Assembly (NCBI GenBank): GCA_014192425.1
Contig: BJHK01000001.1
Coordinates: 2,623-66,622 of the forward strand
Direction of reading: 5' to 3'
DNA length: 64,000 nt
From: Planctomycetia bacterium
GTDB taxonomy: Bacteria; Planctomycetota; Planctomycetia; Pirellulales; UBA1268
Shown: piece by piece, positions 1 to 64,000 of the stretch
How positions within the stretch are numbered: position 1 is the first letter of the stretch
How the letters are laid out: every line of letters starts with the position of its first letter
The notes under the pieces: model-generated
The model's input: the letters and a program-made list of their open reading frames with translations, nothing else
Database searches by the model: none
Told to the model about the DNA's origin: nothing
Position numbers and translations under genes: made by a program

Positions 1-83
1 CGCCTCGGCGATCATCGAGACGCAGATCAGCAACTGCCGGCTGTAGGACGGTTGCCGCGACCGCCCTCCTGTGTCCACGATCG

Positions 84-120
84 TTGACAAGGATCATGTC
101 CTTGCTAAGGTAAGGACATG
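84..120 (+). promoter_or_regulatory. candidate promoter and inverted-repeat operator upstream of the first AbrB/PIN pair
   Basis: TTGACA 84-89, 16-nt spacer, TAAGGT 106-111. A perfect 9-bp inverted repeat, CATGTCCTT (95-103) / AAGGACATG (112-120), spans the -10 element and the ATG at 118. Confidence 0.4.
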
Positions 121-405
121 GCAAAGGTCACAAGTAAACTGCAGGTCACGATCCCAAAGGCGATCGCGGATGCGTACGGAATCCGGCCTGGTGCAAGCCT
201 CGACTGGGTTCCGGCCGGGGATTCGATCAGAGTGACTGCAGCCAAACCCGAGTCGGAAGTGGACGTCATACGCCGCCGGCTGGAGGCTTTTGACGAGGCC
301 ACGGCGCGGCAGGCGCTCCGGGATCAGGCCGGCTCGCCGCCGCCCCCAGCGGCCGACCGCGGCTGGACTCGCGAGGATCTCTACGATCGTGGCCGTTCTG
401 GTTGA
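118..405 (+). CDS. AbrB/SpoVT-family antitoxin (VapB-like)
   Basis: 95-aa ORF. The N-terminus KLQVTIPKAIADAYGIRPG is the AbrB/MazE swapped-hairpin motif. It overlaps the downstream PIN gene by 17 nt. Confidence 0.85.
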   Translation: MAKVTSKLQVTIPKAIADAYGIRPGASLDWVPAGDSIRVTAAKPESEVDVIRRRLEAFDEATARQALRDQAGSPPPPAADRGWTREDLYDRGRSG

Positions 406-817
406 TACCAACGTTCTCGTGTATCGCGTCGATCGGCGATTTCCGCAGAAAAGGGCGCGAGCCATGGAGGTGCTCCGGCAGGGGCTTGCCGCCGGCGGGC
501 TGCTCGTTCCGCATCAGGCAGTGATCGAATTTTTCGCCGCCGTCACGCGGCCGCTCCATGGGGGCCAAGCCCTGCTCGGTCGGGCCGACGCGATCCAGGA
601 GACGGAGTCGCTCCTGGAGCAGTTTCCGATCGTCTATCCTGACGAACAAGTCGTTCTCACCGCGCTCCGCGGTATGGCAACCTACGGCCTGTCCTGGTTC
701 GACGCCCATCTGTGGGCCTACGCCGACTCGCGGGGCATCGCCGAGATTCTCAGCGAGGACTTTCAACATGGACGAAAGTACGGCGCTGTCCGCATCATCA
801 ATCCGTTTGCTGATTGA
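389..817 (+). CDS. PIN-domain toxin (VapC-like)
   Basis: GTG at 389 gives VAVLVDTNVLVY, the PIN N-terminal acidic motif. Size (142 aa) and position after an AbrB antitoxin fit. Track ORF 290..817 is over-extended upstream. Confidence 0.85.
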   Translation: MAVLVDTNVLVYRVDRRFPQKRARAMEVLRQGLAAGGLLVPHQAVIEFFAAVTRPLHGGQALLGRADAIQETESLLEQFPIVYPDEQVVLTALRGMATYGLSWFDAHLWAYADSRGIAEILSEDFQHGRKYGAVRIINPFAD

Positions 818-929
818 CTGCGGCTGCCGGGAACTCTTTTGGGCGGGAACGCATCCAAGGCTCCGGTGACAGACGTGCTGGTGGCGGTTGCCGGCCGGGC
901 CCGCGCCGGACCGAGGAAAGCAGCCCTCA

Positions 930-2780
930 ATGCCACATTCACGATTCGCGTTTGCCCTGCTCGTCTTCGCCGCATCGTCGGCGCTGGCCCGCGATGTTCC
1001 CCGTCCGGCAGTTGTGCGGGCCGATGCCGGCGTTGCCGCGATTGCCGACGGGCCGATCCGTGACCCGGCCGGGGTGCAGGGCTATGCGGTCCACGAGTGG
1101 GGCGTGTTCACGATCCAACCCGACCTGGAGATGGCCAACGCGGCGCTGGCCGCCGAATGGGCCGGCTGCCCGCGGGAACTCTACCGCACCGAGCCGCCGA
1201 ACCTGCGGAACCTGCCCTGGCGCGGCGAGGTCGGCAAGCCGCTCGTCTATTTCCACTGGCAGGCAGACGGGCCGCCGCCGGAGCAGGGCCTGACCATGAA
1301 GGTGCGGTTCCCTGCCGGCCGGCCGGTGATCTGGTGGCCGGCGTCGCAGGAAGGTGAGGGAAACCCGCACCGGAAGGTCCATGATTCGCTCTCCTGGCGG
1401 CTGTACCTTCGGCCGTCGCCGGATGGCCCGGCCAACGTCAAGCCACGTGCGCCCGCCGTGACGGCCGACCACTGGTATGCCAAGGCGCGGATGGTAAAGG
1501 CGGAGCCCGTGGTGTCTTGGGGCGGGCACGCACGGGGAGCACACCTCGACGCCGAGCAGTTCGTCTACTACGACGGCCTCATGACACCGCTGGCGTTTCT
1601 CCGGGCCCGCCGCACCGCGACCGGCAACCTCGTGCTCGACAACACGGCCCCCTATCCGCTCCATGAACTGTGGTGCGTCGATCACACGGGCGACACACGC
1701 ACGGGTCCCGGGCCGCGGCTGGCCCGCGTGCCGCTTGTGCCCGTGGGCACGAAGGAGATCGTGCCCGAATGGCGGGTGGTCCCCGCCGCCGACTGGGCCG
1801 CCGCCACGGCCGAGCAATTCGCGGCCGACCTCGAAAAGACCGGGCTGCACGCCGACGAGGCCCGGTCGCTCGTCGCCATCTGGCAACCGGGATTCTTTCA
1901 TGCCCCGGGGCTGACGCTCTTCTATCGGCTGCCGCAGCGGGAGTATGACCGCGTGACTACCATCGCGCTCGACCCCGTGCCGGAGACGCTTGTCCGCGTC
2001 GGGATCGTGCTTCACGCGCACGCGGAGCCTGAGCGGGCCGCCGCGAAACAGCAGTCCGGCGGCGGCGCAGCCACGCCAGCAGAGCTTGCTCGACCTGTCG
2101 GCCCGCAGATGCAGCCGCTGGGCCTCGAAAAAGTACTCACCGTCGCCGAGGCTGAAAAACTGGCCGTAACGAATCACGACCTCTCGCTGTTCGGCCTCTC
2201 CAGCCTGGCGGCCGACGTGGCGGCCACTCTCGCGCCGCATCGCCACACGTTGCGGGCACCAGGCATTGTGCACCTCAACGCCGAGGTCGCCGCGGCGCTG
2301 GCCCGGCATGTCGGGCCGGTCGACCTTCCCGATCTGCGCCGGCTCGAGTCGGTGGACTTGGCCCGCAGACTGGCGATGCAGGACAACGCCTACGCCCTCG
2401 TCGCCGCCTCGGAGTTCGCGCCCGACGTGGCGGCGGCCCTCGTCTCGAGCGAGCACTGGATCGGCCGTCAGCCCCGGCTCGCCGTGCTCTCGCCTGAAGT
2501 CGCGGCCATTCTGGCGGCGTCGCGGAAGTGGGACGGCCAGCTTCCGGGCGTGACGGAGCTCACCGCGGCCGATTCGGTCGCCGTGGCGGCGGCGCTGGCC
2601 ACGCGGCCGGGCGTGCTCGCGCTGCCGAATCTCAAGAAGATCTCACCGAAGACGCTCTCCGCACTGATCGAGAAGCAGGACGTGGAGATCCCCCGGATCG
2701 AGACGTTGGAACTGATCCCCGAGCCGGACGGCAGCCCGACGGATGACTTCGTCGTGCCGGAGGGTTTTCAGCAACGGTAG
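930..2780 (+). CDS. secreted protein of unknown function with C-terminal degenerate Leu/Ala-rich repeats
   Basis: Internal ATG at 930 gives the signal peptide MPHSRFAFALLVFAASSALA. The C-terminal third repeats L-x-x-L-(S/T)-x-(D/E)-VAAALA-x-H/R-x-G-x-L modules. No enzyme motif recognised. Confidence 0.7.
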   Translation: MPHSRFAFALLVFAASSALARDVPRPAVVRADAGVAAIADGPIRDPAGVQGYAVHEWGVFTIQPDLEMANAALAAEWAGCPRELYRTEPPNLRNLPWRGEVGKPLVYFHWQADGPPPEQGLTMKVRFPAGRPVIWWPASQEGEGNPHRKVHDSLSWRLYLRPSPDGPANVKPRAPAVTADHWYAKARMVKAEPVVSWGGHARGAHLDAEQFVYYDGLMTPLAFLRARRTATGNLVLDNTAPYPLHELWCVDHTGDTRTGPGPRLARVPLVPVGTKEIVPEWRVVPAADWAAATAEQFAADLEKTGLHADEARSLVAIWQPGFFHAPGLTLFYRLPQREYDRVTTIALDPVPETLVRVGIVLHAHAEPERAAAKQQSGGGAATPAELARPVGPQMQPLGLEKVLTVAEAEKLAVTNHDLSLFGLSSLAADVAATLAPHRHTLRAPGIVHLNAEVAAALARHVGPVDLPDLRRLESVDLARRLAMQDNAYALVAASEFAPDVAAALVSSEHWIGRQPRLAVLSPEVAAILAASRKWDGQLPGVTELTAADSVAVAAALATRPGVLALPNLKKISPKTLSALIEKQDVEIPRIETLELIPEPDGSPTDDFVVPEGFQQR

Positions 2781-2849
2781 CAGCGGTAGCGGTGGGCTCG
2801 CGCCGGGCTTTCGCTTGACGGAACGACGGTAGAGCAATACCATTCTGGC

Positions 2850-3113
2850 ATGAAAACTACCATCGACGGTGCCGGGCGGGTCGTCGTTCCCAAGGCGGTC
2901 CGTGATCGGCTGGCGCTGACGGCCGGTGTGGAGATCGAGGTCGAGCTCTTCGGGGACGGCGTGCTGCTGCGTCCCGCGGCAGGCGGATCGGCGATCGTCG
3001 TCGAAGACGGTGTTCTCGTCCACCGGGGCGGCGGACCGAACGCGCTCGACGTGGCTGCGTTCATTCGGGCGGCGCGGGCCGAGCACGCGGCGCAGCGTGC
3101 AGGCGGGCGATGA
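2850..3113 (+). CDS. AbrB/SpoVT-family antitoxin (VapB-like), second copy
   Basis: MKTTIDGAGRVVVPKAVRDRLAL motif. ATGA overlap with the next gene at 3110-3113. Confidence 0.8.
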   Translation: MKTTIDGAGRVVVPKAVRDRLALTAGVEIEVELFGDGVLLRPAAGGSAIVVEDGVLVHRGGGPNALDVAAFIRAARAEHAAQRAGGR

Positions 3114-3553
3114 AAGTCCTGTTCGATACGTCGGCCCTCGTCACGGCCGTGGTCAGCCAGTTGCCTCATCATGCCGCGGCTCTCGCCTGCTATCGACGTC
3201 ATCGCAAGTCGGGCCGCGTTCGGTCCGGGTTGTGTACGACGCACGCGCTGGCGGAAAGTTATGCCACGCTGACGGCGCTGCCGCTGTCGCCCCGGATCGC
3301 CCCTGCCGATGCCGTTCGGCTCGTGGCTGAAAATTTCCTCGCACATCTCGACGTCGTGGCCCTCGAGGCCAGTGACTACAAATCCGCGCTGGAGCGGGTG
3401 GCACTGCTGGGGCTGGCCAGCGGCGTGGTCTACGACGCCCTGCATCTGGCATGTGCCGAGCGCCTTGGGTGCGACCGGCTCTACACGTACAACCTCGGCG
3501 ACTTCACACGACTCGTTCCGCGAGGCACGAAGGTCGTCGTTCCTGGCGCCTGA
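3110..3553 (+). CDS. PIN-domain toxin (VapC-like), second copy
   Basis: MKVLFDTSALV N-terminus, later YDALHLACAE acidic motif, 147 aa. Translationally coupled to the antitoxin. Confidence 0.85.
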   Translation: MKVLFDTSALVTAVVSQLPHHAAALACYRRHRKSGRVRSGLCTTHALAESYATLTALPLSPRIAPADAVRLVAENFLAHLDVVALEASDYKSALERVALLGLASGVVYDALHLACAERLGCDRLYTYNLGDFTRLVPRGTKVVVPGA

Positions 3554-3598
3554 CGCCGGGACGGCGGCGCCGGCGCGACCGCCAGCCAGCCAGCCGTC

Positions 3599-4870
3599 TC
3601 ACCCCAGGCTGCCGGCAATGACGCGGCCGGCGCGGAGCGTGGCCACGACACGCGTCGCCGGGTCGAGCGCCGCCGCGGCGGGATCGTCGTGATGATGGAC
3701 CGGCCTGAGCACGACGAGATCCGCCGGCCGGCCCACGGCGATCCGGCCACTTGTCCGCTCGAGCAAGAGCGCCCAGGCGGCGTCGTGTGTCGCCATCGCC
3801 AACGCCTCGTCCGGCCGGGCGAGTCCCGCGTCGACGAGCGTGCGGCACTCGCCAAGCACCGAGAGGTCGGGATTGGACCCGCGGCCGTCGGTGCCGATCG
3901 CCACGCGGACGCCGGCCGCGCGAAACGCCGCCACGGGAGGCAGCACGCCCGACAGGGCCCGCGTCGTCCGCGGGCAGACGACGACCGCGAGCCGGTCGCG
4001 GTGCCGGGCCAGCCGGGCGAGGGCCGCTTCGTCGTCGGGCAAGTGGGTCCCATGAACGATGATCCCGCGCGGTGCCCGGGCCAGCCGCGAGATCCAGTCG
4101 GCCGTGGAGAACAGCCGCGGCGCGGTATCCCTCGGCCAGGCTCCGAGGTCGTCGAGCAGCGTGCGAAAATCGCCGCTCGAGTCCGTGAGCAATCGGGCCT
4201 CGGCCCGGCTCTCGGCGACGTGCATCGCCACCGGCAGCCGGCGCCGGGCGATCTCCCGGGCCACTCGGGCCGCGAGCGGTGCGGCGACCGTGTAGGGGGC
4301 ATGGGGGGAGATGCCGGCGGCGAGGCCCCTGGCGACGAGCCGGTCGAGGTCTGCGGCAAGATTGCGGCTGCCCGGCCCCCCGTCCGCCGCCAGCCCGAGC
4401 GCCTCGCGAAACACCCGCAGCCGCGGTCCGGCCGCGGCATAGGCGGCGATCGCCTCGGGGCCGAAGTCGGTGGCGATCTCGCCGATCGCCGTCACGCCGG
4501 CCGCGGCCGACTCGGCGCAGCCGGCACGGATCGCGGCCGCGACGTCGCCTGCCGAATCCTGCGCTGAACCCTCTGCCCGGCCGCGGCGCAGGGCCACGAT
4601 GCGGCGAATCCACCCCGGCAGGCCGCCGGCAGCGTCGAGCGGCGCGGTCAGCGCGGAAAACTCGAGGTGCGTGTGGGCGTTGACGAGGCCGGGAAGGATG
4701 ATCGCGTTGCCGAGATCGATCACCTGTCGTGCCGGGCCGGCCTGGGCGGGCCGGCCCCGGCCGATCGCCCGAATGCGGCCGGCCTCGACGAGCAACCAGC
4801 CGTTTTCGATCGCCACTCCCATGCCCGGGAGCAGGTGCCGGGCGCGGAGCACGACGCTCGCGGGCGTCAC
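3599..4870 (-). CDS. amidohydrolase-superfamily deaminase (context suggests aminodeoxyfutalosine deaminase)
   Basis: ILPGLVNAHTHLEFS metal-binding HxH motif, 423 aa. 4-nt overlap with the upstream radical SAM gene. Confidence 0.8.
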   Translation of the reverse strand: MTPASVVLRARHLLPGMGVAIENGWLLVEAGRIRAIGRGRPAQAGPARQVIDLGNAIILPGLVNAHTHLEFSALTAPLDAAGGLPGWIRRIVALRRGRAEGSAQDSAGDVAAAIRAGCAESAAAGVTAIGEIATDFGPEAIAAYAAAGPRLRVFREALGLAADGGPGSRNLAADLDRLVARGLAAGISPHAPYTVAAPLAARVAREIARRRLPVAMHVAESRAEARLLTDSSGDFRTLLDDLGAWPRDTAPRLFSTADWISRLARAPRGIIVHGTHLPDDEAALARLARHRDRLAVVVCPRTTRALSGVLPPVAAFRAAGVRVAIGTDGRGSNPDLSVLGECRTLVDAGLARPDEALAMATHDAAWALLLERTSGRIAVGRPADLVVLRPVHHHDDPAAAALDPATRVVATLRAGRVIAGSLG

Positions 4871-6006
4871 GTCGCCGTCGCCAGCACGGGGAGAACCGGC
4901 CCGCGCCGCTCCGCGACAGCCAGTGAGGCGGGCTCGTCCTCGAAGAGTTCGTAGAAGACGTTGCGCCGCCGGGGGATCCAGCCGAGCTCGGAGATCGCCG
5001 AGCGGATCTGCTCGAGCGTCAGGTGGTGGACCGTGCCGGCGGCACTGACGACGTTCTCCTCGAGCATCAGGCTGCCCATGTCGTTGGCGCCGTACAGCAG
5101 GGCGAGCTGGCCGATCTCACGGCCCTGCGTCACCCAGCTCGACTGGATGTTGGCGACGTTGTCGAGATACAGCCGCGCCACGGCCTGCGTCTTCAGATAC
5201 TCGAAGGCGCCGGCCGGGGGGATGTCGGCCATCTCGGTGTTGTCGGGCTGGAACGACCAGCAGATGAACGCGGTGAAACCCCCCGTCTCGTCCTGCACCG
5301 CGCGGATCCGCTCCAGGTGCTCGACCCGCTCGGCAAGCGTCTCGATGTGGCCGAACATCATCGTCGCCGTGCTTCGGCCGCCGAGGGCGTGCCACTGGCG
5401 GTGGACCTCCAACCAGTCGTCGGTCATCACCTTGCCCCGGGTCATCGCCGCCCGGACCCGGTCGACCAGGATCTCGCCGCCGCCGCCGGGGAGCGATCCG
5501 AGGCCAGCCCGGGCGAGCCGCTCCAGCACCTCGCGGAGCGGCCGTTTGGAGATCTTCGTGAAGTGATGGATCTCGGGGGGCGAGAAGCCGTGGACGTTGA
5601 CCTGCGGGAACCGATCCTTGATGTCGCGGAGCAGGTCCTCGTACCACTCGAGCGTGAGCGTCGGATGGAGCCCGCCCTGGAGAAGAATCTGATCTCCGCC
5701 GACGTCGACCATCTCGCCGATCTTCCCCATCAGCGTCTGTCGGTCGAGGACGTAGCCCTCGGGATGCTTCGGCCCCCGGTAGAACGCGCAGAAGTCGCAG
5801 ACCGCGGTGCAGACGTTGGTGTAGTTGATGTTGCGGTCGATGTTGTACGTCCGATACGGCTCTGGATGGAGCCGACGCGTCACGGCGTCGGCGGCCCGGC
5901 CGATGGCGGCGAGTTCGTTCGATTCGAGGAGCCGGACGGCGTCGGCTTCCGCGAGGCGGCGGCCGGCGAGGGTCTCGTCGAGGATCGTGCGGATGGAACG
6001 CATCAT
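4867..6006 (-). CDS. radical SAM enzyme of the MqnE/MqnC family (futalosine pathway)
   Basis: NYTNVCTAVCDFCAF CxxxCxxC cluster. Full-length similarity by eye to aminofutalosine synthase / cyclic dehypoxanthinyl futalosine synthase. Overlaps mqnA and the amidohydrolase by 4 nt each. Confidence 0.85.
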   Translation of the reverse strand: MMRSIRTILDETLAGRRLAEADAVRLLESNELAAIGRAADAVTRRLHPEPYRTYNIDRNINYTNVCTAVCDFCAFYRGPKHPEGYVLDRQTLMGKIGEMVDVGGDQILLQGGLHPTLTLEWYEDLLRDIKDRFPQVNVHGFSPPEIHHFTKISKRPLREVLERLARAGLGSLPGGGGEILVDRVRAAMTRGKVMTDDWLEVHRQWHALGGRSTATMMFGHIETLAERVEHLERIRAVQDETGGFTAFICWSFQPDNTEMADIPPAGAFEYLKTQAVARLYLDNVANIQSSWVTQGREIGQLALLYGANDMGSLMLEENVVSAAGTVHHLTLEQIRSAISELGWIPRRRNVFYELFEDEPASLAVAERRGPVLPVLATAT

Positions 6007-6848
6007 GAACCGTGGCGGGCCGGGGCAGTCCGGGAGGACGCGGCGGCAGGGCCCGCCGGGGCGAGACCGAGCCGGGCGGCATGCCGCTGAAACAGCGCCA
6101 CCGCGTCCCGTTCCCGCGGGCCGAGATCATAGTGCAGATTGTCGGCGAGGTACGAGTGGCACTGGGCGACCGTCAGCCCGTGGGGCGCCGCCTCGGCCGC
6201 AGCGATCGCCGCGAGATTCGCCCGCCCCGCGTCGCGGGCCGCGGCCAGGATCCGGTCGAGGCCTGCCGTGAACGTTCCCCGCCGCGCCGCCCAGACGGCG
6301 AACACGAAGGGAAGCCCGGTCCAGCGGCACCACTCGTCGCCGAGGTCCCAGGCGAGTTGGAACGCCCCGCCATCGGTGCCCCGGCCGATGGCCCGGTCAC
6401 CGATGAGGAGCACGGCGTCGGCCTGACTGTCGCCGAGGCCGCTGCCGATCGGCAGCGTCTCGATCCGCGGCCGGATGCCGAACCGCTCGGCGAGCAGGAT
6501 GCGGGCCAGTGCCGCGCTCGTCCGCGAGCCCTCGTCGACGGCCAGCGTCGTGACGCGATGCACCGCCGTGCGGAAGAACAACTTGACGCTCATCACCGGT
6601 CCCCGACAGGCGATGCAGGCATCCGAGACGACGCGATAGCCGTCGCCGCGAAACAGTTCGACGGTCGGAATCAGGGCGACGTCGAGGCGACCCGCGGCCA
6701 GTTGGTCGGCCAGCCGGCTGGGCAGGTCGAAGCGGACGTCGAGGCCGGCTTGAGAGAGCCCGTGCACCAACGGCCGGGTGTTCAGGTACTGAACGGCCCC
6801 GAGACGGAGCCGGGCGGACGGACCACTCCTCACGTCCGTGGAAATCAT
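6003..6848 (-). CDS. mqnA: chorismate dehydratase MqnA
   Basis: LRLGAVQYLNTRPLVHGL ... LDVALIPTVE ... VVSDACIACRGPVMSVKLF is typical of MqnA. The start is ambiguous (ATG at 6848, 6869 or 6923). Confidence 0.8.
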   Translation of the reverse strand: MISTDVRSGPSARLRLGAVQYLNTRPLVHGLSQAGLDVRFDLPSRLADQLAAGRLDVALIPTVELFRGDGYRVVSDACIACRGPVMSVKLFFRTAVHRVTTLAVDEGSRTSAALARILLAERFGIRPRIETLPIGSGLGDSQADAVLLIGDRAIGRGTDGGAFQLAWDLGDEWCRWTGLPFVFAVWAARRGTFTAGLDRILAAARDAGRANLAAIAAAEAAPHGLTVAQCHSYLADNLHYDLGPRERDAVALFQRHAARLGLAPAGPAAASSRTAPARHGS

Positions 6849-7002
6849 CCTGCCGGCTGCATCGACCATGGCACCCTCGTCCTTCCTACTGGGAAACCGC
6901 AGACGGAGGGGGACGGTAACCAAAATCTGGGGCAGGGAACACCCCGCACTCGAGCGCTGGCGGCTGCCCCGGGCCCCGGCGTGTGGAGGGGCCGGGCGGC
7001 CA

Positions 7003-8784
7003 TCAGGGCTCCAGTCGGCGGAACGCCCGAAGCCCGAGCCGGAGCGGAACGAACGTCGCCAGCAGGCCGAGCAGGCCCACCATGGCGGCGGCGGCCGCCC
7101 AGCCCCACGGCCCCCCCGCCCAGCCGACCAGTCCCGAAGCCGCCCGGCCGGAGAAGGAGGAGAACAGGCTGGCGAGCAGGGCGAAGTGGGTTGGTACGGC
7201 CGCCACGATGACGACCACCATGATGAACAATGAACTGACGACGAGGCACAGCGTGCCCCCGAACCCGGAGGCGATCTTGGCGGCGGACAGCTCGCGGAAG
7301 TCGGGCATCCGGGCCCCGAGGCCGACGGCGATTCCCGACAGGCCGAGGCAGAGCACCACGCAGGTGAACAACTGCAGCACCGTCGCCGCCGCGGGAATGC
7401 CGAGCATCGCGTTGCTGAGCAACACCAGCCCGCAGCAGGGAAGCAGGCTGCCGCCGAAGGAGAAGAGGAATTTCGACCACACGATCTGGTCGCGGTGCAC
7501 CGGCAGCAGGCCGAGGATCCAGAACCGCCGACCCTCGAGGCTGATCATCGGGTAGACGAACCGGGTGGTGAAGGTGGAGAGGATCAGGCCGACGACGGCG
7601 AGGTTGAGAAAGCCGATCATCGATGCGTAGGCGTTGTGGTAGTGGAACGAGCGGAGGTTGAGGAAGTACAGGCCGAGAAGGCCGAAGAAAATCAGGAACT
7701 GCGACCACTGGGCAATGTCGCGGCGAAACAGCCGCAGGTCCTTGACGAGCAGCAGCCGGAGCGGCCGCGTGCGGGCCGAGCCCGCCCAGACCAGGGCCTC
7801 GTCGAGCCACGACACCCGCCGGCGCCGGCGGCGCGGCGCCTCGGCTGCCAGCCCGCTGAAGCCGCGCCGATAGACGAGCCCCGCAAGCCGGCCGGCGAGC
7901 ATGTGGAGGAACAGGGCGTTGGCGACGAGGAGCGAAAGGAACCAGGCCGCCTCACGCAACGCGGCGGCCGCGCGCAGGCCGCCGCGCGAACCCGCAGCGG
8001 CCTCGAGCAGGCCCGAGGCCAGCCACCAACTGGGGAGCAGTTTCTGCTCGGAGAACGCCAGCCGCGAGAAGGTCTGCTCGAACCAGGCGTTGGGCAGGGA
8101 CGTCGCGGCGTCGGCGACATTGCCGCTGGAGATCGACCAGCCTAGCCAGAGCACGGCCGCGCAGCAGGCGACGAGGGCCGCCGTCAGGGCATGGACGCGG
8201 AGCCGCGGCAGCCATGCAACCAGCGCCATGCAGGCGATGCCGCCGACCGCCGTCGGGATGGCGACGAAGGAGAGCATGAACACCGGCAGCATGGCGTAAT
8301 ACGGCCAGCCCGCCCCCTGTTCCATGCCGAAGGCGACGAGCAGCGGGCTGCCGAGGAGCAGGAAACCCCAGCCGGCGAACCACAGCGCCTCCTGCGCCTT
8401 GTGGGCGAAGAGGGCCTCGGCACGGATCGGCAGCGTCATCAGGAGCCTGGCCTCCGTCGAGCAGTACAACCCGCTGTACAGGAGGATCCCGGAGGAGAAG
8501 ACGAGCATCAGCGTCAGCGAGAGGAAGAAGGCGTTGAACAGCAGCGACACGACGTCGGCGTGCAGTTCGCGGAGGAAGCGGAAGCCCTCCAGCGAGAGGA
8601 CGAAGATCGCCCCCCAGAAGATGCAGCTCAACACCGCGGCCAGGCTCATCCGCAGCCGGGCGACACCGAACAGCGAGCGCAGCGTCTCCCAGGCGAGGGT
8701 CGCCCGGAGCCGGAGCAGGAGCCGGGCCTCGGCCTCGGTGGAGAGCAGGCGGACGAAGCCCCCGGCTGGAACGCTCCCCTTCAT
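7003..8784 (-). CDS. large polytopic membrane protein, putative ABC exporter permease (two 6-TM-like halves)
   Basis: 593 aa, many hydrophobic segments, an Arg-rich linker (APRRRRRRVSW) mid-protein. Lies 37 nt downstream of an ABC ATPase gene. Confidence 0.75.
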   Translation of the reverse strand: MKGSVPAGGFVRLLSTEAEARLLLRLRATLAWETLRSLFGVARLRMSLAAVLSCIFWGAIFVLSLEGFRFLRELHADVVSLLFNAFFLSLTLMLVFSSGILLYSGLYCSTEARLLMTLPIRAEALFAHKAQEALWFAGWGFLLLGSPLLVAFGMEQGAGWPYYAMLPVFMLSFVAIPTAVGGIACMALVAWLPRLRVHALTAALVACCAAVLWLGWSISSGNVADAATSLPNAWFEQTFSRLAFSEQKLLPSWWLASGLLEAAAGSRGGLRAAAALREAAWFLSLLVANALFLHMLAGRLAGLVYRRGFSGLAAEAPRRRRRRVSWLDEALVWAGSARTRPLRLLLVKDLRLFRRDIAQWSQFLIFFGLLGLYFLNLRSFHYHNAYASMIGFLNLAVVGLILSTFTTRFVYPMISLEGRRFWILGLLPVHRDQIVWSKFLFSFGGSLLPCCGLVLLSNAMLGIPAAATVLQLFTCVVLCLGLSGIAVGLGARMPDFRELSAAKIASGFGGTLCLVVSSLFIMVVVIVAAVPTHFALLASLFSSFSGRAASGLVGWAGGPWGWAAAAAMVGLLGLLATFVPLRLGLRAFRRLEP

Positions 8785-8821
8785 GCCGCAGCCCGCCCTG
8801 GGAATCCGGGCGCGAGTGCTG

Positions 8822-9580
8822 TCACGGGAGCAGCCCCCCGTGCCCCTCCGGGCCGGTGCGGTCCGCCGTCAGTTGCAGGTACAGCTGCTCGAGGTTCATG
8901 CTCTCCACCGCCACCTGGGCCCGCAGTTCGGGGATCGTGCCGAGGAACCGCAGCCGGCCGTGGACCATGATGCAGACCCGGTCGGCGAGTTCCTCCGCCA
9001 TGGCGAGCGTGTGCGTCGACATGAACACCGTCATGCCCTCGGCGACCCGCTCGCGGAGCAGGTCCTTGACGATCCGCACGCTCCGCGGGTCGAGGCCCAC
9101 CATCGGCTCGTCGAGGACCAGGACCTGGGGGTCGTGGAGCAGCGAGGCGGCGAACACGAGCCGTTGCTTCATGCCGAGCGAGTAGCTCTCGGCGAGGTCG
9201 TCGATGAACTCGCCGAGCTCGAAGTGGCCGATCTCCCGGTCGATTGCCCGGCGGGACGCGGTCCGCGGCATGCCGAACATGTCGGCGATGAAGCAGAGGA
9301 ACTCCCGGCCGGTGAGTTTGTCGTACAGGCAGGGCTCGTCGGGCACGTAGCCGAGCTGCAGGTGGGCGGCCCGCGGGTCGCGGACCGTGTCGTGGCCGCA
9401 GACGCGGATCGCCCCCGCCGAGGGCCGCAGCAGGCCGACGAGCATGCGGATGGTGGTCGTCTTGCCGGCACCGTTCGGCCCAAGGAGCGCGAACAACTCC
9501 CCGCGCGGGATCGACAGCGACAGGTCAGCCACGGCGGTCCGCGTGGCGTACATCCGGCTGACGTGATCGAACTCGATCAT
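8822..9580 (-). CDS. ABC transporter ATP-binding protein
   Basis: ATG at 9580 (MIEFDHVSRMY). Walker A GPNGAGKTT, signature YSLGMKQRL, Walker B VLVLDEP. ATGA overlap with the upstream gene at 9577-9580. Confidence 0.9.
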   Translation of the reverse strand: MIEFDHVSRMYATRTAVADLSLSIPRGELFALLGPNGAGKTTTIRMLVGLLRPSAGAIRVCGHDTVRDPRAAHLQLGYVPDEPCLYDKLTGREFLCFIADMFGMPRTASRRAIDREIGHFELGEFIDDLAESYSLGMKQRLVFAASLLHDPQVLVLDEPMVGLDPRSVRIVKDLLRERVAEGMTVFMSTHTLAMAEELADRVCIMVHGRLRFLGTIPELRAQVAVESMNLEQLYLQLTADRTGPEGHGGLLP

Positions 9581-10548
9581 GGCGCGGCAGGCTCCGGGGC
9601 GGACGATGCAGCGTCGCCAATCGAACCGCGGCCGGGGCCCGCGACCAGGTTCGCCGCGACGTCGGCGGCGAGTTCGGCCGCCGCCTCGTCGTTGCGCCGC
9701 TCGAAGACGAGCCGGGCCGCGAGGATGGACGCCTCTTGGCGAAGCACGCGGCCGGACCTGTCGACCCAGATTCGAAACCGTTGGCTGCCGCGGTTCGTGG
9801 GATCGGGCCGGTAGACGACGACGTGGGTCCAGGTCAGCTGGCCGTCCCAGTAGATCTGCTCCTCGCCGTCGACCTCGGCATGCAGGACTTCGACCGTGGA
9901 GCCGTTGCTGCGCAGCGGACTGAAGATCGACACCTGCCAGCGTCTTCCCGGGAACAGGCCGAGCAGCACCGCCCGGGGGGACAACTCGTCGCCGCTGACG
10001 GCATGCCATGGCACCTGCTGGCGGGTCTCGTAACGCAGTTCGCCCGCCCGGAGGCTGACGGATAGCGTGTCGTCCACCATCGCCCCGGTGAACAGGATCG
10101 GTGCTGCGACGCCCGGAAGATCGACCGCGGCGTCGAATGTCCGCAGCCGGCCGCCGGCATCGAAGCGAAAGCGGCTCTTCGACTCGACGACCATTCCCTG
10201 CCCGCGGATCGCGTGCCCAGGCGGTCGGAGGACGGTGGCCAGCACCTCCGCCGTCCACTTGGGAAGCATGTCGTCGATCGGCACACGGTCGAGGTGGAGC
10301 CAGCTGTCGACAGCGATCTGTCCGTCGTCGAGGCGACGGGATTCGGACAGCGCCCAGCCGAGTGGCATGTCCTTCCAAAGCACCGACCAGGCGACGGGGA
10401 CGGGTGGTTGACCGGCGGCAAGGGAATGGCCGTAGCCCGGCGGTGAGCCGTTCGACAACGAAGGAGCGATCTTCTCCACGAACAGCCAGCCGGTGGCCAG
10501 GCACCAGAGCGCCGCGACGACTACCGAAACCCAAGGCCGCTGCAACAT
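9577..10548 (-). CDS. N-terminally membrane-anchored protein of unknown function
   Basis: 323 aa, a single N-terminal hydrophobic helix (VSVVVAALWCLATGWLFV), then a beta-rich-looking domain. First gene of the ABC operon. No motif recognised. Confidence 0.65.
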   Translation of the reverse strand: MLQRPWVSVVVAALWCLATGWLFVEKIAPSLSNGSPPGYGHSLAAGQPPVPVAWSVLWKDMPLGWALSESRRLDDGQIAVDSWLHLDRVPIDDMLPKWTAEVLATVLRPPGHAIRGQGMVVESKSRFRFDAGGRLRTFDAAVDLPGVAAPILFTGAMVDDTLSVSLRAGELRYETRQQVPWHAVSGDELSPRAVLLGLFPGRRWQVSIFSPLRSNGSTVEVLHAEVDGEEQIYWDGQLTWTHVVVYRPDPTNRGSQRFRIWVDRSGRVLRQEASILAARLVFERRNDEAAAELAADVAANLVAGPGRGSIGDAASSAPEPAAP

Positions 10549-10781
10549 GCCGCCCGTTCCCCGGGGCGGTTCCGGCCCGACAGCAGCGGCGCCGGAACCC
10601 GAGATGGAATCGCTCTACTATAGCGACCTACTGCCAAAAGACCGGATGCAACCGGTCAATCCGCGGAATTCATCGAAACCGAACACGCCTGCCATTGCCC
10701 GCCGGCTCGGGCCGCCATACACTGCCGCCGAGGGGTTCGGTCTTGCGGTCGTGTTCAGCGCCGGCAGACCGGCAAGCGGAC

Positions 10782-11057
10782 ATGTCGAGCCATGAGTGTC
10801 GAGCCACAAGTCACGGCAAGAGTCACGCCATGAGTCACGACCGATCCACGGTGCATTTCCATCAGTCCTGTCCCGTCTGCGGCAGGCAGTTGCGGGTGCG
10901 CGTCAGCCTGCTCGGACAGCGTGTCTTCTGCCAGCATTGCGGCGGTGGATTCGTGGCCGCCGATCCCGAACTTCGCGGCGAGCCGGCCGATCGCGACGAT
11001 CAGGTCGAACGGCTGCTGGCGGCCGCGGCCCGGATGCTCGAGCGGGCGGATCGCTGA
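10782..11057 (+). CDS. small zinc-ribbon protein
   Basis: CPVCGRQLRV...FCQHCGGGF provides two CxxC pairs. Alternative ATG at 10830. The track ORF from 10101 is over-extended. Confidence 0.5.
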   Translation: MSSHECRATSHGKSHAMSHDRSTVHFHQSCPVCGRQLRVRVSLLGQRVFCQHCGGGFVAADPELRGEPADRDDQVERLLAAAARMLERADR

Positions 11058-11100
11058 TCGGCTGATCGATGCCCTCGTTGGCCACCCGGCTGCAGCCGCG

Positions 11101-12426
11101 TCAGGCCGGCGCCGGGCAGCGTCCGGACGTGAGGTCGGCGAGCATTCGCCAGTATCCCGGGAACGTCTTGCCGACGCAGTCCGGGTTTTCGATGACCACT
11201 CCCGGCGTGCGCAGGCCGGCCAGCGCCAGGCTCATCGCCATCCGATGATCGTCGTAGGTGGCGATGCTCGCGCCGTGCAGGGGGCCGGGGTGGATGGTGA
11301 GGCCGTCCGGCCGTTCGTCGACACGGCAGCCGAGCCGGCGCAGCTCACGGACCAGGTCGCCGATCCGGTCGGTCTCCTTGTCGCGGATGTGGGCCACGTT
11401 GTTGATCGCCGTGGGCGTCGTGGCGAACAGGGCCACCGCCGCCAGCGTCGGCACGGTGTCGCTGATGGCGTTCATGTCGATGTCGATGCCGCGGTCGGCC
11501 CGGCCCGCGACCGTGACCGCCCCGTGCGGCGTCGTGGGGCCGGGCTCCTCCCAGGTCACGGAGCAGCCCATCCGTTCGAGCGCGTCGGCAAAGCCGATGT
11601 CTCCTTGCATGCTCGTCCGCGACAGGCCCTCGATGCGGACGCGGCCCCCCGTGATCGCCGCGGCCGCGAGAAAATAGCTGGCCGCCGAGGCGTCGGGCTC
11701 GATCGCGTAGTCGCAGGCCGTGTAGCCGGTGGCGGGAATGACCCATGTGTGCGGGGTCGGCGATTGGCAGCTGCCGCCGAACGACTCCATCACGCGCCGG
11801 GTCATCTCCAGGTAGGGAAGCGACACGAGTCGGCCGGTGAACTCGAGCGTCGTCTCGGCATTCGCACAGGGGGCAGCAAGGGCCAGGCCGCTGGCGAACT
11901 GGCTCGATGTCGTGCCGCGGACGGCGATCCTGCCCCCCGGCAGTCCGCGGGAACGGATCACGACCGGCGGGCAGCCGCCGGGGCTCTCCGCCAGCGCGTC
12001 GATGCCGAGGCTGCGGAGCGGTTCGAGCAGATCGTCAATCGGCCGCTGCCGCATCCGGGGCGTGCCGTCGAGACGGTAGGTGCCGGTGCCGAGGCTCGAG
12101 ACGGCCGACAGAAACCGCATCGTCGTGCCGCTGGCGGCGCAGTCGATCGTGGCGGTCGTGGCCGGGATCGCACCGCCGGCGCCGCCGACGTCGACGATGC
12201 CGGCCTCCCAGTCGGCCGTCACCTCGATGCCGAGCGCGGCGAGGCCGGCAACCATGACCCGCGTGTCCTGGCTGTCGAGGACGCCCTCGAGCCTGCTCCG
12301 GCCGCGGGCCAGCGCGGCGCAGACCAGCGCCCGGTTGGTGATGCTCTTGGAGCCGGGTGGGCGGACGGTGCCGCGCACCGGCGCCATGCAGCAGGGAATC
12401 GGCAGGGCGGGCGTGGCGGTGTCCAT
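11101..12426 (-). CDS. aroA: 3-phosphoshikimate 1-carboxyvinyltransferase (EPSP synthase)
   Basis: PPGSKSITNRAL, DCAASGTTMRFL, RMRQRPI, IRDKETDRI and DDHRMAMS motifs. Start taken at MDTATP (12426); the track ORF extends further upstream. Confidence 0.9.
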   Translation of the reverse strand: MDTATPALPIPCCMAPVRGTVRPPGSKSITNRALVCAALARGRSRLEGVLDSQDTRVMVAGLAALGIEVTADWEAGIVDVGGAGGAIPATTATIDCAASGTTMRFLSAVSSLGTGTYRLDGTPRMRQRPIDDLLEPLRSLGIDALAESPGGCPPVVIRSRGLPGGRIAVRGTTSSQFASGLALAAPCANAETTLEFTGRLVSLPYLEMTRRVMESFGGSCQSPTPHTWVIPATGYTACDYAIEPDASAASYFLAAAAITGGRVRIEGLSRTSMQGDIGFADALERMGCSVTWEEPGPTTPHGAVTVAGRADRGIDIDMNAISDTVPTLAAVALFATTPTAINNVAHIRDKETDRIGDLVRELRRLGCRVDERPDGLTIHPGPLHGASIATYDDHRMAMSLALAGLRTPGVVIENPDCVGKTFPGYWRMLADLTSGRCPAPA

Positions 12427-12539
12427 CGGGGATCGCGGCGTCGGGTTGCGGCCGTGCGGCGGCCGTGGAATGCTCGAACAGCGTACGGGGCCGACCGGTG
12501 CCGGTCCATTGCAGCCATGCCTGCGGCAGCGAGCGAACG

Positions 12540-13781
12540 ATGAACGGGGCGACACGGGGCGGCGGCGGCGTAGGGGCCTATGAGTTTCTCGCCCCGCCGA
12601 AAATCCTCTTCGGAGCCGGGAGGATCGCCGATCTGGGGACGACCGTCGCCGGCCAAGGCCGCAGCGCGTGGATCGTGGCCAGTCCGCGCGGGCTCGCGGC
12701 GGCGGGGGGCCGGGATGCCGTGGCAGCCCTGCTCGCGGCGGCTGGCGTGGCGGCGACGGTCGTGGGACAGGCACGGGGCGAGCCCACCGTGGCCGACGTG
12801 GCCGGCCTCCTCGAACGGCAGGTGCACCAGCCCCGTGACGGCGTCGTCGTGGTGGCGATCGGCGGCGGCTCGGCGATCGATCTCGGCAAGGCGCTGGCTG
12901 GGCTGGTGACGAATGTCGGCGTCACCCAGGCCGGGACCGGAGCGGGCAGCGACACCGACTTTGACGCCGCGGTGGTCGATCGGCTGGAGGGCGTGGGCCG
13001 CGGGCTGCCGCTGACCGAGCCGGTGCTGCCGCTGGTGGCCGTACCGACCACGGCCGGCACCGGCGCCGAGGCGACGCGCAACGCCGTCATCTCCTGCCCG
13101 CGACGCGGCTTCAAACGCAGCCTGCGCAGCCCGCTCCTCGTGCCGCGGGCCGCGCTCGTCGATCCGGCACTGACCCTGACGTGCGACCGCGGCACCACGG
13201 TGGCCGCCGGCCTCGACTGCATCACGCAGCTCGTCGAGTCGTTCATCTCCCGGTTCGCGCAGCCGTTGCCACGGGGGCTGGTGCTGGAGGCGCTGCCCGG
13301 GGCGATCGCCGCGCTGCCGCGCGTCGTCGTCGATCCGGGCGACATCGCCGCCCGGTCCACGCTCGCCCATGCCGCGCTCGTGTCGGGGATGGCGCTGGCC
13401 AACTCGGGGCTGGGGATGGCCCATGGCGTGGCGGCGGCCCTCGGCGTGGAGTGCGGAGCGGCCCACGGCGCCGCCTGCGCGGCGCTCCTGCCGGTGGCGA
13501 TGCGGGTGAACCGGCAGGTCGCCGAACGCGATCTGGCCCGGCTCGAGCGGGCGATCGATCCTGCCGCGGCGGCCGCGGACGGCCCGGCGGCGGATGCGTT
13601 CGTGGTCCGGATCGAGCGGCTGTGCGCTCTGGTCGGCGCCCCCGCGCGGCTCAGGGACCTCGGCCTGCGCCGCGACCGTATCGGCTGGCTGGCCGCCAAT
13701 TCTGGCGGCGCCAGCATGCGCGGCAATCCCGTCGCGCTCGAGGCAGCCGACCTGCTGCCGATCCTGGAGGCGATCTACTGA
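12540..13781 (+). CDS. iron-containing alcohol dehydrogenase family protein
   Basis: AIGGGSAIDLGKA motif and PTTAGTGAE motif, about 413 aa from the ATG at 12540. Divergent from aroA. Confidence 0.85.
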   Translation: MNGATRGGGGVGAYEFLAPPKILFGAGRIADLGTTVAGQGRSAWIVASPRGLAAAGGRDAVAALLAAAGVAATVVGQARGEPTVADVAGLLERQVHQPRDGVVVVAIGGGSAIDLGKALAGLVTNVGVTQAGTGAGSDTDFDAAVVDRLEGVGRGLPLTEPVLPLVAVPTTAGTGAEATRNAVISCPRRGFKRSLRSPLLVPRAALVDPALTLTCDRGTTVAAGLDCITQLVESFISRFAQPLPRGLVLEALPGAIAALPRVVVDPGDIAARSTLAHAALVSGMALANSGLGMAHGVAAALGVECGAAHGAACAALLPVAMRVNRQVAERDLARLERAIDPAAAAADGPAADAFVVRIERLCALVGAPARLRDLGLRRDRIGWLAANSGGASMRGNPVALEAADLLPILEAIY

Positions 13782-13823
13782 TCGAGGATCGCCCCTCGAT
13801 TCGCCGCATCTGCCCGCAAACGG

Positions 13824-15296
13824 TCAGCGGCGCTGCGACGGTCCACTGCGTGGCAGCGGTCCGCGCAGCAGCGGGTCTTCGAGCAGCGTCATGACCAGGG
13901 ACACGTTCTCTCCACCCCGCTGCGCCGACTGCCAGGCGTTGCGGGCGGCGGCCGGATCGGGCTCGGGACGGGTGAGATACCGGGCGCCGATGAACAGGTA
14001 ATTGGCCGCGTGCCCGGCGCCGGCGAACCACTGCTTCGTGATCGTCATCGCGATCGCCTCCGGAACCTCGTCGATGGGGAGGCGGATGTTTTCCCCCTTG
14101 TGCCGGAAGATGAACATTCGATCGTTCACCTCGACGATGGAGATGCGATCCTTGCCGACGTCGAAGTCGCTGCCCATACCGGCCTTCAGCGCCTTGCCGC
14201 GAAAGGAAGCGAATTGCCGGGCATGAGCGGTGAGTTGCTCCCAGGCGGCGACGCGATCGCCGTCGGGGCCGTCGCCGACGGCATCCCGCGCCCGGGCCAG
14301 CCAGTCGTCGGCGCTGGCGAAGTCTTCGGCCGCGAGGGCCACCCGGGCGCCGGCGAGGAACTCGTCGAGCCGGGCGGCGTCGGTCGCGGCAGGCCGCGGC
14401 GACCGCGGGCGAGGCGCCGGTGAATCCGGCTCCGGCTCCGGTACGACGGCGGGTAGCGGCGGATTTGCCGGTTGGGAGGGCGGGCGCGGCACCGTGACGG
14501 ATATTGGTTCGGGGGTGGGCGGGCTGGTCGGCTCGGGGGGCGTTTCGCCCGATGGGCCCCGCGCCGAGACGGGCGGCTGCTCTTCCACCATCCGTGGCCG
14601 GTTCTGCGGCGTGCCGAGCGGCAGGCGCGGCGCGGCGCCGGGCGCCGGCTTTGCCGCAGGTGTGGCGGGCGGGGCGATGGCTTCGCCGATCTGCTCCGCC
14701 TGGTCGCGGGCCAGCGCGATCAGCCGATCGCGGTGTGACAGAAGCTGGCCGCGAAAGGCGATGCCGGCGGCGGCCGCGGCAGCCAGCGTCACCAGCGTGA
14801 GCAGCCACGGCGAGCGCCGAGTCCTCGCGGTCCGCGGCCCGCCGCCAGCAGACGCCAGTTCGGCGGCCGCAGGCACGAGGGGTTGCTCGACCGACCGCGC
14901 GGCGGCCGCGGGCGGCGGAACGGGTGGCGGCGGCGGCGTCCGATCGGGTGCCGCTGCCGGCGGGCGTCGGGCGGCCGGCGCGGCAGGGCTGGCGGGCCGC
15001 GCCAGGGCGCCGGGAGGAGGAGGGGGCGAGAAGCTGCTTCCCGGACGCGCCGGCAACGATGCGAGCAGCCCGTCACGGCTCTCCTCGACCCGCTTCACGA
15101 GCGCCGTGCGTGCCACCGTGAACGGACCTGGATCCAGGCCGCGAAGCCGGGCCAGCCGCTCGTCGGCGGCTTTGATGATGGTCTCGCTGTCGAGTTGTCC
15201 GGAGGAGAGACCGAGCACCAGCCGCGGATCGGCGAGATCAACGGCGTCAAGTCCCAGCCATTCACGGCTCGGGTCGAATGTGCTCGCGGATGACAT
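13824..15296 (-). CDS. hypothetical protein with degenerate J-like N-terminus, Pro-rich linker, one TM helix and an unknown C-terminal domain
   Basis: 490 aa. N-terminus REWLGLD...LVLGL...IIKAADERLARLR resembles the WLGI/J-like openings common in planctomycete proteins. Hydrophobic segment WLLTLVTLAAAAAAGIAF. Confidence 0.65.
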   Translation of the reverse strand: MSSASTFDPSREWLGLDAVDLADPRLVLGLSSGQLDSETIIKAADERLARLRGLDPGPFTVARTALVKRVEESRDGLLASLPARPGSSFSPPPPPGALARPASPAAPAARRPPAAAPDRTPPPPPVPPPAAAARSVEQPLVPAAAELASAGGGPRTARTRRSPWLLTLVTLAAAAAAGIAFRGQLLSHRDRLIALARDQAEQIGEAIAPPATPAAKPAPGAAPRLPLGTPQNRPRMVEEQPPVSARGPSGETPPEPTSPPTPEPISVTVPRPPSQPANPPLPAVVPEPEPDSPAPRPRSPRPAATDAARLDEFLAGARVALAAEDFASADDWLARARDAVGDGPDGDRVAAWEQLTAHARQFASFRGKALKAGMGSDFDVGKDRISIVEVNDRMFIFRHKGENIRLPIDEVPEAIAMTITKQWFAGAGHAANYLFIGARYLTRPEPDPAAARNAWQSAQRGGENVSLVMTLLEDPLLRGPLPRSGPSQRR

Positions 15297-15307
15297 GTGC
15301 TGTCTGT

Positions 15308-15372
15308 CCCACGGGGCGGCCCCAGGCCGCCGACTCGCCCACGGGGCGGCCCTGCCCCAGGCCGACGACTCT
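15308..15372. repeat. two tandem copies of a 30-35-nt GC-rich motif in the ovoA-downstream spacer
   Basis: CCCACGGGGCGGCCCCAGGCCGCCGACTCG (15308-15337) followed by CCCACGGGGCGGCCCTGCCCCAGGCCGACGACTCT (15338-15372). Confidence 0.8.
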
Positions 15373-15386
15373 CCGAGTGTAGCAGG

Positions 15387-17600
15387 TCAGCCCGGCCGGC
15401 GCCGCCAGACCGTCATCTCGGCCAGCGAATGCTGGTGCTTGCGGGCGGTTTCCCGGATGACGAACGGAACGTCCTGGCGGTGCTCCAGCGCAAAGCGGCC
15501 GTGGAGAATCCGCTCGATCCCGGTGAGCGTGTCGAGCGGCTCGCCATGCTCGCGCCGGCCGCCGAGCCACTTGTCGCGGGGGGTGTATTCCTCGAGCCAC
15601 GTGTAGGGGCTCGTGAGCACGAGCAGGCCGCCGGGCACGATCCGGTCGCCGATGAGGTCGAGGAACAGCCGCGGGTCGTAGAGCCGGTCGATGAGGTTGC
15701 CGGCGAAGACGAGGTCGTAGCCGGTGTAGAGCGGCTTGAGGTTGCAGGCGTCCCCCTGCATGAAGGCGACGCGGCCGGCGACGCCGGTCAGCCCGAGCCG
15801 ATCGAGCGACACCGCGTGGGACGCCGTCAATTCCCCCTCCGTGGGCACCTCGTAGAGGACCTCGTCCCCCTGCTGCAGGCGAACGCCCGACTGGATGAAC
15901 CGGGCGGAAAAGTCGAGGGCATCGACGTGAGAGAAATGGCGGGCGAACTCGAACGCCGACCGGCCCACCGAGCAGCCGATGTCGAGGCAGCGCCGGCGGT
16001 TGCCGGCGGGGACGTGCGGGAGCACCGCCTCGACGCAGGCCTGGGGGAAGTTGGGCACGCCGAGCGCCGCGGGCGACCCGTAGTGAAAGTCGAGGTATTG
16101 CGTGACGAGCTGGTCGGTCTCGTAGAGCCGCGCGCCGGCCGTCGTCGCCTCGTTTCCCGGCTCCTCGACGATCGTGCGCAGGCCGGCATGCTGGAAGAAG
16201 TGCCGCCGAAAGGCATAGCGGGCGCTGGCCAGCGCCTCGTTGCCGGTCGAGATCCACGAGCCGCCCATGATGAGGTTATGGCGGCCGTCGAACGTCGGCA
16301 CCGAGAAGTCGTCGTACAACGGATGAATCTCGAAGCCCTTGAAGGGCATGATCGGCGTCCGCGTCCACTGCCAGACGTTCCCGACCACGTCGCAGAACTC
16401 TCCCTGCGGAAAGGCGTCGACCGGGCTGCTCGAGGCGTGGTGGGCCAGGTTGATGTTGCCGGGAGCCGGATCCCAGGTCGGCTGGTCGCCCGGCACGTGC
16501 CGGCGCAGGGCGTGCCAGTGAGCTTCTGTGGGGAGGAGGACGTTCTCTCCGGTCATTCCCCCGAGCCAGCGACAGTAGGCCTGGGCCTCCAGGCAGTTGA
16601 CCTCGACGGGCCAGTCGAGCGGCAGGGGGATCTCCTCGAGCAGGTTTCGCTGCACGCAGCCCGCCGCCGTCATGCGCCAGAACTTCGGATGCTCGGCCTT
16701 CGTGTACCGCAGCCAGCCCTGCCCCTCCTCGGTCCACAGCGACTCATCGCGATAGCCGCCGGCGACGACGAACTCGTGAAACTCGGCGTTCGACACGAGC
16801 TGCCGGGCGGCGCGGAAGGCGGGCAGGTCCACCTCCTCGACGCCGTACTCGTTGTCCCAGCCGTAGGTCTGGTCGTCGGCCCGCTTGCCGAGCCGCACGG
16901 TCTGGGCGGGCACCGGCAGCCAGGGGTTCGGAGGCGCGGGGCCGGTCGCCTGACACGATGCCCAGAGCCGGCGCTCCGCCGCGGTCAACTCCGCCCCGTG
17001 CCGCAGTTCGCCGAGCGGCATGAGCCGCATGATCACCGACGATGTCTCGAGGTGGATCCGCTCGTGCTCGATCCCCATGAGGATCAGCCAGGCGGGCGAG
17101 TTCCACGTGATCGGCAGCTCCAGCGGCATCGATTCGATGAAGCCGTCGACCAGCTCGCGGACCGCGGCCCGGTAGTCGCGGACCGCCTGCACGGAGGGCC
17201 AGTCGTAATGGGCCGTGTTGAGGTCGTCCCACGACATCTCGTCCACGCCGACGGCGAGCATCGCCTCCAGCTTGGGGTCGATGCGACGCGGAATGTGGCG
17301 GCCGGCAGTCAGCTTGTTGACGTAGAAGACGGCAGGATGGCCGTAGTAGAAGATCAGCGGATGCCGGAGCGGCTCGTGCCGCTTGAAGTAGGAGGCATCG
17401 TCGCGGATCAGGTCGAAGAGTTGTTCGTAGAGGCTGCACGTCTGGTGAAAATAGCGGCGGAGTTCGGCCCGCTTGGCGGCGACGGGATCGGCCGCGGCGG
17501 GGTCGGCCGTGAGCAGGGGCGTGCGGGTCGGCGCGAGCGGGGCTTCGAAGTCGGCGAACCGGCCGCGGGCCGGCGGGGCGGTCTGGAGGGCGGGGGCCAT
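15387..17600 (-). CDS. ovoA: 5-histidylcysteine sulfoxide synthase / methyltransferase OvoA (ovothiol biosynthesis)
   Basis: 737 aa, three-domain layout. DinB-like N-terminus with HERIHLE (HxxxHxE iron motif), an FGE-sulfatase-type middle domain, and a C-terminal SAM methyltransferase (CLDIGCSVGRSAFE). Confidence 0.9.
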   Translation of the reverse strand: MAPALQTAPPARGRFADFEAPLAPTRTPLLTADPAAADPVAAKRAELRRYFHQTCSLYEQLFDLIRDDASYFKRHEPLRHPLIFYYGHPAVFYVNKLTAGRHIPRRIDPKLEAMLAVGVDEMSWDDLNTAHYDWPSVQAVRDYRAAVRELVDGFIESMPLELPITWNSPAWLILMGIEHERIHLETSSVIMRLMPLGELRHGAELTAAERRLWASCQATGPAPPNPWLPVPAQTVRLGKRADDQTYGWDNEYGVEEVDLPAFRAARQLVSNAEFHEFVVAGGYRDESLWTEEGQGWLRYTKAEHPKFWRMTAAGCVQRNLLEEIPLPLDWPVEVNCLEAQAYCRWLGGMTGENVLLPTEAHWHALRRHVPGDQPTWDPAPGNINLAHHASSSPVDAFPQGEFCDVVGNVWQWTRTPIMPFKGFEIHPLYDDFSVPTFDGRHNLIMGGSWISTGNEALASARYAFRRHFFQHAGLRTIVEEPGNEATTAGARLYETDQLVTQYLDFHYGSPAALGVPNFPQACVEAVLPHVPAGNRRRCLDIGCSVGRSAFEFARHFSHVDALDFSARFIQSGVRLQQGDEVLYEVPTEGELTASHAVSLDRLGLTGVAGRVAFMQGDACNLKPLYTGYDLVFAGNLIDRLYDPRLFLDLIGDRIVPGGLLVLTSPYTWLEEYTPRDKWLGGRREHGEPLDTLTGIERILHGRFALEHRQDVPFVIRETARKHQHSLAEMTVWRRRPG

Positions 17601-17614
17601 GCGCGAATCCGGGG

Positions 17615-18718
17615 CTATGGGACGGGTGTCAGTTCGTCAACGATAGCACGGCTGGCGAGTCCCTCCAGCAGCCGGTCCGGCACGGGGGAAACGGCCGCCA
17701 GCAGCGATCCGACGACCGCCGCACGGTGGCAGTTGTCGCCGCCGCACAGGGCGTTGGCCCGGATGCCCGCCGCGAAGTCGCCCGCATGCCGGGCGGCCAG
17801 ATACAAGGCCGCCGGGAAGGCATCGTCGATGTAGCAGGCGGGGCTGAGCACGGTCCCGACGACGGCCCTGTCGGGGCATGTGGCCGGGCCGCGGCCGGCG
17901 CGGCGGTCCCAGTCGGCGAGTTTCGCGGCGGACGCCCAGTCGCCGGCCTCTTCGATGATCGTCTCGCGCAGGTCGCGAGGCCCGTCCGGTCGATCGGGCC
18001 GGGTGAGGCGGACGAGGATCCGGGCGAGGGCGTCGGCGGCGGCGAGGACGTCGTCGTCCCGATGGGTGAGCGAGACGTGCAGCCGCACGATCCGGCGGAT
18101 GTCGGGATGCCGGGGCCCAAGGCCGGCGACGATCGCCGGCACGGTGGCGAGGCCGCCGATGTGGACGTCGCGGACGCCGCAACTGATCGGCTTGCGGCCG
18201 CTGCCGAGGTTCGTGAAGAAGTGCCGATGGTATTCCTCGACGTAGGTGTCGCGATGCCGGCCCGGCTCGGTCATGAAGGCCACGTACCGCTCCAGCCAGC
18301 GTTCCGGGTCGTACTCCCGGTCGCGGCGCAAGAGGGCGAACAGTTCCACCGCGAGCCGGTAATTGAGCGTGTTGTCGCCGGCGGCGAGGAACTGGTGGTA
18401 GTGGATGCCGCGCCGTCCCCAGTACTGCGCCTGCTCGCGCAGGATGTCCGCCTCTGGCGTCGGTGGCGTGTAGCTCGATCGCCAGAGGATGCTGTCTGGA
18501 TGTGGCGACCGCGGCGCGAGGTAGGTGGGCGGGACCGCCGGGTCGGCGAGATGCGAATAGTCGCGGTCGAGCGCCGCGGTGTCGTAGTACCAATGGACGG
18601 GCATGGCGACGGCGTCGGCGACGAGGCTGCCGAGGAACGCCTGCAGGCTCGTGTCGGCGCGGTGATCCGCCGGCTGGGAGGGTGCGGACTCGGGTGCGGA
18701 CGTCGAATGGTTCGTCAT
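17615..18718 (-). CDS. ADP-ribosylglycohydrolase-family protein (divergent)
   Basis: 367 aa. The N-terminal LGSLVADAVAMPVHWYY, the mid GDNTLN and the C-terminal CGGDNCHRAAVVGSLLAA align by eye with the ARH-fold metal motifs. Its stop lies 14 nt upstream of the ovoA start, and it has an ATGA overlap with the ABC ATPase. Confidence 0.75.
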   Translation of the reverse strand: MTNHSTSAPESAPSQPADHRADTSLQAFLGSLVADAVAMPVHWYYDTAALDRDYSHLADPAVPPTYLAPRSPHPDSILWRSSYTPPTPEADILREQAQYWGRRGIHYHQFLAAGDNTLNYRLAVELFALLRRDREYDPERWLERYVAFMTEPGRHRDTYVEEYHRHFFTNLGSGRKPISCGVRDVHIGGLATVPAIVAGLGPRHPDIRRIVRLHVSLTHRDDDVLAAADALARILVRLTRPDRPDGPRDLRETIIEEAGDWASAAKLADWDRRAGRGPATCPDRAVVGTVLSPACYIDDAFPAALYLAARHAGDFAAGIRANALCGGDNCHRAAVVGSLLAAVSPVPDRLLEGLASRAIVDELTPVP

Positions 18719-19461
18719 GACAGCGGCTCCCGGCGCAGGAAGGCCCGGACGCGCGGCGCGGCGGGGCGGTCGAAAAAGTCGTCGCTCGGAGCGTGGGCGA
18801 GGACGCGGCCGTCGGCGATGAACGCCACTTCGTCGGCGGCCCGGCGGGCAAAGTCCATCTCGTGGGTCACGAGCACGAATTGCGTGCCGCCCTCCCGCAG
18901 TTCGCCGATCATCGCCAGCACCTCGGTCGCCATCTCCGGATCGAGTGCCGACGTCGGCTCGTCGAGAAACAGCCGCTGCGGGCGGACGACCAGTGCCCGC
19001 AGGATCGCGATCCGCTGCCGCTGCCCGCCGGAGAGTTCGGCCGGCCGCTTGCCGGCGTGTTCCTCGAGCCCGAACCGGCGCAGCGGTTCCCGCACCCGCT
19101 CGGCGGCGGCGGCAGGCGACAGCCCGTGCACTCGGACCAGGGGAAGCAGAAGATTGTCCATGGCGGTGAGATGCGGAAACAGGTTGAATGCTTGAAAAAC
19201 CGTGCCCACGGTGCGCCGATAACCGCCCAGCCCCCGCTCGTCGCGGGGCAGCGGCACGCCGTCGAAGGAAACGCCCCCCGCCACGGGCACGTCGAGCCCG
19301 GCGAGAATCCGCAGGAGCGTCGACTTTCCGCCACCCGAGGGGCCGACGAGGACAAGCGTGCGGATCGGGCCGGTCTCGAGGTCGAGCCGGTCGAGCACGG
19401 TGGCCTGGCCGCCGTCGGGCCGGGGGAACCGCTGCACGAGGCCGTGGATGGAGAGTCGCAT
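18715..19461 (-). CDS. polar amino-acid ABC transporter ATP-binding protein (GlnQ/HisP type)
   Basis: GPSGGGKSTLLR, VFQAFNLFPHLT, LSGGQRQRIAILRAL, LFLDEPTSALDPE. Confidence 0.9.
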   Translation of the reverse strand: MRLSIHGLVQRFPRPDGGQATVLDRLDLETGPIRTLVLVGPSGGGKSTLLRILAGLDVPVAGGVSFDGVPLPRDERGLGGYRRTVGTVFQAFNLFPHLTAMDNLLLPLVRVHGLSPAAAAERVREPLRRFGLEEHAGKRPAELSGGQRQRIAILRALVVRPQRLFLDEPTSALDPEMATEVLAMIGELREGGTQFVLVTHEMDFARRAADEVAFIADGRVLAHAPSDDFFDRPAAPRVRAFLRREPLS

Positions 19462-19476
19462 GGGGGGTGGCGCGGC

Positions 19477-20214
19477 TCAGGCGACCTCGTAGCGCAGGCG
19501 ACGTTCCAGCCAGCGCGAGACCGCGGCCAGCGGGAGCGTGAGGATCAGATAGCCGACGGCCAGCGGCAGGTAGGTCTCCAGCGTCGCGTAGGTGAAGGAG
19601 TTGACCTCCTGGGCGGCGAGCGTGAACTCGGCGATCGAGAGCACGGAGAGTAGCGACGAGTCCTTGACGAGCGAGACGAACTGGCCGGCAACGGCCGGCA
19701 GCACGATCCGCACCGCCTGCGGGAGGACGACGAACCGCTGGATCTGCCAGGGCGAGAGGCCGATCGCCCGGCCGCTGTCGATCTGGGTCCGCGGAATGGC
19801 ATCGATGCCGGCGCGGAAGATCTCAGCCATGTAGGCACCGCTGAACAGCGAGAGCAGGAGAACGCCGGCGACGTAGCGGTTGTGGAGGCCGATGGCCGTG
19901 CCGACGAAGTAGAAGCCGAGGAGCAGTTGGACGAGCAGCGGCGTGCCGCGGATCAATTCGACGTACACCCGGGCCGCGGCCGCGGGGAGCGGGCGTCCGG
20001 AGCGGAGCAGGGCGGCGGCGAGGCTGCCGACGAGCGTGCTGACGACGAGCGCGGCGAGGCTCAACGCCACCGTCATCAGCCAGCCGTGAAAAAGTTTCTC
20101 CCGGTACTCCCACACCCCCGACCAGTTCCAGGCGACGTCGACCCGGGCTGCCGCCAGGGCGACGGCGCCGCCAAGCGCTGCGACGACGATCGTGAAGGCG
20201 AGCCAGCGGGGCAT
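19477..20214 (-). CDS. polar amino-acid ABC transporter permease (HisM/GlnP type)
   Basis: ATG at 20214 (MPRWLAF). YVELIRGTPLLVQL and EAA-loop-like DSGRAIGLSPWQ motifs. The track ORF to 21870 is an over-extension. Confidence 0.9.
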   Translation of the reverse strand: MPRWLAFTIVVAALGGAVALAAARVDVAWNWSGVWEYREKLFHGWLMTVALSLAALVVSTLVGSLAAALLRSGRPLPAAAARVYVELIRGTPLLVQLLLGFYFVGTAIGLHNRYVAGVLLLSLFSGAYMAEIFRAGIDAIPRTQIDSGRAIGLSPWQIQRFVVLPQAVRIVLPAVAGQFVSLVKDSSLLSVLSIAEFTLAAQEVNSFTYATLETYLPLAVGYLILTLPLAAVSRWLERRLRYEVA

Positions 20215-20331
20215 GCGGCGAGGATACCATGTTGGAGAGTCGCCACGGTGGCCGCACGGCGTTTGGCCCGCTGTCTTCGGCAGACGAACACTTTGCGTCC
20301 GATCCTCGTTCCCGCCCGGCGCGTGACTGCC

Positions 20332-21474
20332 ATGAGTTCCACCCCCGTCCGCTGGCTCGCCGAGCAGCTTCCCGCCTGGGAACGTGAGGGGATCGTCACC
20401 GCGGACGGGGCACGGGTGCTCCGCGAGCGATACGCGGCCGAGCCCCGCGGCGGCCTGGCGCAAATGATCGTGGCCGCGATCGGCGCGCTGCTCATCGGCA
20501 CCGGGCTGATCGCGGTGCTGGCCTACAACTGGGACGACTTCCCGCGCTGGGTGCGGCTGTCGCTGGCGCTCGGGCCGCTCGCGGCGTCGCAGGCCGCGAG
20601 CTGGTGGGTGCTGCAGCGCGGCGCGGCCGCCACACGGTGGCAGCGCGAGGCGGTCGCGCTTCTGCAGGCGCTGGCCGTCGGGGCTGCGATGGCGCTCGTG
20701 TCCCAGATCTACAACCTGCCGGGGCAGTGGACCGACCTCGTCTTCTGGTGGTGCGTGGTCGCCGTGCCGCTGGCCTGGGTGCTGGAATCCGACGCCGTGG
20801 CGATCGCCTACCTGCTGGGCATCGCGACCTGGACCATCGCGCAGGCTCGGCCCTTCACCGGCGAGGGGGCCGACTGCCGCATCTGGTATCCGCTCCTCCT
20901 CGCCGGCATCCTGCCCCGCTGGCCGGGCGCCGACCTCCGCGGCCGGCCCCAGCCGGGCAGTCGGGCGGTTCTCGCCCTGTCCGCCCTGGCCGGCCTGATC
21001 GCCGTGGCGGCGGACTCCCGTCAAAGGTTGAACTCCGATCATGCGTCGGTCTGGCTCACGATGCTGACGGCTGCCGCCGTGCTCCTCTTTCCACTCGACC
21101 GGCGGGGGATCGCCGAACCGCTCTCCCGCAAGCCGCAGGTCCTGCTCGGCGGGATCGTGCTCGTCACGCTGGCGCTGGTCGCCAGTTTCGAGGATCCGGC
21201 CCGGGGTCTCCTCGAGGGCGTCGCGCGGGCGATGCCGCTCGGCTGGTGCTGGCTGCTGCTGACGGTCGTGGCGGCCTTCGCGGCCCTGGCCCTGTGGCAG
21301 GGCCGGTACGCCGTGGTGGCGGTCGCGGCACTTGCGGTCGTGCCGCTGCTCGCCGATGCCGATGGCCTGTCGCGGATCGAGTCGCTGTCGCTGGAGCTCG
21401 TGTCGGGCCCGACCGTGATTCGCCTCGTGGCCGGGCAGGGCTGGCGGGAAGACGATGCCGTGACCATCGAGTGA
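20332..21474 (+). CDS. DUF2157-like polytopic membrane protein
   Basis: N-terminus WLAEQLPAWEREGIVTADGARVLRERY followed by many TM helices. It ends at a TGA that is followed in frame by a GDYXXLXY-like tail (next feature). Confidence 0.75.
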   Translation: MSSTPVRWLAEQLPAWEREGIVTADGARVLRERYAAEPRGGLAQMIVAAIGALLIGTGLIAVLAYNWDDFPRWVRLSLALGPLAASQAASWWVLQRGAAATRWQREAVALLQALAVGAAMALVSQIYNLPGQWTDLVFWWCVVAVPLAWVLESDAVAIAYLLGIATWTIAQARPFTGEGADCRIWYPLLLAGILPRWPGADLRGRPQPGSRAVLALSALAGLIAVAADSRQRLNSDHASVWLTMLTAAAVLLFPLDRRGIAEPLSRKPQVLLGGIVLVTLALVASFEDPARGLLEGVARAMPLGWCWLLLTVVAAFAALALWQGRYAVVAVAALAVVPLLADADGLSRIESLSLELVSGPTVIRLVAGQGWREDDAVTIE

Positions 21475-21660
21475 CCATTCGACCGCTTCTACCTCAACGA
21501 GCGGCTCGCCCCCGACGCCGACAGGCTCGTCGCGGAGCGATTCCAGGAGGGAAACAAACCGGTCGCCGAGTGCCGTCTTCTCGACGGCCGTGCCGTGCTC
21601 ACCGACATCCTCGTGGACGGCACGTCGATCCGCGAGGTCGTCCGGCAGCAAAACCGCTGA
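21475..21660 (+). pseudogene. 62-codon in-frame continuation resembling the C-terminal part of a GDYXXLXY-family domain
   Basis: No start codon of its own. Translation PFDRFYLNERLAPDADRLVAERFQEGNKPVAECRLLDGRAVLTDILVDG resembles the FF-x-EG...G-x-x-L tail of GDYXXLXY proteins, which normally accompany DUF2157 genes. Confidence 0.35.
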
Positions 21661-21707
21661 GCCGGCCACGGCCGGAGCTGCCGCCGCAGCGGGGCCGGCC
21701 GCCCGCC

Positions 21708-22481
21708 TCAGAAGAAGAACGGGATCGCGCGATCCTTGAAGTAGGCCTTCTCCGCGGCGAGGAACTCGTCGCCGAGCCGCTCGAAGCCGCCAGCGGCACG
21801 GAACGTCCCCAGGAACTCGTTCACCCGGCGCCTGAGGTTGTCGTCGCCGGGCCGCAGCCCCACCGCCCACGTCTCCTCCCGGAAGGGCGCGAGCAGGGCC
21901 CGCGTCTGCTCGGGGTGCCGCTTGTGATGCTGGTAGACCGAGAGCGGATCGTAGATGAAGGCGTCGGCCTTCCCCTGCACGACCTCAAGGGCCGCCGCCG
22001 ACTCCTTGTCGAGCACGAGCAGGCGGGCCTTCTTGAGGCCCGTCGCGGCGTACTGGTGGCCGGTCGTCCCCTTCTTGACAGCGATCACCCGGCCGGGGGC
22101 GTCGAGGTCGGCAGCGGATTGCAGCGGCGACTTCGCCGCCACGAGGAGCGCCAGCCCGGTCTTGAGATACGGCTCCGAGAAGGCGATCGTCTTCGCCCGC
22201 TCGGGCGTGGCCGTGAGCGACGAGATGATGCAGTCGATCTTGCCCGTCCGCAGCGCGGGGATGAGCCCGTCAAAGGGAATGTTTTCGATGACGAGCTCGC
22301 GGCCGAGGTGCCGCGCCAGTTCCTCCGCCAGCCGGACGCTCACGCCCGTCGGCCGCCCCTGCTTGTCCGTCATCTCGAAGGGCGGATAGGAGAGCTCCAT
22401 GCCGACGCGGAGCGGCGGCTCGGCCGCCGACACGATGGCTGACAAGGCGCAGGTGAGGAACCAGGGAACGAACCGGTGCAT
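21708..22481 (-). CDS. polar amino-acid ABC transporter substrate-binding protein
   Basis: ATG at 22481. Signal peptide MHRFVPWFLTCALSAIVSA. LRVGMELSYPPFE, GKIDCIISSLT and FSEPY motifs of family-3 binding proteins. Confidence 0.85.
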   Translation of the reverse strand: MHRFVPWFLTCALSAIVSAAEPPLRVGMELSYPPFEMTDKQGRPTGVSVRLAEELARHLGRELVIENIPFDGLIPALRTGKIDCIISSLTATPERAKTIAFSEPYLKTGLALLVAAKSPLQSAADLDAPGRVIAVKKGTTGHQYAATGLKKARLLVLDKESAAALEVVQGKADAFIYDPLSVYQHHKRHPEQTRALLAPFREETWAVGLRPGDDNLRRRVNEFLGTFRAAGGFERLGDEFLAAEKAYFKDRAIPFFF

Positions 22482-22519
22482 CGTCGCGTGTCTCCCGAAC
22501 GAGTGGTTTCCGGTGCGGC

Positions 22520-23689
22520 TCAGGCCGCCGGCCGGGCCGCGAGCGCCGTCTCGGGCAGCGGCTCGACCGGATCGAGACGCCCGCCGGGGCCGATGGCGTA
22601 CGTCCGGCCACGCCAGGTTACCGTGCGCACGGCGAACGAGGCGAACCAGCCGACGAAGTAGACCGCATCCTTGAGGAGGATCGCGGCGACGTGCCGCGGG
22701 GCGAGGGCCTGGGCCCGCAGCAGCCGGGCAGCCGAGACCTCGAGGAGGATTTTCAGCGCCGCGACCGCAGGCACGCAGAGGGCGTAGTCGGTGGCGAGGA
22801 GCGGGAGCGTCCAGGGGACGGGGTTGAGGACGAGCTCCAGGGGGTAGGCCCACGGGCAGATGCGGCGGCGCAGCCCGGAGTGGCGCAGGTGCCGCTGCAC
22901 GAGGCCGCACCACGACCAGGCGCGGTGCACGATCCGCACCGGCACCGGGGCGAGCCGCAGCTTCCCGCCGGCCTCGGCCACCAGCCGCGAGAGGACGAAG
23001 TCGTCGGCGCCGTGGTCGCGGACGTCGGCGAAGCCGCCGGCGTCGTCGAGGGCCCGGCGGCGGACCCACTGTCCCTTGGCGTTCACGGCGTGCTGTCCCG
23101 CGACGATCGCGGCGCCGATCGAGAGCAGACCGGCGAACTCGGTGTAGTGCAGGTTCTCGATCGCCGCCGGCAGCGTGCACTCGCCGATGCCGACCACCGG
23201 CTGGTAGACCATCCCCACCCGCGGGTCGGCGAAGCAGGGGAGCACGCGACCGATCTCGTCGGCGGCGACGCGGACATTGCTATCGGAGAGGAGGATCAAG
23301 TCGTGCCGGGCGTGCGGCAGCAGCGACTCGAGAAGCCCGACCTTCGGGCTGGCGGCGTCGCTGTCACCGCCGAGCACGATCGCCACGTCGCGATTCGGAT
23401 ACCGGCGGGCGAGCCTGCGGACGACATCCAGCGCCGGATCGCCGGCATCGGCCGCGCCGAACACGAGCTGCAACGGTTCGTGTGCGAGCAGGAAGAAAGA
23501 CCGGAGGTTGGCCTCGAGGTCCTCGTCGAAGCCGCACAGCGGCTTGAGGATCGTGACGCCTGTGAGGTCGGCGGCAGGTGTGCGGCGCGATCCGGCGCGG
23601 CTCCAGCGGACCGTCACGAGCCACGCGGTGGCGTAGAGGCCGAGGCCCGTGGCGGCGACGGCAAGCAGGCAGGCGGTCAGGGCGGTCAT
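22520..23689 (-). CDS. glycosyltransferase, ceramide-glucosyltransferase-like (GT21/GT2 type)
   Basis: N-terminal TM helix, VTILKPLCGFDEDLEANL opening typical of the family, LLSDSNV acidic motif, C-terminal TM segments. Confidence 0.7.
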   Translation of the reverse strand: MTALTACLLAVAATGLGLYATAWLVTVRWSRAGSRRTPAADLTGVTILKPLCGFDEDLEANLRSFFLLAHEPLQLVFGAADAGDPALDVVRRLARRYPNRDVAIVLGGDSDAASPKVGLLESLLPHARHDLILLSDSNVRVAADEIGRVLPCFADPRVGMVYQPVVGIGECTLPAAIENLHYTEFAGLLSIGAAIVAGQHAVNAKGQWVRRRALDDAGGFADVRDHGADDFVLSRLVAEAGGKLRLAPVPVRIVHRAWSWCGLVQRHLRHSGLRRRICPWAYPLELVLNPVPWTLPLLATDYALCVPAVAALKILLEVSAARLLRAQALAPRHVAAILLKDAVYFVGWFASFAVRTVTWRGRTYAIGPGGRLDPVEPLPETALAARPAA

Positions 23690-23831
23690 CGACTGGCCGG
23701 GCGCGGTCGGCGAGGCTGCGACGGGCCTGACAACCAGGCCCGCGTCCTCCCGGCCGCGGAGCGTAGCGACGGCCGGGGGGGCGGCTCAACGTCGAAAACG
23801 CGAGGGCCCGTCGGCTGCCAACGCCGCTTTC

Positions 23832-24926
23832 CTACGGCGCGGCCTCGGTGAACGGACCCTCGAGGACCGCCTCCGGCTGGTCGCGGCGGCCGTCCGCGTC
23901 GATCACCACCTTGGCCTGGGGGAGGAGCTCCGGCGGAAACCGCCACACGGTGCGGTCGTAGCCCGGGGCGGCGAGATTGACCGAGAGCCGGGGGGGGATC
24001 TCGCGGGCCGTCTCGCCAATCGGGATCGTCGCCGGATCGGCGCCGGCGAGGATGTCGCCCGCGGTCCGCCCGGCGAGCAGGCCGACCTCGCGAAAGTCGA
24101 AGCCGACGTCGAACAGGGTGCCCCGGTTCGGCGCGCCGGGGACGACCGAGAAGACCGGGATCCGGGCCTTGGCCGCCGTCGCGATCACCGACTCGACCAC
24201 GCTGGCGATGGTCGTGTCGCCCGGCACGAAGATCACCTCGGCGCCGCGGGCGATCGTCGCCTGGAGGGCCTCGATCACACCGGCCGAGTTCTCCACCGCC
24301 GCCTCGAGGAGCTCGATGCGCCGGGCGGCGCACGACGCCCGGGCGAGTTCCATGAAGCGGCGCGAGTTGCTCTCGGAGGGATTGTGGGCCACGCCCACGC
24401 GGCGGACCGCGGGATTGACCCGCTGGAGGATCCCGAACGTCGCGTCCACGGGCGCCAGGCTGCCGTAGCCAACGAGGTGCGCCGGGTGCACGAGCGGATC
24501 GGCGCGGTCGAGGCCCACGCCCGCGGAGCAGGGGTCGGCGACCGCCGCGAAGACGTGGCGGATCCGGCCGCGCTTGTTCGCCGTCGCCACAGCCTGCAGC
24601 GACGGTGTGCTCGAGGTGAGCACGATGTCGAACGGGCCGTTGACGATTTCCCGCGCGATGGCGTTGGCCTGGGCCGCGTCGCCCTCGGCGTTGTAGCGCC
24701 GGATCGTCACCGTCCGCCCGTCGCTGAAGCCGCGTTCGGCGAGCCCCTCGATCATGCCGCGGACAGCGTCATCGAGCACGGCCGTGCTCACCTGCTGGAG
24801 CACGGCCACGGCGGGCAGCCGCCGGGCTGCGGCGCCGCGGTCGGTGGCGAGGAGCAGCGCCGAGGCGCCGCCGAGGAGCGCGAGCGTGGGGAGGCACTGG
24901 CGGAGGAACGACACGGGCACGGACAT
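23832..24926 (-). CDS. ABC transporter substrate-binding protein (PF04392-like, unknown ligand)
   Basis: ATG at 24926, signal-like N-terminus. Periplasmic-binding-fold pattern (VAVLQQVSTAVLDDAVRGMIEGL ... IFVPGDTT). Follows the cognate ATPase and permease. Confidence 0.8.
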   Translation of the reverse strand: MSVPVSFLRQCLPTLALLGGASALLLATDRGAAARRLPAVAVLQQVSTAVLDDAVRGMIEGLAERGFSDGRTVTIRRYNAEGDAAQANAIAREIVNGPFDIVLTSSTPSLQAVATANKRGRIRHVFAAVADPCSAGVGLDRADPLVHPAHLVGYGSLAPVDATFGILQRVNPAVRRVGVAHNPSESNSRRFMELARASCAARRIELLEAAVENSAGVIEALQATIARGAEVIFVPGDTTIASVVESVIATAAKARIPVFSVVPGAPNRGTLFDVGFDFREVGLLAGRTAGDILAGADPATIPIGETAREIPPRLSVNLAAPGYDRTVWRFPPELLPQAKVVIDADGRRDQPEAVLEGPFTEAAP

Positions 24927-24940
24927 GGGACGGGCTCCCC

Positions 24941-25813
24941 TCAGGCGTAGCGGTCGGCGAGCGTCCGGGCCGCGGTGTCGTCGAGCTGGTCGGCGCGACG
25001 CAGCCGGTCGAAGCGGTCGGCGAGATCCTCGGCGCCGAGACGGCGCTTGGCGGCTCCGGACGCGTCGATCGCCAGCCGGCCGCGGTGCACGAGCAGCAGC
25101 CGGTCGCCGAGCGACGCCGCCTGGGTAAGCGAGTGGGTCACCATCAGCGCGGTGAGGTTGTCCTCGCGGACGATCCGAGCCGTGGCCTGCACGACCCGGT
25201 CGGCGGCTGCGGGGTCGAGGGCGGCGGTGTGCTCGTCGAGGAGAAGGAGCTCGGGCCGGTGCCAGGTCGCCTTGAGCAGCGTGACGATCTGCCGCTGCCC
25301 TCCGGAGAGCGACCCGATCGGCTGGTCGAGCCTGCCCTCCAGGCCGGGCACGATCGCTGCCAGCCGGGCGGCGGCCTCGGCACGCAGCGACTTCGACGTC
25401 GCCCAGCCGAGACCGGCGGGCCTGCCCCGGCAGGCGGCCACGGCGAGGTTCTCGATCACTGTCAGGCTGCCCGCCGTGCCGGCCCGCGGATCCTGGAACA
25501 CGCGGCCGATGAGCCGGGCACGTTCGTGCTCTTGCCAGGCCGTGATGTCGTGGCCGGCGAGGTGGATGCTGCCGGAGTCGAGACGCACCGTGCCGGCGAT
25601 CGAGCCGAGCAGCGTGCTCTTGCCGGAGCCGTTCGTGCCGACGACGACGACGAACGTGCCGCGCGGCACGGCCAGCGAGATGCCGTCCACGGCGTGGACG
25701 AGCGGTCCGCCCGGGGCGGTGAAGCTGACGCGGGCGGCGCGGAGCTCGAGGTGCGGGGGGGCGTCCGCGGGCGCTGCGGCCGCGGAGCGGGGATCGTGCA
25801 GGGCTGCGGTCAT
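24941..25813 (-). CDS. ABC transporter ATP-binding protein
   Basis: GTNGSGKSTLL, LSGGQRQIVTLL, LLLLDEHTAALD. ATGA-type overlap with the permease at 25810-25813. Confidence 0.9.
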   Translation of the reverse strand: MTAALHDPRSAAAAPADAPPHLELRAARVSFTAPGGPLVHAVDGISLAVPRGTFVVVVGTNGSGKSTLLGSIAGTVRLDSGSIHLAGHDITAWQEHERARLIGRVFQDPRAGTAGSLTVIENLAVAACRGRPAGLGWATSKSLRAEAAARLAAIVPGLEGRLDQPIGSLSGGQRQIVTLLKATWHRPELLLLDEHTAALDPAAADRVVQATARIVREDNLTALMVTHSLTQAASLGDRLLLVHRGRLAIDASGAAKRRLGAEDLADRFDRLRRADQLDDTAARTLADRYA

Positions 25814-26721
25814 CGGGCCACCTGTCTGCGGCCGCGGACCAGGAACCGGGGCGCGACGAGGGCGGCGAGCACGACCGCCGCGGTGGCGGCCTTGAGCCAG
25901 TCCGGATCGAGGCCGGCCCGCAGCGCCGCGGCGACGAGGAGCCGGAAGCTGACGCTGCCGGCGGCCGTCGCCAGCAGGGCCCCGCCGAGCCGCACCTCGC
26001 CGACGAGGGCGTTGCCGAGAAACACGCTCGCCATCCCCCAGACCACCATGCCGATCCCCATCTGCACGTCGGTGAAGCCCTGGTACTGGGCGACGATCGC
26101 ACCGGACAGGGCCGTGAGCGCATTGGCGATCGCCAGGCCGGCCACGGTGAGCAGGCCGGTGTCGCGGCCGAGCGCCCGGGCCATCGTCGGCGTGTCGCCG
26201 CCGGCCCGCATCGCCGTCCCGAGCCGGGTGCGGAAAAACGCCCACAGGCCGACGATCGCGATGCCCACGGTCGCCGCCACGAACAGCAGCCGGGCCAGTT
26301 CGCCCGCCACCTCGGCGGAGCAGCCGAGCGTTGCGCAGGCGGGGGCGAGCAGGCTCTCCGCCCGGTCGAGCAGCGTCACGATGCCCGACAGTGGCACATT
26401 GCTGCGGCCGAGGAGGACGAGATTCACGCTGGCCAGCGTGGTCGTCATGAGGATGCCGGCGAGCAGCGGTTCGATGCCGAGGAAGGCGTGGAGCAGGGCG
26501 GTGCAGCCCCCGGCCGCGGCCCCCGCCGCCAGGGCGGCGAGCGTGGCCGCGGCGGGATCGACACCGGCGGTCAGGAGCACCGCGGCGACGACGGCGCCGA
26601 GCGTGAACGAGCCGTCGGTCGTGATGTCGGGAAACTTGAACAGCCGGTAACTCACGAACACGCCGAGGGCCACGAGCCCGAGCGCCAGGCCGAACGTCCA
26701 GGTCGAGAGCAGCGTGATCAT
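25810..26721 (-). CDS. ABC transporter permease (branched/BMP-type fold)
   Basis: ATG at 26721 (MITLLSTW), about 10 hydrophobic segments. 4-nt overlap with the STAS gene at 26718-26721. Confidence 0.85.
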   Translation of the reverse strand: MITLLSTWTFGLALGLVALGVFVSYRLFKFPDITTDGSFTLGAVVAAVLLTAGVDPAAATLAALAAGAAAGGCTALLHAFLGIEPLLAGILMTTTLASVNLVLLGRSNVPLSGIVTLLDRAESLLAPACATLGCSAEVAGELARLLFVAATVGIAIVGLWAFFRTRLGTAMRAGGDTPTMARALGRDTGLLTVAGLAIANALTALSGAIVAQYQGFTDVQMGIGMVVWGMASVFLGNALVGEVRLGGALLATAAGSVSFRLLVAAALRAGLDPDWLKAATAAVVLAALVAPRFLVRGRRQVAR

Positions 26722-27989
26722 GAGGCCCTCCCTGCGCCGACGACGAGCGGCGCGAACCAGCAGCCGCCGCGGACGAACTCCGACTCGCCGCTGCCCAGCA
26801 CCGGCTGCGGGTCGGCGACGAGGTGCACGACCGCCAGCGGCGCCGACGCCGCGAGGGTATCGATCGTGTCGATGAAGTCGAGCGGTCCGCGCCTGAGGGG
26901 ATGGAGGGGAAAGACCGCCGCGTGCAGGTGGCCGTGGATGGTGCCGGCGGCGTCCAGCGGCCGGACGAAGTCGGCCAGCGGCCCCATCGGGATGCCGCGG
27001 GCGGCCACGCCGGCGACAAGCGCCGTCCGGCGTGCGTGGACGGGTTCGCAGGAGAAGCACAGCCAGCGGGCGGCGACGTCCCGGTCGCCGGACCACGGAT
27101 GGTCGGTCGGCGTCGCCTCGGCCAGCGGACGGATCAGTTCCGCGGCCACGAGGCCGCGCACCTCGACCGCCATGACGACCGCGATGACGTCGGCGGCGGC
27201 GCTGTCGAGGAGGGGGGCGAGGAGGCTGGCAAGCCGCAGGCCGGCGCCGTCGGGCGTCTCGAAGCCGGTCCGGCCACCGGGCACGCCCTGCCAGACGAGG
27301 CCGGAGACAAAAGCCGCGTCGGCCACGAGGTCGCCGCTGCCGACGAGATAATCGACGGCGGCGAATGGCTGCGGCGGGCGGTGGAACACGGCGCCACCGA
27401 CCCCGAGCAGTTCACCGGCCCGAGCGTCGGCTTCGGCCGTGTCGCCGAGTGCGGCCAGTCCGATCGCGCAGGCGTGCCGCGGCAAGGGGCGTCGCACCAC
27501 ACCACCCTGCTGCGGGAAGCCGCGAGTCGTGTCCAGCCCGCCGACGAGTTCGGCCCGCAGCGGTCCGGCCGGGGAAGGCTCCAGGCCCACGAGGTCGAAG
27601 CCGGACACGTGCACGATCGCCGGCCCGGCCGTTCGCGGTCCACTCGTGGTCGGCGTCTCGGGTCTGCGGCCGTCCGGCTGCGGTCCCGCCATGAGGATCG
27701 GCGTCAGCCGGGTCAGGTCGAGTACCTTCCGCACGGGCTCGCTTGCCTGCACGATCAGGCAGCTGCCACCGGCCTGCTTCGCGGCCCGCTGGTTTTCGAA
27801 GAGGACGCGGATGCCCGCCGAGCTCAGGAAGGAGATGGCCGTGAAGTCGAGCTCGACGGCTTGGATGCCGCGACGCAACTCCTCCGCGACGGCCAGGCCG
27901 AGGTCGGAGGCCGATTCGGCGTCGAGCCGGCCGCCGACGGCGAGCACGACCCGGTCGTCCCGCTCATCCCGCACGATCGTGATATCCAT
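26718..27989 (-). CDS. STAS-domain (SpoIIAA-like) protein fused to an uncharacterised ~300-aa C-terminal domain
   Basis: The first ~100 aa (VLAVGGRLDAESASDL ... LDFTAISFLSSAGIRVL ... VRKVLDLTRL) match the anti-sigma-antagonist STAS pattern, including the conserved Ser. The remainder has no motif I recognise. Confidence 0.7.
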   Translation of the reverse strand: MDITIVRDERDDRVVLAVGGRLDAESASDLGLAVAEELRRGIQAVELDFTAISFLSSAGIRVLFENQRAAKQAGGSCLIVQASEPVRKVLDLTRLTPILMAGPQPDGRRPETPTTSGPRTAGPAIVHVSGFDLVGLEPSPAGPLRAELVGGLDTTRGFPQQGGVVRRPLPRHACAIGLAALGDTAEADARAGELLGVGGAVFHRPPQPFAAVDYLVGSGDLVADAAFVSGLVWQGVPGGRTGFETPDGAGLRLASLLAPLLDSAAADVIAVVMAVEVRGLVAAELIRPLAEATPTDHPWSGDRDVAARWLCFSCEPVHARRTALVAGVAARGIPMGPLADFVRPLDAAGTIHGHLHAAVFPLHPLRRGPLDFIDTIDTLAASAPLAVVHLVADPQPVLGSGESEFVRGGCWFAPLVVGAGRAS

Positions 27990-28223
27990 CGCCTTCGGCC
28001 TGCCTCGTCGTTGCGGCGCACGCGGTGCTAACCCGCCGAGAGAACCGGCATAGAGTAGCCGATGGCAGGACCGCCGCGGGGCGAATGTGCCGTGGCGCCG
28101 GTTTGCTGGTTGGGGCCGAAGAACCGCTGTATGCTTTCTGAGAGGTCACATGCTACGCGGCGAATCGCTCGTCCGCGGCCTGTCGCCCACCTCGATCGGC
28201 TGCCGGCCCGCAATTCGCCTGCC

Positions 28224-30218
28224 ATGCCCTCAGACTCCGACATCGATTCCGCTGCTGGCCCGGTCTGTCCTGGTCCCGTCTATCGCGGGCCGCTGCCCCC
28301 CGGCAATACGGTCGAGCGGGCCCCCGTGACCGTCTACGACGCCGCCGGCGAGGCGAGCCGGGCGGTGGCCCAGGAGATCGCCGACCTCGTCGCCGCGCGG
28401 GCGGCGGCGGGCCGGCAGGTGGTCCTCGGGCTGGCCACGGGGAGCACGCCCGTGGGCGTGTATCGCGAGCTCGTCCGGCTGCACCGCGAGGAAGGTTTGT
28501 CGTTCCGCAACGTCGTCACCTTCAACCTCGACGAATACTGGCCGCTATCCCCCGACGCGCCGCAGAGCTACCACCGCTTCATGCGCGAGCAGCTCTTCGA
28601 CCACATCGACATCGAACCCACCGCGGTCCACATCCCGGATGGGACCGAGTCGCGGGCGTCCCTCCTCGACGCCTGCGCCCTCTACGAGGAGCGGATTCGT
28701 GCCGCGGGCGGGATCGACCTGCAGCTGCTGGGGATCGGCCGCACCGGGCATATCGGCTTCAACGAGCCGGGCAGTCCGGTGGAGAGCCGCACCCGTCTGA
28801 TCACGCTCGACCGCGTCACGCGGGCCGACGCGGCGGGGGATTTTTCCGGCGAGCGCAACGTGCCGCGGCAGGCGATCACGATGGGGGTGGGCACGATCCT
28901 CGACGCCCGGCGGATCCTGCTCCTCGCCTTCGGCGAGCACAAGGCGCCCGTCGTGCGCCGGGCCGTCGAGCAGGCCCCCGACCTGCTCGTGACAGCGAGC
29001 GTCCTGCAGCGGCACCCCGACGCCCGCTTCGTGCTCGACCGCTCGGCGGCGTCGCGGCTGTCGCGGTTCGAGTCGCCGTGGCTGGTGGGGCCGCTGGAGG
29101 CGATGGGGCTCGGCTGGACCGAGCCGCTGACCCGCAAGGCGGTGATCTGGCTGGCCCAGCAGGTCGGCAAGCCGATCCTCAAGCTTGTGGACGAGGACTA
29201 CAACGAGCACGGCCTGCAGGACCTGCTCTCGGCGCGGGGCCGGGCCTACGACCTCAACATCGAGGTCTTTCGGGCGCTGCAGGACACGATCACCGGCTGG
29301 CCCGGCGGCCGGCCCGGAAAGCCGCGCCGGATCCGGGGACTGGCATCGGCTGCGGAGGAGTTTCCCAAGCGGATCGTCGTCTTCAGCCCGCACCCCGACG
29401 ACGACGTGATCGGCATGGGGGGAACGTTCATCCGGCTCTGCGAGCAGGGGCATGAGGTGCACGTCGCCTACCAGACGAGCGGCAGCATGGCCGTGTGGGA
29501 CGAGTCCGCCGAGCGGCATGTGGAGTTTGCCGAGGAATGGTGCCGGGCCTTCGGGATCGGCGACGCGGCCGGCACGGTCGCCGGTCACATCCGCGGCCTG
29601 CTCCGCGCCGGCGCTGGCGGCGCGCCCGACGAGGTGCGCACCGTGAAGGCGCTGATCCGGCGGACCGAGGCCCGGGCCGCCGCCCGCTACTCCGGCGTCG
29701 CGCCGGAGCGGATCCACTTTCTCGACCTTCCGTTCTACGAGACCGGTACCGTGCGCAAGCGGCCCGTCGGGGCGGAGGACGTGCGGATCGTGGCCGAACT
29801 GCTCGACCGCGTCCGGCCGCACCAGGTGTATGCCGCCGGCGACCTCGCCGACCCGCACGGCACCCATCGCGTCTGCCTCGGCATCGTGACGAAGGCGCTG
29901 GCGGAACTCGGCGACCGGCCGTGGGCCGAACGCTGCGAGGTCTGGCTGTATCGCGGTGCCTGGCAGGAGTGGGAGCCGCACGAGATCGACATGGCGGTCC
30001 CGCTGTCGCCGGACGAGGTCGAGCGGAAGCGGCTGGCGATCTTCAAGCACGAGAGTCAGAAGGATCGGTCCCTGTTCCCGGGATCCACGGATGCCCGTGA
30101 GTTCTGGCAGCGGGCCGAGGACTGCACCCGGGAAACCGCCCGCCTCTACGACACGCTGGGCCTGCCCGAGTACGAAGCGATCGAGGGCTTCGCGCTCTTG
30201 CAGCACCGCGGGTCGTAG
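28224..30218 (+). CDS. nagB: glucosamine-6-phosphate deaminase (NagB) fused to an LmbE/PIG-L-type deacetylase domain
   Basis: N-half: LGLATGSTPVGVY, TFNLDEY, LGIGRTGHIGFNEPGS. C-half: VVFSPHPDDDVIGMGG and HVAYQTSGS of the LmbE family. Start taken at the ATG at 28224. Confidence 0.85.
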   Translation: MPSDSDIDSAAGPVCPGPVYRGPLPPGNTVERAPVTVYDAAGEASRAVAQEIADLVAARAAAGRQVVLGLATGSTPVGVYRELVRLHREEGLSFRNVVTFNLDEYWPLSPDAPQSYHRFMREQLFDHIDIEPTAVHIPDGTESRASLLDACALYEERIRAAGGIDLQLLGIGRTGHIGFNEPGSPVESRTRLITLDRVTRADAAGDFSGERNVPRQAITMGVGTILDARRILLLAFGEHKAPVVRRAVEQAPDLLVTASVLQRHPDARFVLDRSAASRLSRFESPWLVGPLEAMGLGWTEPLTRKAVIWLAQQVGKPILKLVDEDYNEHGLQDLLSARGRAYDLNIEVFRALQDTITGWPGGRPGKPRRIRGLASAAEEFPKRIVVFSPHPDDDVIGMGGTFIRLCEQGHEVHVAYQTSGSMAVWDESAERHVEFAEEWCRAFGIGDAAGTVAGHIRGLLRAGAGGAPDEVRTVKALIRRTEARAAARYSGVAPERIHFLDLPFYETGTVRKRPVGAEDVRIVAELLDRVRPHQVYAAGDLADPHGTHRVCLGIVTKALAELGDRPWAERCEVWLYRGAWQEWEPHEIDMAVPLSPDEVERKRLAIFKHESQKDRSLFPGSTDAREFWQRAEDCTRETARLYDTLGLPEYEAIEGFALLQHRGS

Positions 30219-30222
30219 CGGC

Positions 30223-30240
30223 GCGGCCTCGGCCGCTTTC
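30223..30240 (+). terminator. candidate intrinsic terminator after the nagB fusion
   Basis: GCGGCC-TC-GGCCGC palindrome (30223-30236) followed by TTT. Lies between convergent genes. Confidence 0.4.
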
Positions 30241-30288
30241 AGGCTCACCCGCCGGCAAGACGGGGTGGCACGGCAGGCATGCGGTGGC

Positions 30289-32040
30289 TCATTCGGACCG
30301 CGGCTGCTTTCCGTCGTTGGCCCGCATGAGCATGTCCCAGACGCCGTCGGCCTCCGTGGATTGAAAGGACGCGTTCGGACCGCCCCCCATGTTGGGATCC
30401 CGGCCCACCTGCCTGCCTTCGGTGTCGGAGTCGGACTTCTCGCGTCGGGATACCGAGTTCTTGATGGGCCTTACCGAGCCGTCGCACATCGCCACCATCA
30501 GGATGTCGCCATGGTTGGCCTGGGAACGTATGGCGGAGCATTCCTGGGGCTTTGGCTGCGACTGGAACATGAACGTGTTGGCAAACTGCAGACCTTTCAC
30601 ATTTCTGGCATCGGACTCCCACTCGATGCCGAAACTGTGAGTCCAGGGCTTCCATTCGACATCTGTCGGACGGGGCATCGTGTTGTCGTCTGGAAATTCA
30701 TTCCAGTTGGTTCTGCCAGCCGAGTACGGATGCGGCTCAATGGCGAGCCGCACGGCACTCGACCTCACGTGTTGCGCTCCTGACGGAATCCACGAGGGGT
30801 CATCCGGATTCATAGCCACGTCGACGACCGTCCCCAGTCGCGGGCTGCTCCAGAATGCCAACCGCGCCATGTCGACGTAGCGATTTACCGGCGTTGGAAA
30901 GCTCGCACCGTCGGCATACACGACCGACGAGCAGTACCGCATCGCCTCGGCGAGGAGGATCGTGTTCGCCTGGCCATCCTTGATGTGGTCGAAGGAACGC
31001 GGTCTCCACGAGGTGATCTCGTAGCGGCCGGTGCCGAACGGACTCAGATGGGCTTGGGGTTCCACTCGTAGGGACGCTTCGGTGCTGGACACGGCCGCGA
31101 ACACGTGCGGGTTGGCGAGGTAGTTGGTTGTCGACCACTGCCGGCCGCCCAGCCATGTGAGCTTGGTGGATGACTCGATCACGCTGTTGTCACCCTTACA
31201 GACGGTGAGCGGCACGCGGATCCCTTCCTGGGCGGCCGGATAGTTTGGGAGGTTGAAATAGGGATAGCGGAAATTTTTGGCCAATCCCAGCCCCCTGTGC
31301 TGGCCGTAGCGAGGGTCAGTCGTGCCGGAGAAATACGGTTCGATCCATCGGGGCGGGGAGACCTGCTGCACTGTTCCGATCTGCGTCGCTTTTGTCCGGC
31401 GCACCGTGTAGGTCGCCCCGTTCATGCCAAAAGCCGTTTCCACGATGGTTTCGTACTTGTACGTTGGAATGGTCGTCGTGCCGCCCGGAGACATGGATCC
31501 GGCAATGAGCATCGTCCCGGAGGAGTTGACATTGCCCTCGACGAACGAATTACCCTCGATCACCGCCACCGAGGGGTTTGTATGCACGTTGAACGTCACG
31601 CCGTCGTCCAACGTCCTCTGCAGCGCCTCTGTCTTTGGGATCATGCCTTCGCCGCGGAGGGCTTCGCCCGGCACGTTCGGCCAATAGCGATACCCCAAGC
31701 AGACCTTCGCTTTGGGAAGTTTGAGGTACTCGGACTGCATCTCGATGTCGGGCAGCACATGGCCGAGCCAGCTGGTGAAGACGGGAGCCGCCCGTTGCGT
31801 CGACTCAAACGGATAGGCACCCCAGAACGGGGGCAGCGACCCGTTGCGGTTGTGAAAACTCGTGATTGCCTTGGCGAGTTGCCGCAGGTTGTTGCCACAG
31901 TCAGTGCGTCGGCCCGCGCTGCGGACCATTTGAACGGCCGGCAGCAGTATGGCCATCAGCCCGGCCAGGATCGCCACGACGACCAGGAGTTCGACGAGCG
32001 TGAACGCTCTCGTGACGCCACGCCGCTTACAGGTTCGCAT
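30289..32040 (-). CDS. DUF1559-family protein with prepilin-type N-terminal cleavage/methylation motif
   Basis: ATG at 32040: MRTCKRRGVTRAFTLVELLVVVAILAGLMAILLPAVQ...CGNNLRQLA, the planctomycete DUF1559 signature. 583 aa. Visibly lower GC than the neighbours. Confidence 0.85.
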   Translation of the reverse strand: MRTCKRRGVTRAFTLVELLVVVAILAGLMAILLPAVQMVRSAGRRTDCGNNLRQLAKAITSFHNRNGSLPPFWGAYPFESTQRAAPVFTSWLGHVLPDIEMQSEYLKLPKAKVCLGYRYWPNVPGEALRGEGMIPKTEALQRTLDDGVTFNVHTNPSVAVIEGNSFVEGNVNSSGTMLIAGSMSPGGTTTIPTYKYETIVETAFGMNGATYTVRRTKATQIGTVQQVSPPRWIEPYFSGTTDPRYGQHRGLGLAKNFRYPYFNLPNYPAAQEGIRVPLTVCKGDNSVIESSTKLTWLGGRQWSTTNYLANPHVFAAVSSTEASLRVEPQAHLSPFGTGRYEITSWRPRSFDHIKDGQANTILLAEAMRYCSSVVYADGASFPTPVNRYVDMARLAFWSSPRLGTVVDVAMNPDDPSWIPSGAQHVRSSAVRLAIEPHPYSAGRTNWNEFPDDNTMPRPTDVEWKPWTHSFGIEWESDARNVKGLQFANTFMFQSQPKPQECSAIRSQANHGDILMVAMCDGSVRPIKNSVSRREKSDSDTEGRQVGRDPNMGGGPNASFQSTEADGVWDMLMRANDGKQPRSE

Positions 32041-32159
32041 GCCAGCCCCTCCTCTAGGAATGAACTGATGCCGGGGACACCTAAGGATCTCATCGGTCGG
32101 CCGGGAGACCCGTCGCCACATCGAATTGTCCGTCTGGCCCGAGGGATCGTCAAGCGGGA

Positions 32160-32248
32160 AAACCAGCGGGCATGGGTGCCGCCTGGCCTCGCCCTCCGGG
32201 CTCGCCAGGCTTTGGCACCGTCCGGTGCCTGGTGCTGGGCGGGAATCG
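32160..32248. repeat. solo degenerate copy of the tRNA-Arg-associated repeat unit
   Basis: AACCAGCGGGC (32160-32171) plus 63 nt (32181-32243) identical to the array units at 40839-41716, same orientation. Homology runs up to the ISAs1 left end. Confidence 0.85.
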
Positions 32249-33372
32249 CAGGGCCGACGCAAACTTTACGCCGGGATTTGCAGGACTGTGAAGAGGTAGG
32301 CGGGATTCCAGCCGGCCATCCTTCGCCGCATGGCGATGCTTTCCTTGTCGTTGACCTGCTTCAGCAGGCTGATCGCGAAGCGTGTGAGCCAGGCGATATT
32401 GTCAGCCAAGAGGCGATTACGGACGCGACTTTCGTCCTCCCTGAAGGTAACGTCCAGACACCAATGCAACGTGTTCTCGATACCCCATTGTCCGCGGACG
32501 TTTGCTGCGAACTGCTTGATGCCTACGCGGAGTGAGCTGATGGAGTACCGCACGTCGTGGGTCGTCCTGTCCGCTTGAGTGCTCGTCCGGATGGCCACGC
32601 CGATCGTTCTCATGCCCTTCCAGTGTTGCTGGCCCGGCAGATCGGCAGGCACCGACATCTGACAGTAGGTGATCTCGTCCGTTCGCCCGTGTCCCTTGAC
32701 CGTCTCGGTGTGCGTGCGGAGCCCCGGGGAGGAAAAGTCATTTTCCACGTGCGCGTCGAAGCACTCCACGACAGCGTCGTGCAGCGCTTCCTGGTTGCCT
32801 TTCAGTGTCAGGACGTAATCTCCGCCGCCCTCGATGATCTTGGCGGCGATCGTTTTCTGACACCCGGCGGCGTCGATCGTGACGATCGATCCCTTGACGT
32901 CGATGGCAATGATCTCACGCTCCCCGTCCTTGCGGTTCGCGGCCAGCCGGCGGATCCAGTTCTCAAAGCAAGCCTGAAAGGCAGCCGGCTTCAAAGCCAT
33001 CAGCACGCCACCGATTGTGTCGTGTGCCGGCGCTCCATTGGGCAACTGCAAACGGTTCCTCAACCAGTCCGCGTTGCTTTCCGCCCACCGCCCGATCGCT
33101 TTGGGTCCTGCCGCGCCCGCGATGACCGCCATGATGCAGATAACCACCAGGTCGCTCAGAAGGTGCAGGCGGTTGATGTGCGATCGAGGATCCGGCAGGA
33201 CTGCAACCTCCTCCAAAATGCTTTTGACATCCATGTCCAGAACGACTTCGGTATTCCCTGGCACAGCTGTATCTCCGGCGACGGCTTCGAGGGAAACTCC
33301 TGACGAAGCCAATCATCGCCGCTACAGGCTTGCCGCGCCAGCCGAGATTGCCCAGAGTGCGCGCCGGCCCTG
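32249..33372 (-). mobile_element. ISAs1-family insertion sequence, internally deleted
   Basis: Candidate imperfect terminal inverted repeats: CAGGGCCGACGCAAAC (32249-32264) and the reverse complement of 33357-33372, CAGGGCCGGCGCGCAC (13/16 match). One transposase ORF. No target duplication seen. Confidence 0.7.
32266..33234 (-). pseudogene. ISAs1-family (H-repeat type) transposase with an in-frame internal deletion
   Basis: DPRS...HLLSDLVVICIMAVIAGA, GGDYVLTLKGNQ and RGQWGIENTLHWCLDVTFREDESR match ISAs1. IAIDVKGSIVTIDAAGCQ joins two motifs that are, from memory of family members, roughly 55-60 aa apart. The track ORF extends to 33312. Confidence 0.65.
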
Positions 33373-33386
33373 GGGCGTCACCGGTC

Positions 33387-34454
33387 CTACACTTCTACTG
33401 AAGTGTCGCCAGCGGGTGTGACCGGGTCCACGCCGACGGGGATACGTTTGATGCGCCGGGCCGCCTGCACGATGTGAACGACCTGATCAAGGACGACCGC
33501 CACCAGGATCACGGCGCCGACGATGATGAACGTCCAGTTCGGGTTCAGGCGCCACAACCGCGGAATTCCGCCGTCGTCGTCGTAACGGAGCTGGAACATG
33601 TTGATGCCGTTGTCGATGACCCGCATGATCGCCGAGCCGATGATGATGCCCAGCACCGTTCCCTCGCCGCCGCGCAGGGAGCAGCCGCCCAGCACCACGG
33701 CCGCGATCGCGTAAAGCTCGTACGCGACCCCGACCTGTTGCGACATCTGGCCGATGTACGCCGCGTAACAAACGCCCGCGATCCCCGCCAACCCCGACGA
33801 GATCACGTACGTCAACGTTTCGACCTTCTTGACGTTGATACCCGAATACTCGGCCGCGTCGCGGTTGCCGCCGATGGCGTACACATAGCGGCCGAATACC
33901 GTGAAATGCAGGACGTAGGTCCCGATACCCGCCACCATCAGGAACATCAGGAACGGATAAGGCACCAAGGGATCGCCGCTGATCTGGAGCAGACCGCCGT
34001 TGGCCAATCCCAGCAAAGGGGATCTGCCCATGCTCAGCGTTCCGCCCTCGACAATGGTCTGTGAAACGCCGCGGACCAGCAGCATGCCACCCAGCGTGAC
34101 GATGAATGGTTGCAACTTCAGGCGCGTGATCAGGAGGCCCTGCGTCAGCCCGACCAGCAGCGCGGCGGCAAGCGCCATACCGATCCCCAACCACAGCGGG
34201 TAAGCCAGGCCGCCGGTCGCATGCGACGACATCTTGGCGATGATGACGCCGGTTAGACCGACCACGGAGCCGACCGACAGGTCGATTCCGCCAGCGATGA
34301 TCACGAACCCGATGCCAATCGCGTAGATCCCCAGCATCGAAATCTGTCGCAACGTATTGATGGCGTTCGATGGCCCCAGAAAATCAGGGTTCGAGATGAA
34401 AAGCACCAGGCACATCACGACCAATGCCACGAACATGCCCAACTCGCGTCTCAT
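33387..34454 (-). CDS. sugar ABC transporter permease (RbsC-like)
   Basis: 355 aa. GIDLSVGSVVGL and typical ribose/monosaccharide permease pattern. ATGA overlap with the ATPase at 34451-34454. Confidence 0.9.
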   Translation of the reverse strand: MRRELGMFVALVVMCLVLFISNPDFLGPSNAINTLRQISMLGIYAIGIGFVIIAGGIDLSVGSVVGLTGVIIAKMSSHATGGLAYPLWLGIGMALAAALLVGLTQGLLITRLKLQPFIVTLGGMLLVRGVSQTIVEGGTLSMGRSPLLGLANGGLLQISGDPLVPYPFLMFLMVAGIGTYVLHFTVFGRYVYAIGGNRDAAEYSGINVKKVETLTYVISSGLAGIAGVCYAAYIGQMSQQVGVAYELYAIAAVVLGGCSLRGGEGTVLGIIIGSAIMRVIDNGINMFQLRYDDDGGIPRLWRLNPNWTFIIVGAVILVAVVLDQVVHIVQAARRIKRIPVGVDPVTPAGDTSVEV

Positions 34455-36010
34455 GCGGCTGCCCCTTCGGTTGTGCCCGTCATCAACGAGGCGATTCGTT
34501 CCTGTGTCAGCTCCGCGCGTGTCAGCACGCCCTTGATCTGTCGCTCGTGCATGACCACCACGCGATCACTCATGCCGATCACCTCCTCCATGTCCGAACT
34601 CACCATCAGAATCGTGATGCCGGCATCGGCCAGCGCCGCGACGTGGCGGTAGATCTCCGCCTTCGCGCCGACGTCGATCCCGCGCGTCGGCTCGTCCAGG
34701 ATCAGCACCTTGGGGCTCATCGCCAGCCATTTGCCCAGCACCACCTTCTGCTGATTGCCGCCGGACAGATTCACGACCCGCTGGCGGATGCTGGGTGTCT
34801 TGGTACGCAGCCGCGCGACTTCCGACTCGGCCACGCGCTGCTCGGTCGCGCGATCCAACAGGCCCCAACGGTTGTAGTTGGCGATGTTCGGCAGCGACGT
34901 GTTCTCGGCGACCGACATCGGCAGCACCAGGCCGTGGCGTTTGCGATCCTCGGGCGCCAGGTAGACGCCGCGATCGATGGCGTCGCGCGTGTTGCGCGGC
35001 AGAAAGGCGGCGCCGGCAAGGACCATCGAACCCCCGCGGGCGGGGGTCGCTCCGAAGATGCTCTGCATCAGCTCGGTGCGGCCCGCGCCAACCAGACCCG
35101 CGAAGCCCAGGATCTCGCCCCGGCGCGCCGTGAAGGTCACGCCCGCGGGAGCGCCGGGGACCAGCAGCTCCTTCACCTCCAAAACGGGTTCGATGCCGGT
35201 TTCGGCGGTGCCCCCCGGGACAGGCTCTTCCTCCCGTCTTGGCTTCTTGGGCGGGAAGTACTGATTCGACAGCTCGCGCCCCACCATCAGGGCCACGATC
35301 TTGTCGTGGGTCGCCCCCGCGCGCGCAAGATCCCCGATGTAGCGTCCGTCCCGCAGGACGGTGATGCGATCGGCAAGGTCCAGCACCTCCTGCATCCGGT
35401 GCGAGATGTAGATGATGCCGATCCCCTCGCCGCGCAGCTGCTGGATGATCTTGAACAGTTGTTCCGATTCGCCCGATGTCAGCGACGATGTCGGTTCGTC
35501 CATGATGATGATGCGCGCGTTGACGGACAGCGCCTTGGCGATTTCGACCATCTGCATCTGTCCGGCCGTCAAGGTCGAGACCGCGGTGGTGGGCGGTCGT
35601 TTCAGCCCCACGCGGGCCAGCAGCACCGCCGCCTTCTGGTTCATGTCCCGCCTGCCCAGCGGCCTCAGCATGCCAAGCCCGCCCGCCTGTTCGCTGCCAA
35701 GGAAGATGTTGGAGGCGATGTCCAGGTTCGGGGCCAGCATCAGCTCCTGATGGATCAGCGCGATGCCGCGGCGTTTGGCTTCGCGCACTCCCGTCAAGAC
35801 CACCGCCTGGCCGTCGATGACGATCTGTCCCTCGTCGGGCGGGTAGGCCCCGCCCAGGATCTTCATCAACGTGCTCTTGCCCGCGCCGTTTTCTCCCATC
35901 AGCGCCAATACCTCGCCCGCGGCCAGGGACAGCGACACCCGGGAAAGCGCGGTGACGCCTGGAAATCGCTTGGTGATTCCGCTCATTGCCAGCAGGGCAG
36001 GGGCCTCCAC
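34451..36010 (-). CDS. sugar ABC transporter ATP-binding protein, duplicated ATPase (RbsA/MglA-like)
   Basis: 519 aa with two nucleotide-binding halves (GENGAGKSTLMK / LSGGNQQKVVL etc.). Confidence 0.9.
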   Translation of the reverse strand: MEAPALLAMSGITKRFPGVTALSRVSLSLAAGEVLALMGENGAGKSTLMKILGGAYPPDEGQIVIDGQAVVLTGVREAKRRGIALIHQELMLAPNLDIASNIFLGSEQAGGLGMLRPLGRRDMNQKAAVLLARVGLKRPPTTAVSTLTAGQMQMVEIAKALSVNARIIIMDEPTSSLTSGESEQLFKIIQQLRGEGIGIIYISHRMQEVLDLADRITVLRDGRYIGDLARAGATHDKIVALMVGRELSNQYFPPKKPRREEEPVPGGTAETGIEPVLEVKELLVPGAPAGVTFTARRGEILGFAGLVGAGRTELMQSIFGATPARGGSMVLAGAAFLPRNTRDAIDRGVYLAPEDRKRHGLVLPMSVAENTSLPNIANYNRWGLLDRATEQRVAESEVARLRTKTPSIRQRVVNLSGGNQQKVVLGKWLAMSPKVLILDEPTRGIDVGAKAEIYRHVAALADAGITILMVSSDMEEVIGMSDRVVVMHERQIKGVLTRAELTQERIASLMTGTTEGAAA

Positions 36011-36021
36011 GGTGACTTGCC

Positions 36022-37014
36022 TTACGAGGACTTCTTCATCTCGGCCAACTTAGCCTTGAACGCCGCGACGTTCGTCTTGTCGATGACCTCGACACCGGTG
36101 TCGATGATCCGCGTGGGCGGCAGCGCCGCCTTGGCCGCGTCGCCCTTGGTCGCCAGTTCGTGCATCCACTTGGCGGACAGGTATCCGAACATGAACGGCT
36201 TTTGTACCACCGTGACCTGAATGGATCCGCTTTCGATTCCGTCCAGCGTGCCGTCGTCCTCGTCGAACACAGCCGCCAGCACCTTGCCTTTCTTGCCAAG
36301 GCCACTGAGCGCGGCGGCAATGGCCGTGCCGTTGTAGTTCCACAGCCCGACGACCATCGCCAGATCCGCGTTCGCGTTGACAATGTCCTCGACGTTCGAG
36401 CGGGCCTTCGCCCGATCCGTGTTGTCCTCGCGCTTGTCGATGATGTTGATGTTGTGCCCGGCGATCGCGTCCTCAATCCCCTTCAATCGTTGCGACGCAT
36501 TGTCGGCCGAGAACATGCCGACGAACACGGCGATCTTGCCGCCCTTGGGCAACAGCTTCACGATCTCGCCGCCCAGCGCCTTGCCCGCGTCGTAGTTGTT
36601 GGTGCCGATTTACAGCAGGCGCTTGGACTTGTCGGCGTCCGAGTCAAACGTGATCAGATTGGTCTTCGGCGCCAACCGGTCCAGCACCGGCGTTTGATCG
36701 GCGGGCGCTATCACGCTGACCGCCACCGCGTCGTAACCCTGGCTGACCAGGTTCTGCATGATCTGATTCTGATCCTCGGGCGTTCCGTTGGGGGGCATCT
36801 TGATGTCCACCTGGACCTTGGCCTCGGCCTCGTACTTGTGAATCCCGGCGGCGGCAATCTTCCAGAACTCGCTGGGGTTGTTGGTGACGAACGCCAGCTT
36901 GACCAGCTTGGCCCCGCCACCGCCTCCCGTGTTGCGGTTGCAGGCGGCGGCCGTCAGCATCGCCACGGCCAGAAACGCGAAGCAAATGGGAATCAACACT
37001 GATTTCGTTCTCAC
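36022..37014 (-). pseudogene. sugar ABC substrate-binding lipoprotein (RbsB-like) interrupted by one in-frame TAA
   Basis: GTG at 37014 preceded by GAGGAGG. Lipobox LTAAAC. Track ORFs 36610..37059 and 36022..36561 are in the same frame, separated only by TAA at 36610-36612 (..KSKRLL*IGTNNYDAGKALGGEIV..). Confidence 0.8.
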
Positions 37015-37117
37015 GGGTCGCCTCCTCGGGTTCGGGTGTCGCCAACGGCTGGGTGCCAACGGCCTGTAGTGTACGTCGGACCCACGATTCGATGTTGCCT
37101 GGTGTTACGCTTTCCTT

Positions 37118-37293
37118 GTGACCATCTACGACGAGTTGCGGGGTCTCATCCAGTCCCTCGACCGTGCGCGGGTGGATTACGCCCTGATCGGCGGGCTGGC
37201 CGTCGCCGTCTGGGGCGCACCACGCGCAAGGCACGCGCCGCCCGTCCACAGGACATCATGGACATCCAGAACCTGACGGATATCGACCGGTGA
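37118..37293 (+). pseudogene. remnant of a nucleotidyltransferase-like gene
   Basis: VTIYDELRGLIQSLDRARVDYALIGGLAVAVWGAPRA in one frame and ..RPQDIMDIQNLTDIDR in another. The N- and C-terminal motifs are brought together by a deletion and frameshift. Confidence 0.35.
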
Positions 37294-37502
37294 GCGTCGA
37301 AATGTCGTCCAGCGCGATCGAAGCGCGCCTGCGAGAGGCGAGCCGGCTCGCGGGATCCTTGCGGCCCGAGGAGCGGCTTGCCACGAAGATCGGCCTCACT
37401 CACGCCGATGTCGCCCGGCGCTTGAAGGAGGCATCCGATCTCTTGGACCTCTGTCGCGCGCTTGCCCGGGCGGGCGCCACGACCCGGGCCGTTGGGCCAT
37501 GA
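37290..37502 (+). CDS. small hypothetical protein
   Basis: 70-aa ORF overlapping the preceding remnant by 4 nt. No motif recognised. Confidence 0.25.
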   Translation: MSVEMSSSAIEARLREASRLAGSLRPEERLATKIGLTHADVARRLKEASDLLDLCRALARAGATTRAVGP

Positions 37503-37547
37503 ACCGCGCGGTTTCTTTGTCCGCGCGTTTCCGGTTCGCGCGTGGCA

Positions 37548-38129
37548 TCAACGGGAGGTCAATGTGTCGATGCGACCCAGTTCGTCGCTGCTGAAGTCCA
37601 GAGTCGCCAGCGCCGCCACGTTCTGTGCGACCTGTTCGGGGCGGGTCGCGCCCATCACCGCGGACACCATGCCCTTGTGGCGCAAGATGAAGGCCAACGC
37701 CATGTGCGCCAGCGTCTGTCCCCGGGCGCGGGCCAGATCGTGAAGGCCGCTCAGGATGCGCTTCTTTTCGGCCCTGGATTTCGATGTCACCCGGGCCGCT
37801 GCCCATTCGCGGGCCGGGCGGCTGTCGGCGGGCACGACGTACAACGCCTTGCCCTGTTCGACCAGGGTATCGAGCGCACCCATCGTTTCCTCCAACGGCG
37901 TGTGTGGATCAGGACGGTGCGAATAGAAGATGTCGAAATACGCGACGCCCGTGCGCTTCACCGACTGGTCGCAACTGGCGATGATGTACTTGCGCGAGCC
38001 CCATTTGCATCGGTCGCCGGCGAATGCATGGGGCATCTGGTCCTGGGCTTGTTCCGTCAAGCCGGGATGATACCGTTCACCGTCAGAAGGATGAGGGAAC
38101 ATGACCAACACCATCAGCGCGGAAGACAA
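37548..38129 (-). pseudogene. aldo-keto reductase (YghZ-like) fragment
   Basis: WGSRKYIIASCDQSVKRTGVAYFDIFYSHRPDPHTPLEETMGALDTLVEQGKALYV and RGQTLAHMALAFILRHKGMVSAVMGATRPEQV match AKR blocks. About 100 aa between them and the N-terminal part are missing. Confidence 0.6.
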
Positions 38130-38913
38130 AAACCTCGGTGCGAGCTCCGCTTCGGCGCCGCGATTCGACGTCGCCGGTCAGGTGGCGCTGGTCACCGGCG
38201 CCGCGCGCGGCCTGGGAAACGCGATCGCGATCGCGCTGGCACAGGCGGGCGCCGACATCGCGCTTGGCTTGCGCGACGTCAGCTCAGGCGGTGAACTGGT
38301 GGAGGCGATCAAGGGCACCGGTCGGCGCGTGTTGCCGCTGCAGATGGACGTCACGCGGCGCGAGCAGATCCAGTCCGCCGTCGCCCAGGCCGAGCGCCAT
38401 TTCGGACGCATCGACATCCTGGTGAACAACGCAGGCATCGGTCCGCCCAACCCGGCCGAAGACGTGACCGAGGAGGATTTCGATCTGACGCTGGCCGTGA
38501 ATCTGAAGGGGACGTTCTTTGTCAGTCAGGCGGTGGGGCGCGTGATGATCAAGAACCGCTTCGGAAGGATCATCAATCTCAGCTCGCAGGCCGGGTTCGT
38601 GGGTTTGCCGACGGAGTCCGTCTATTGCATGACCAAGGCCGCGATCGCGCACCTGACCAAATGCCTGGCCGTCGAATGGGGGCAACACGGCATCACCGTC
38701 AACGCGGTGGCGCCGACGTTCATCCGGACCCCGGGCACCGTGAAATGGCTGAAGGACGATGCCTTTCGAAACGACTTGCTGGCCAAGATCCCACTGGGAC
38801 GGGTCGGTGATCCCATCGACGTGTCGGGCGCGGTGGTGTTCTTGGCGTCGCCCGCGGCGGCGCTGATCACCGGCACCACGCTGATGATCGACGGTGGTTT
38901 CACGGCGCGTTGA
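38101..38913 (+). CDS. short-chain dehydrogenase/reductase (SDR) family oxidoreductase
   Basis: VTGAARGLGNAIA (TGxxxGxG), NNAG, and the S...YCMTKAA catalytic motif. 270 aa. Confidence 0.9.
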   Translation: MTNTISAEDKNLGASSASAPRFDVAGQVALVTGAARGLGNAIAIALAQAGADIALGLRDVSSGGELVEAIKGTGRRVLPLQMDVTRREQIQSAVAQAERHFGRIDILVNNAGIGPPNPAEDVTEEDFDLTLAVNLKGTFFVSQAVGRVMIKNRFGRIINLSSQAGFVGLPTESVYCMTKAAIAHLTKCLAVEWGQHGITVNAVAPTFIRTPGTVKWLKDDAFRNDLLAKIPLGRVGDPIDVSGAVVFLASPAAALITGTTLMIDGGFTAR

Positions 38914-39169
38914 GCATCAAACAAGCCGGGGGTTCGACCGGTGTTGCATGAAGGTGCTGAACATGAGCCGAGCGAAAGGCCTTCGAGGATCCTGGAGTTT
39001 CCGCATGGTGCTTCTGTGCGGCGCCGCGGTCGGCTGCAGTGCCGGTCAGACGACGCCTGGCGGTGACGCCGGGGGGTCACGGAGAGCACCAAGGCGTGTC
39101 CTGTGCGACACAGATTCTTGGGCACGGCACGGCACGGTCCTGCGTGTGCCCGCTGCGGGCGATTGGGCG

Positions 39170-39277
39170 CGCGTGAATGTTGATCACGGGCAGATCGTGG
39201 GGAGTCATCTGGACGCCATCGCGGTCGTCGTGGACCTGCAAGAGCTCACCCCATTCAGTAGGCGGGCCGCGCACCCG
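39170..39277 (-). mobile_element. isolated C-terminal fragment of an IS91-family transposase gene
   Basis: RGPPTEWGELLQVHDDRDGVQMTPHDLPVINIHA parallels the tail at 40500-40608 (ARGPPTDWGELVQAHDDREAVQVSPDELSVIDIHSL) but lies on the opposite strand. Confidence 0.5.
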
Positions 39278-39315
39278 GGACGGACCTGCAACCGGCCCAA
39301 CGGCATCATGCGGCC

Positions 39316-39573
39316 ATGCCATTCCGCCTCGCCGCCATCGCCGCCATGCTCGTTTCGGTTCCGCTTCACGCCGCCGAACCTGCCCCGCTCAAACCGATCC
39401 GCGTGATCCTCGTCGGCGACTCAACCGTCACCGACACGGCCGGATGGGGCACAGGCCTGGCGACGTTGGTCCGACCGGAAGCGACCGTCGTGAATCACGC
39501 CCGAGGCGGCGCGAGTACGAGCGCTACGCCGCCGCCGGGCTCCGCCCCGCGGTATCCGCCCGCCACGGGTTAG
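39316..39573 (+). pseudogene. N-terminal fragment of an SGNH/GDSL hydrolase (rhamnogalacturonan acetylesterase-like)
   Basis: Signal peptide then IRVILVGDSTVTDTAGWGTGL...VVNHARGGAS (blocks I and II). The frame then degenerates into Pro/Ala-rich sequence and stops. Confidence 0.5.
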
Positions 39574-39799
39574 AGGCCCGGTTTCTGAGTCGTGGCCACG
39601 GTGCTCGGCGAACGCCGGCGGCACGGGCCTGACCGGCCGCCGCCTCGGCATGCCCCCGATTCGTTTGCTCGGCCGACGAGCCTTGCGATCGGCTGGTGGC
39701 GAACCGCTCCGTCCCGCGGAGAGTGTACGGCCGTGTACTCCTGCCGTCCACCTGCCGGTCCGCCCATGGTTGCCGCGGTCACAGGGTTTCCCGCGCGAA

Positions 39800-40608
39800 G
39801 CCGACGCCGCCCGCGCGGTCTGCATGGCGTGCCGCACGGGATTCGTCGCGGCCTTCTCCTGCAAGGGCCGCGGCGTCTGCCCGTCCTGCAACGGCAGGCA
39901 CATGGCACAGACGGCGGCGCATCTCGCCGATCACGTCATCCTGCCGGTGCCCGTGCGGCAGTGGGTGATCTCCGTGCCGAAGCGATTGCGGGACATGCTG
40001 GCCGACCAACCCCGAGCCGTCGCCGCACGATCCGCTGGTTCAGGCTTGCGGGCCTGCTCGACGCTGCGGCCGCCGCCGACATGCTGGCCTGGGAGAACAG
40101 CGGATTTTCAGGAGACGCGAGTGTCAGGATCGCGCTCAATAGACCGCGACGTGCCGAGCTATTTTCAGAGTCTGGAACACCTGCTGCGGTATTGCGCCCG
40201 CCCGCCCTTCGCGCTCGAGCGACTCGAATCAAAAGCCCCGCTCGCACGACACGTCGCGAATCGCCTGGGCGAAACTCCTGGCCCGGGTGGGTGAGGAGTT
40301 TCCCCTCGAGTGCCCAGCGTGCGGCGGCGACATCCGGCTGATCGCGTTCAGACTGCTTTCCGAGTGCGAAACCATCCCTGGCCTTCGCACTCTTGGCAAC
40401 CTCCGGTTGCTGCGGACTTCCTGTCCGCGAGCCGGGGCCGATCCGGAAGATTCTCACACACCTCGGCGAACCACTCGAGCCACCACCAGTCTCGCCGGCC
40501 CGGGGACCGCCCACCGACTGGGGCGAGCTTGTCCAGGCTCATGACGACCGCGAAGCGGTTCAGGTGTCGCCCGACGAGCTGTCCGTGATCGACATCCACA
40601 GCCTCTAA
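39800..40608 (+). mobile_element. IS91-family transposase gene remnant (several deletions and frameshifts)
   Basis: CMACRTGFVAAFSCKGRGVCPSCNGRHM...LPVPVRQWVISVPKRLR (zinc-binding N-terminus), WENSGFSGDASVRI, LEHLLRYCARPPFALERL, PLECPACGGDIRLIAF and ILTHLGEPLEPPPVSPARGPP are spread over three frames in ~0.8 kb instead of ~1.2 kb. Confidence 0.6.
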
Positions 40609-40838
40609 GCCGTGCCGGACGCGAGGTCAAACCAAAGCCCCCAGGCGGCCGAACTCGGACAGCCTCCGCACTGACGCCAGAAAAATGCCACTCCAGAGGG
40701 GAGGGCAGCCGTTCCGGGAGCAGCTGATCAGGTGCCGGAAAACGCGGCACCAGCCTCACCAGCCGCCCATCGGCTCGGAAATGCCTGTCGACATGGTTGC
40801 GGAAGTGCCATTGACCGGACTACCCTTCTTAAAACAAG

Positions 40839-41716
40839 TGCGCCCGGGTGGACTCGAACCAGCGGGCTATCTTCACGCCCGGCCTCGCCCTCCGGGCTCG
40901 CCAGGCTTTGGCACCGTCCGGTGCCTGGTGCTGGGCGGGCATCGTGCCCACCAGTCTGACGCAGTACGCCCGGGTGGACTCGAACCAGCGGGCTATCTTC
41001 ACGCCCGGCCTCGCCCTCCGGGCTCGCCAGGCTTGGCACCGTCCGGTGCCTGGTGCTGGGCGGGCATCGTGCCCGCCAGTCTGACGCAGTACGCCCGGGT
41101 GGACTCGAACCAGCGGGCTATCTTCACGCCCGGCCTCGCCCTCCGGGCTCGCCAGGCTTTGGCACCGTCCGGTGCCTGGTGCTGGGCGGGCATCGTGCCC
41201 ACCAGTCTGACGCAGTACGCCCGGGTGGACTCGAACCAGCGGGCTATCTTCACGCCCGGCCTCGCCCTCCGGGCTCGCCAGGCTTGGCACCGTCCGGTGC
41301 CTGGTGCTGGGCGGGCATCGTGCCCGCCAGTCTGACGCAGTACGCCCGGGTGGACTCGAACCAGCGGGCTATCTTCACGCCCGGCCTCGCCCTCCGGGCT
41401 CGCCAGGCTTTGGCACCGTCCGGTGCCTGGTGCTGGGCGGGCATCGTGCCCACCAGTCTGACGCAGTACGCCCGGGTGGACTCGAACCAGCGGGCTATCT
41501 TCACGCCCGGCCTCGCCCTCCGGGCTCGCCAGGCTTGGCACCGTCCGGTGCCTGGTGCTGGGCGGGCATCGTGCCCGCCAGTCTGACGCAGTACGCCCGG
41601 CTGGACTCGAACCAGCGGGCTATCTTCACGCCTGGCCTCGCCCTCCGGGCTCGCCAGGCTTGGCACCGTCCGGTGCCTGGTGCTGGGCGGGCATCGTGCC
41701 CACCAGTCTGACGCAG
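40839..41716 (-). repeat. tandem array of seven 125/126-bp units, each = tRNA-Arg 3' 26 nt + 99-100-nt hairpin-rich module
   Basis: Unit boundaries 40839, 40965, 41090, 41216, 41341, 41467, 41592, ending at 41716. Strictly alternating A (126 bp) and B (125 bp) variants. See findings. Confidence 0.95.
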
Positions 41717-41790
41717 TACGCCCGGCTGGACTCGAACCAGCGACCCTGGGATTAGAAATCCCATGCTCTATCCGACTGAGCTACGGGCGC
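41717..41790 (-). tRNA. tRNA-Arg (anticodon TCT)
   Basis: 74 nt folded by hand: acceptor GCGCCCG/CGGGCGT (G1-U72 wobble), D arm GCTC-AGTCGGATA-GAGC, anticodon arm TGGGA-TTTCTAA-TCCCA, T arm GCTGG-TTCGAGT-CCAGC, discriminator A. No encoded CCA. Confidence 0.9.
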
Positions 41791-41956
41791 GAAGCGGGAC
41801 GCATCCCCCGGCCAAAGGCGACGGGGTGCTCCACCCTCCAAATACTACCACGCGACCACGATGGGCGGGCCCGCTGGGCCGCTTCACGGCCGCCTTGATC
41901 GCGGTCAGCGCGAGCAGCGCCGCCTTCATGAGCGGGATAAGATCGGGCATCTTCAT
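41768..41956 (-). CDS. possible small ORF with strong Shine-Dalgarno that reads into the tRNA-Arg gene
   Basis: AAGGAGGT 4 nt upstream of the ATG at 41956. Product MKMPDLIPLMKAALLALTAIKAAVK... The frame only closes 23 nt inside the tRNA gene. Confidence 0.25.
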   Translation of the reverse strand: MKMPDLIPLMKAALLALTAIKAAVKRPSGPAHRGRVVVFGGWSTPSPLAGGCVPLRARSSVG

Positions 41957-42103
41957 CACGACCTCCTTGGCATGGTTGGGCAGGCACGTCCTGCCCGGCA
42001 CGCCCGCACGATATACAAGGCGTTTCGGACCGGCTTTCACGCCCGCGGCCGAGCGCGCGGCCGGAACCGAAATCACCCTTCGCCGCTCGCGGAGACCAGC
42101 GCC

Positions 42104-42244
42104 ATGCCAACGCGATACTGGATCATCCTCGCCCTCAGCCTGCTCGCCGGGATCGCGGTCCTGTTCTCGCGGCCCACCGGCCGCAAGCCGCGGTCCAGCG
42201 TTCCGTGGCGCGGGCAGGTCAAGCCGCCCCCGCCGCCGCCGTGA
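42104..42244 (+). CDS. possible 46-aa single-pass membrane peptide
   Basis: MPTRYWIILALSLLAGIAVLFSRP... followed by a Pro-rich tail. GGAGA about 9 nt upstream. Confidence 0.3.
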   Translation: MPTRYWIILALSLLAGIAVLFSRPTGRKPRSSVPWRGQVKPPPPPP

Positions 42245-42285
42245 CCGGGGCGCCTGGCGCGTTCGCCGCGGCTGAGCGTTGGGTC

Positions 42286-42768
42286 CTACACCTTGACGAA
42301 GCCCTGGCGGATGCCGTCCAGGTAGCGCTGCCGCATGCTGCCCAGCAGCATTCCAAGGTAGGCGTTGGCGCCGAGCGAAAGAAACAGCGCCATCAGGCTC
42401 GCCAGCAGCCAAGGCAGCAGCGAACTCGGCTTCACCGGCTGCTTCACGGTGCTGTCGACGGTGGCCATCGTGGACAGGCCGGCCGGCTGCACGGGCAGGC
42501 GGTCGCGCGGCCGGCTCGCCGCATCGCGCACGAGCCGATCCGTCGGCGGCGGCCAGTTGTCGGCGACGAAGATCCTCACGCGCCGGACGTCGCGGGCGTC
42601 GGCGGGCACTTCGCTCGTGAACTGGTACGGGCTGGCATTGCGAACCACGTCTGGCTCAACGCGAACGAGGTATTCGCCCCCCGCGCCGTCGGCGGCCGGC
42701 ACGTAGGCCGCCTCGATGCCCGAGAGCAGGAACGCCGCCGTCAGCAACAGGGAGTCGAGGGTCATCAA
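42286..42768 (-). CDS. hypothetical protein with N-terminal signal-like and C-terminal TM segments
   Basis: 160 aa. MMTLDSLLLTAAFLLSGIEA at the N-terminus, LLPWLLASLMALFLSLGANAYLGMLL near the C-terminus. Confidence 0.55.
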   Translation of the reverse strand: MMTLDSLLLTAAFLLSGIEAAYVPAADGAGGEYLVRVEPDVVRNASPYQFTSEVPADARDVRRVRIFVADNWPPPTDRLVRDAASRPRDRLPVQPAGLSTMATVDSTVKQPVKPSSLLPWLLASLMALFLSLGANAYLGMLLGSMRQRYLDGIRQGFVKV

Positions 42769-42789
42769 CGGTTCTCCGCAAGGATCGGG

Positions 42790-43914
42790 TCAGAAGGATT
42801 TCAACGTCCCGGCGGCCTTCTCTGCAACTCCAGCCCGCGGCGGTTCCCGCGGCCCCTGGTTTTCCCCGGTTTCCGCCGGGACAGAGCCGGCGGCCATCGT
42901 GTCGAGCTCCACCTGAAGCATGGTCAGGGCTGCCTGCAGGAAGGCCACCGCAATCGGGCCGACGAAGATCCCGATCGGCCCCAGGGCCCCGACGCCGCCG
43001 AGCACGCTGAGCAGGGCGAGAAGCGGATGGAGCTTCGACTGGCCCTGGAGGACCATCGGCTTGACCACGTTGTCGATCGTGGACACGACGCACAGCCCCC
43101 AGGCGACGAGGCCGGCCGCCGCCCACGTGTCCTTGACGAAAAACAACAGGTACAGGCTGGCCGTCACCCAGACGGCAGCCGCGCCCACGAACGGCACGAG
43201 GGCGCCGAAGAAGGTGAGGATCGTGAGCAGGAAGACATTTCCCAGGCCGGCCCAGGCGAAGCCGATCCCGGCGAGCAGCGCCTGCACGAGCGCCCCGAGC
43301 AGTGTCGAACTGACCACGGCCCGGCTCACCTCCTCGAACTCCTCGAGCAGCTGCCACTGGTAGCGGGTGTCGAGCGGCACGAGGCGGGTGACGCCCTCCA
43401 GCATGCGCCGGCCGTCGGCGAGGAAGTAGAACAGGCTGACCGTCATCACGAGCAGCCCGATGACGAGCTTGAGGAGCACGACCGGCGCCCGCTTGACCAC
43501 CGGGCCGATCCCCTCCTCCGCCAGCCGGCCGATCTCGGCGTTGACGCTCTCCGCCGTGAGCTGCAGCCCCGTCGCCTCGCCGACCCGGGCCACGAGCCCG
43601 TCGAGCACCGCCGGGTCGAGCCGGAGGCCGCCCGGCGCGTGCACGAGCTTCGAGGCCTCGCCGACGGCACGAAACAGGAGCAGCGACACCGGGGCGAGCA
43701 CCAGCAGCAGGACGAACGCGGTCGTCAGCGCCGCCGCCACCCACTCGGGCATCCGCAGGCGGTCGCGCAGCCGGCGGTGCAGCGGGCCGACGATCACGAC
43801 CAGCATCGCCGCCAGGAGCAGCGGCAGGAGGAAGGCCGCCATGACCCGCAGCGAAAGCAGGCCGAACACGGCGACGAGGCCGAGGATCATGCCGAGCGAG
43901 ATGAGCCTGGTCAT
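42790..43914 (-). CDS. AI-2E family transporter (PerM/UPF0118)
   Basis: ATG at 43914, ~8 TM helices. FGALVPFVGAAAVW and IDNVVKPMV motifs typical of the family. Confidence 0.85.
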   Translation of the reverse strand: MTRLISLGMILGLVAVFGLLSLRVMAAFLLPLLLAAMLVVIVGPLHRRLRDRLRMPEWVAAALTTAFVLLLVLAPVSLLLFRAVGEASKLVHAPGGLRLDPAVLDGLVARVGEATGLQLTAESVNAEIGRLAEEGIGPVVKRAPVVLLKLVIGLLVMTVSLFYFLADGRRMLEGVTRLVPLDTRYQWQLLEEFEEVSRAVVSSTLLGALVQALLAGIGFAWAGLGNVFLLTILTFFGALVPFVGAAAVWVTASLYLLFFVKDTWAAAGLVAWGLCVVSTIDNVVKPMVLQGQSKLHPLLALLSVLGGVGALGPIGIFVGPIAVAFLQAALTMLQVELDTMAAGSVPAETGENQGPREPPRAGVAEKAAGTLKSF

Positions 43915-44124
43915 GGAGGGCTTCCGAATATGGACCGAGGAACCGCGGGGGTGTGCCCCAAAGTCTATCTGTCCGTGGAAAAAGCCAGCCGTGGCCTTTT
44001 CCCCCGTGGTCGATCGCAGGATACGCCGCGGGTTTCCTGGGTCGACGGTCGCCGCATCGTGCGGCGGCAGACTTGTTCCACAGTCTGCCATGGAGACGAC
44101 ACGCTGCGGGGCAGGCGCGGCCCG

Positions 44125-44847
44125 TCAGGAGACGGCTGCGCGGGCCGGCGCCGGCCACGAGTCCGGGAGCGGCACCTCGGCGACGACGTCGGCGCCGGTG
44201 TCCGGGTCGCGGAAACCGATCCGCCAGGCGTGCAGGGCGATCGGCGGCTCGATGCCCGCTTCGGCGGCCGGGCCGCTCCAGTCGGTGTCGGCGGCCGGAT
44301 CGTAGAGCCGGTCGCCCACGATCGGCAGGCCGCGGGCCGCGGCCTGCAGCCGCAGTTGATGCATCCGCCCGGTGCGCGGCTCGAGCCCGAGGATGGCGCG
44401 GCCTGCTGCGGGGACGTCGGCGGCGAGCGTCCGTGCCACCGTCAGGGCCAGCTTCCCCTCCGCCGCATCCGCCAGCCGCGCGCGGGCCTCGTCCGGTACC
44501 TTCACGACCTGGTCGTGCCATTCCGCGCCGGCAGCGGACGGCGGCAGATCGCCGCGGCACTCGACGATGGCCAGGTAGTGCTTGGCGACCAGCCGGCGCT
44601 CGAACTGCCGCGACAGCTGCCGGGCCGCGCGGGGCGTGGCGGCCATCAGCAGCACGCCCGACACGGCCCGGTCGAGACGGTGCGGGATGCCGAGGTAGGC
44701 GCCGGGGGCGAGCCGGCCGCGCAGCCAGCGCTCGACCGAGTCGATGCCCGGTGGCGCCTGCGTCGCCAGGCCCGGAGGCTTGGCCAGCGCGATCACGCCG
44801 GAGCGTTCGAACAGCACCCGAGGTTCGTGCATCGGCGTCGATTCCAT
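44125..44847 (-). CDS. RluA-family pseudouridine synthase
   Basis: GIPHRLDRAVSGVLLMA catalytic Asp motif, KHYLAIV and HQLRLQAA motifs. 240 aa. Confidence 0.85.
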   Translation of the reverse strand: MESTPMHEPRVLFERSGVIALAKPPGLATQAPPGIDSVERWLRGRLAPGAYLGIPHRLDRAVSGVLLMAATPRAARQLSRQFERRLVAKHYLAIVECRGDLPPSAAGAEWHDQVVKVPDEARARLADAAEGKLALTVARTLAADVPAAGRAILGLEPRTGRMHQLRLQAAARGLPIVGDRLYDPAADTDWSGPAAEAGIEPPIALHAWRIGFRDPDTGADVVAEVPLPDSWPAPARAAVS

Positions 44848-44894
44848 GGGGACCGGGGCACTCCCGGCGGCGGCGGGCAGCGTAGCAGACGACC

Positions 44895-45401
44895 GTGGTC
44901 AGGCACCGGCCCGACGTCGTGCTGCTTGACGTGCGGCTCGGAGACGAGGACGGGCTCGACGCGATCGGCCCGCTGCGCGACGCGGCCCCCGGCGTCCGCG
45001 TCCTGATCCTGTCGGCCTTCGACAACCCCACGTACGTCGCCCGGGCGGCCTCGGCTGGAGCCCACGACTACCTGTCCAAGACGATCGGCCGGGCCGCCCT
45101 GATCGAGGCGGTCACGAGTGCAGCCCGGGGCACGATTCCGGCCCGCACAAGTGCGCTGCGCAAGGTTTCGGCCGCGATTGCCAACCGTGACCTGCCCGCC
45201 GGAGCCGACGTGCCGCTGACGCCGCGCGAGACTCAGGTGCTGCGGTCGCTGGCCATGGGGCTTTCCAACCGCGAGATCGCCGCCACGTTCGGGATCAGCG
45301 TGGAGACGGTGAAGGAGCACGTGCAGAACCTGCTGCGGAAGACCGCCCTCGGCGATCGCACGCAGGCGGCGGTGTGGGCCATCCGGCGCGGCCTCGCCTG
45401 A
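44895..45401 (+). CDS. LuxR/NarL-type response regulator lacking the N-terminal third of the receiver domain
   Basis: Starts (GTG) at ..RPDVVLLDVRLGDEDGL, the beta3 phospho-acceptor region. C-terminal HTH LTPRETQVLRSLAMGLSNREIA. In-frame stop at 44883-44885 just upstream. Confidence 0.7.
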   Translation: MVRHRPDVVLLDVRLGDEDGLDAIGPLRDAAPGVRVLILSAFDNPTYVARAASAGAHDYLSKTIGRAALIEAVTSAARGTIPARTSALRKVSAAIANRDLPAGADVPLTPRETQVLRSLAMGLSNREIAATFGISVETVKEHVQNLLRKTALGDRTQAAVWAIRRGLA

Positions 45402-45444
45402 GCGGCGGTCTGGACACATCGGCCGGGCCGGCCGACGGCGGTCG

Positions 45445-47694
45445 CTACCGCGGGCGGAAGCAACGGCCGAGCGGGCCGACGAGCATCGCGGGCAGGAGCA
45501 CGAGGTCGCCGGCCAGCGCCGCAGCGAGCAGGACCGCGAGCATCCAGGCGAAGCGGCTCGTCGGCGCGAACGAACTGGCCGCGAACACGAGCAGGCCCAG
45601 CCCGCAGACGAGCGTGCTCTGGGCCATCGCCCCGGCGCAGTGGCCGAATGCCTGCCGCACGGCATCGTCGGCCGTATGCCCTGCGTCGCGGCCGCGCCGG
45701 AAGAAGGTGAGAAAGTGAAGCGTGCCGTCGATCGCCATGCCGAGCGCGATCGAGGCGGTCATCACGCTGCCGATGTCGAGCGGCCGCCGTGTCCAGCCGA
45801 GGAGACCGAAGAGGAGGATCATCGGGAACACGTTGCTGATCATCGCCACCAGGCCGGCCGCGATGCCGCGCTCCACGACCATCATCACGACCGTGATCAG
45901 CAGGCAGGCCGAAAGAAAACTGCTGAACAGGTCACGGAGGAGCGTGTTCTGGATGGCGTGAACGAGCGGCATGACGCCGGTGCAGGTGGCGGTGATGCCG
46001 CGGGACGCGCCGCCGGCCGCGGCGACGAGCGGGGCGACCTCGGCCCGGACGCGGTCGAGGAACACGCCGTAGTCCAGATCCTCGAGCGCGGGGACGCGGG
46101 CCGTGACCCGCCAGACCTCGCCCGTGGGCCAGGCGCGGACGTACTTGAGGTCGTCCACGGCGGCGAGGTCGCGGGCCAGCCGCGTGGCGCCGATCGCGCG
46201 GCGGAGCGTGGAGCGGATGCCGCGGTCGCCGGTCTCCGGGGGCAGGAAGGTCGCCGCCGAGACGACGCCGGAGACGCCGGGGAGCGCGGCCAAGCGCGCG
46301 GCAACACCGCGGGTGATGTCGAGCCGCTCGGTCGCTCGGACGTCGTGCCCGGGGGCGAACGTGAGCATGACCTCGATCGGCACGAGCGGGCCGATGCTGC
46401 GCTCGATCCAGGCGTAGTCGCGGATCACCCGGCTCTCGGGGGTGAACAGCGTGTCGATGCGGACCGAGGTGCGGACGTGCGGCAGGCCGAGGGCGGCGAA
46501 CGCGAGGGCCGCGAAGAACGCGAGCACGATCGGCGTCGGCCGGCGGATGACAGCCTCGGCGAGCGGCCCGGCCCAGCGCGGGGCGGCCGCGGCCGCGGCC
46601 GCGCCTGGGGGCCAGCGGGCGAAGATCCCGGGAAGCACGAGGAACATCGTGGCCAGCGTGGCGAGCACGCCGAGGGCGGCGTGGAAGCCGAAGACGCGGA
46701 TCGGCTCGAGCTCGCTGACCACCAGCGAGGCGAGGCCGATGGCGGTGGTGCCGGACGACAGGCTGCAGGGCAGCCAGCCGAGCCGCAGGCCGCGGGACAC
46801 GAGATCGCGGGCCGGGCCCGCCGCCCGGGCCTCGACGAGGTAGTTCATCAGGTGGATGCCCCCCGACACGCCGAGCACGAGCACGAGCACCGGCATCACG
46901 ATCAGCACGGGGTTCATCCGGTCGCCGCAGGCGTGGAGCGTGAGGAACGAGAAGCCGACGCACCACAGCGAGACGACGAACACGAGGCAGGCGTAGGGGA
47001 GCGAGCCGAGCGACCACCAGGTGAGCGCCAGGATCACGAGGGCGGCCGGCGCGGCGAACTGGCGCATCGAATCGGTGCTCGCGGCATCGACGGTCGCGGT
47101 GTCGACGACCGGCCCGGCCATGCGCAGGGCGTCCCGCTCCACGCCGGCGGCGGCGAGCGTGTCGCGAATCCAGGGCACGGCGCGGCGCCGGTCGGCGATC
47201 CCCGCGGCCGTGAACCCGATCACCGCGCAGGTCGTGTCGCCGTCGGGGCCGACGAGCATCCCGCGCAGCCGCTCCACGGCCGTCGCCCGGTCGAGCGCCA
47301 GGGGGGGCGCGGTGAGGTTGTCGACGGCGACCGCGCCGGTGGCGACGCCCGTGAACCAGGGCTGTCCGGCGGCGTCGCGCGGTGCATCCGGCCCGCTGGC
47401 CGCCGCGAGGAGGTGTTCCAGGGCCGGGTGCCGCAGTCCACAGCCGGGCCACGACACGACGGCCACGTCGCCGCTTTCGAACTGCCTGGTGAACTCGGCG
47501 TAGTCGTGCCGCGGGCCGAAGGTCAGCGGCACCCAGTCGAGCGGCGTGGTGGCGTCGACCGCGAGCACGGCGAGGGCCGCGCGGACGATGAACGGCACGG
47601 CGGCGAGCATCGCTGCGAGCGTCGCCAGGCTGACGACGAGGGCCCGTGAGGCGGGAGCCGCGGCGGGCTGCGAGGGCGATGGCGGGCGGGGCAT
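45445..47694 (-). CDS. MMPL/RND-superfamily membrane transporter
   Basis: 749 aa, two 6-TM-like bundles separated by soluble loops. Sterol-sensing/MMPL-like pattern (GVSGGIHLMNYL, IALGMAIDGTLHFL). Confidence 0.8.
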   Translation of the reverse strand: MPRPPSPSQPAAAPASRALVVSLATLAAMLAAVPFIVRAALAVLAVDATTPLDWVPLTFGPRHDYAEFTRQFESGDVAVVSWPGCGLRHPALEHLLAAASGPDAPRDAAGQPWFTGVATGAVAVDNLTAPPLALDRATAVERLRGMLVGPDGDTTCAVIGFTAAGIADRRRAVPWIRDTLAAAGVERDALRMAGPVVDTATVDAASTDSMRQFAAPAALVILALTWWSLGSLPYACLVFVVSLWCVGFSFLTLHACGDRMNPVLIVMPVLVLVLGVSGGIHLMNYLVEARAAGPARDLVSRGLRLGWLPCSLSSGTTAIGLASLVVSELEPIRVFGFHAALGVLATLATMFLVLPGIFARWPPGAAAAAAAPRWAGPLAEAVIRRPTPIVLAFFAALAFAALGLPHVRTSVRIDTLFTPESRVIRDYAWIERSIGPLVPIEVMLTFAPGHDVRATERLDITRGVAARLAALPGVSGVVSAATFLPPETGDRGIRSTLRRAIGATRLARDLAAVDDLKYVRAWPTGEVWRVTARVPALEDLDYGVFLDRVRAEVAPLVAAAGGASRGITATCTGVMPLVHAIQNTLLRDLFSSFLSACLLITVVMMVVERGIAAGLVAMISNVFPMILLFGLLGWTRRPLDIGSVMTASIALGMAIDGTLHFLTFFRRGRDAGHTADDAVRQAFGHCAGAMAQSTLVCGLGLLVFAASSFAPTSRFAWMLAVLLAAALAGDLVLLPAMLVGPLGRCFRPR

Positions 47695-47783
47695 CGGCGG
47701 ACGCGGCGGGGAAGCGATTCGGGGGGCGCTGGACCGCCCGACTATACACCAGGCACGCGGCCGATTCCCGGACGCCTTTCGCT

Positions 47784-49067
47784 ATGATGAACGGCATGAA
47801 GACGTTTCAGGTCGTGTCGATGGTGATGCTGGCAGCGACGCTCGCCGGCGACGGTTCCGCGTCGGCCGGCGACTGGCGGCACTGGCGCGGGCCGCTCGGA
47901 ACCGGCGCCGCGCTCGACGCCAATCCCCCTGCGCGGTTCGACGCCAGCCGGGGCGTCCGCTGGAAGCAGGAGATCCCCGGCCGCGGCTCGTCGTCGCCGA
48001 TCGTCTCCGGCGCCGACGTGTTCGTGACGACGGCCGTGCCGGTCGAGGGGCAGGCAGGGCAGTTCGACTTCCGGCTCATCTGCCTCGACCGTGCGGCCGG
48101 GAAGGAACGCTGGTCGCGGTCGTGCGTGAAGGCCGTGCCGCACGAGGGGACGCACGAGACCAACGGCTACGCGTCGGCCTCCCCCTGCAGCGACGACACC
48201 CACGTCTACGCCCACTTCGGATCGCGCGGCACGTTTTGCTTCACGCTCTCCGGCGACCTGGTCTGGCAGCGTGACCTGGGCGACATGCGGGCCCGGCACG
48301 GGTTCGGCGAGGGAAGCTCGCCGACGCTGGCCGGCGACCTCCTGCTCGTGCCCTGGGATCACGAGGGGCCGTCGTTCCTCGCCGCGCTCGATGCCCGTAC
48401 CGGCCGGACGGTGTGGGAAGTGCCCCGCGCTGAAAAAACCTGTTGGGCGACGCCGCTCGTGGCCAAGGATTCGGCGGGCGTTCGGCAGGTGGTCATGAAC
48501 GGTCAGGCAGCCGCGCGGGGCTACGACCTGCAGACCGGCAAGGAGTTGTGGCGGTGCGCCGGGCAGACGGAGCGGCCCTGCGCCACGCCGGTCGCGGCCG
48601 GCGGCGTCGCCTGGGTGGGGAGCGGGTTTCGCGGCGCGTTCCTCGGCGCCTTCGATCTCGCCGGCCGCGGTGATCTGGTCGGCGGTCGGCACGTCCGCTG
48701 GACGATCGCCAAGGACACTCCCGACGTCGCCTCGCCGCTGCTCTCCGGCGACCGCCTCTACTTCTACAAAGAGAAGTCCGGCCTGCTCTCCTGCGTGGCA
48801 GCCGACTCGGGCCGGGCCCACTACGAAGCACAGCGGATACCCGGCCTGGGCCGGACCTACGCCTCGCCCGTCGCGGCGGGCGGGCACGTCTACCTCAGCG
48901 ACCGGAGCGGCCGAATCATCGTCATCGCGGACGCCCCAACGCTCGAGGTGATTGCCGACAACGACATGGGCGAGGGGGTGGACGCCACGCCGGCGCCGGC
49001 CGGCCCCGACCTGTTCATCCGCGGCGAGCGGCACCTGTTCTGCGTGTCGCGCGAGCCGGCACCGTAG
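47784..49067 (+). CDS. PQQ-like beta-propeller repeat protein, secreted
   Basis: Signal peptide then DWRHWRGPLGTG and repeated ..SSP.V.G..V.. blades. Confidence 0.8.
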   Translation: MMNGMKTFQVVSMVMLAATLAGDGSASAGDWRHWRGPLGTGAALDANPPARFDASRGVRWKQEIPGRGSSSPIVSGADVFVTTAVPVEGQAGQFDFRLICLDRAAGKERWSRSCVKAVPHEGTHETNGYASASPCSDDTHVYAHFGSRGTFCFTLSGDLVWQRDLGDMRARHGFGEGSSPTLAGDLLLVPWDHEGPSFLAALDARTGRTVWEVPRAEKTCWATPLVAKDSAGVRQVVMNGQAAARGYDLQTGKELWRCAGQTERPCATPVAAGGVAWVGSGFRGAFLGAFDLAGRGDLVGGRHVRWTIAKDTPDVASPLLSGDRLYFYKEKSGLLSCVAADSGRAHYEAQRIPGLGRTYASPVAAGGHVYLSDRSGRIIVIADAPTLEVIADNDMGEGVDATPAPAGPDLFIRGERHLFCVSREPAP

Positions 49068-49079
49068 GACGGAGTCTGC

Positions 49080-49541
49080 ATGACGCCCCAGGCATTCTTT
49101 CAGGTCACGAACACGCTGGCCCTCGTGGCCTGGATCCTGCTCGTGCTCGCTCCGGGCCGCAAGGTCGTGGCGGGGCTCTTGTGCGCGATCGTCGTGCCGG
49201 GGCTGCTCAGCTTGGCCTACGTGGCCGTGATCGGCTGGAAGCTCGCCGCCAACGGTTTTCCGGGGGAGGACGTCACGACCCTCGCCGGCCTGCGGACGGT
49301 GTTTGGTGACGACTGGGTGCTGGCGGCGGCGTGGACCCACTACCTCGTCTTCGACATGGTCGTGGGCGCCTGGATCGCCCGCGACAGCGTCCGGCTGGGA
49401 ATCCCCTGGTGGTCACGGACCGTGGCCCTGCTGCTCACGTTCCTGGCCGGGCCGACGGGTTTTCTCGTGCACGTCTGCGCCCGATCGTGGCTTCGCCGGA
49501 TGGCGAACGTCGACGACGCGCAAGCCGACAGTGCGGCTTGA
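49080..49541 (+). CDS. DUF4281 (ABA4-like) membrane protein
   Basis: 153 aa, 4 TM helices. FQVTNTLALVAWILLVLAP and WTHYLVFDMVVGAW pattern. Confidence 0.65.
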   Translation: MTPQAFFQVTNTLALVAWILLVLAPGRKVVAGLLCAIVVPGLLSLAYVAVIGWKLAANGFPGEDVTTLAGLRTVFGDDWVLAAAWTHYLVFDMVVGAWIARDSVRLGIPWWSRTVALLLTFLAGPTGFLVHVCARSWLRRMANVDDAQADSAA

Positions 49542-49575
49542 AAAGAAGGGAAATGCCCCGGAAGTTCCCCGCAAG

Positions 49576-49649
49576 TGCCCCGTCTTGGACTCGAACCAAG
49601 AACCCTCTGATTAAGAGTCAGATGCTCTGACCAATTGAGCTAACGGGGC
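49576..49649 (-). tRNA. tRNA-Lys (anticodon CTT)
   Basis: 74 nt folded by hand: GCCCCGT acceptor, D arm GCTC-AATTGGTCA-GAGC, anticodon arm TCTGA-CTCTTAA-TCAGA, T arm CTTGG-TTCGAGT-CCAAG, discriminator A. Confidence 0.9.
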
Positions 49650-49804
49650 TGAGATCCCCGTTTTACCGCTGCCGCTCGACGGCGGCAAGGGGCTGCCCGC
49701 CGTGCCGCGAAGCCGCGCCGCGTTGCAGGGATCCGGGCGCTACGGCTACATTTCCGCTCGCGCCGCCGAACGGCGGCGCGACATCCACGCGGAGGTACCT
49801 GCAG

Positions 49805-50629
49805 ATGGGCAGATTCGACGGCATGAAGGGACTCGTGCTCGGCGTCGCCAACGATCATTCGATCGCCTGGTCGATCGCCAAGGAAATCCTCGCGGAGGGC
49901 GGGCAGATCGGCTTCTCGCACCTGCCCGATCGTCCCGACGACGACCGGCAGCGGAACCGGCGCCGCGTTGCCCTGCTCACCGACCCGGAGCCGAATGCGA
50001 AGTTCCTCGTGCCGATGGACGTCTCCAGCGACGAGCAGATAGCCGCCGTCATCGACCGGGCCCGGCAGGATTTCGGCACGATCGACTTCCTCGTCCACTC
50101 GATCGCCTACGCGCCGCTCGAGGATCTCAAGGGGGAGACCACCGACTGCAGCCGCGAGGGTTTTCGGATCGCGATGGAGACGAGCGCCTACAGCCTGCTC
50201 GCCGTCGGCCGGCTGGCCCGCGGCATCCTCGCCAAGGAGGCGTCGATCCTCACGCTCACCTACTTTGGCGGTGAGAAGGTCGTGCCGGGCTACAACATCA
50301 TGGGGGTCTGCAAGGCTACGCTCGACGCCTGTGTGAAGTACATGGCCTATGACCTCGGCCCGGCCGGCATCCGCGTCAACGCGGTGAGCGCCGGCCCGCT
50401 GCGGACGCTCGCCGGCCGCGGCGCGGGTGTCGACGAGATGCTCGGCCTCTACCAGCACATGTCGCCGCTGGGACGCAACGTCACCCACGAGGAGGTCGGC
50501 AAGGCCGGGGCCTGGCTGTTGTCCCGCGAGTCACTGGGCATCACCGGCGAGATCCTCCACGTGGACGCAGGCTACAACGTCATGGGCTCGCCGGGCCGGC
50601 TCCTCGACCTCGTGCCCAAGCCGGAGTGA
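49805..50629 (+). CDS. fabI: enoyl-[acyl-carrier-protein] reductase (NADH) FabI
   Basis: GVANDHSIAW, HSIAYAP, YNIMGVCKATLDA (Y-x6-K) and NAVSAGPLRTLA motifs. GGAGGT SD upstream. Confidence 0.9.
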   Translation: MGRFDGMKGLVLGVANDHSIAWSIAKEILAEGGQIGFSHLPDRPDDDRQRNRRRVALLTDPEPNAKFLVPMDVSSDEQIAAVIDRARQDFGTIDFLVHSIAYAPLEDLKGETTDCSREGFRIAMETSAYSLLAVGRLARGILAKEASILTLTYFGGEKVVPGYNIMGVCKATLDACVKYMAYDLGPAGIRVNAVSAGPLRTLAGRGAGVDEMLGLYQHMSPLGRNVTHEEVGKAGAWLLSRESLGITGEILHVDAGYNVMGSPGRLLDLVPKPE

Positions 50630-50702
50630 CGCTGCGGCGGCAGGCATGGCCGCGGCTGGCATGGGCTGCGCGGCCCACCGGCCGGTGCGGCCGGACGCAC
50701 GG

Positions 50703-50963
50703 TCAGGGCGGGTCGTGGCCGCCGGGATGCCAGGGATGGCAGCGGCAGATGCGGGCCAGCCCGCGCAGGCTGCCGCGAACGGCGCCGTATTTTTCCACAG
50801 CCTGCCGGAAGTAGACGCTGCACGTCGGCTCGAACCGGCAGGTGCGGCCGAGCAGCGGACTGAGGCAGACCTTGTAGACGGCCACGAGGGCGATGAGGAC
50901 GACCGCCACGGCACGGTCACAGCCCTGGGCGAACCGGCGGACACATGCCGCGACGCGGTTCAT
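50703..50963 (-). CDS. yidD: membrane protein insertion efficiency factor YidD
   Basis: YKVCLSPLLGRTCRFEPTCSVYFRQAVEKYG...RICRCHPW signature. 4-nt overlap with rnpA. Confidence 0.85.
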   Translation of the reverse strand: MNRVAACVRRFAQGCDRAVAVVLIALVAVYKVCLSPLLGRTCRFEPTCSVYFRQAVEKYGAVRGSLRGLARICRCHPWHPGGHDPP

Positions 50964-51385
50964 CGGCGCCGCCTCGGTGGTGCGGGGCCGCCCGTGACCG
51001 GCGCCGTGCGGTCGTGCCCCGGCCGGGCCACGACCCTGGCGGCGAGCGACCCGATCCAGTCGGCGACCTGCCGCGTGCCGGCCGCGCCGGCGGGAGGCGG
51101 GCCCGAACGCACGACCACCACGAGGTCGTTCCCCGCGGGCAAGGCAGTCCGCACCGCGCGGTAGGCCTCGCGAAGCCGGCGCTTCCAGCGGTTGCGGACC
51201 ACGGCCGAGCCGATGCGGCGCGACACCGACATGCCCAGCCGCACTGGCGCGCCGGGGAGGGCGTTCTTCGCCGCGTAGAGCACGAGCGGTCCGACGGAGG
51301 CGCTTCTCCGCGCGGCGTAGACGCGGGCAAAATCCGCCGGCCGTGTCAGCCGGGACGACCGCGGCAGTCCCGCCGCCGGCGTCAC
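50960..51385 (-). CDS. rnpA: ribonuclease P protein component
   Basis: SRLTRPADFARVY...RLGMSVSRRIGSAVVRNRWKRRLREAYR (RNR motif). GTG start at 51385 chosen; it overlaps the upstream stop as GTGA. Start uncertain. Confidence 0.75.
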   Translation of the reverse strand: MTPAAGLPRSSRLTRPADFARVYAARRSASVGPLVLYAAKNALPGAPVRLGMSVSRRIGSAVVRNRWKRRLREAYRAVRTALPAGNDLVVVVRSGPPPAGAAGTRQVADWIGSLAARVVARPGHDRTAPVTGGPAPPRRRR

Positions 51386-52380
51386 CACCGCAGCGCCGTC
51401 CGCGGCGCCGCCGCCCCGGCCGCAGCGCAGGCCTTCGCGGCCTCGAGCAACGGGGCGAGTGCCGCCGCGTCGGCCCCCTCCGGGAGGGCGATCTGAACCT
51501 CGGCGATCAGGTCGCCGCGCGAGCCGTTGGCATGCCGCACTCCCATGCCGGCCGCCCGCAGTCGCCGCCCTCCGGACGTCCGCGGCGGAATGCGCAGCGC
51601 GATCGTGCCCCACGGCGTGGGGACGTCGACCTTGGCGCCCTCGATCGCCTCGGCGAGCGTGACCGGCAGCGTCACGTGCAGCGTGTCGCCATCGCGCCGA
51701 AACACGGGGTGCGGTTCGACGTGGACCTCGAGGAGCAGGTCCCCCGCCGGGCCGCCGCCGCTGCCCGGCTGGCCCTGGCCGCGTAGCCGCATCCGCGCCC
51801 CGTCGGGAAGTCCCTGCGGGATCGTCACGCTGATCGTCTCGGTCTTGCCGTCGCGGTCGAGGCGGACGTCGGTCTTGCCCCCCTCGATGGCGAGCGCGAA
51901 CGGCACCGCGATCCGCGCCGTGACGTCGGCGCCAGGTTGCTGCGCCGGCTTGCGTCGGCCCCGGCCCGCACGCGTGCGGCCGGCGCCAGCCCCTCTGTCG
52001 CCAAACAGGCCCTCGAACCCGCCGGCGCCGCCGAACAGGCTCTCCAGGTCGATCTCGCCGCCGCCGGGGAAGCCGCCCCCCGCGCCCGGGACCGGTCCGC
52101 CCGCCCAGCCGCCGGCCTGGCCTCCCGCGCCACCGGCACCCACGCCCTCGAAGGCGCTCCCGTAGCGGTCGTACATCTCACGCTTGCCGGGATCGTTGAG
52201 AACGTCGAACGCCGACTGCACCTGCTTGAACTTCCCCTTGGCGGCCTCGTCGTCGGGGTGCAGGTCGGGGTGATACTTGCGGGCCAGTTCGCGGTACGCC
52301 TTGCGGATGTCCTCCGCGGAGGCCGTCCGCGGCACGCCGAGCGTTTGGTAGTGATCCTCTGCCATCGATCGATTCCGCAT
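51382..52380 (-). CDS. J-domain co-chaperone without zinc finger (CbpA/DnaJ class II-like)
   Basis: DHYQTLGV...AYRELARKYHPDL (HPD), G-rich linker, DnaJ C-terminal beta domains. No CxxCxGxG repeats. Confidence 0.85.
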   Translation of the reverse strand: MRNRSMAEDHYQTLGVPRTASAEDIRKAYRELARKYHPDLHPDDEAAKGKFKQVQSAFDVLNDPGKREMYDRYGSAFEGVGAGGAGGQAGGWAGGPVPGAGGGFPGGGEIDLESLFGGAGGFEGLFGDRGAGAGRTRAGRGRRKPAQQPGADVTARIAVPFALAIEGGKTDVRLDRDGKTETISVTIPQGLPDGARMRLRGQGQPGSGGGPAGDLLLEVHVEPHPVFRRDGDTLHVTLPVTLAEAIEGAKVDVPTPWGTIALRIPPRTSGGRRLRAAGMGVRHANGSRGDLIAEVQIALPEGADAAALAPLLEAAKACAAAGAAAPRTALRW

Positions 52381-52491
52381 CCCGGGGGACCCCGCCCCGC
52401 GCGACGAATTCTAGCAAAGCCGCGGCCGGGTCTCGGGAGCGATTGTCGTGCGGCGCGGCGCCGGGGGAAAGGGGGACCGCGGGTCGGCGGG

Positions 52492-54108
52492 TCAGGCGGC
52501 GGAGAGCCGCGGCGGCCGCGCGTCGGCAGTGTTGTCAACGGCGATCACGTCGAGGGCCCGGAGGAGGAGCGCCTCGCGGTTCGCCAGCGCGGCCGGCTCG
52601 CTGGCGCCGATGAACGTCCCCTCGATCTGCACGCGGACGCCGTCGGCGACCGGTTCACCGAGCCGCACCGTCGAGCCGGCATGGTCGAGCCCGGGGTGGG
52701 CGGCGACGATCTGCCGGAGCCTGTCGAGGCGACGTGCCAGGGCCGCCGGCCCGTGGGCGGTCGGCAGCGTGAGGACGATGGACAGGGGGATCCGGTTGCG
52801 GCAGGAATAGTTGACGAGCTGGCTCTTGGCGAACTCGGCGTTGGGGATCGTGATCAGCGACTGGTCGGTGCCCCGGATCCGCGTCGACCGCAGGCCGATC
52901 CGCTCCACCCGGCCGCGGATCGCGCCATACTGGCACTCGTCGCCGATCCGCACCGGCTTGTCGGCGAAGATCACGAGTCCGGCGATCAGGTTCTCGACGG
53001 TGTACTGCGAGGCGAGGGCGATCGCCAATCCGCCGGCGCCGAGTCCCGCCACCAGCGGCGTGACCGGCACGCCGAGCGAGTCGGCGGCGGCGATCAGGAT
53101 CCAGACGACGATCAGGAACCGGCCGACGCTGCTGGCCAGCCGCACGAGCTGCCCCTCGATCGAGTCCTGGCCGATGCGACGCCAGCCCAGCAGCCGCTCG
53201 GTGGCCCAGGCGACGACGTCGAGAACGCCGATCACGACGCCGACGAGGGTGATCAGGTGGGTGACCACCTTGGCGGCGATGATCGTGTCGCCGGTGAGCC
53301 GAATCTGCGTGCTGCACAGGTAGTCGATGGCCGAGCCGGCCGCAACGAGCGCCGCCGGGAGGAAGAGCCGCTCCAGCGTCCCCGGCGTCGTGACATCCCG
53401 CGCGGCGCAGCGCACGCTCCAGGCGCCGGCCAGGAGCCCGGCCGCGGTCGCCGCCACGAGGAGCGTCGCCAGCCACTGCCAGATCGTCTCCCCTCCCACG
53501 ACCGCGTGCGCCCAGGCAGGCAGCGCGCGGATGAGCCGCTCGGGGATCATCGAGCCGCCGAGCTGGATGTAGGCATCGAGCAGTCCCGGGCTGCCGGCGT
53601 CGGGCCGGTAGGGAAGGTGCCTGGCGGCCTTGTAGAACTCCTCGGCGCGGGCCACCGTCTCGGTGGAAAAGACGAAGTCTCCGGCCCGGGGGCCGGAGGC
53701 GAGTTTCACGAACACGATCTCCGTGCCCGGCAGCCGCCAGCGGTCGATGCCCTCGGCTTTGACGCGGGCGGCGTCGGGGATCGTGTCAGGGGCGGGGAAC
53801 GCGATCCGGTCGAGCACCTCCTTGAGGAGGACCGCGGACTCGCGGCCCTTGGAGTCGAGGAGTGCGGGCGGCACGGCCGAGAGATCGAGGCAGGAGAGGC
53901 CGCGCCGGATGAGCCGGGTGTTTTCCTCGCGAACAGCCCGTTCCCGATTGATGCGGTCGAAGTTGGCGGCGACCCGGTCGACCATGGTGCAGAAACCCTG
54001 CAGCGTGGCCCGGGGACTCGACAGGTCGAGCGGGGCCAGCGGTCCCTCCTCGGCGGCGTGGGCCGCGCCGCATGCGAGGATCGCGACGGCGAGCGCAGCC
54101 GAGAGCAT
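52492..54108 (-). CDS. mechanosensitive ion channel (MscS family) with large N-terminal periplasmic domain
   Basis: LAIALASQYTVENLIAGLVIFADKPVRIGD...IRGRVERIGLRSTRIR is the MscS core. Start at MLSAALAV (signal-like); alternatives at 54168 and 54225. Confidence 0.85.
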   Translation of the reverse strand: MLSAALAVAILACGAAHAAEEGPLAPLDLSSPRATLQGFCTMVDRVAANFDRINRERAVREENTRLIRRGLSCLDLSAVPPALLDSKGRESAVLLKEVLDRIAFPAPDTIPDAARVKAEGIDRWRLPGTEIVFVKLASGPRAGDFVFSTETVARAEEFYKAARHLPYRPDAGSPGLLDAYIQLGGSMIPERLIRALPAWAHAVVGGETIWQWLATLLVAATAAGLLAGAWSVRCAARDVTTPGTLERLFLPAALVAAGSAIDYLCSTQIRLTGDTIIAAKVVTHLITLVGVVIGVLDVVAWATERLLGWRRIGQDSIEGQLVRLASSVGRFLIVVWILIAAADSLGVPVTPLVAGLGAGGLAIALASQYTVENLIAGLVIFADKPVRIGDECQYGAIRGRVERIGLRSTRIRGTDQSLITIPNAEFAKSQLVNYSCRNRIPLSIVLTLPTAHGPAALARRLDRLRQIVAAHPGLDHAGSTVRLGEPVADGVRVQIEGTFIGASEPAALANREALLLRALDVIAVDNTADARPPRLSAA

Positions 54109-54275
54109 GCCGCGCCGCTTCGGCAGCGCCGGGGTATGAACGAACAGGCGCGGCACGACGAGCGGCATCGGCGGGGTCCCGGCCACGGCGGGGCATGCCG
54201 CGGGCAGGTGGGGAGATACCAGCACGCCCGCCAGGGAGCAAGGTTTCCTGTCTTGCCAGGTCCCGCGCCGCCGCG

Positions 54276-56438
54276 TCAGCCTCCCGCGGCGGCCTGCTCC
54301 GCGGCATTCGTCGCCGCAACGGTCCGCTGCTCGAGCAACTCAATCTGGCAGCGGCGGGCCGGTTCCCCCGCTGCCGGGGAGAGCAGGTGGAACACGCCGC
54401 CGGCATCGAGCCGCCGGGCGCGGGTGTTGTCGGCCAGGTAGACCGGCACGATCTCGCGGAGCACTCGGTCGCGCAGTTCGGGATCGAGCAGCGGAAACAT
54501 CACCTCCACGCGCCGGAAGAAATTCCGCGGCATCCAGTCGGCGCTGGAGAGGAACACCCGGGCGTCGTCGTCGGGTCCGAAGACGTAGATCCGGCTGTGC
54601 TCGAGGAACCGATCGACGATGCTGTGGACGCGGATCGTTTCGCTGAGGCCCGCCACGCCCGGCCTCAGGCAGCAGATGCCGCGGGCGATGATGTCGATCG
54701 GCACGCCGGCCTGGCTGGCCCGATAGAGGGCCTCGATGACCCGCTGGTCGACGAGCGAGTTGAGTTTGGCGAAGATCCGGGACGGCCGCCCCGACCGGGC
54801 CCGCTCCGCCTGCTCGTCGATGAGTTCGAGCGTGCGCCGGTGGAGGTCGGTGGGGGCGACGATCAGCCGGCGCCAGGCATGCCCCTGCGAGTAGCCGGTG
54901 AGCAGGTTGAACAGCGCCGAGGCGTCCTCGGCCACCGCCTCGTCGGCCGTGAACAGGCCGAGGTCGGTGTAGGTGAGGGCGGTGGTCGGGTTGTAGTTGC
55001 CGGTGCCGAGGTGCACGTAGCGGCGCAGCCCCTGCCCCTCCTGGCGAACGACGAGCGACACCTTGCAATGCGTCTTCAGGTCGAGGAAGCCGAACACCAC
55101 GTGGACGCCTGCCCGCTCCATCTGGCGGGCCCAGCTGACGTTGTTGGCCTCGTCGAACCGGGCCTTGAGTTCGACGAGGGCGGTGACGTGCTTGCCCGCC
55201 TCGGCGGCCGCGATCAGGGCCCGGGAGATCGGCGAGTCGCCGCTGGTCCGATAGAGCGTCTGCTTGATGGCCAGCACCCGCGGGTCGTTGGCGGCGCTGG
55301 TCACGAACTCAACCACCGGATCGAACGAGTCGTAGGGATGGTGGAGGAGGATGTCCCGCTGGGCGATGGCGGCGAAGATGTCGGGGCCGCGCCGCTCCAG
55401 GCCGCGCGGCACGCGCGGCACGAACGGCTTGTCGTGGAGCCGCTCGTAGCCGGGGAGCCGGTACAACTCCCAGATCGCCGTCAGGTCGAGCGGGCCGTCG
55501 ATCCTGTAGACCTCGCTGTAGCGGTCGGCCTGGCCGTCGTCGGCCCCCTGCAGGCCTTCGTCGTCGATGATCATCCGCGTGATCGCGTCGTCGGCCTTGG
55601 CGGCGACCTCGATCCGCACCGCCTGCCCGCGCTGCCGGGCCTTGAGCCGGTCCTCGATGAGCCGGAGCATGTCGTCCGACTCCTGCTCGAGGAGTTCGAG
55701 GTCGCTGTCGCGGGTGATGCGGAAGGCGGTCCAGGACTCGATCTCGAAGCCGCCGAAGAGCTCCGGGAGCCGGGCCGAGACGAGGTCCTCGAGGAGCATG
55801 AAGGGCATCGTGCCCGGCTCGCCGCCGCCGACCGCGACGATCCGCGGCAGCACCTGCGGCACCTGCACGACGGCGAACATCCGCTTCGGCCCCAGCCCCT
55901 CGGAGCGGGCGAGCATGACCCCGAGGTACAGGCCGCGATTGTGGTAGCGCGGTGAAGGATGGGCCGGATCGACGGCCATGGGCGTGAGGATCGGCAGGGC
56001 GCGCTCGCGGAAGAAGCGGTCGACCCGCTCGCGCTGTTCGGTGTCGAGCGCGTCGTAGCGCAGGAGCCGGAAGCCCTCCGCCTCGAGCGCCGGGGCGAGG
56101 CTTTCGCGCAGGCAGCGGTACTGCCGGGCGACGAGTTCCTGCGTCCGCCGGGCGATCGCCTTGAGTTGCTCCAGCGCCGTTAGGCCGTCGGGGGAGTAGT
56201 CCTGCGGGGCGCTCTCTCCGAACGCCTGCTCGCGCAGGCCGGAGACCCGGACCATGAAGAACTCGTCGAGGTTCGAGCTGCAGATGGCGATGAACTTGAG
56301 TCGCTCGAAGAGCGGGTTGTCGGCGTTCTCCGCCTCCTCGAGGACGCGGACGTTGAACTCCAGCCAGCTCAGCTCCCGGTTCAGGAAGCACTCCGGCCCC
56401 ATGTCGCCCGACACCGCACCATCCTGACCGTCGCTCAT
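54276..56438 (-). CDS. ppk: polyphosphate kinase 1
   Basis: FLNRELSWLEFNVRVLEEA, NLDEFFMVRV, HCKVSLVVR and the two PLD-like C-terminal domains. About 720 aa. Confidence 0.9.
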   Translation of the reverse strand: MSDGQDGAVSGDMGPECFLNRELSWLEFNVRVLEEAENADNPLFERLKFIAICSSNLDEFFMVRVSGLREQAFGESAPQDYSPDGLTALEQLKAIARRTQELVARQYRCLRESLAPALEAEGFRLLRYDALDTEQRERVDRFFRERALPILTPMAVDPAHPSPRYHNRGLYLGVMLARSEGLGPKRMFAVVQVPQVLPRIVAVGGGEPGTMPFMLLEDLVSARLPELFGGFEIESWTAFRITRDSDLELLEQESDDMLRLIEDRLKARQRGQAVRIEVAAKADDAITRMIIDDEGLQGADDGQADRYSEVYRIDGPLDLTAIWELYRLPGYERLHDKPFVPRVPRGLERRGPDIFAAIAQRDILLHHPYDSFDPVVEFVTSAANDPRVLAIKQTLYRTSGDSPISRALIAAAEAGKHVTALVELKARFDEANNVSWARQMERAGVHVVFGFLDLKTHCKVSLVVRQEGQGLRRYVHLGTGNYNPTTALTYTDLGLFTADEAVAEDASALFNLLTGYSQGHAWRRLIVAPTDLHRRTLELIDEQAERARSGRPSRIFAKLNSLVDQRVIEALYRASQAGVPIDIIARGICCLRPGVAGLSETIRVHSIVDRFLEHSRIYVFGPDDDARVFLSSADWMPRNFFRRVEVMFPLLDPELRDRVLREIVPVYLADNTRARRLDAGGVFHLLSPAAGEPARRCQIELLEQRTVAATNAAEQAAAGG

Positions 56439-56673
56439 CGCCAGACCACTCCACTCCACGCATTCGGCACCCGCCGTCGCGACGAGTCTACCCTGTCGTG
56501 CGGTTTGGTCTTCCCCGGGGCCGGCCGGCCGCCCCGTGGCGGCTCAGCGGGGCGCACGTGGCGGGCACACGGCCGCGGCTGCGAGTACCATGATTTGCCG
56601 TTCGCTGGGCGGCGACCTGCGCGGGTCTGTCGACAGCCGGCACGCCTGTCACCGTCCGTGGAACACGTGACCG

Positions 56674-57714
56674 ATGCGGTTTTTCCCCCCTCTCGACCAC
56701 GGGCAACGCCGCGGGTTTCCTGGCGCGCGGGCCGTCGCATCCAGCCCGGACGGATCTGCGCCACGGTCTGGCGCTGCCCCCGACACGCTTGCCGTGATCC
56801 AGGGTGCGCTGACGAGCATCCCCCTGACCTGCCCGCGCTGGGGCCGCGGCTGGTGCGTTGCCGCGGCCTCGATCCTCGAGGCGTCGGCGCCGAAGGCGGG
56901 CAACGTGCATCCCGGGGCGTCGTTCGCCGATCTCTTCCACGACGACTTCGTGGCCGCCGCGCTGGCGATCGCGCCGGTGTTCGAGGCGGCCGCAGCCGCG
57001 CCGGTCGGCGTTCCCGTGCGCGCGGCCGTCGAGGCGTCCGCCGCGGTGACGCGGTCGAACGCCAACCTCGGGATCGTGCTCGCGCTGGCGCCGCTGGCCG
57101 CTGTGCCGCGCGAGGCCGGTAGCGCCGCGCAGGCGATCGGGAACGGCGCCGTCGAACGGGTGCTGGCCGGGCTCACGCCGGCCGATGCCGCGGCCGTGTG
57201 GCAGGCGATCGCGGTCGCGCGTCCCGGCGGCCTGGGAACGAGCGCGCGGTTCGACCTCGACGGGCCGCCGCCGGCGGACCTGCGGGCCGCGATGGCGCAC
57301 GCCGCCGACCGTGACCAGATCGCTGCCCTCTGGGCGCGGGGCTACGCCGGCCTGCTCGCCGGACCGGCCGCCGACCTGGCCCGCGAGTTCGCGGCCGGCG
57401 CCGGACTCGCCGACGCGATCGTCCGCGCCCACGTCGTCCAGTTGGCCCGTGAACCCGATTCGCTGATCGCCCGGCGCCACGGGCCGGCGCGGGCGGCGGA
57501 GGTCTCCCGCGCGGCGGCGGCCATCCCCCTCGCGACCGCGGCGTGGCGGACCGCCGTGGCGGACTTCGACGGCGGCCTGCGTGCGGCCGGAGTGAATCCG
57601 GGCACCAGCGCCGACCTGATTGCGGCGGCGCTGTACATTCTTCTCGACGACGCCGGCCTGCGTGACCGGTGCGGCCTGTCCCGACTTCTCGCCCCGGTGG
57701 TCGCAGAGCGATGA
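56674..57714 (+). CDS. CitG/MdcB-family triphosphoribosyl-dephospho-CoA synthase-like protein (H4MPT-cluster type)
   Basis: EASAPKAGNVHP, NANLGIVLALAPL, PDSLIARRHG and NPGTSADLIAAALY blocks. ATGA overlap with the next gene. N-terminal start uncertain. Confidence 0.75.
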   Translation: MRFFPPLDHGQRRGFPGARAVASSPDGSAPRSGAAPDTLAVIQGALTSIPLTCPRWGRGWCVAAASILEASAPKAGNVHPGASFADLFHDDFVAAALAIAPVFEAAAAAPVGVPVRAAVEASAAVTRSNANLGIVLALAPLAAVPREAGSAAQAIGNGAVERVLAGLTPADAAAVWQAIAVARPGGLGTSARFDLDGPPPADLRAAMAHAADRDQIAALWARGYAGLLAGPAADLAREFAAGAGLADAIVRAHVVQLAREPDSLIARRHGPARAAEVSRAAAAIPLATAAWRTAVADFDGGLRAAGVNPGTSADLIAAALYILLDDAGLRDRCGLSRLLAPVVAER

Positions 57715-58214
57715 ACGAGCGTTTCAGCATCCAACTGCGCAAAGCCGTGCACGTCTTCGCCGCCGGGCACTTCATCACGCTCACGGACGACCTCTGTGAG
57801 GCGGTCCACGGCCACAATTGGACCGTCGGGGTCGATGTCGAGGCCGAACCAGACGCCCACGGGATGGTCGTGGACTTCATCGCCCTGCGCGACCTCGTGA
57901 CGCGGATCGTGAGCCGGCTCGACCACCGCATGCTCCTGCCGGCCGACAATCCGCTGCTCGAGGTGACGACAGCGGACGGACCGACTGGGCGGGCCGAGAC
58001 GACGGTGCGGTTTCAGGACCGGCGCTGGGTGTTCCCGGCCGACGAGTGCGTGGTCCTGCCGATCCGCAACACGACGGCCGAGTGGATCGCCCGCTGGATC
58101 GGCATTGAACTGCTCGGGGCCTGTCCCGCCGCCGGCATCGCCGAGCCGCGGGTGCTGCGGGTCGCGGTCGACGAGTGCCTCGGCCAGTCGGGCGTCTGGG
58201 AACGGGGCCGCTGA
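57711..58214 (+). CDS. 6-pyruvoyl-tetrahydropterin synthase family protein (PTPS/QueD-like)
   Basis: FAAGHFI...CEAVHGHNWTVGV...GMVVDF...LDHRML motifs. 167 aa. Confidence 0.85.
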   Translation: MNERFSIQLRKAVHVFAAGHFITLTDDLCEAVHGHNWTVGVDVEAEPDAHGMVVDFIALRDLVTRIVSRLDHRMLLPADNPLLEVTTADGPTGRAETTVRFQDRRWVFPADECVVLPIRNTTAEWIARWIGIELLGACPAAGIAEPRVLRVAVDECLGQSGVWERGR

Positions 58215-58265
58215 CCGGGCGGCGGACCTGCGCGGTGGGCTTTGGGACCCCGGCGGCGGTGAAGC

Positions 58266-59774
58266 ATGCATGACCGACGGCTCAGTCTGACGACGTTCGT
58301 TCTCGCCATCGTTGCCATCGGCCCTGGCTGCGCGCCACGGATCACGCCGACAGACGCGGCTCGCATGAACACCTTCACGCTGCAGGCGGCCGCGGCCCAG
58401 GCGTCGTCGCTCGAAGACTCGGCATTCTTCTTTCTGGCCGCGCAAATGCGGTACAAGATCGATCGCCAGGTGTACCCTTCAGCGCAGACCGGCGCGGACG
58501 ATCCCGCGGTCCTGAAGTCGGCCATGAACGCAGTGATTGGCCAGGCCATCATGTCCAAGGTCGCTGCCGATCCAACGGCCCGCGGCAAGGCGCTCGCCAG
58601 GCTCGCGGGATGGTTTCCGGAATTTCCCGCCGGCTACGCCCCGGGCTGGAAGTTCACAAAGCAGCTCGACGCCGCCGCGACGGCGAAGGTGATCGAGTCG
58701 GTTCGAGCCGACGTCCTCAAGGCACTGAAGGCCCAGAACAGGCTCGCCGACGATGACGAACACGGAAGGCTCTCGAAAGAACTCGCCGCCGCCGCAGGCG
58801 AAGTGAATCGACTGGAATCACTCGCGGCCAAGAGTCGGCCCCTGCCGGACCAGTTGCGGGATCAGATCATCTCGGCCCACCGGCGGGCAACGGATATCGC
58901 CGAGCGCATGAAAGACATCGAATTTCACCTGCTGCCCGACTCCCGCTGGCATGCCCGCATCGGCTGGAAAGCGGAGGAGTTTTTCGCGAACGAACAGGTG
59001 ATCGCCCTGTGTAAGGCGATCGAGGCCGACGAACTGGCGACCATGCGGGAACTGATCGCCGCGGGCGTCGACGTGAATGCGGTCGGCAAAAACGGCATGA
59101 CGCCGCTCCTCTGGGCCTTCCCGGATCGAAAACTCGAGCGGTTCAGGCTGCTCCTCCAGCACGGAGCGAATCCCAACGTTCCGCTGACCGGCGACGTCGG
59201 CCTCAAGGACAAGGCGTTCCATCCGTACGTCAAAGGCGGCGCGTCGTTCCTCGACCGCGGATGCCATGAAGGCCATACCGTCATGCTGTTGGCATGCCGA
59301 TCACCCGTCGGCGAGTACTTTCAGGCCGTCATGGAACATGGTGGCGACGCGACGCTCGCCGATACGAAGACCGGCGAGGTGCCGCTGGACATCGTCCTCG
59401 ACCGGTACATTCCCGACTCGCGACAGCGGGTCGAGGTGCTGCTGCGGCATGACGTCGCCCTCGACCGCCACTCGCCGTGGCGTTCGGCATCCCCGCTCGT
59501 CGCGGCGTTTGACAACGGCCACTACGACGTGGCCGTGCTGTTGCTCGAGTCCGGCGCCGACCCAACACTCGTCCATCCGAACTTCGGGCGACGACTGATT
59601 CACGAAATCGCCCGGAGCCTGCAGCCCGACGCCGCGGGCCGCGTCCGTGCCATCGACGAAACCCTGCAGTCGCTCATCGACAAGCTGGCTGCGCGGGGAG
59701 AAACCCTCGCCCAGGCGGAGATGGATGTGAAGGAGCGCAAGGCCAAACGGCCGCCCGTTCGCGGGCGTGAATAG
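58266..59774 (+). CDS. probable lipoprotein with C-terminal ankyrin repeats
   Basis: LAIVAIGPGC lipobox-like signal. GMTPLLWAF...LLLQHGANPN and further ANK-like repeats. Somewhat lower GC by eye. Confidence 0.75.
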   Translation: MHDRRLSLTTFVLAIVAIGPGCAPRITPTDAARMNTFTLQAAAAQASSLEDSAFFFLAAQMRYKIDRQVYPSAQTGADDPAVLKSAMNAVIGQAIMSKVAADPTARGKALARLAGWFPEFPAGYAPGWKFTKQLDAAATAKVIESVRADVLKALKAQNRLADDDEHGRLSKELAAAAGEVNRLESLAAKSRPLPDQLRDQIISAHRRATDIAERMKDIEFHLLPDSRWHARIGWKAEEFFANEQVIALCKAIEADELATMRELIAAGVDVNAVGKNGMTPLLWAFPDRKLERFRLLLQHGANPNVPLTGDVGLKDKAFHPYVKGGASFLDRGCHEGHTVMLLACRSPVGEYFQAVMEHGGDATLADTKTGEVPLDIVLDRYIPDSRQRVEVLLRHDVALDRHSPWRSASPLVAAFDNGHYDVAVLLLESGADPTLVHPNFGRRLIHEIARSLQPDAAGRVRAIDETLQSLIDKLAARGETLAQAEMDVKERKAKRPPVRGRE

Positions 59775-59852
59775 CGCGGGATGACGACAGCCGAGCGTCC
59801 GCCCATGACTCGGGGTCGGTTCAGCGTCGCATCCGACCGGCCCGGCCACGGT

Positions 59853-60524
59853 TCAGGCGTCGGCGACGAGCAGCCGGCCGGCGGCGTCGAGAGACAGCGA
59901 CAGCGGCCGGTCGCCGAGGACGATGCGCATCAGGCCGGCGCCGGCCGGATTCGCGTCGACGCGGCCGATCGTCCCCAGCCCGAGCCCCGACTCGGTCAGG
60001 TAGCGCAGGAACTCCGAAGACTGGTCGAGCACCCGGGCGAGCCTGAAGCCTTTGCCGGCGGTGCATTCGGACAGCGGCCGCATCGGCATGTCATCGCCGT
60101 CGGGAAGCGACAGGGCATCGGCCCGTGGGATCGGATCGCCATGGGGGTCGACCTCGGGCCGGCCGAGGAAGGCGTCGATGCGGTCGATGAGCAGGTCGCT
60201 GACCGCGTGCTCGAGGTGCTCCGCCTCGTCGTGGACCTCGTCCCAGGTGAGCGAGAGCGTCTTGAGCAGGAACAGCTCGATGAGCCGGTGGCGCCGGATC
60301 ATGCGCAGGGCGAGCACCTTGCCGGCGCGGGTCAGGGCGACGCCCTCGTAGGGGCGATGCGTGGCGAGCCGGGCGGCGTCGAGCGTCTTGAGCATGCTCG
60401 TCACCGTGCCGGGCGCCACGCCGAGCGCGTTGGCGATCTGGCCGGTGCTCGCCGGCCGGCCCGACTGGGCCGCAGCGATCTGGTAAATCGTCTTCACGTA
60501 GTTTTCGACCGTCAGGCTGGGCAT
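59853..60524 (-). CDS. DtxR/MntR-family metal-dependent transcriptional repressor
   Basis: ENYVKTIYQI...TGQIANALGVAPGTVTSMLKTL wHTH, RHRLIELFL dimerisation/metal region, C-terminal FeoA/SH3-like domain. 223 aa. Confidence 0.85.
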   Translation of the reverse strand: MPSLTVENYVKTIYQIAAAQSGRPASTGQIANALGVAPGTVTSMLKTLDAARLATHRPYEGVALTRAGKVLALRMIRRHRLIELFLLKTLSLTWDEVHDEAEHLEHAVSDLLIDRIDAFLGRPEVDPHGDPIPRADALSLPDGDDMPMRPLSECTAGKGFRLARVLDQSSEFLRYLTESGLGLGTIGRVDANPAGAGLMRIVLGDRPLSLSLDAAGRLLVADA

Positions 60525-60639
60525 CGGGCTGCCTCAGGATTCGGAGGGCGAATTGGCGGGGCGCGTTGTCGGCCCGGCGGACGACCGTCATTATGGCCTC
60601 CCGTCCCACACGATCCGATACCGGCCCCGGAGACCGACC

Positions 60640-61626
60640 ATGCACCTCAACGGCGCGGCCCTCGCGATCGCCGAACCGCTCTGTGCCCGCCCCGCAACCG
60701 TCGGCGCCGCCCTGCACGTCGTCGGCGGCGCCCGTGTCCTCGATTGCGGCGTCGCCGCGGCCGGTGGCAGCGAGGCGGGGCTGGGGATGGCGCGGGTCGC
60801 CCTCGGTGGCCTGGGGAGCGTCACCTTGGAGCCGGCAGCTCGGCCCGGCGCGGCGCCGCTGCCCGGTTGGCCCGACTGCCCGTGGCCCGTCGTCACCGTC
60901 TCCAGCGATGCGCCCGTCGCCGCCTGCCTGGCTGCCCAATATGCCGGCTGGCGGGTCAAGGAGGCGGGCTACTTCGCGATGGCCAGCGGCCCGATCCGGG
61001 CGGCGATCGGCCGCGAGGAGCTGTACGACGACATCGGCATGCGCGAACGGTCGCCGTCGGTCGTCGGGCTGCTCGAGACCGACAGGCTGCCACCGGCGGA
61101 GGTCTGCCGCCGGTTGGCGGCCGACGCCGGCGTGCCCCCGGAGCACCTGCTGCTGCTCGTGGCGCGAACGGCGAGCACGGCGGGCACGCTGCAGGTGACC
61201 GCGCGGTCGCTGGAAACCGCGCTCCACCAGCTCCACGAGTTGAAGTTCGACCTCGGCAGGATCCGGCGCGGCGGCGGCCGGGCCCCGCTGCCGCCCGTGC
61301 CGGAGCCGGCCGACGACCTGGTGGCGATCGGCCGCACCAACGACGCGATCCTCTACGGCGGCCACGTCGTGCTCGAGGTGACGGGGGACGACGACAGCCT
61401 GCGGGCGGTCGGGCCGCGGGTGGTGAGCCGCGGATCGGCATCTCACGGCGAGCCGTTCGCCAGCCTGTTCGCCAAGGCGGGGGGCGACTTCTACGCCCTC
61501 GATCCCGCCCTGTTCGCGCCAGCCGTCGTCGAGTTCGTCAACGTCGACACGGGCGTTCGGCACCTGTTCGGCGGCCTCGAGCCGCTGGTCGTGGCCCGGT
61601 CGTTCGGCGGCGACACGGGGGCCTGA
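60640..61626 (+). CDS. mch: methenyltetrahydromethanopterin cyclohydrolase
   Basis: VLDCGVAAAGGSEAGLGMARVALGGLGSV, ACLAAQYAGW, FAMASGP and GRTNDAILYGG blocks typical of Mch. ATG at 60640. Confidence 0.85.
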   Translation: MHLNGAALAIAEPLCARPATVGAALHVVGGARVLDCGVAAAGGSEAGLGMARVALGGLGSVTLEPAARPGAAPLPGWPDCPWPVVTVSSDAPVAACLAAQYAGWRVKEAGYFAMASGPIRAAIGREELYDDIGMRERSPSVVGLLETDRLPPAEVCRRLAADAGVPPEHLLLLVARTASTAGTLQVTARSLETALHQLHELKFDLGRIRRGGGRAPLPPVPEPADDLVAIGRTNDAILYGGHVVLEVTGDDDSLRAVGPRVVSRGSASHGEPFASLFAKAGGDFYALDPALFAPAVVEFVNVDTGVRHLFGGLEPLVVARSFGGDTGA

Positions 61627-61629
61627 CCG

Positions 61630-62505
61630 ATGCGCGTGGCCGTGGTTGGGGAGCCCGGCGGGTGGCACGTGGGCCGGATCGTCGCCGCGCTCGCCGCCCG
61701 TGGGCACGAGGCGAGCGTCGTCCCCTGGGCCACTCTCGGTGCCCGCATCTCGCGCGACGGCGACACGTTCCTCCCCGAGCCGCTCGCCGGCAGCGACGTC
61801 GTCGCCGTCCGCGGCATGCCCGGCGCGGGGGGCCATGCGGCCCGGCTCGAGGATGTCGTGTTTCGCATGGACGTCCTCGCAAGGCTGGCCACCCGGGGCA
61901 CGCGGATCGTCAACAGCCCGCGGGCACTGGAGGTGGCGATCGACAAGTACCTGTCGCTGTCATTGCTCGCCGCCGCGGGCCTCCCCGTGCCGGCAACGCG
62001 GGTCGCTCAGGGGGCCGCGGCAGCGGTCGCAGCCGCCGCTGAGCTGGGAACACCCTGCGTTCTGAAGCCGCTCTTCGGCTCACGGGGACGCGGAATCGAA
62101 CTGCTCGAAAGCCCCCAAGCGGTTGCGGCCGCGGTCGCCGCCACCGGCACGGTCGCCTACCTCCAGGAGTTCGTGCCCCACGAGGGCTGGGACGTCCGCA
62201 TTCTGGTGGTCGGGGCCGAACGGTTTGCGATCCGCCGCGTGGCTCCCCCGGGGGACTGGCGGACCAACGTCTCGCTGGGAGGCCGCCCTGAGCGGTTCGA
62301 GCCGCCGGCAGACTGGGTAAGTCTGGCGGTTCGAGCGGCGGCCGCCGTGTCGGCGGAAGTGGCCGGGGTGGACATTGTTCCCGCCCGCGACGGGCGCGTG
62401 CTCGTCCTCGAGGTGAACGCCATCCCCGGGTGGCGCGGCCTCGAAGCCGCCACCGGTCGCGACGTCGCCGCGGCGCTGGTCCGGCACCTCGAGTCCGGTC
62501 TCTGA
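61630..62505 (+). CDS. RimK-type ATP-grasp ligase (MptN-like, H4MPT glutamylation candidate)
   Basis: IVNSPRALEVAIDKYLS, VLKPLFGSRGRGI, WRTNVSLGG, GVDIV...LEVNAIPGW. 291 aa. Confidence 0.8.
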   Translation: MRVAVVGEPGGWHVGRIVAALAARGHEASVVPWATLGARISRDGDTFLPEPLAGSDVVAVRGMPGAGGHAARLEDVVFRMDVLARLATRGTRIVNSPRALEVAIDKYLSLSLLAAAGLPVPATRVAQGAAAAVAAAAELGTPCVLKPLFGSRGRGIELLESPQAVAAAVAATGTVAYLQEFVPHEGWDVRILVVGAERFAIRRVAPPGDWRTNVSLGGRPERFEPPADWVSLAVRAAAAVSAEVAGVDIVPARDGRVLVLEVNAIPGWRGLEAATGRDVAAALVRHLESGL

Positions 62506-62566
62506 ACCGGTTCCTGATTCAGCCGACCACAGGACAGGCATGAGGAAGACCACACAGGACAGGGGC

Positions 62567-62710
62567 GGCCGGAGAGGACAGGCATCGAGGGGCCGGAGAG
62601 GACAGGCATCGAGGGGCCGGAGAGGACAGGCATCGAGGGGCCGGAGAGGACAGGCATCGAGGGGCCGGAGAGGACAGGCATCGAGGGGCCGGAGAGGACA
62701 GGCATCGAGG
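62567..62710. repeat. six perfect tandem copies of a 24-bp unit GGCCGGAGAGGACAGGCATCGAGG
   Basis: Read directly. Unit starts at 62567, 62591, 62615, 62639, 62663 and 62687. One to two degenerate copies precede it (62527-62566). Confidence 0.95.
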
Positions 62711-62998
62711 GAGGGGCAGAGGGCGCAATACCGGGGGCGTCACGACCCGGACATTTGGCAGATGCGAAACGGAAGGCCTGCCTACAAACGAGGCACGAAC
62801 ACCGCCGCCCGAAAAGGAGGCAGCGCTGCACGGAAACAAGGCGAGGCTTTGCGTGCAGTCGCAAGTCGTTATGCGACAAGGAGTTGCAGATTTCGCTTGA
62901 CGGCCGGCAAGAGTTTCCGCGGTTGGGCGTCCAGGGCCGGCAACGAGTCGGCTTCAAAGGGCGGCCATTACCAAGCCATCCCCGTCAAGGAATCGACG

Positions 62999-63466
62999 AT
63001 GCCAGCGAAGGCGACCCTCAAGCTCCCCCGATCCTCGTCCCCCGAGATCCGCTCCGTCCTCGGCGTGGCCGAGCGGCTCCATGCCATGAATCCGGAGTGG
63101 GTGGTCTTCTTCAGGGAGATCCTCGGAATCGACGGGGTCGTGCGCCGCAGCTTCCGGACCGCTGACGGCATGCGGGCCTTCGAGTGCTCGCCGGAATATG
63201 CCCGGATCAAGGAGATGCTCGACGATCTCCGGCAGCGGCCCACGGCACCGGCGGCCGGCGACCGGGAGGTGCAGCGGGTGGTCACGGTCCGCATGCCCCG
63301 GTCGCTCCATGAGTCTCTCAAGAACGAGGCCGACGATCTGCGCGTGAGCATCAACACGCTGTGCATCGCGAAGCTCATGAAGCTGCTCGATGCCCAGGAC
63401 CGGCGGAATCTCGAGGACATGCAGGCCGCCTCCGAGCCGGCGGGCCGTCCGCGCCGCGCCCGCTGA
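62999..63466 (+). CDS. hypothetical protein with C-terminal ribbon-helix-helix (Arc/CopG/HicB-like) DNA-binding motif
   Basis: ATG at 62999 with AAGGA upstream. C-terminus RVVTVRMPRSLHESLKNEADDLRVSINTLCIAKLMKLL fits beta-strand/helix/helix of RHH proteins. The track ORF from 62540 is over-extended through the repeat. Confidence 0.6.
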   Translation: MPAKATLKLPRSSSPEIRSVLGVAERLHAMNPEWVVFFREILGIDGVVRRSFRTADGMRAFECSPEYARIKEMLDDLRQRPTAPAAGDREVQRVVTVRMPRSLHESLKNEADDLRVSINTLCIAKLMKLLDAQDRRNLEDMQAASEPAGRPRRAR

Positions 63467-63486
63467 ACGGGCGCGGACCGGGAAAG

Positions 63487-63934
63487 CGGGGGACCGGAGC
63501 GGGCCTGTAAGCCGGGTTCTGTCCCTCGCAGGGCGAGGGAGGCGACCATTTCTCTACGGCCGCGGTTGCCCGCGGCCTCCAGCAGCCGACCCGGAAGCGG
63601 GGGCGAGACGGGCCGCCTCGCGCCGGGATGGCCCCTGACGGGGTCGTCCCGAACTTCTTCCTGCTTGGCCTTGCTCCCGATGGGGTTTACCGAGCCAGAC
63701 CGGTCACCCGGTCTGCTGGTGAGCTCTTACCTCACCGTTTCACCCTTACCTGACGGGCGAACCCGCCGGGCGGTTTACTTTCTGTGGCACTGTCCCTGGC
63801 CTCGCGGCCGGTGGGCGTTACCCACCATCGAGCCCTGTGGAGCCCGGACTTTCCTCCCGCCCGCTGCCCGTCGCGCCCACTCCCGGGACGCGGCGGGCAG
63901 CGGGCCGGCGATCGCCTGGCCCACTCCGATCCAC
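63487..63934 (-). ncRNA. rnpB: RNase P RNA, bacterial type A
   Basis: The reverse complement contains GGAGGAAAGTCCGGGCTCCACAGGGC, CAGTGCCACAGAAA, GGTAAGGGTGAAACGGTGAGGTAAGAGCTCACC, GGTAAACCCCATCGGGAGCAAGGCCAAG and ACAGAACCCGGCTTA. A 15-bp P1 forms between 63918-63932 and 63494-63508. Ends are approximate. Confidence 0.93.
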
Positions 63935-64000
63935 CAGTTCCATTCTACCCCATTGCGGCGGCGGACGGGCCACTGCAGCAAGTTGACCGTGCCGGCATCC

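Follow-up and report, generated by a model that had tools for sequence, protein, structure and literature searches.

Which role could a gene for a divergent ADP-ribosylglycohydrolase (ARH)-fold protein play when it is wedged between an amino acid importer and ovoA, as in the freshwater planctomycete Planctomycetia bacterium LBMAG47, and does its product stand in for OvoB, of which no gene was seen nearby?

The ovoA locus of LBMAG47

Within the window, that is, the whole stretch of 64,000 nucleotides analysed, four genes follow one another on the minus strand: an ABC transporter permease of the polar-amino-acid type (19477-20214, 245 aa; PF00528), an ABC transporter ATPase (18715-19461, 248 aa; PF00005), an ARH-fold protein of an uncharacterised subfamily (17615-18718, 367 aa) and ovoA (15387-17600, 737 aa). 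The ATPase/ARH junction reads '...ctg tca tga cga', an ATGA overlap between the ATPase stop and the ARH start codons, and the ARH/ovoA junction reads 'tag ccccggattcgcgc atg', which leaves a gap of 14 nt. The list of open reading frames concurred on all six gene coordinates with a public gene call made independently on a Logan contig from this organism, so that the coordinates and junctions of the preliminary description all hold, as do its gene identities, as assessed by Pfam and NCBIfam profile searches.

A divergent intergenic region of 117 nt (20215-20331) separates the permease gene from a plus-strand gene for a DUF2157 membrane protein (20332-21474 in the public gene call; PF09925, E=7e-34). 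Beyond it, again on the minus strand, lies the gene for a periplasmic solute-binding protein of family 3 that seems to carry a signal peptide (21708-22481, 257 aa; PF00497, E=3e-34). Because the DUF2157 gene intervenes, the binding-protein gene of LBMAG47 cannot be on the transcript of the permease, ATPase, ARH and ovoA genes, which qualifies the earlier reading of an operon with the importer. In most relatives the binding-protein gene is directly upstream of the permease gene, and neither the insertion nor a DUF2157 homologue was found in any of 80 related loci; the DUF2157 gene is a lineage-specific insertion and probably not part of the system. The promoter of the four genes would have to sit in the 117-nt region, where a search for sigma-70-like sites, Rfam matches and inverted repeats gave nothing. 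Since neither a promoter nor a terminator or regulatory RNA came to light, it is only the 14-nt gap and the overlapping codons that speak for co-transcription; a tight coupling of the four genes is supported. Ninety nucleotides after ovoA, on the same strand, is a gene for a proline-rich protein of 490 aa with one predicted membrane helix (13824-15296), which matched no Pfam or PADLOC entry. About 45 of the 80 related loci have a homologue of it on the downstream side of ovoA, and this gene is possibly a further member of the unit.

The importer falls into the ABC_tran, BPD_transp_1 and SBP_bac_3 families and has the three-component architecture of the GlnHPQ, TcyJLN/cystine, HisJQMP, ArtPIQMJ and EhuABCD importers, although, unlike in these, its binding-protein gene is split from the rest by an inserted gene. 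The permease scored 73.8 bits against TIGR01726 (HEQRo 3-TM domain; cut-off 42.2). The best NCBIfam matches of the ATPase (GlnQ, EhuA, ArtP and TcyN) were all below cut-off, and every score of the importer against substrate-specific models was well below it. The solved proteins closest to the binding protein are AncCDT-1, Thermotoga ArgBP and AncQR, with Arg, Gln or cationic amino acids as ligands. The label of a His/Gln/Cys-type importer, proposed earlier, is not borne out by these comparisons.

The ovoA product scored 614.5 bits against TIGR04344 (cut-off 400) and 300.8 bits against TIGR04345 (cut-off 170), carries DinB_2, FGE-sulfatase and methyltransferase domains (Pfam), and matched the solved full-length OvoA 8KHQ over residues 45-734 (E=2.8e-243). 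It is predicted from its sequence to be a full-length, bifunctional 5-histidylcysteine sulfoxide synthase with a C-terminal 5-thiohistidine N-methyltransferase, the architecture known from the OvoA of Erwinia tasmaniensis, where it makes ovothiol A together with OvoB, and from 8KHQ. None of the 10 aminotransferase-sized open reading frames of high coding potential in the window has a PLP-enzyme domain, which supports, for these ten, the earlier remark that no OvoB is present. That this absence is noteworthy, as had also been suggested, we cannot uphold, since OvoB is described as a beta-lyase of broad specificity that has a gene of its own (PMC12631010, PMC8433421). An unlinked OvoB is the normal situation, and a lyase is no more expected beside ovoA in LBMAG47 than in the E. 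tasmaniensis system. Unlike the latter, the ovoA of LBMAG47 comes last in an operon that also holds an ARH-fold gene and genes of a polar-amino-acid ABC importer; the literature that we searched nowhere mentions this arrangement, nor does it link ARH proteins with ovothiol.

A remodelled ARH-fold protein

The ARH-like protein matched PF03747 (E=9.9e-36) and no NCBIfam model. Its AlphaFold model (pLDDT 91.9) was assigned to the ARH fold by Foldseek with a probability of 1.0 (TM about 0.6, 13-22% identity), the top structural matches including DraG and ART-ARH toxin/immunity pairs. Profile searches confirmed both the ARH fold and the domain set of OvoA. The all-helical fold and PF03747 are shared with the canonical ADP-ribosylhydrolases (DraG, ARH1/ARH3, MJ1187, Listeria Lmo0067 and the Thermus ARH-related protein), to which, however, the LBMAG47 protein is only 13-22% identical. 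In an alignment with MJ1187, DraG and TTHA, 'ADAVAMPVHW' falls on the canonical 'GDALG(A/M)(T/P)(V/T)E' and GGDNCHR on GGD(T/A)D(S/T), as the preliminary description had read these motifs. His42 occupies the position of the catalytic Glu, and in the second metal motif, whose register is ambiguous, neither possible alignment puts a DD opposite the canonical DD pair.

Besides the catalytic Glu, most acidic ligands of the di-metal site have given way to His, Asn and Cys in this protein, whose subfamily ranges over Planctomycetota, green algae and other bacteria (named members come from Desulfobacterales, Desulfatiglandales and Geobacteraceae/Desulfuromonadaceae MAGs). The signature motifs of the subfamily are DAxAMPVHWYY, HYHQ, G(D/E)NTLN, DTYxExxHRxFF and GG(D/E)N(C)HRG. 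About 20 polar residues are invariant, and many of the invariant His, Asp, Glu, Asn, Arg and Cys residues are kept from bacteria to algae; we assume that they form one site. The protein is, as had been claimed, a divergent and non-canonical member of the ARH fold, a conclusion supported by a fold that is kept and a catalytic signature that is absent. That the catalytic and metal residues are replaced while some 20 polar residues stay invariant suggests that it is most likely an active hydrolase for a substrate other than an ADP-ribosyl-protein.

Could the protein nonetheless be a regulatory, DraG-like ADP-ribosylhydrolase that strips ADP-ribose from OvoA or another protein and so turns the pathway on under stress? 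Membership in PF03747, the fold itself and the presence of DraG and of ART-ARH pairs among the best structural matches would fit this idea, but the loss of the catalytic Glu, of the GGDxD(T/S) motif and of the DD pair does not. Moreover, no ADP-ribosyltransferase was seen among the genes examined around the ARH gene, and there was no PADLOC match; unlike the genes for canonical ADP-ribosylhydrolases, this one sits without a visible partner transferase in a context of antioxidant biosynthesis. We regard a DraG-like function as extremely improbable.

Conservation of the gene order in Pirellulales

The adjacency of the ARH gene and ovoA is clearly not peculiar to LBMAG47, an outcome that would have told against the preliminary description. 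Among the species-level Pirellulales genomes with enough sequence to judge, ovoA comes immediately after the ARH gene in 67 of 74, and the ATPase gene comes immediately before it in 73 of 76 related genomes. Where both genes are present, the identities are 61-79% for the ARH protein and 62-86% for OvoA. The core order stays constant amid changed surroundings, be it the DUF2157 insertion in LBMAG47, an inverted binding-protein gene (locus L032) or an inserted MFS gene (L007). The argument is like in kind and scale to the one by which the 5-thiohistidine N-acetyltransferase 5THNAT, an accessory enzyme of clusters in Bacteroidota, was spotted through its conserved co-location with OvoA in >50 genomes (PMC12631010); 5THNAT, however, belongs to the GNAT acetyltransferases and has been shown to act on 5-thiohistidine, whereas the accessory candidate of LBMAG47 has the ARH fold. 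The ovoA-linked loci, 80 in all, come from a single order, so that part of the conserved arrangement may be inherited synteny, and conservation often extends to the gene that follows ovoA.

Two exceptional loci bear on a salvage pathway, in which the importer would take up a conjugate or precursor of the thiohistidine type, the ARH hydrolase would free the compound and the methyltransferase domain of OvoA would finish it. In L071, genes for the binding protein, permease, ATPase and ARH protein are followed by one for an OvoM-type methyltransferase that stands alone (TIGR04345, 273 bits); the locus lacks a sulfoxide synthase domain, and its flanks are conserved (the 490-aa gene, Fe-ADH and EPSP synthase). 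L072 has genes for a DASS transporter, the ARH protein and a methyltransferase. Both loci, and the importer genes directly upstream of the ARH gene in nearly all genomes, would agree with salvage. Against it, the one or two exceptional loci that carry the argument may be decaying operons, the methyltransferase of L072 is not OvoC-like, the binding protein resembles an ordinary alpha-amino-acid binder, and no linked importer was found at the ARH genes of the sister bacterial clade and of algae described below. Salvage appears quite unlikely to us.

Relatives outside Pirellulales and singlet-oxygen defences

Members of the subfamily from the sister bacterial clade (38-52% identity) have a true ovoA neighbour in none of 80 loci. 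Recurrent neighbours are instead genes of the furan-fatty-acid type (UfaD/UfaO/CFA-synthase-like) and photolyase-related genes. A stress set that includes amino-oxidase/DUF1365/CMAS, DUF1499, DUF4174, DUF2177, DUF1295 and DPRP/photolyase genes, searched with query proteins from the sister clade, adjoins the ARH gene in 27 of the 80 loci; among the 30 that span 7 kb or more, it does so in 14, so that the association holds for roughly one third to one half of the loci. In the 80 Pirellulales loci, no gene of this set was found beside the ARH gene. UfaD and UfaO (DUF1365) are members of the RSP1091-1087 operon of Rhodobacter sphaeroides, whose product, furan fatty acid, increases upon deletion of chrR (PMC7380195); the operon is part of the ChrR-controlled response to singlet oxygen. 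The sister-clade loci resemble it in Pfam make-up and order (an FAD amino-oxidase/desaturase-like gene, then DUF1365, then a CFA-synthase-like gene); in contrast, furan-fatty-acid genes are absent near the ARH gene in the window and in the 80 Pirellulales loci.

In Chlamydomonas reinhardtii, Cre01.g016150 (P0538) aligns over its full length with the ARH-like protein (35% identity over 356 residues, E=4e-63) and keeps all the signature motifs of the subfamily. Labelled 'ADP-ribosylglycohydrolase', it is listed in a published table of genes whose induction by singlet oxygen depends on SAK1, as are Cre08.g380000, CFA1, CFA2 and a DUF1365 gene (PMC4067076). The first of these, Cre08.g380000, is OVOA1, and resistance to singlet oxygen requires ovothiol A (bioRxiv 10.64898/2026.02.12.702910). 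The gene identifiers place this eukaryotic ARH gene and OVOA1 on different chromosomes, so that the algal link, drawn from one transcriptome table and 35% identity, would be one of regulation and not of gene order.

These relatives weigh on the suggestion that the ARH-fold protein replaces OvoB as a non-PLP enzyme and makes 5-thiohistidine from 5-histidylcysteine sulfoxide in Pirellulales, perhaps also in algae. The tight coupling to ovoA in 67 of 74 genomes, the lack of a PLP enzyme among the ten candidate reading frames and an active site rich in His and Cys make the suggestion understandable, and alternative lyases must exist somewhere, since animals other than hydrozoans are without OvoB-like proteins (PMC8433421). 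Yet the sister-clade proteins with the same invariant residues, of which the named ones come from the MAGs given above, adjoin ovoA at none of the 80 loci, the algal gene is unlinked to OVOA1, L071 retains the ARH gene where the sulfoxide synthase domain is missing, and the gene for OvoB, an enzyme of broad specificity, normally lies apart from ovoA (PMC12631010). A further point against is that we know of no ARH-fold enzyme that carries out beta-elimination. The ARH-like protein is probably not an OvoB substitute, and a replacement of this kind is very unlikely. The preliminary description was thus sound in its observations and, as to interpretation, in its gene identities, their coupling and the divergent ARH protein, and not in what it made of OvoB and of the type of importer.

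It also seems conceivable that the adjacency is inherited synteny devoid of functional meaning, the ARH gene having lain between the importer genes and ovoA in the ancestor of the order. The restriction of ovoA-linked loci to MAGs of the Pirellulales type, the frequent conservation of flanking genes (as in L071) and the lack of a link to ovoA elsewhere in the subfamily are consistent with this. The overlap of the ATPase stop codon with the ARH start codon, the 14-nt gap and the persistence of the core order in rearranged neighbourhoods argue otherwise, as do the independent tie of the subfamily to singlet-oxygen defences in a second bacterial clade and the co-induction of its Chlamydomonas member with OVOA1 (PMC4067076). 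On balance, we consider synteny without function unlikely.

The subfamily accompanies singlet-oxygen defences in three independent settings: ovoA in Pirellulales, furan-fatty-acid-type and photolyase-related genes in the sister bacterial clade, and the SAK1-dependent regulon of Chlamydomonas, OVOA1 included. We propose, with confidence that is about evenly poised, that the genes are a conserved Pirellulales operon for defence against photo-oxidative stress of the singlet-oxygen type. From its family membership, OvoA would join histidine, cysteine and O2 into 5-histidylcysteine sulfoxide and later N-methylate 5-thiohistidine to ovothiol A, the C-S bond being cleaved in between, presumably by an unlinked, broad-specificity PLP beta-lyase encoded elsewhere in the genome. 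The co-transcribed polar-amino-acid importer may take up an amino acid precursor or a related compound, and the ARH protein would act beside the antioxidant or at a step after it, for instance on an adduct or other product that arises under this stress. The tie of the ARH subfamily to genes of singlet-oxygen and photo-oxidative stress is a wider pattern that did not figure in the preliminary description. The related Pirellulales loci come mostly from lake-water MAGs, and lake water is a habitat with sunlight-driven singlet oxygen.

Gene order, OvoA and the importer at the ovoA locus

The ORF list and an independent public gene call, made on a contig of the same organism, agree on the positions of a permease gene (19477-20214), an ATPase gene (18715-19461), the gene for a 367-residue ADP-ribosylglycohydrolase (ARH)-like protein (17615-18718), ovoA (15387-17600) and a family-3 binding-protein gene (21708-22481), all on the minus strand. 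In the junction sequences, the stop codon of the ATPase gene and the start codon of the ARH gene overlap as ATGA, and 14 nt separate the ARH gene from ovoA. The binding-protein and permease genes have a gene for a DUF2157 membrane protein (20332-21474, plus strand) between them. The ARH-like protein and "hypothetical protein LBMAG47_00210" are identical in sequence (100%). The preliminary description of the locus was correct in its genes, strands, coordinates, junctions and domain identities.

The product of ovoA scored 614.5 bits against the sulfoxide synthase model TIGR04344 (cut-off 400; residues 40-477) and 300.8 bits against the methyltransferase model TIGR04345 (cut-off 170; residues 493-734), and its C-terminal domain also matched the OvsM/OvoM structures 9bxh and 9bxl. 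DinB_2, FGE-sulfatase and methyltransferase domains were found with Pfam. Scores against the SenA (166 bits) and EgtB (154 bits) models were both under their cut-offs, and matches in the PDB were to OvoA itself (8KHQ, E = 2.8e-243), EgtB-IV (1e-91) and OvsA (1e-19). The protein is thus predicted to be a textbook full-length OvoA. Together with the match of the ARH-like protein to PF03747 (E = 9.9e-36), the matches to TIGR04344 and TIGR04345 bear out the domain set and the fold first read from the sequence.

The importer consists of a binding protein (PF00497), a permease (PF00528) and an ATPase (PF00005), and the permease scored 73.8 bits against TIGR01726, the HEQRo three-transmembrane-segment domain model (cut-off 42.2). 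By this architecture, the transporter is a predicted polar-amino-acid ABC importer of the PAAT family. It had been assigned to a His/Gln/Cys type, an assignment that could not be upheld, as the substrate-specific equivalog models (His, Gln, cystine, Arg and ectoine) all scored far under their cut-offs; for example, GlnH gave 112 bits (cut-off 303), the cystine model 110 (cut-off 312) and HisJ 75 (cut-off 459). The solved proteins nearest to the binding protein are Arg/Gln/cationic-amino-acid binders and reconstructed ancestors.

A scan of 13.5-23.9 kb for sigma-70 promoters and intrinsic terminators yielded nothing above shuffled expectation, and no inverted repeats were found in three intergenic regions. 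Because Rfam (E ≤ 1) gave only two chance-level matches across 13-24.5 kb, we see no riboswitch at the locus. In 38 relatives, the 8-mers enriched upstream of the binding-protein gene were GC-rich words and GCAGGGTA (8/38), an unconvincing set. A gene for a family-21, ceramide glucosyltransferase-like glycosyltransferase (22520-23689, minus strand) precedes the binding-protein gene, with 38 nt between the two. Several related loci, L010, L013, L052 and L059 among them, have it in the same upstream position, and the binding-protein gene may therefore be co-transcribed with it in this genome.

The gene for a proline-rich protein of 490 residues with one predicted membrane helix (13824-15296, minus strand) lies 90 nt 3' of ovoA. 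This protein had no Pfam or PADLOC match. Homologues follow ovoA in about 45 of 80 related loci and are best conserved over the N-terminal ~90 residues (~50-60% identity). A reading of the ARH-like and 490-residue proteins as a defence system was dropped, neither having a PADLOC match.

Conservation of the ARH-ovoA gene order

The ARH subfamily comprises more than 3,600 proteins at E ≤ 1e-5, with an identity of 65% or more for each of the best 120, and a scan of one genome per species found its signature peptides in more than 572 genomes. The best 80 loci, whose neighbourhoods were searched by tblastn with the proteins of the window, are all from Planctomycetota MAGs, labelled mostly Pirellulales or Planctomycetaceae and mostly of lake origin. 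Of the 74 loci with at least 400 bp of sequence beyond the ARH gene, 67 have ovoA as the next gene downstream, and the ATPase gene immediately precedes the ARH gene in 73 of 76. With this degree of conservation, the possibility that the ARH-ovoA adjacency is unique to this genome falls away. In the relatives the binding-protein gene is mostly found directly upstream of the permease gene. A DUF2157 homologue was found in none of the 80 related loci, and so the DUF2157 gene is a lineage-specific insertion that splits an ancestral operon in this genome only. The core order is likewise unbroken in L032, where the binding-protein gene is inverted, and in L007 (2106-3722), where an MFS transporter gene is inserted between the ARH gene and ovoA.

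All genomes with the ovoA linkage belong to a single order, and the gene for the 490-residue protein is often kept as well; for both reasons, inherited synteny contributes to the conserved arrangement. That the ARH gene and ovoA stay together through plain inherited synteny is an explanation that we take seriously and still hold to be unlikely.

A few loci depart from the common arrangement. In L071 (7554-11824), from a Pirellulales MAG, the binding-protein, permease, ATPase and ARH genes are kept and the wider synteny is the same, with Fe-ADH and EPSP synthase genes following, but a standalone methyltransferase of 263 residues replaces OvoA. This protein passes the model for the OvoA C-terminal domain with 273 bits, and no sulfoxide synthase is encoded within 10 kb. 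The arrangement suggests a salvage route in which a compound would be taken up by the importer, acted upon by the ARH-fold protein and then methylated; for the operon at large, such a route seems distinctly unlikely to us. L072 (912-4704) holds a DASS (Na/sulfate-type) transporter gene, the ARH gene and a gene for a generic, unrelated methyltransferase, which is not the usual operon, and in L053 the ARH gene stands alone.

Fold and altered catalytic motifs of the ARH subfamily

No NCBIfam model matched the ARH-like protein. Its AlphaFold model (58 sequences) has a pLDDT of 91.9 and a pTM of 0.91, and a Foldseek search of the PDB returned ARH-fold proteins only, with a probability of 1.0, TM scores of ~0.6 and 13-22% identity. 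The matches were Listeria Lmo0067, MJ1187, a Thermus ARH-related protein, DraG, Tri1-type immunity proteins and ARH3. Since a PDB search with the single ARH sequence was too weak (best E = 0.012), a profile-to-PDB search was used for the motif alignments. In these, His42 of the "AMPVHW" ("PVHW") motif, which is invariant across the subfamily, stands opposite the catalytic, metal-binding Glu of MJ1187 ("MPTE") and DraG ("ATVEF"). The sequence GGD328-N-C-H-R stands opposite the canonical GGD(T/A)D(S/T), with the first Asp alone kept, and in algae replaced by Glu. The segment corresponding to (S/T)DD(T/S), the metal motif that precedes the fourth helix, reads G-(D/E)-N-T-L-N, in a register that is ambiguous in HMM alignments and gives no Asp-Asp pair either way. 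The remarks made earlier on these motifs, ADAVAMPVHW for GDALG and GGDNCHRA for GGDTD, were accurate.

Some 20 polar positions show little or no variation, among them D35, H42, H73, H106, H108, N116, T117, D157, E161, H164, R165, H186, H219, C295, N322, N329 and R332. That these residues persist from Planctomycetes to green algae speaks for an active enzyme that has a defined substrate, and not for a pseudo-enzyme, while the substitutions in the catalytic signature argue against a standard Mg/Mn-dependent ADP-ribosylhydrolase. No partner ADP-ribosyltransferase was seen among the annotated neighbours. A regulatory role like that of DraG, which was among the structural matches, is very improbable and the least likely of the four alternatives weighed here, because the catalytic residues are lost and no transferase was seen among those neighbours.

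Longer members of the subfamily provided no Rosetta-stone link, as none of the ten scanned is fused to OvoA-like domains. P0123 and P0147, two proteins of ~780 residues from the representative library, are ARH-ARH tandems, and eight other longer members that were scanned have a single ARH domain and extra, mostly N-terminal, sequence with no Pfam match.

Together, these features define a large branch of the ADP-ribosylhydrolase fold. Its strong conservation in spite of the loss of the canonical catalytic residues points to a new substrate for the fold.

Singlet-oxygen defence genes and a proposed role of the ARH subfamily

An exhaustive search of 50%-identity cluster representatives returned 1,165 clusters at E ≤ 1e-3. 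Among these are full-length relatives (30-48% identity) that share the motifs. The gene context of this sister clade was drawn from five exact-protein look-ups and from 80 metagenome loci at 38-52% identity to the protein of the window. One of the five looked-up proteins, from a Desulfobacterales MAG, lies in an uninformative context, and the other four are encoded among photolyase or photolyase-related (DPRP) genes. The looked-up loci also carry DUF1499, DUF2177, DUF4174, DUF1295 and lipocalin genes. A trio of amino-oxidase-like, DUF1365 and cyclopropane-fatty-acid (CFA) synthase-like genes flanks the ARH gene in L083 and L088 and is found ~5 kb from it in L085. At least one gene of the stress set, which includes the trio and the DUF1499, DUF4174, DUF2177, DUF1295 and DPRP/photolyase genes, is present in 27 of the 80 sister-clade loci (14 of the 30 that span 7 kb or more), as against none of the 80 Pirellulales loci; the association is partial, and the query proteins were drawn from the same clade. 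A true ovoA neighbour was found in 0 of the 80 sister-clade loci. The sole "OvoA" match, in L097 (8905-9843), was rejected as a Trm112-fused methyltransferase encoded just upstream of the ARH gene, with 80 bits against the TIGR04345 cut-off of 170. SAM-dependent methylases recur near members of the subfamily in several contexts.

In Pfam make-up and order, the sister-clade trio equals RSP1091-1089 of Rhodobacter sphaeroides. The furan fatty acid of that organism scavenges singlet oxygen, and the furan fatty acid operon belongs to the sigmaE/ChrR singlet-oxygen regulon. UfaD and the DUF1365 protein UfaO make the furan fatty acid, the level of which rises upon deletion of chrR (PMC7380195), and a sigmaE factor has been cited as responsible for the singlet-oxygen response of R. 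sphaeroides (PMC4067076).

One representative of the ARH subfamily comes from the green alga Pycnococcus, and a search with this protein found homologues in Chlamydomonas, Volvox, Gonium, Dunaliella, Chlorella, Ulva and others. The Chlamydomonas protein, CHLRE_01g016150v5, falls in the 90% cluster of a C. schloesseri protein. It keeps the signature motifs and is 35% identical to the ARH protein of the window over 356 residues (E = 4e-63), an identity that, with one transcriptome, makes up the algal link. In that transcriptome, Cre01.g016150, an "ADP-ribosylglycohydrolase", is among the genes whose induction by singlet oxygen depends on SAK1, with log2 fold changes of 2.65 in the wild type and 0.17 in sak1; Cre08.g380000, CFA1, CFA2 and a DUF1365 gene are listed in the same table (PMC4067076). 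Chlamydomonas needs ovothiol A to resist and acclimate to singlet oxygen, and OVOA1 (Cre08.g380000) is regulated by SAK1 (bioRxiv 10.64898/2026.02.12.702910). Cre01.g016150 was not found in the accessible part of the supplements of this preprint. That it encodes an ARH-like subunit of the Ycf2-FtsHi complex was ruled out.

Members of the subfamily are thus co-located (sister-clade loci) or co-induced (Chlamydomonas) with singlet-oxygen defence genes. We conclude that three settings connect the subfamily with ovothiol or with other defences against singlet oxygen, through gene order in two bacterial clades and through regulation in one alga.

For the window, we propose that OvoA, from its family membership, would make histidylcysteine sulfoxide and methylate 5-thiohistidine. 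C-S cleavage between these steps would fall to an unlinked PLP-dependent beta-lyase, and the importer may bring in an amino acid that serves as precursor, or some related compound. The ARH-fold protein would be a non-canonical hydrolase serving the same stress response. OvoB, the lyase of the established pathway, has been described as a broad-specificity enzyme and has its own gene in bacteria (PMC12631010, PMC8433421). The earlier statement that the window holds no OvoB is supported: none of ten aminotransferase-sized ORFs of high coding potential scanned in it contains an aminotransferase class I/II-type PLP-enzyme domain, and the genes within 10 kb are all annotated as something other than a PLP lyase. 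In one alternative, the ARH-fold protein would substitute for OvoB. It is more likely to act in parallel with the antioxidant or downstream of it, because relatives that have these invariant residues function with no ovoA linked to them, and also because some of the named relatives are Desulfobacterales, Desulfatiglandales and Geobacteraceae/Desulfuromonadaceae MAGs; we regard the substitution for OvoB as quite improbable. A bolder reading, which we would not expect to hold, makes the subfamily a cross-kingdom core enzyme of the singlet-oxygen response. Its remodelled, His-rich site would perform a chemistry new to the fold on thiohistidine metabolism, either PLP-independent cleavage of histidylcysteine sulfoxide, a lyase step with no assigned enzyme in most eukaryotes, or repair of singlet-oxygen-oxidised ovothiol. 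Because many ARH neighbours are SAM-dependent methylases, one might also speculate that the protein clears S-adenosylhomocysteine.

A literature search found no paper that ties ARH-family proteins to ovothiol, ergothioneine, thiohistidine or sulfoxide synthases, and a survey of bacterial OvoA and OvoB mentions neither Planctomycetes nor gene neighbourhoods. A 2025 study that mined OvoA neighbourhoods reported an acetyltransferase of the GNAT family from Bacteroidota and remarked on the small number of enzymes known to use thiohistidines (PMC12631010). OvoA and the importer are ordinary; what is new is the ARH-fold subfamily and its recurrent association. The operon offers a concrete candidate for such an enzyme in the ARH-fold protein, whose gene stands next to ovoA in 67 species or more, with a homologue in a genetically tractable host, Chlamydomonas, that is induced by singlet oxygen under the regulator of OVOA1. 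The operon also suggests that planctomycetes abundant in lakes devote resources to ovothiol as a protection from oxidants that sunlight generates.

Elsewhere in the window, the G+C content is 0.62-0.65 at 30001-38000 and 0.70-0.75 in the remainder. The low-G+C stretch, which may be acquired DNA, carries genes for a BPD_transp_2 permease (33387-34454) and a double ABC ATPase (34451-36010). AT skew is unusually high at 6001-10000 (0.31 at 6-8 kb and 0.17 at 8-10 kb) and at 46001-48000 (0.20), in both cases coinciding with long minus-strand genes. At 3599-6006 (minus strand), an amidohydrolase gene adjoins a CofH/MqnC-type radical SAM gene, a pair that resembles part of the futalosine route to menaquinone. 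A methenyl-tetrahydromethanopterin cyclohydrolase gene, typical of planctomycete C1-transfer gene sets, is found at 60553-61626 (plus strand).

Follow-up and report, generated by a model that had tools for sequence, protein, structure and literature searches.

The question raised by this locus is why a protein with an N-terminal STAS domain and a second domain of about 300 residues should be encoded at the head of the genes for a binding-protein-dependent ABC importer. In the window, by which we mean the whole 64,000-nucleotide stretch of planctomycete DNA analysed here, this protein, which we call STAS-X, and the transporter genes are arranged as follows:

26718..27989, minus strand: STAS-X, 423 aa
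25810..26721, minus strand: ABC permease, 303 aa, PF02653 BPD_transp_2 (Pfam E 5.5e-19)
24941..25813, minus strand: ABC ATPase, 290 aa (Pfam ABC_tran E 3.9e-27)
23832..24926, minus strand: PF04392 (ABC_sub_bind) substrate-binding protein, signal or anchor at the N-terminus (Pfam E 1.2e-39)

The initial annotation had described a tightly coupled four-gene unit. The domain assignments and two 4-nt overlaps bear this out, as the STAS-X gene ends within the ATGA with which the permease gene begins (26718-26721) and the end of the permease gene likewise coincides with the beginning of the ATPase gene (25810-25813), but the gene of the substrate-binding protein does not overlap with its neighbor, its start ATG (24926) lying 14 nt past the ATPase stop. 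By Pfam, the combination of a PF04392 binding protein, a PF02653 permease, and a single ABC ATPase is of the TrpXYZ type and has the same three parts as the tryptophan importer of Streptococcus, which to our knowledge is a three-gene system without a STAS partner. With the TrpX equivalog NF041285, the binding protein of the window scored 153.7 bits and thus below the cut-off of 390, and the substrate therefore need not be tryptophan. Solved PF04392 binding proteins take L-Trp, L-Tyr, or L-Phe (PMC10443332), and in PMC9382623, TrpX is assigned to a system for the uptake of tryptophan.

STAS-X is a real gene. Its reading frame has a GC3 of 0.887, and a 402-aa open reading frame on the opposite strand (26823-28031) was dismissed as a high-GC artefact, since its GC3 pattern is the mirror image of that of the STAS-X frame. 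With the C-terminal domain alone as query, 373 matches were obtained at E<=1e-3, and the STAS-X family comprises 702 clusters at 50% identity; the existence of these homologues rules out a chance reading frame.

The N-terminal part contains the following features:

27690..27989, minus strand: STAS domain, residues 1-100 (PF01740, PF13466, TIGR00377, Foldseek, AF2 pLDDT about 90)
27819..27821, minus strand: codon of Ser57, a putative phospho-acceptor or interface serine (alignment to the SpoIIAA phospho-serine; invariance)
27627..27689, minus strand: Pro/Gly/Ala-rich variable linker, residues about 101-121 (pLDDT; alignments)

The first 100 residues or so had been read as a STAS domain with a phosphorylatable serine, and the similarity held in the profile search of the N-terminus that had been set beforehand as a check. 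Residues 8-98 match Pfam STAS (PF01740) with an E-value of 2e-13 and 50.4 bits (cut-off 22.6) and also STAS_2 (PF13466), and the anti-anti-sigma model TIGR00377 of NCBIfam scored 56.4 bits, above its cut-off of 53.45. With the SpoIIAA equivalog TIGR02886, the score of 40.9 bits was below the cut-off of 114.75. Ser57 of the motif FLSSAGIRVL aligns with the phospho-acceptor serine of SpoIIAA, which is replaced by Ala in 1tid. It lies at the start of helix alpha2 and does not vary, be it among 44 Planctomycete members or between the two clades of the family that are described below. The best-conserved stretch of the domain, D48..F54-LSSAGIR-L63F64..R68, is the canonical STAS partner-binding surface. 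In Foldseek, the domain resembled SpoIIAA, RsbV, RsfB, and MlaB, with a score for MlaB that was no better than that for the other STAS proteins. As judged from sequence, the STAS domain of STAS-X is bona fide. The linker that follows is predicted to be disordered (pLDDT <50 for residues 104-121), and its length and sequence vary among the aligned members.

The C-terminal domain, for which a candidate active site is indicated, has these features:

26718..27626, minus strand: C-terminal domain, residues 122-423 plus stop, predicted PTD012/ALDC-like fold (AF2, Foldseek)
27411..27413, minus strand: Glu193 in the motif GE[FL]L, invariant in both clades
26922..26930, minus strand: His354-x-His356 (GHxHA), candidate metal ligands, invariant in both clades
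26823..26825, minus strand: His389, candidate third metal ligand, invariant in both clades

This part of the protein had initially been reported to match nothing, which is correct at the level of sequence. Residues of about 110-423 gave zero Pfam, NCBIfam, or PDB sequence matches up to E<=10, neither as a single sequence nor as a profile, and PF03306 and PF08925 gave no Pfam match to the domain in 18 members (E<=10). An hhalign comparison of the C-domain profile with an alignment of alpha-acetolactate decarboxylases (ALDCs) reached a probability of 4% or less, with nothing in global mode and just two short, non-significant motif matches in local mode, which are hints only. The predicted structure, however, does have relatives. 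AF2 modelled the domain with a pLDDT of 85-86 and, when modelled alone, a pTM of 0.87, and the top Foldseek match of the model was the PTD012/C11orf54 structure 1xcr (E 9.7e-6, probability 1.00, TM 0.43-0.44, 328 columns). The ALDC structures 1xv2, 5yho, 6j92, 6inb, 4bt3, and 5xne were matched with a probability of 1.00 and E-values of 2e-6 to 4e-4, and the TM values against ALDCs, normalised to the target, were 0.52-0.63 with two AF2 models. Both of these independent models matched PTD012/C11orf54, the ALDCs, and weakly AF0104/PPC, and lower Foldseek matches were noise. The C-domain is an orphan by sequence, and its predicted fold places it with the zinc-site proteins PTD012/C11orf54, ALDC, and AF0104.

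With ALDC (PF03306) and C11orf54/PTD012 (beta-keto-L-gulonate decarboxylase, DUF1907, PF08925), the C-domain shares the predicted fold, an HxH motif, and conserved Glu and Arg residues. Zinc is bound via HxH in both ALDC (H194/H196) and C11orf54 (H266/H268), and the complete ALDC site has the form H-x-H-x(10)-H, with His194, His196, and His207 (PMC12337341). These two characterised enzymes of the fold both decarboxylate beta-keto acids, depend on zinc, and have an HxH...H site (PMC12337341, PMC12435205). The HxH of the C-domain is likewise located on a beta-strand, but the third histidine is not at +10/+11, where the STAS-X family has Arg or Lys. The candidate H389 is found 33 residues downstream of the HxH motif on the next strand of the AF2 model (386-390), following helix 372-380. 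The motif around Glu193 resembles that around the catalytic Glu of ALDC, as a weak local hhalign match (P 0.009) pairs Glu193 with Glu62 in the GELIGFDGEFY motif of AlsD from B. subtilis. E193, D213, E315, R343, H354, H356, H389, and D393 are invariant between both clades at about 30% overall identity, a pattern more often associated with a functional metal or catalytic site. Apart from the missing significant sequence or profile similarity, the C-domain differs from the known enzymes in its size (about 300 versus about 235 residues for ALDC) and in being fused to a STAS domain and tied to a transporter, whereas ALDC and C11orf54 are free-standing metabolic enzymes.

The combination of the two domains is obligatory in the family, as nearly all matches have 400-465 aa and an N-terminal STAS domain. 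We also considered stand-alone C-domain proteins but rejected them. Four of the seven short matches that we read start with a STAS tail or a non-Met residue and are truncated gene calls; two others (P0128 and P0134) are compatible with either a truncation or a STAS-less protein. A non-exhaustive literature search found no description of the STAS-X architecture, and family members are currently annotated as 'anti-anti-sigma factor' or 'hypothetical protein'.

As a conserved linkage to ABC genes had been suggested as a point to survey, we examined 168 loci, of which 85 were from freshwater Planctomycetota (Planctomycete loci) and 83 from a soil/sediment clade. The outcome was strongly positive, as STAS-X is linked to the transporter at essentially all of these loci from two deep clades. 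The order STAS-X, permease, ATPase, substrate-binding protein was found in all 85 Planctomycete loci as far as their contigs extend, and about 80 of the 83 soil-clade loci have the order substrate-binding protein, STAS-X, permease, ATPase. The 4-nt overlap of STAS-X with the permease gene was present in 84/84 Planctomycete loci and in 102/162 loci overall, with mostly gaps of 13 nt or less in the others. STAS-X is co-encoded with the transporter in every clade found and is usually translationally coupled to the permease. Genes flanking the four-gene unit vary among the 85 Planctomycete loci, and the named members of the soil/sediment clade belong to Acidobacteriota and KSB1, the Acidobacteriota being represented by MAGs of Terriglobales and of Bryobacterales type.

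No conserved metabolic neighbor that would name a substrate was found in the Planctomycete or soil-clade loci. NagB/PIG-L and GT21 were rejected as substrate clues, since they are syntenic in the closest relatives only (11/85 loci each) and absent from other contexts, and so were a polar amino-acid ABC system, an ADP-ribosylglycohydrolase, and an OvoA-like gene, which are also syntenic only in the closest relatives and missing elsewhere.

In partner switching, SpoIIAA and RsbV are controlled by the kinases SpoIIAB and RsbW and by the PP2C phosphatases SpoIIE and RsbU. It had been stated that such partner enzymes are missing from the window, and a tblastn search indeed found no RsbW/SpoIIAB-type kinase there, nor is an RsbW-like kinase gene present in any of the 85 Planctomycete loci. 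The family as a whole, however, is not devoid of them. An RsbW-like HATPase_c_2 kinase gene lies nearby in 9 of the 83 soil-clade loci, and in both soil-clade loci inspected by Pfam, the genes directly upstream include those of a PP2C phosphatase and of a single-domain STAS protein. The gene order is HK, RR, RR-PP2C, RsbW, STAS, SBP, STAS-X, permease, ATPase in L092, and Cache-HAMP-PP2C, RsbW, STAS, SBP and onward in L116. STAS-X shares with SpoIIAA/RsbV a STAS domain at the level of TIGR00377, the phospho-serine, and, in part of the family, these neighbors, but differs by its extra 300-aa domain and its obligatory transporter linkage.

A STAS protein leading the genes of a binding-protein-dependent ABC importer had been noted as an arrangement not known to be described. 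For a STAS protein that serves an ABC transporter there is nevertheless a parallel, as MlaB of E. coli binds the MlaF ATPase (PMC7367683). MlaB resembles STAS-X in being cytoplasmic, in its STAS domain, and in being encoded in a transporter operon, in this case that of the phospholipid ABC transporter MlaFEDB (PDB 6xgy, 6zy3). Thr52 of MlaB, at the position of the SpoIIAA phospho-site, centres the interface with MlaF, and the phosphomimetic exchange T52E weakens binding (PMC7367683). The authors of that study proposed that the regulation of ABC transporters by small STAS proteins is possibly general (PMC7367683). MlaB is nevertheless a single-domain protein of about 100 aa without a fused domain and has no known kinase or phosphatase. 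Its transporter is an MCE/MlaE lipid system, whereas STAS-X is the partner of a PF02653/PF04392 importer, and unlike with MlaFED, there is no MCE protein among the transporter genes of the window.

We tentatively favor the reading, to which we give somewhat less than an even chance, that STAS-X serves a TrpXYZ-type ABC importer as a fourth component, located in the cytoplasm, with a STAS domain for docking and phospho-switching and a C-domain that handles the cargo. By analogy to MlaB on MlaF, the STAS domain would dock STAS-X on the cytoplasmic face of the transporter, most likely on the ATPase, and the docking surface would be the conserved beta3-alpha2 face centred on Ser57. Phosphorylation of Ser57 by an RsbW-type kinase would break this contact and dephosphorylation by a PP2C enzyme would restore it, and the importer would in this way be controlled by partner switching. 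In the Planctomycete clade, the kinase and phosphatase would presumably be encoded elsewhere in the genome. The flexibly tethered C-domain could, at the transporter exit, bind the compound that is imported or the first metabolite derived from it. It would probably also convert this ligand chemically and thereby form a transport metabolon; alternatively, it might sense the cytoplasmic pool for feedback. STAS domains that bridge a transporter and a metabolic enzyme are familiar from the 'transport metabolons' of SLC26/SulP proteins, in which the SLC26 STAS domain pairs with carbonic anhydrase II and that of E. coli YchM with acyl carrier protein. There, however, the STAS domain is within a secondary transporter and recruits the enzyme, whereas in STAS-X it belongs to the enzyme-like partner of a primary transporter, the ABC importer. 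Counting against the favored reading, a kinase and phosphatase adjoin in just about 10% of the soil-clade loci and in 0/85 Planctomycete loci, the fold match to MlaB is unexceptional, and the Mla transporter type is unrelated.

The gene modules of L092 and L116 could also be read in the opposite direction. The ABC system and its binding protein would then mainly be a sensor, a signalling 'transceptor', and STAS-X would be the output through which a partner-switching network is informed of transporter activity or of the ligand. By competing for an anti-sigma factor or an RsbW-type kinase, its STAS domain would control transcription or another target rather than transport. This is in line with the complete PP2C, RsbW, and single-domain STAS modules directly upstream in these two loci, which also include sensory HK/RR, Cache, and GGDEF genes, with a LuxR-type regulator near L086, and with the invariant phospho-serine and the TIGR00377 score above cut-off. 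We consider it unlikely, as about 90% of the loci, including all Planctomycete ones, have no linked sigma factor or anti-sigma kinase and no sigma/anti-sigma pair was linked in the loci examined. Moreover, the gene is strictly and physically coupled to that of the permease rather than to regulators, and the transporter proteins are highly conserved (70-93% identity), as expected of a working importer.

It is likewise improbable, in our view, that STAS-X is simply a soluble first catabolic enzyme for the imported compound, a zinc decarboxylase or hydrolase that does not dock to the transporter and is only regulated by its STAS domain, for example by phosphorylation or oligomerisation. Catabolic enzymes are common in uptake operons, operon membership and translational coupling fit such an enzyme equally well, and the predicted ALDC/C11orf54 fold, the invariant active-site-like residues, and the long linker, predicted to be disordered, are all compatible with it. 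It leaves unexplained, however, why the STAS domain is obligatory throughout the family and its partner-binding face fully conserved, and why, in different phyla, the gene is found between those of the binding protein and the permease or runs into the start of the latter, and further pathway enzymes are not conserved nearby.

Very unlikely is a C-domain without catalysis that acts as a ligand-binding regulator and delivers trans-inhibition of the importer in trans via the STAS domain, analogous to the C-terminal regulatory domains of MetN, ModC, and MalK, because eight polar residues, including the alternative third His, are invariant between clades at about 30% identity, although the Arg or Lys in place of the canonical +10/+11 histidine (spacing: PMC12337341), the weak Foldseek matches to AF0104/PPC fold members, which are not known enzymes, and the regulatory precedents in PMC7367683 agree with it.

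The favored reading, a docked fourth component of the importer, also has a far-reaching version, in which the importer would be gated by a partner-switching phospho-relay and would carry its own docked zinc decarboxylase acting on the cargo that leaves the permease. We regard this as decidedly doubtful. If true, uptake would be chemically irreversible and resemble group translocation, a mode that we do not know of for ABC transporters.

Post-translational regulation of ABC importers is poorly understood, and the MlaFB study asked whether other ABC transporters, too, are regulated by small STAS proteins (PMC7367683). The STAS-X family is real and previously uncharacterised and points to an undescribed control or chemical coupling of ABC import. 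It represents a second, independent STAS/ABC case that is much more widespread than MlaB, with its 702 clusters from abundant freshwater Planctomycetota and a soil/sediment clade. As the phospho-site is conserved and a kinase and phosphatase adjoin in some genomes, the idea of regulation through STAS is directly testable, and the misleading labels of family members can be replaced by a specific, testable role. By predicted structure, the C-domain would be a third, transporter-tethered branch of the small ALDC/C11orf54 decarboxylase fold, the human member of which was assigned a function only in 2025.

The reading frame at 26718-27989 on the minus strand is a true gene by its codon-position G+C profile (GC3 0.887, in a window of about 70% G+C). 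A 402-aa ORF lying antisense to it at 26823-28031 (plus strand) was rejected as a high-GC artefact, because its codon-position G+C is the mirror image of that of the true gene. GenBank holds a protein identical to the product, here termed STAS-X, as the MAG-derived GDX94367.1, 'hypothetical protein LBMAG47_00300 [Planctomycetia bacterium]'. The junctions with the transporter genes were read from the sequence:

26718-27989, minus strand: STAS-X, 423 aa
start overlapping the STAS-X stop (ATGA, 26718-26721), minus strand: permease, PF02653, 303 aa
start overlapping the permease stop (25810-25813), minus strand: ABC ATPase, 290 aa
start at 24926, 14 nt past the ATPase stop, minus strand: PF04392 substrate-binding protein (SBP)

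Both overlaps had been claimed in the initial annotation and were borne out, and the SBP gene follows the ATPase gene without overlap.

A survey of homologous loci for conservation of the ABC linkage has shown STAS-X to be the obligatory and co-translated fourth gene in this type of importer. The Planctomycete clade (85 loci, from five metagenome contigs and 80 species-level genomes that are without exception freshwater Planctomycetota MAGs) keeps the order STAS-X, permease, ATPase, PF04392 SBP in all sufficiently long loci. Neighbors beyond the operon vary by locus, and loci L003 and L004 have no others in common with the window. In the soil clade, a soil/sediment group sampled by 80 metagenome loci and three long contigs, about 80 of 83 loci have the order SBP, STAS-X, permease, ATPase. 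The STAS-X stop and the inferred permease start overlap by 4 nt in 84/84 Planctomycete loci; the count over all loci is 102 of 162, the remainder mostly having gaps of ≤13 nt. STAS-X (50-77% identity) is less well conserved than the transporter proteins (70-93%). PF04392 proteins of solved structure have Trp, Tyr, or Phe as ligands (PMC10443332); the SBP of the window scores far under the TrpX equivalog threshold. Soil-clade loci often encode the binding protein in a tandemly duplicated form of 655-668 aa with two ABC_sub_bind domains, for example:

L086, 5059-7026: tandem PF04392 SBP
L088, 5019-6992: tandem PF04392 SBP
L092, 5874-7880: tandem PF04392 SBP

The two-domain architecture is likewise obligatory. 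With the C-terminal domain alone (C-domain, residues ~122-423) as the query, 373 proteins were retrieved, nearly all of 410-460 aa with an N-terminal STAS domain, and the named ones were from Planctomycetia or Pirellulales. An exhaustive profile search returned 702 clusters (50% identity), 290 of them at E<=1e-30, including a distant group at 150-200 bits that also has the N-terminal STAS domain. When a distant member served as the seed, 450 more were found, with source names including KSB1, Terriglobales, Acidobacteria, and Sulfopaludibacter. The short, apparently STAS-less matches were mostly truncated gene calls and were rejected as a separate architecture. Several MAG records bear this Pirellulales-type locus with 50-56% identity under the titles 'Candidatus Kuenenia', 'Chitinophagaceae', or 'Chitinophaga' (L019, L020, L033, L050, L051, L055, L057, L058, L060, L063, L064, L071, L075, L081, L083, L084); mislabeled taxonomy or mis-binning at the source is the probable reason.

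The STAS-X family is a STAS family by the tests applied, in agreement with the initial annotation. Hits to Pfam STAS (E 2e-13), STAS_2, and, slightly over the cut-off, TIGR00377 'anti-sigma factor antagonist' cover residues 8-98; SpoIIAA, TM1442, RsfB, and RsbV are the closest sequence matches among solved structures. The claimed phosphorylatable-serine context also held, with Ser57 in 'FLSSAGIRVL' aligning to the phospho-acceptor serine of SpoIIAA, and the beta3-alpha2 region around S57 is the most conserved STAS surface.

No RsbW-like kinase was found in the window, as previously noted, or in the 85 Planctomycete loci. Such a kinase is present in 9/83 soil-clade loci, two of which were inspected in detail. 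L092 has the order sensor histidine kinase, response regulator, response-regulator-PP2C (SpoIIE domain), HATPase_c_2 kinase, single-domain STAS, tandem SBP, STAS-X, permease, ATPase, and L116 has Cache-HAMP-PP2C, HATPase_c_2 kinase, single-domain STAS, tandem SBP, ODP-GGDEF, SBP, and STAS-X onward. By guilt by association, these neighboring partner-switching genes tie the STAS domain of the family to serine phosphorylation. An unusual companion for a partner-switching module, a GPP34 (GOLPH3-like) domain protein, adjoins single-domain STAS or RsbW-like genes in three loci:

L086, 3743-4393: GPP34 protein
L090, 1-258: GPP34 protein
L118, 4721-5377: GPP34 protein

The C-domain had been described as unrecognized, which stands for its sequence and not for its fold. 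Pfam, NCBIfam, and PDB sequences gave no match, and a profile built from 18 sequences and run at E<=10 did not change this. AlphaFold2, run on a 44-sequence alignment, produced a confident STAS-X model (pLDDT 86) in which a disordered linker (104-121) joins the STAS domain to a mostly-beta C-domain, and a second model of the C-domain by itself had a pTM of 0.87. In Foldseek searches of the PDB, the STAS part of the full model matched STAS proteins including MlaB, and the C-domain part matched the alpha-acetolactate decarboxylases (ALDCs) 1xv2, 5yho, 4bt3, 6j92, 6inb, and 5xne (E 2e-6 to 4e-4; target-normalised TM 0.54-0.63). The C-domain model matched human PTD012/C11orf54 best (1xcr, E 1e-5, TM 0.44 over 328 columns), then the six ALDCs and, more weakly, AF0104 (2h6l) and a DUF296/PPC protein (3hwu), the rest having a probability <0.12. 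This list coincides with the SCOP superfamily 'AF0104/ALDC/Ptd012-like'. An assignment to the PTD012/C11orf54-ALDC type of fold is well supported by the predicted models.

It is plausible that the C-domain keeps a putative metal or active site. The HxH motif H354/H356 is invariant in the family and followed 10-11 residues later by Arg or Lys, and a third invariant histidine, H389, lies on the next strand past an inserted helix. E193, D213, E315, R343, and D393 are likewise invariant between clades with only ~30% identity. Local hhalign placed 'GE193' on the Glu62 motif 'GELIGFDGEFY' of B. subtilis AlsD, a match that is not significant (P 0.009); in B. brevis ALDC the counterpart is catalytic Glu65. 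Work published in 2025 showed that C11orf54 is the zinc-dependent beta-keto-L-gulonate decarboxylase, whose zinc ligands H266, H268, and H278 superpose on H194, H196, and H207 of ALDC (PMC12337341, PMC12435205), and therefore both characterized enzymes of the fold are zinc beta-keto-acid decarboxylases.

We favor the view that STAS-X would dock on the cytoplasmic face of the transporter and that phosphorylation of S57 would reverse docking, because the beta3-alpha2 surface conserved around S57 is the one used by SpoIIAA for SpoIIAB and by MlaB for the ATPase MlaF, whose binding is weakened by the phosphomimetic exchange T52E in MlaB (PMC7367683). The tethered decarboxylase-fold domain might then bind or convert cargo at the exit, or sense the cargo pool. 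In rival readings, STAS-X could be the output of a signaling 'transceptor', a pseudo-enzyme sensor, or a free soluble catabolic enzyme. STAS-X resembles MlaB in concept but is outside Mla because its transporter differs, and it resembles ALDC and C11orf54 in fold but belongs to neither PF03306 nor PF08925 by sequence. Both STAS-type accessory proteins of ABC transporters and partner switching with an output other than a sigma factor are known in kind; the domain combination and the transporter class are new, and the literature searched gave no description of the STAS plus C-domain architecture.

The unit is flanked in the window by the following genes:

15387-17600, minus strand: OvoA-like protein, 737 aa (DinB_2, FGE-sulfatase, methyltransferase), downstream of the STAS-X unit
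17615-18718, minus strand: ADP-ribosylglycohydrolase
18715-22478, minus strand: polar amino-acid ABC system (SBP_bac_3, BPD_transp_1, ABC_tran)
22520-23689, minus strand: GT21 glycosyltransferase, after the SBP gene
28062-30218, plus strand: 718-aa fusion of a glucosamine-6-phosphate isomerase/6-phosphogluconolactonase-like and a PIG-L de-N-acetylase domain, divergent from STAS-X
30289-32262: DUF1559 protein, prepilin-like N-terminus
32266-33312: IS-type DDE transposase
33387-34454: PF02653 permease of a second ABC system
34451-36010: double ATPase of this second system

G+C falls from ~0.72 to 0.62-0.65 between 30000 and 38000, which may be an acquired segment. The isomerase-like/PIG-L fusion is near STAS-X in 11/85 Planctomycete loci. 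The block downstream of the unit, from the OvoA-like gene to the polar amino-acid ABC system, is syntenic in L001, L002, L005, and partly the locus of the homolog P0011, and absent in remoter loci. At 12181-14001 of L005, a GT21 domain and an SBP_bac_3 binding protein are combined in one 606-aa product, which is either an unusual fusion or an error of gene calling.

Follow-up and report, generated by a model that had tools for sequence, protein, structure and literature searches.

The window, a stretch of 64,000 nucleotides from the genome of a Planctomycetia bacterium, contains a tRNA-Arg(UCU) gene whose 3' end faces a tandem array of seven units. An 8.6-kb block lies between this array and a solo copy of part of the repeat unit, which in turn borders a native gene. 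The features at the locus, with the evidence for each, are as follows (coordinates are those of the window; contig L014 holds a second copy of part of the block).

30289-32040, minus strand: DUF1559 / prepilin-type N-terminal gene, the native left flank (Pfam SBP_bac_10 and N_methyl)
32161-32171, plus strand: AACCAGCGGGC, native post-trailer sequence (relatives carry AACAGCGGGC there)
32181-32248, plus strand: the solo unit (U0), read as the ancestral tRNA-Arg trailer (exact 59-mer; collinearity with the single trailer of relatives)
32249-33372, minus strand: ISAs1-family element, 1,124 bp (Pfam DDE_Tnp_1_assoc and partial DDE_Tnp_1; inverted repeats)
33387-34454, minus strand: ABC transporter permease (Pfam BPD_transp_2; GC3 0.83)
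34451-36010, minus strand: sugar ABC transporter ATPase with two ABC domains (Pfam ABC_tran twice; NCBI name sugar ABC transporter ATP-binding protein)
36022-37014, minus strand: periplasmic sugar-binding protein pseudogene (Pfam Peripla_BP_4 on both halves)
37548-38036, minus strand: aldo-keto reductase (AKR) remnant, 162 aa (Pfam Aldo_ket_red, partial; gene tables)
38101-38913, plus strand: intact short-chain dehydrogenase (SDR) (Pfam adh_short_C2; NCBI name 2-deoxy-D-gluconate 3-dehydrogenase)
39173-39280, minus strand: IS91-family transposase C-terminus, an inverted fragment (inverted repeat with 40492-40599; translation)
39316-39573, plus strand: 85-aa ORF (translation; predicted as a gene of 85 aa in further contigs, L013 among them)
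39650-40608, plus strand: IS91-family transposase remnant (Pfam Zn_Tnp_IS91; frame-by-frame translations)
40609-40837, plus strand: non-coding tail 3' of the IS91 remnant, the expected oriIS side (100% identical to L014 up to 40821)
40838-41715, plus strand: tandem array, seven 125/126-bp units (TRF, sequence, and the one- and two-unit alleles of relatives)
41716-41790, minus strand: tRNA-Arg(UCU), anticodon TCT, 3' end toward the array (ARAGORN; Rfam tRNA, 70.9 bits)

Pfam searches and translations bore out the gene content originally described for the block. The binding-protein pseudogene is identical to the intact 330-aa gene of L014 save for base 36610, where a single C-to-A change relative to intact copies converts Tyr135 from TAC to TAA. 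The AKR remnant is truncated in all contigs carrying it, and the cargo has indels in another contig with the same insertion (L022). The cargo is decaying, and the single nonsense base and the L022 indels mark its decay as recent. The closest outside relative of the SDR is 87% identical at the nucleotide level and lies in DNA of 64.7% GC. No Pfam domain was found in the 85-aa ORF; by eye it resembles the N-terminus of an SGNH hydrolase, with a putative signal peptide and a GDS motif. In the second context, L014, the cargo and IS91 tail lie away from any tRNA: 34133-39442 is matched at 99.87% and the tail at 39864-40821 at 100%, so that the tail and the left-hand cargo are as here and the right-hand flank is different. 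L014 may itself be rearranged or chimeric.

Every array unit is made up of a 27-nt stretch copied from the tRNA 3' end (T), a 12-nt joint (J) and the trailer (U). The first unit opens with a variant T, reading GTGC where other units have GTAC, and the T arm of the tRNA occurs as two very different alleles inside one species. TRF placed the array at 40837-41742 with a period of 125 (251 scored better) and 7.2 copies, a count that is insecure because the window is probably part of a MAG assembled from short reads, in which the order and number of units near 59-nt repeats depend on how the assembler resolved them. Copy number also varies by strain, with one unit in 7-8 contigs and two in L005 and L012, and the array is thus a variable-number tandem repeat. 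Its head-to-tail 125-bp units in one, two or about seven copies are like those of a repeat born from microhomology, as is the joint, which coincides with an identity of 8-11 nt (CGCTGGTT) shared by the tRNA T arm and the post-trailer sequence; the latter reads GCCCGCTGGTT on the tRNA-sense strand at 32161-32171. This shared stretch is likely to be the microhomology behind the first duplication. Unlike such a repeat, however, every array unit embeds the tRNA 3' end, and a 9-nt patch in J departs from the predicted sequence at six positions, so plain duplication is insufficient for J.

That a copy of the repeat stands outside the array is real and not due to chance, as had been proposed. The 59 nt at 32185-32243 are found again without a mismatch at 40881, 41132 and 41383 (units 1, 3 and 5), in the same orientation, with none expected in shuffled sequence. 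The match runs to 32248 with a single mismatch (aatcg against catcg), and homology stops where the original prediction put it, at the left inverted repeat of the ISAs1 element (32249). The 63-nt stretch at 32181-32243 is indeed array-derived, but it is a mosaic and not, as claimed, identical to the array units; the exact 63-mer is found just once since it joins GCCTGG (unit 7) with TTT (units 1, 3 and 5). We also part from the description of the solo copy as a degenerate eighth unit. Relatives have a single U, and U0 is collinear with the lone trailer of L001-L004, L007, L010 and L011; on this comparison it is best read as the original trailer of tRNA-Arg(UCU), severed from its gene by the 8.6-kb block. 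About 22 nt are missing at its tRNA-proximal end, a cut made by the ISAs1 element. A U homolog in the sister species (L109) is about 80% conserved and sits behind a displaced 45-nt tRNA half, which argues that U is native. The 11 nt at 32161-32171, previously counted with the solo unit, are native sequence beyond the trailer. A search for dispersed copies of U gave no matches in genome_contigs and two in metagenome_contigs, both at this locus, so the fear that the solo unit was one of many scattered copies did not come true.

The predicted absence of the block from close relatives was confirmed, and the empty site located. In metagenome contigs from this species, at about 96.7% identity, the order is DUF1559 gene, one U and tRNA with nothing between; the 7-8 single-trailer contigs, of which those named are L001-L004, L007, L010 and L011, all belong to a sister clade (96.7% identity), and the window's own clade (at least 99%) contributes none. 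Positions 21698-32247 are collinear with L001 3474-14014, and 41629-42248 resumes at L001 13947; with both flanks collinear, a single U connects the DUF1559 gene to the tRNA. The DUF1559 gene is native, since every relative, and the sister species too, has it beside the tRNA. Two-unit alleles without any insertion (L005 and L012) add to the contigs in which the site is intact and the block absent, and they indicate that the insertion did not create the repeats on its flanks. The same insertion occurs at 99.4% identity or more in the independent assemblies L013/L021, L022 and L025. Taken together, these alignments identify 32249-40837 as a clade-specific insertion into a repeat of already varying copy number. 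One of two earlier suggestions, that an older repeat was split by a composite insertion, comes near to this. Overall, the locus represents ordinary, well-documented genome plasticity at a tRNA hotspot.

Base composition is a poorer guide than first supposed. The segment does have a GC content below that of its flanks (0.646 versus 0.713-0.715), but as a mark of the insertion this is weaker than claimed: the low-GC zone begins near 30250, 2 kb left of the segment, inside the native DUF1559 gene, whose GC (0.62) and GC3 (0.78) are lower than those of the segment. Cargo genes nevertheless differ from native genes as suggested, with a GC3 of 0.81-0.87 against 0.90-0.95, although the neighbouring DUF1559 gene is lower still. 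The flanking genes of L014 have a GC3 of 0.84-0.85.

Insertion sequences lie at both edges of the block. On the left, the edge is the ISAs1 inverted repeat CAGGGCCGACGCAAACT, which begins at 32249 inside U; the copies at 32249-32265 and 33356-33372 agree in 14 of their 17 positions. Between these terminal repeats lie the DDE_Tnp_1_assoc and DDE_Tnp_1 domains typical of the family, the latter covering only profile positions 75-197, and the element is probably internally deleted. ISAs1-family elements generate target-site duplications of 8-10 bp; none was found here, the flanks gggaatcg and gggcgtca agreeing at 5 of 8 positions. The exact ISAs1 protein has matches at this locus only, and no tRNA fragment is present at the left boundary.

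On the right, the IS91-family remnant, whose homologs are common across Planctomycetota, retains the Zn-binding domain (Zn_Tnp_IS91, E = 1.3e-9) and the C-terminal end in a broken frame. The Y2 HUH catalytic domain (Y2_Tnp) was not found by Pfam on ORFs or in a six-frame scan; this copy is thus a relic, and any activity would be past or supplied in trans. Its C-terminal part is echoed by the inverted fragment further left (39173-39280 versus 40492-40599, a 108-nt inverted repeat, 74% complementary). The transposase points toward the junction, with its stop codon 230 bp away, and the IS91 tail adjoins the 3' terminus of a tRNA fragment, the 27-nt tRNA 3' copy at 40838-40864. This junction is identical in the independent assemblies L013/L021 and L026. 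It reads AAAACAAG followed directly by TGCG, and its last 17 nt up to the junction G (40822-40838, ACCCTTCTTAAAACAAG) are absent from the L014 copy, which diverges at 40821. IS91-family elements use a CTTG/GTTC-type tetranucleotide abutting the oriIS end, and in one-ended transposition the oriIS side is fixed and cargo is carried on the terIS side only (PMC13181058, PMC5737581). Here the tetranucleotide could be CAAG, on the inserted side, or GTGC, on the target side, where other units have GTAC; neither is a clean canonical target. An IS91 end with CAAG as its mark is a plausible reading of the right boundary. Several features of this end sit uneasily with placement by an IS: the missing catalytic domain, an oriIS end that escaped detection, a match to L014, the sole other copy, that breaks off 17 nt before the junction, and a junction only a few nucleotides from the exact 3' terminus of the tRNA fragment, as an att-type junction would give.

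Genomic islands are known at tRNA genes, such as those of E. coli at argU and argW. The locus resembles them in having foreign, compositionally deviant DNA 3' of a rare-codon tRNA-Arg, missing from close relatives, with tRNA-derived repeats nearby. The view of tRNA-Arg(UCU) as an island target is well founded, for in the sister species this gene is a true hotspot of integration, with a 1,057-bp islet of DUF4160 and DUF2442 genes lying between 45-nt repeats of the 3' half of the tRNA that are 84% identical; in L111 a different insert begins in the anticodon loop. In contrast to such islands, the block has no integrase, no left tRNA copy and IS ends at both boundaries, and its flanking repeats are older than the insertion and belong to a copy-number-variable tandem repeat. 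The reported lack of an integrase held: no recombinase domain, tyrosine or serine, was detected in ORFs of at least 70 aa or in six-frame translations of 37000-37600, 38900-39700 and 40290-40840. A tRNA 3' repeat is present on the right side only. The idea that the flanking direct repeats are att sites, or products of the insertion, is thus not supported.

The block looks like a composite transposon in that its cargo lies between two insertion sequences, but their families differ (ISAs1 left, IS91 right), both are defective, there is no target duplication, and no further ISAs1 or IS91 copy was found in the window. IS91/ISCR one-ended rolling-circle transposition offers another parallel: an IS91 element at one end with its transposase toward the junction, cargo that varies in length and lies solely on the upstream (terIS) side, no target duplication, and the same tail beside different DNA in L014. 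It departs from that model in lacking the Y2 domain, a located oriIS end and a clean CTTG/GTTC target, and because the far end is another IS and not a surrogate termination site.

On balance we favour, with some confidence, an IS-mediated placement of 8.6 kb of lower-GC planctomycete DNA into the distal unit of a variable tandem repeat. The order of events, the one-ended IS91 mechanism and a two-unit allele before the insertion are what we infer for this route. The T-J-U block was by then already a tandem repeat of variable copy number (one, two or about seven units). Cargo from a lower-GC planctomycete would then have entered the unit farthest from the tRNA, in the window's clade, between about position 69 of U and the next T, with the loss of about 22 nt of U. 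An IS91-type rolling-circle element could have brought its upstream neighbours (SDR, AKR remnant and ABC operon) beside the tRNA fragment by one-ended transposition, and a later ISAs1-associated event would have fixed the left junction and taken away the missing bases. A single event would not suffice, as the two ends come from different IS families, no target sequence is duplicated and 22 nt have been lost.

It is unlikely, but deserves weighing, that a classical integrase-borne island entered the T of an array and that IS91 and ISAs1 insertions and deletions later erased its integrase and distal att copy along with the 22 nt of U. The sister-species islet and the L111 insert prove the locus to be a hotspot, the two divergent T-arm alleles within one species are a mark of past att exchange, the right junction falls at the tRNA-fragment 3' terminus with its private variant GTGC, and the 17 nt between the IS91 tail and the tRNA fragment are foreign to the IS91 copy of L014. 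Against this stand the want of an integrase or integrase remnant in ORFs and six-frame scans, the tRNA-less left boundary, IS sequence at both ends, and the remoteness of the L014 cargo and tail from any tRNA.

We give little credence to import by homologous recombination, by which incoming DNA with ISAs1, cargo and IS91 (and possibly the tRNA-Arg end of a donor) took the place of whatever lay between homologous sequences resident at the tRNA locus. No allele with a resident ISAs1 alone or IS91 alone was found at the locus, and the exact ISAs1 protein is known only from this junction, even though such an exchange would suit the absence of target duplications at either IS, the different end families, a cargo 99.9-100% identical in two contexts and a variant first T (C72) that could come from the donor.

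Equally improbable is a partial assembly artefact, with the cargo really inside the array, or in a circle or tandem duplicate, and the assembler choosing one path through the 59-nt repeat: window proteins match LBMAG47, the LBMAGs were built with metaSPAdes from MiSeq 2x300 reads, a re-assembly of data apparently drawn from the same series of Lake Biwa samples is broken within unit 1, and L123 and scaffold L026 read T-J-U(1-69)-ISAs1, with an array-type unit replacing the native flank before ISAs1, but L026 is joined there across an N-gap in the scaffold, L123 backs the alternative with just 32 nt at a contig end, and the junction of native flank, U0 and ISAs1 recurs in three other assemblies from two studies (L013/L021, L022).

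The same two contigs hint at a circular or duplicated form of the block. There is a slim chance that the trailer repeats are live, with recombination between U0 and an array unit excising the 8.6-kb block, which has no integrase, along with one or two units, or duplicating them in tandem. Were this so, it would give the J-U-ISAs1 junction of L026 and L123, and the array of tRNA ends and trailers would act as a recombination platform with spare attachment sites, on which IS-bounded cargo is mobile without a recombinase of its own.

The locus is built around a tRNA-Arg(TCT) gene, with a tandem array on its 3' side and, beyond that, a block bounded by insertion sequences.

Features of the inserted block and the adjoining tRNA locus (window positions)
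32249-33372: ISAs1-family element; terminal inverted repeats 14/17, DDE domain partial, no target duplication
33387-34454: ABC permease
34451-36010: ABC ATPase
36022-37014: binding-protein gene with a nonsense codon, C-to-A at 36610 (TAC to TAA), otherwise identical to intact copies
37548-38036: aldo-keto reductase remnant
38101-38913: SDR, intact
39173-39280: inverted IS91 C-terminal fragment
39316-39573: 85-aa ORF; judged by eye only, like the N-terminus of an SGNH hydrolase
39650-40608: IS91-family transposase relic; Zn domain kept, Y2 catalytic domain missing
40609-40837: non-coding tail, 229 bp
40837-41742: tandem array directly left of tRNA-Arg; period 125 (251 scores better), 7.2 copies
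41716-41790, minus strand: tRNA-Arg(TCT), Rfam 70.9 bits; 3' end points left

Each array unit consists of a 27-nt copy of the tRNA 3' end (T; GTACGCCCGGnTGGACTCGAACCAGCG), a 12-nt joint (J; GGCTATCTTCAC) and a trailer of about 86 nt (U). No known RNA family was found for the unit, Rfam matching the tRNA alone, nor was a conserved fold found for U: the unit has z = -3.0 in the tRNA sense and its sister-species homolog z = -0.1, and the helices of U are not kept in that homolog.

The left-flank NagB/PIG-L fusion protein is 99% identical on 24 metagenome contigs, and we compared the window with these by BLAST. Positions 21698-32247 are collinear with contig L001 (3474-14014) at 96.7% identity, and the match resumes with 41629-42248 at L001 13947; L001 carries the DUF1559 gene, one U and the tRNA, with no DNA between. 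The same single-U, insert-free arrangement occurs in L002-L004, L007, L010 and L011, and two units without the insert are present in L005 and L012. Thus, a sister clade within this species lacks 32249-40837, and the two-unit alleles show that repeat copy number varied independently of the insertion. We consider it highly probable that the block is a clade-specific insertion into a pre-existing trailer repeat. Named genomes were uninformative on synteny: in the closest ones from GTDB the flanking protein is only 74-77% identical and no tRNA-Arg lies near it, and contigs L118-L121 gave nothing useful in this respect. A second variable spot lies about 10 kb to the left (19500-21700), where, upstream of about 21698, L001-L007 differ from the window and from each other, with an RHS fragment, a PIN/VapB pair and other small ORFs. 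L010 (10345-11393) parts from every other contig directly beyond the tRNA gene on its 5' side, where it has an HSDR_N_2-type ORF; this side may be variable too, or L010 may be chimeric.

Gene order is the same in a sister species (L109, L110, L112), whose AI-2E transporter is 89% identical. There, an intact tRNA-Arg is followed by a terminator-like hairpin, an islet, a copy of the tRNA 3' half, a U homolog (about 80% identical over about 90 nt) and the DUF1559 gene. The low-GC islet (L109/L110 10422-11523; 1,057 bp, GC 0.60) holds DUF4160 and DUF2442 genes and no integrase; on either side of it lie 45-nt repeats of the tRNA-Arg 3' half, 84% identical, from the anticodon loop on. Such a layout is the classical mark left when an element integrates into a tRNA gene. 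On L111 (10391-15136), another sister-species contig, the tRNA-Arg sequence breaks off after the anticodon loop (...TTTCTAAT, then GCGAACGG), ARAGORN no longer calls the gene, and the sequence goes on with a GIY-YIG gene plus four further ORFs; either another insert splits the tRNA here or the contig is chimeric. Two very different T-arm alleles of tRNA-Arg also occur within one species, in flanks that are about 97% identical: GCTGGTTCGAGTCCAGC in the window (41716-41745), L012 (800-825), the sister-species contig L109 and L115, and GTGGGTTCGACCCCCAC in L001-4 (L001 14039-14065), L005, L007, L010 and L011. L005 (14040-14065, 14165-14190) has the GCTGGTTCGAGTCCAGC form in its internal fragment and the GTGGGTTCGACCCCCAC form in the gene. 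This swap is probably a footprint of past att exchange or integrations.

The solo repeat copy at the left edge of the block is real: its 59-mer at 32185-32243 exactly matches units 1, 3 and 5 (0 expected by chance), and similarity to the array unit spans 32181-32248. It had been credited with a 63-nt stretch identical to the units; the similarity holds, but the stretch combines two unit variants in a mosaic, and the whole 63-mer occurs once. Since U follows the displaced tRNA 3' half in the sister species, U is the native trailer of tRNA-Arg, and the solo copy is therefore that original trailer, truncated, rather than the degenerate eighth unit first proposed. Before it stands AACCAGCGGGC, a native post-trailer sequence for which relatives have AACAGCGGGC; on the tRNA-sense strand it reads GCCCGCTGGTT, of which CGCTGGTT is common to the T arm. 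This microhomology would be the probable site at which T plus U first duplicated. One misfit with duplication is a 9-nt patch in J, which differs from the native block at 6 positions between identical flanks. A dispersed-repeat family was considered and rejected, as U copies occur only at this locus, the window itself holding no further ones; a 30-mer taken from U had 0 exact matches in 185,579 species genomes and 2 in the metagenome collection, each of them at this locus. Repeats bracketing an island can thus be a pre-existing tRNA trailer and not an att site made by integration.

The block has a GC content of 0.646 and a GC3 of 0.81-0.87, compared to 0.71 and 0.90-0.95 in native genes, in line with the claim that it is poorer in GC than its flanks. 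The drop, however, starts outside it: the low-GC zone begins at about 30250, inside the native DUF1559 gene (30289-32040; GC 0.62, GC3 0.78), which has the lowest GC and GC3 of the region, below the foreign cargo, and whose sister-species ortholog is also low (0.57). Every relative has this gene, so the left boundary is misplaced if it is drawn from the GC profile alone, and low GC beside a tRNA is no proof of foreign origin. The same insertion is found at the same site, with at least 99.4% identity, in independent assemblies (L013/L021, L022, L025). The binding-protein pseudogene is one base (36610) from the intact gene of contig L014, and it is also intact in L022, which comes from a different study and has two small deletions, at this very tRNA locus; its inactivation is therefore very recent.

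Contig L014 matches 34133-39442 at 99.87% and the IS91 tail (39864-40821) at 100%. Beyond the tail it continues into PSCyt1/DUF1501 genes with a GC3 of 0.84-0.85, like the cargo, and the closest outside relative of the SDR (87% nucleotide identity) lies in DNA of 64.7% GC. The cargo therefore originates in a planctomycete background of lower GC, or is at home there as well, and it travels with the IS91 tail on its right. A plasmid origin is unsupported, with short ABC-ATPase matches only, and no other insertion sites of this ISAs1 copy were found. L014 carries two IS91-tail copies (5304-6261, 11101-11198) flanking the PSCyt1/DUF1501 genes; both start at 39865/6, the same Zn-finger coding position, right after an internal CAAG, which hints at IS91-type cleavage specificity. 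In scaffold L026, a different upstream IS91 sequence is joined to the same tail from 40451 on. The IS91 end could not be located from other copies, as homologs in the protein database are short fragments, and the exact match to the IS91 ORF is confined to the same scaffold.

At the right junction, AAAACAAG meets TGCGCCCGGG, with CAAG on the inserted side and GTGC on the target side, where other units have GTAC; homology to L014 stops at 40821, 17 nt short of this point. The left junction is the ISAs1 inverted repeat within U, with about 22 nt of U lost and no duplication, and a second event is therefore needed. On balance, we favour an IS-mediated insertion in which the block would have entered the distal unit of a two-unit allele, an ISAs1-associated deletion would have come after or along with it, and the remaining unit would have been amplified later. 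IS91-family elements transpose by rolling circle from oriIS, downstream of the transposase gene, and insert beside a CTTG/GTTC-type tetranucleotide without target duplication; in one-ended transposition, failed termination carries DNA past the upstream (terIS) end (PMC13181058, PMC5737581). The block fits this scheme: the relic reads toward the junction, cargo lies on its upstream side only, no duplication is seen, and L014 has another right flank than the window. Nevertheless, the IS91 route itself is offered tentatively, its chances being slightly short of even.

Among the alternatives, an eroded integrase-borne island would suit a proven hotspot, a junction exactly at the tRNA-fragment terminus and the 17 unexplained nucleotides there, but we regard it as unlikely, given the lack of any recombinase trace (no integrase domain in any block ORF or in six-frame translations of unexplained stretches) or left att copy and the fact that L014 has the cargo away from any tRNA. 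An assembly-path artefact is improbable but deserves to be weighed: L123 (1420-1511) and the N-gap scaffold L026 (3250-4141), from other samples of apparently the same lake series (MEHR18-4 scaffolds, SAMD BioSample IDs), put array-type T-J-U before the ISAs1 end. L026 runs IS91 tail, T'', J, U, T', J, U', ISAs1, a circular permutation of the cargo. Either these joins stem from a false path taken across the 59-nt repeat, or they reflect a real circle or a tandem duplicate, which would arise by recombination between the solo copy and an array unit; L026 was rejected as proof of a circle, its join being a run of 100 Ns. Import of the cargo by homologous recombination seems equally improbable. 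Overall, the original observation holds and its interpretation holds in part; the bracketing repeat turns out to be the tRNA's own trailer. Events of this kind are known: a tRNA hotspot has received a strain-specific insertion bounded by ISs, here with that trailer as an instructive twist; no new mechanism is demonstrated.

The organism is a high-GC planctomycete with a DUF1559/prepilin gene (Pfam), its nearest named MAGs being Pirellulales, and 3 proteins of the window have identical counterparts in 'Planctomycetia bacterium' LBMAG47 (GDX94369, GDX94372 and GDX94376), all on a 329-kb contig. For the LBMAGs, metaSPAdes was run on MiSeq 2x300 reads (10.1101/655167). Because the window probably derives from such a short-read assembly, the number and order of the near-identical 125-bp units are insecure, and tandem arrays in short-read MAGs call for caution. 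The locus is a natural example of change piling up in a tRNA 3' flank of an uncultured freshwater planctomycete, for which lake metagenomes yielded the site both with and without the insert, as well as alleles of one, two and multiple units. Elsewhere in the window, 62567-62711 is a perfect tandem repeat in which a 24-bp unit (GGCCGGAGAGGACAGGCATCGAGG) recurs 6.0 times, its copies being 100% identical.
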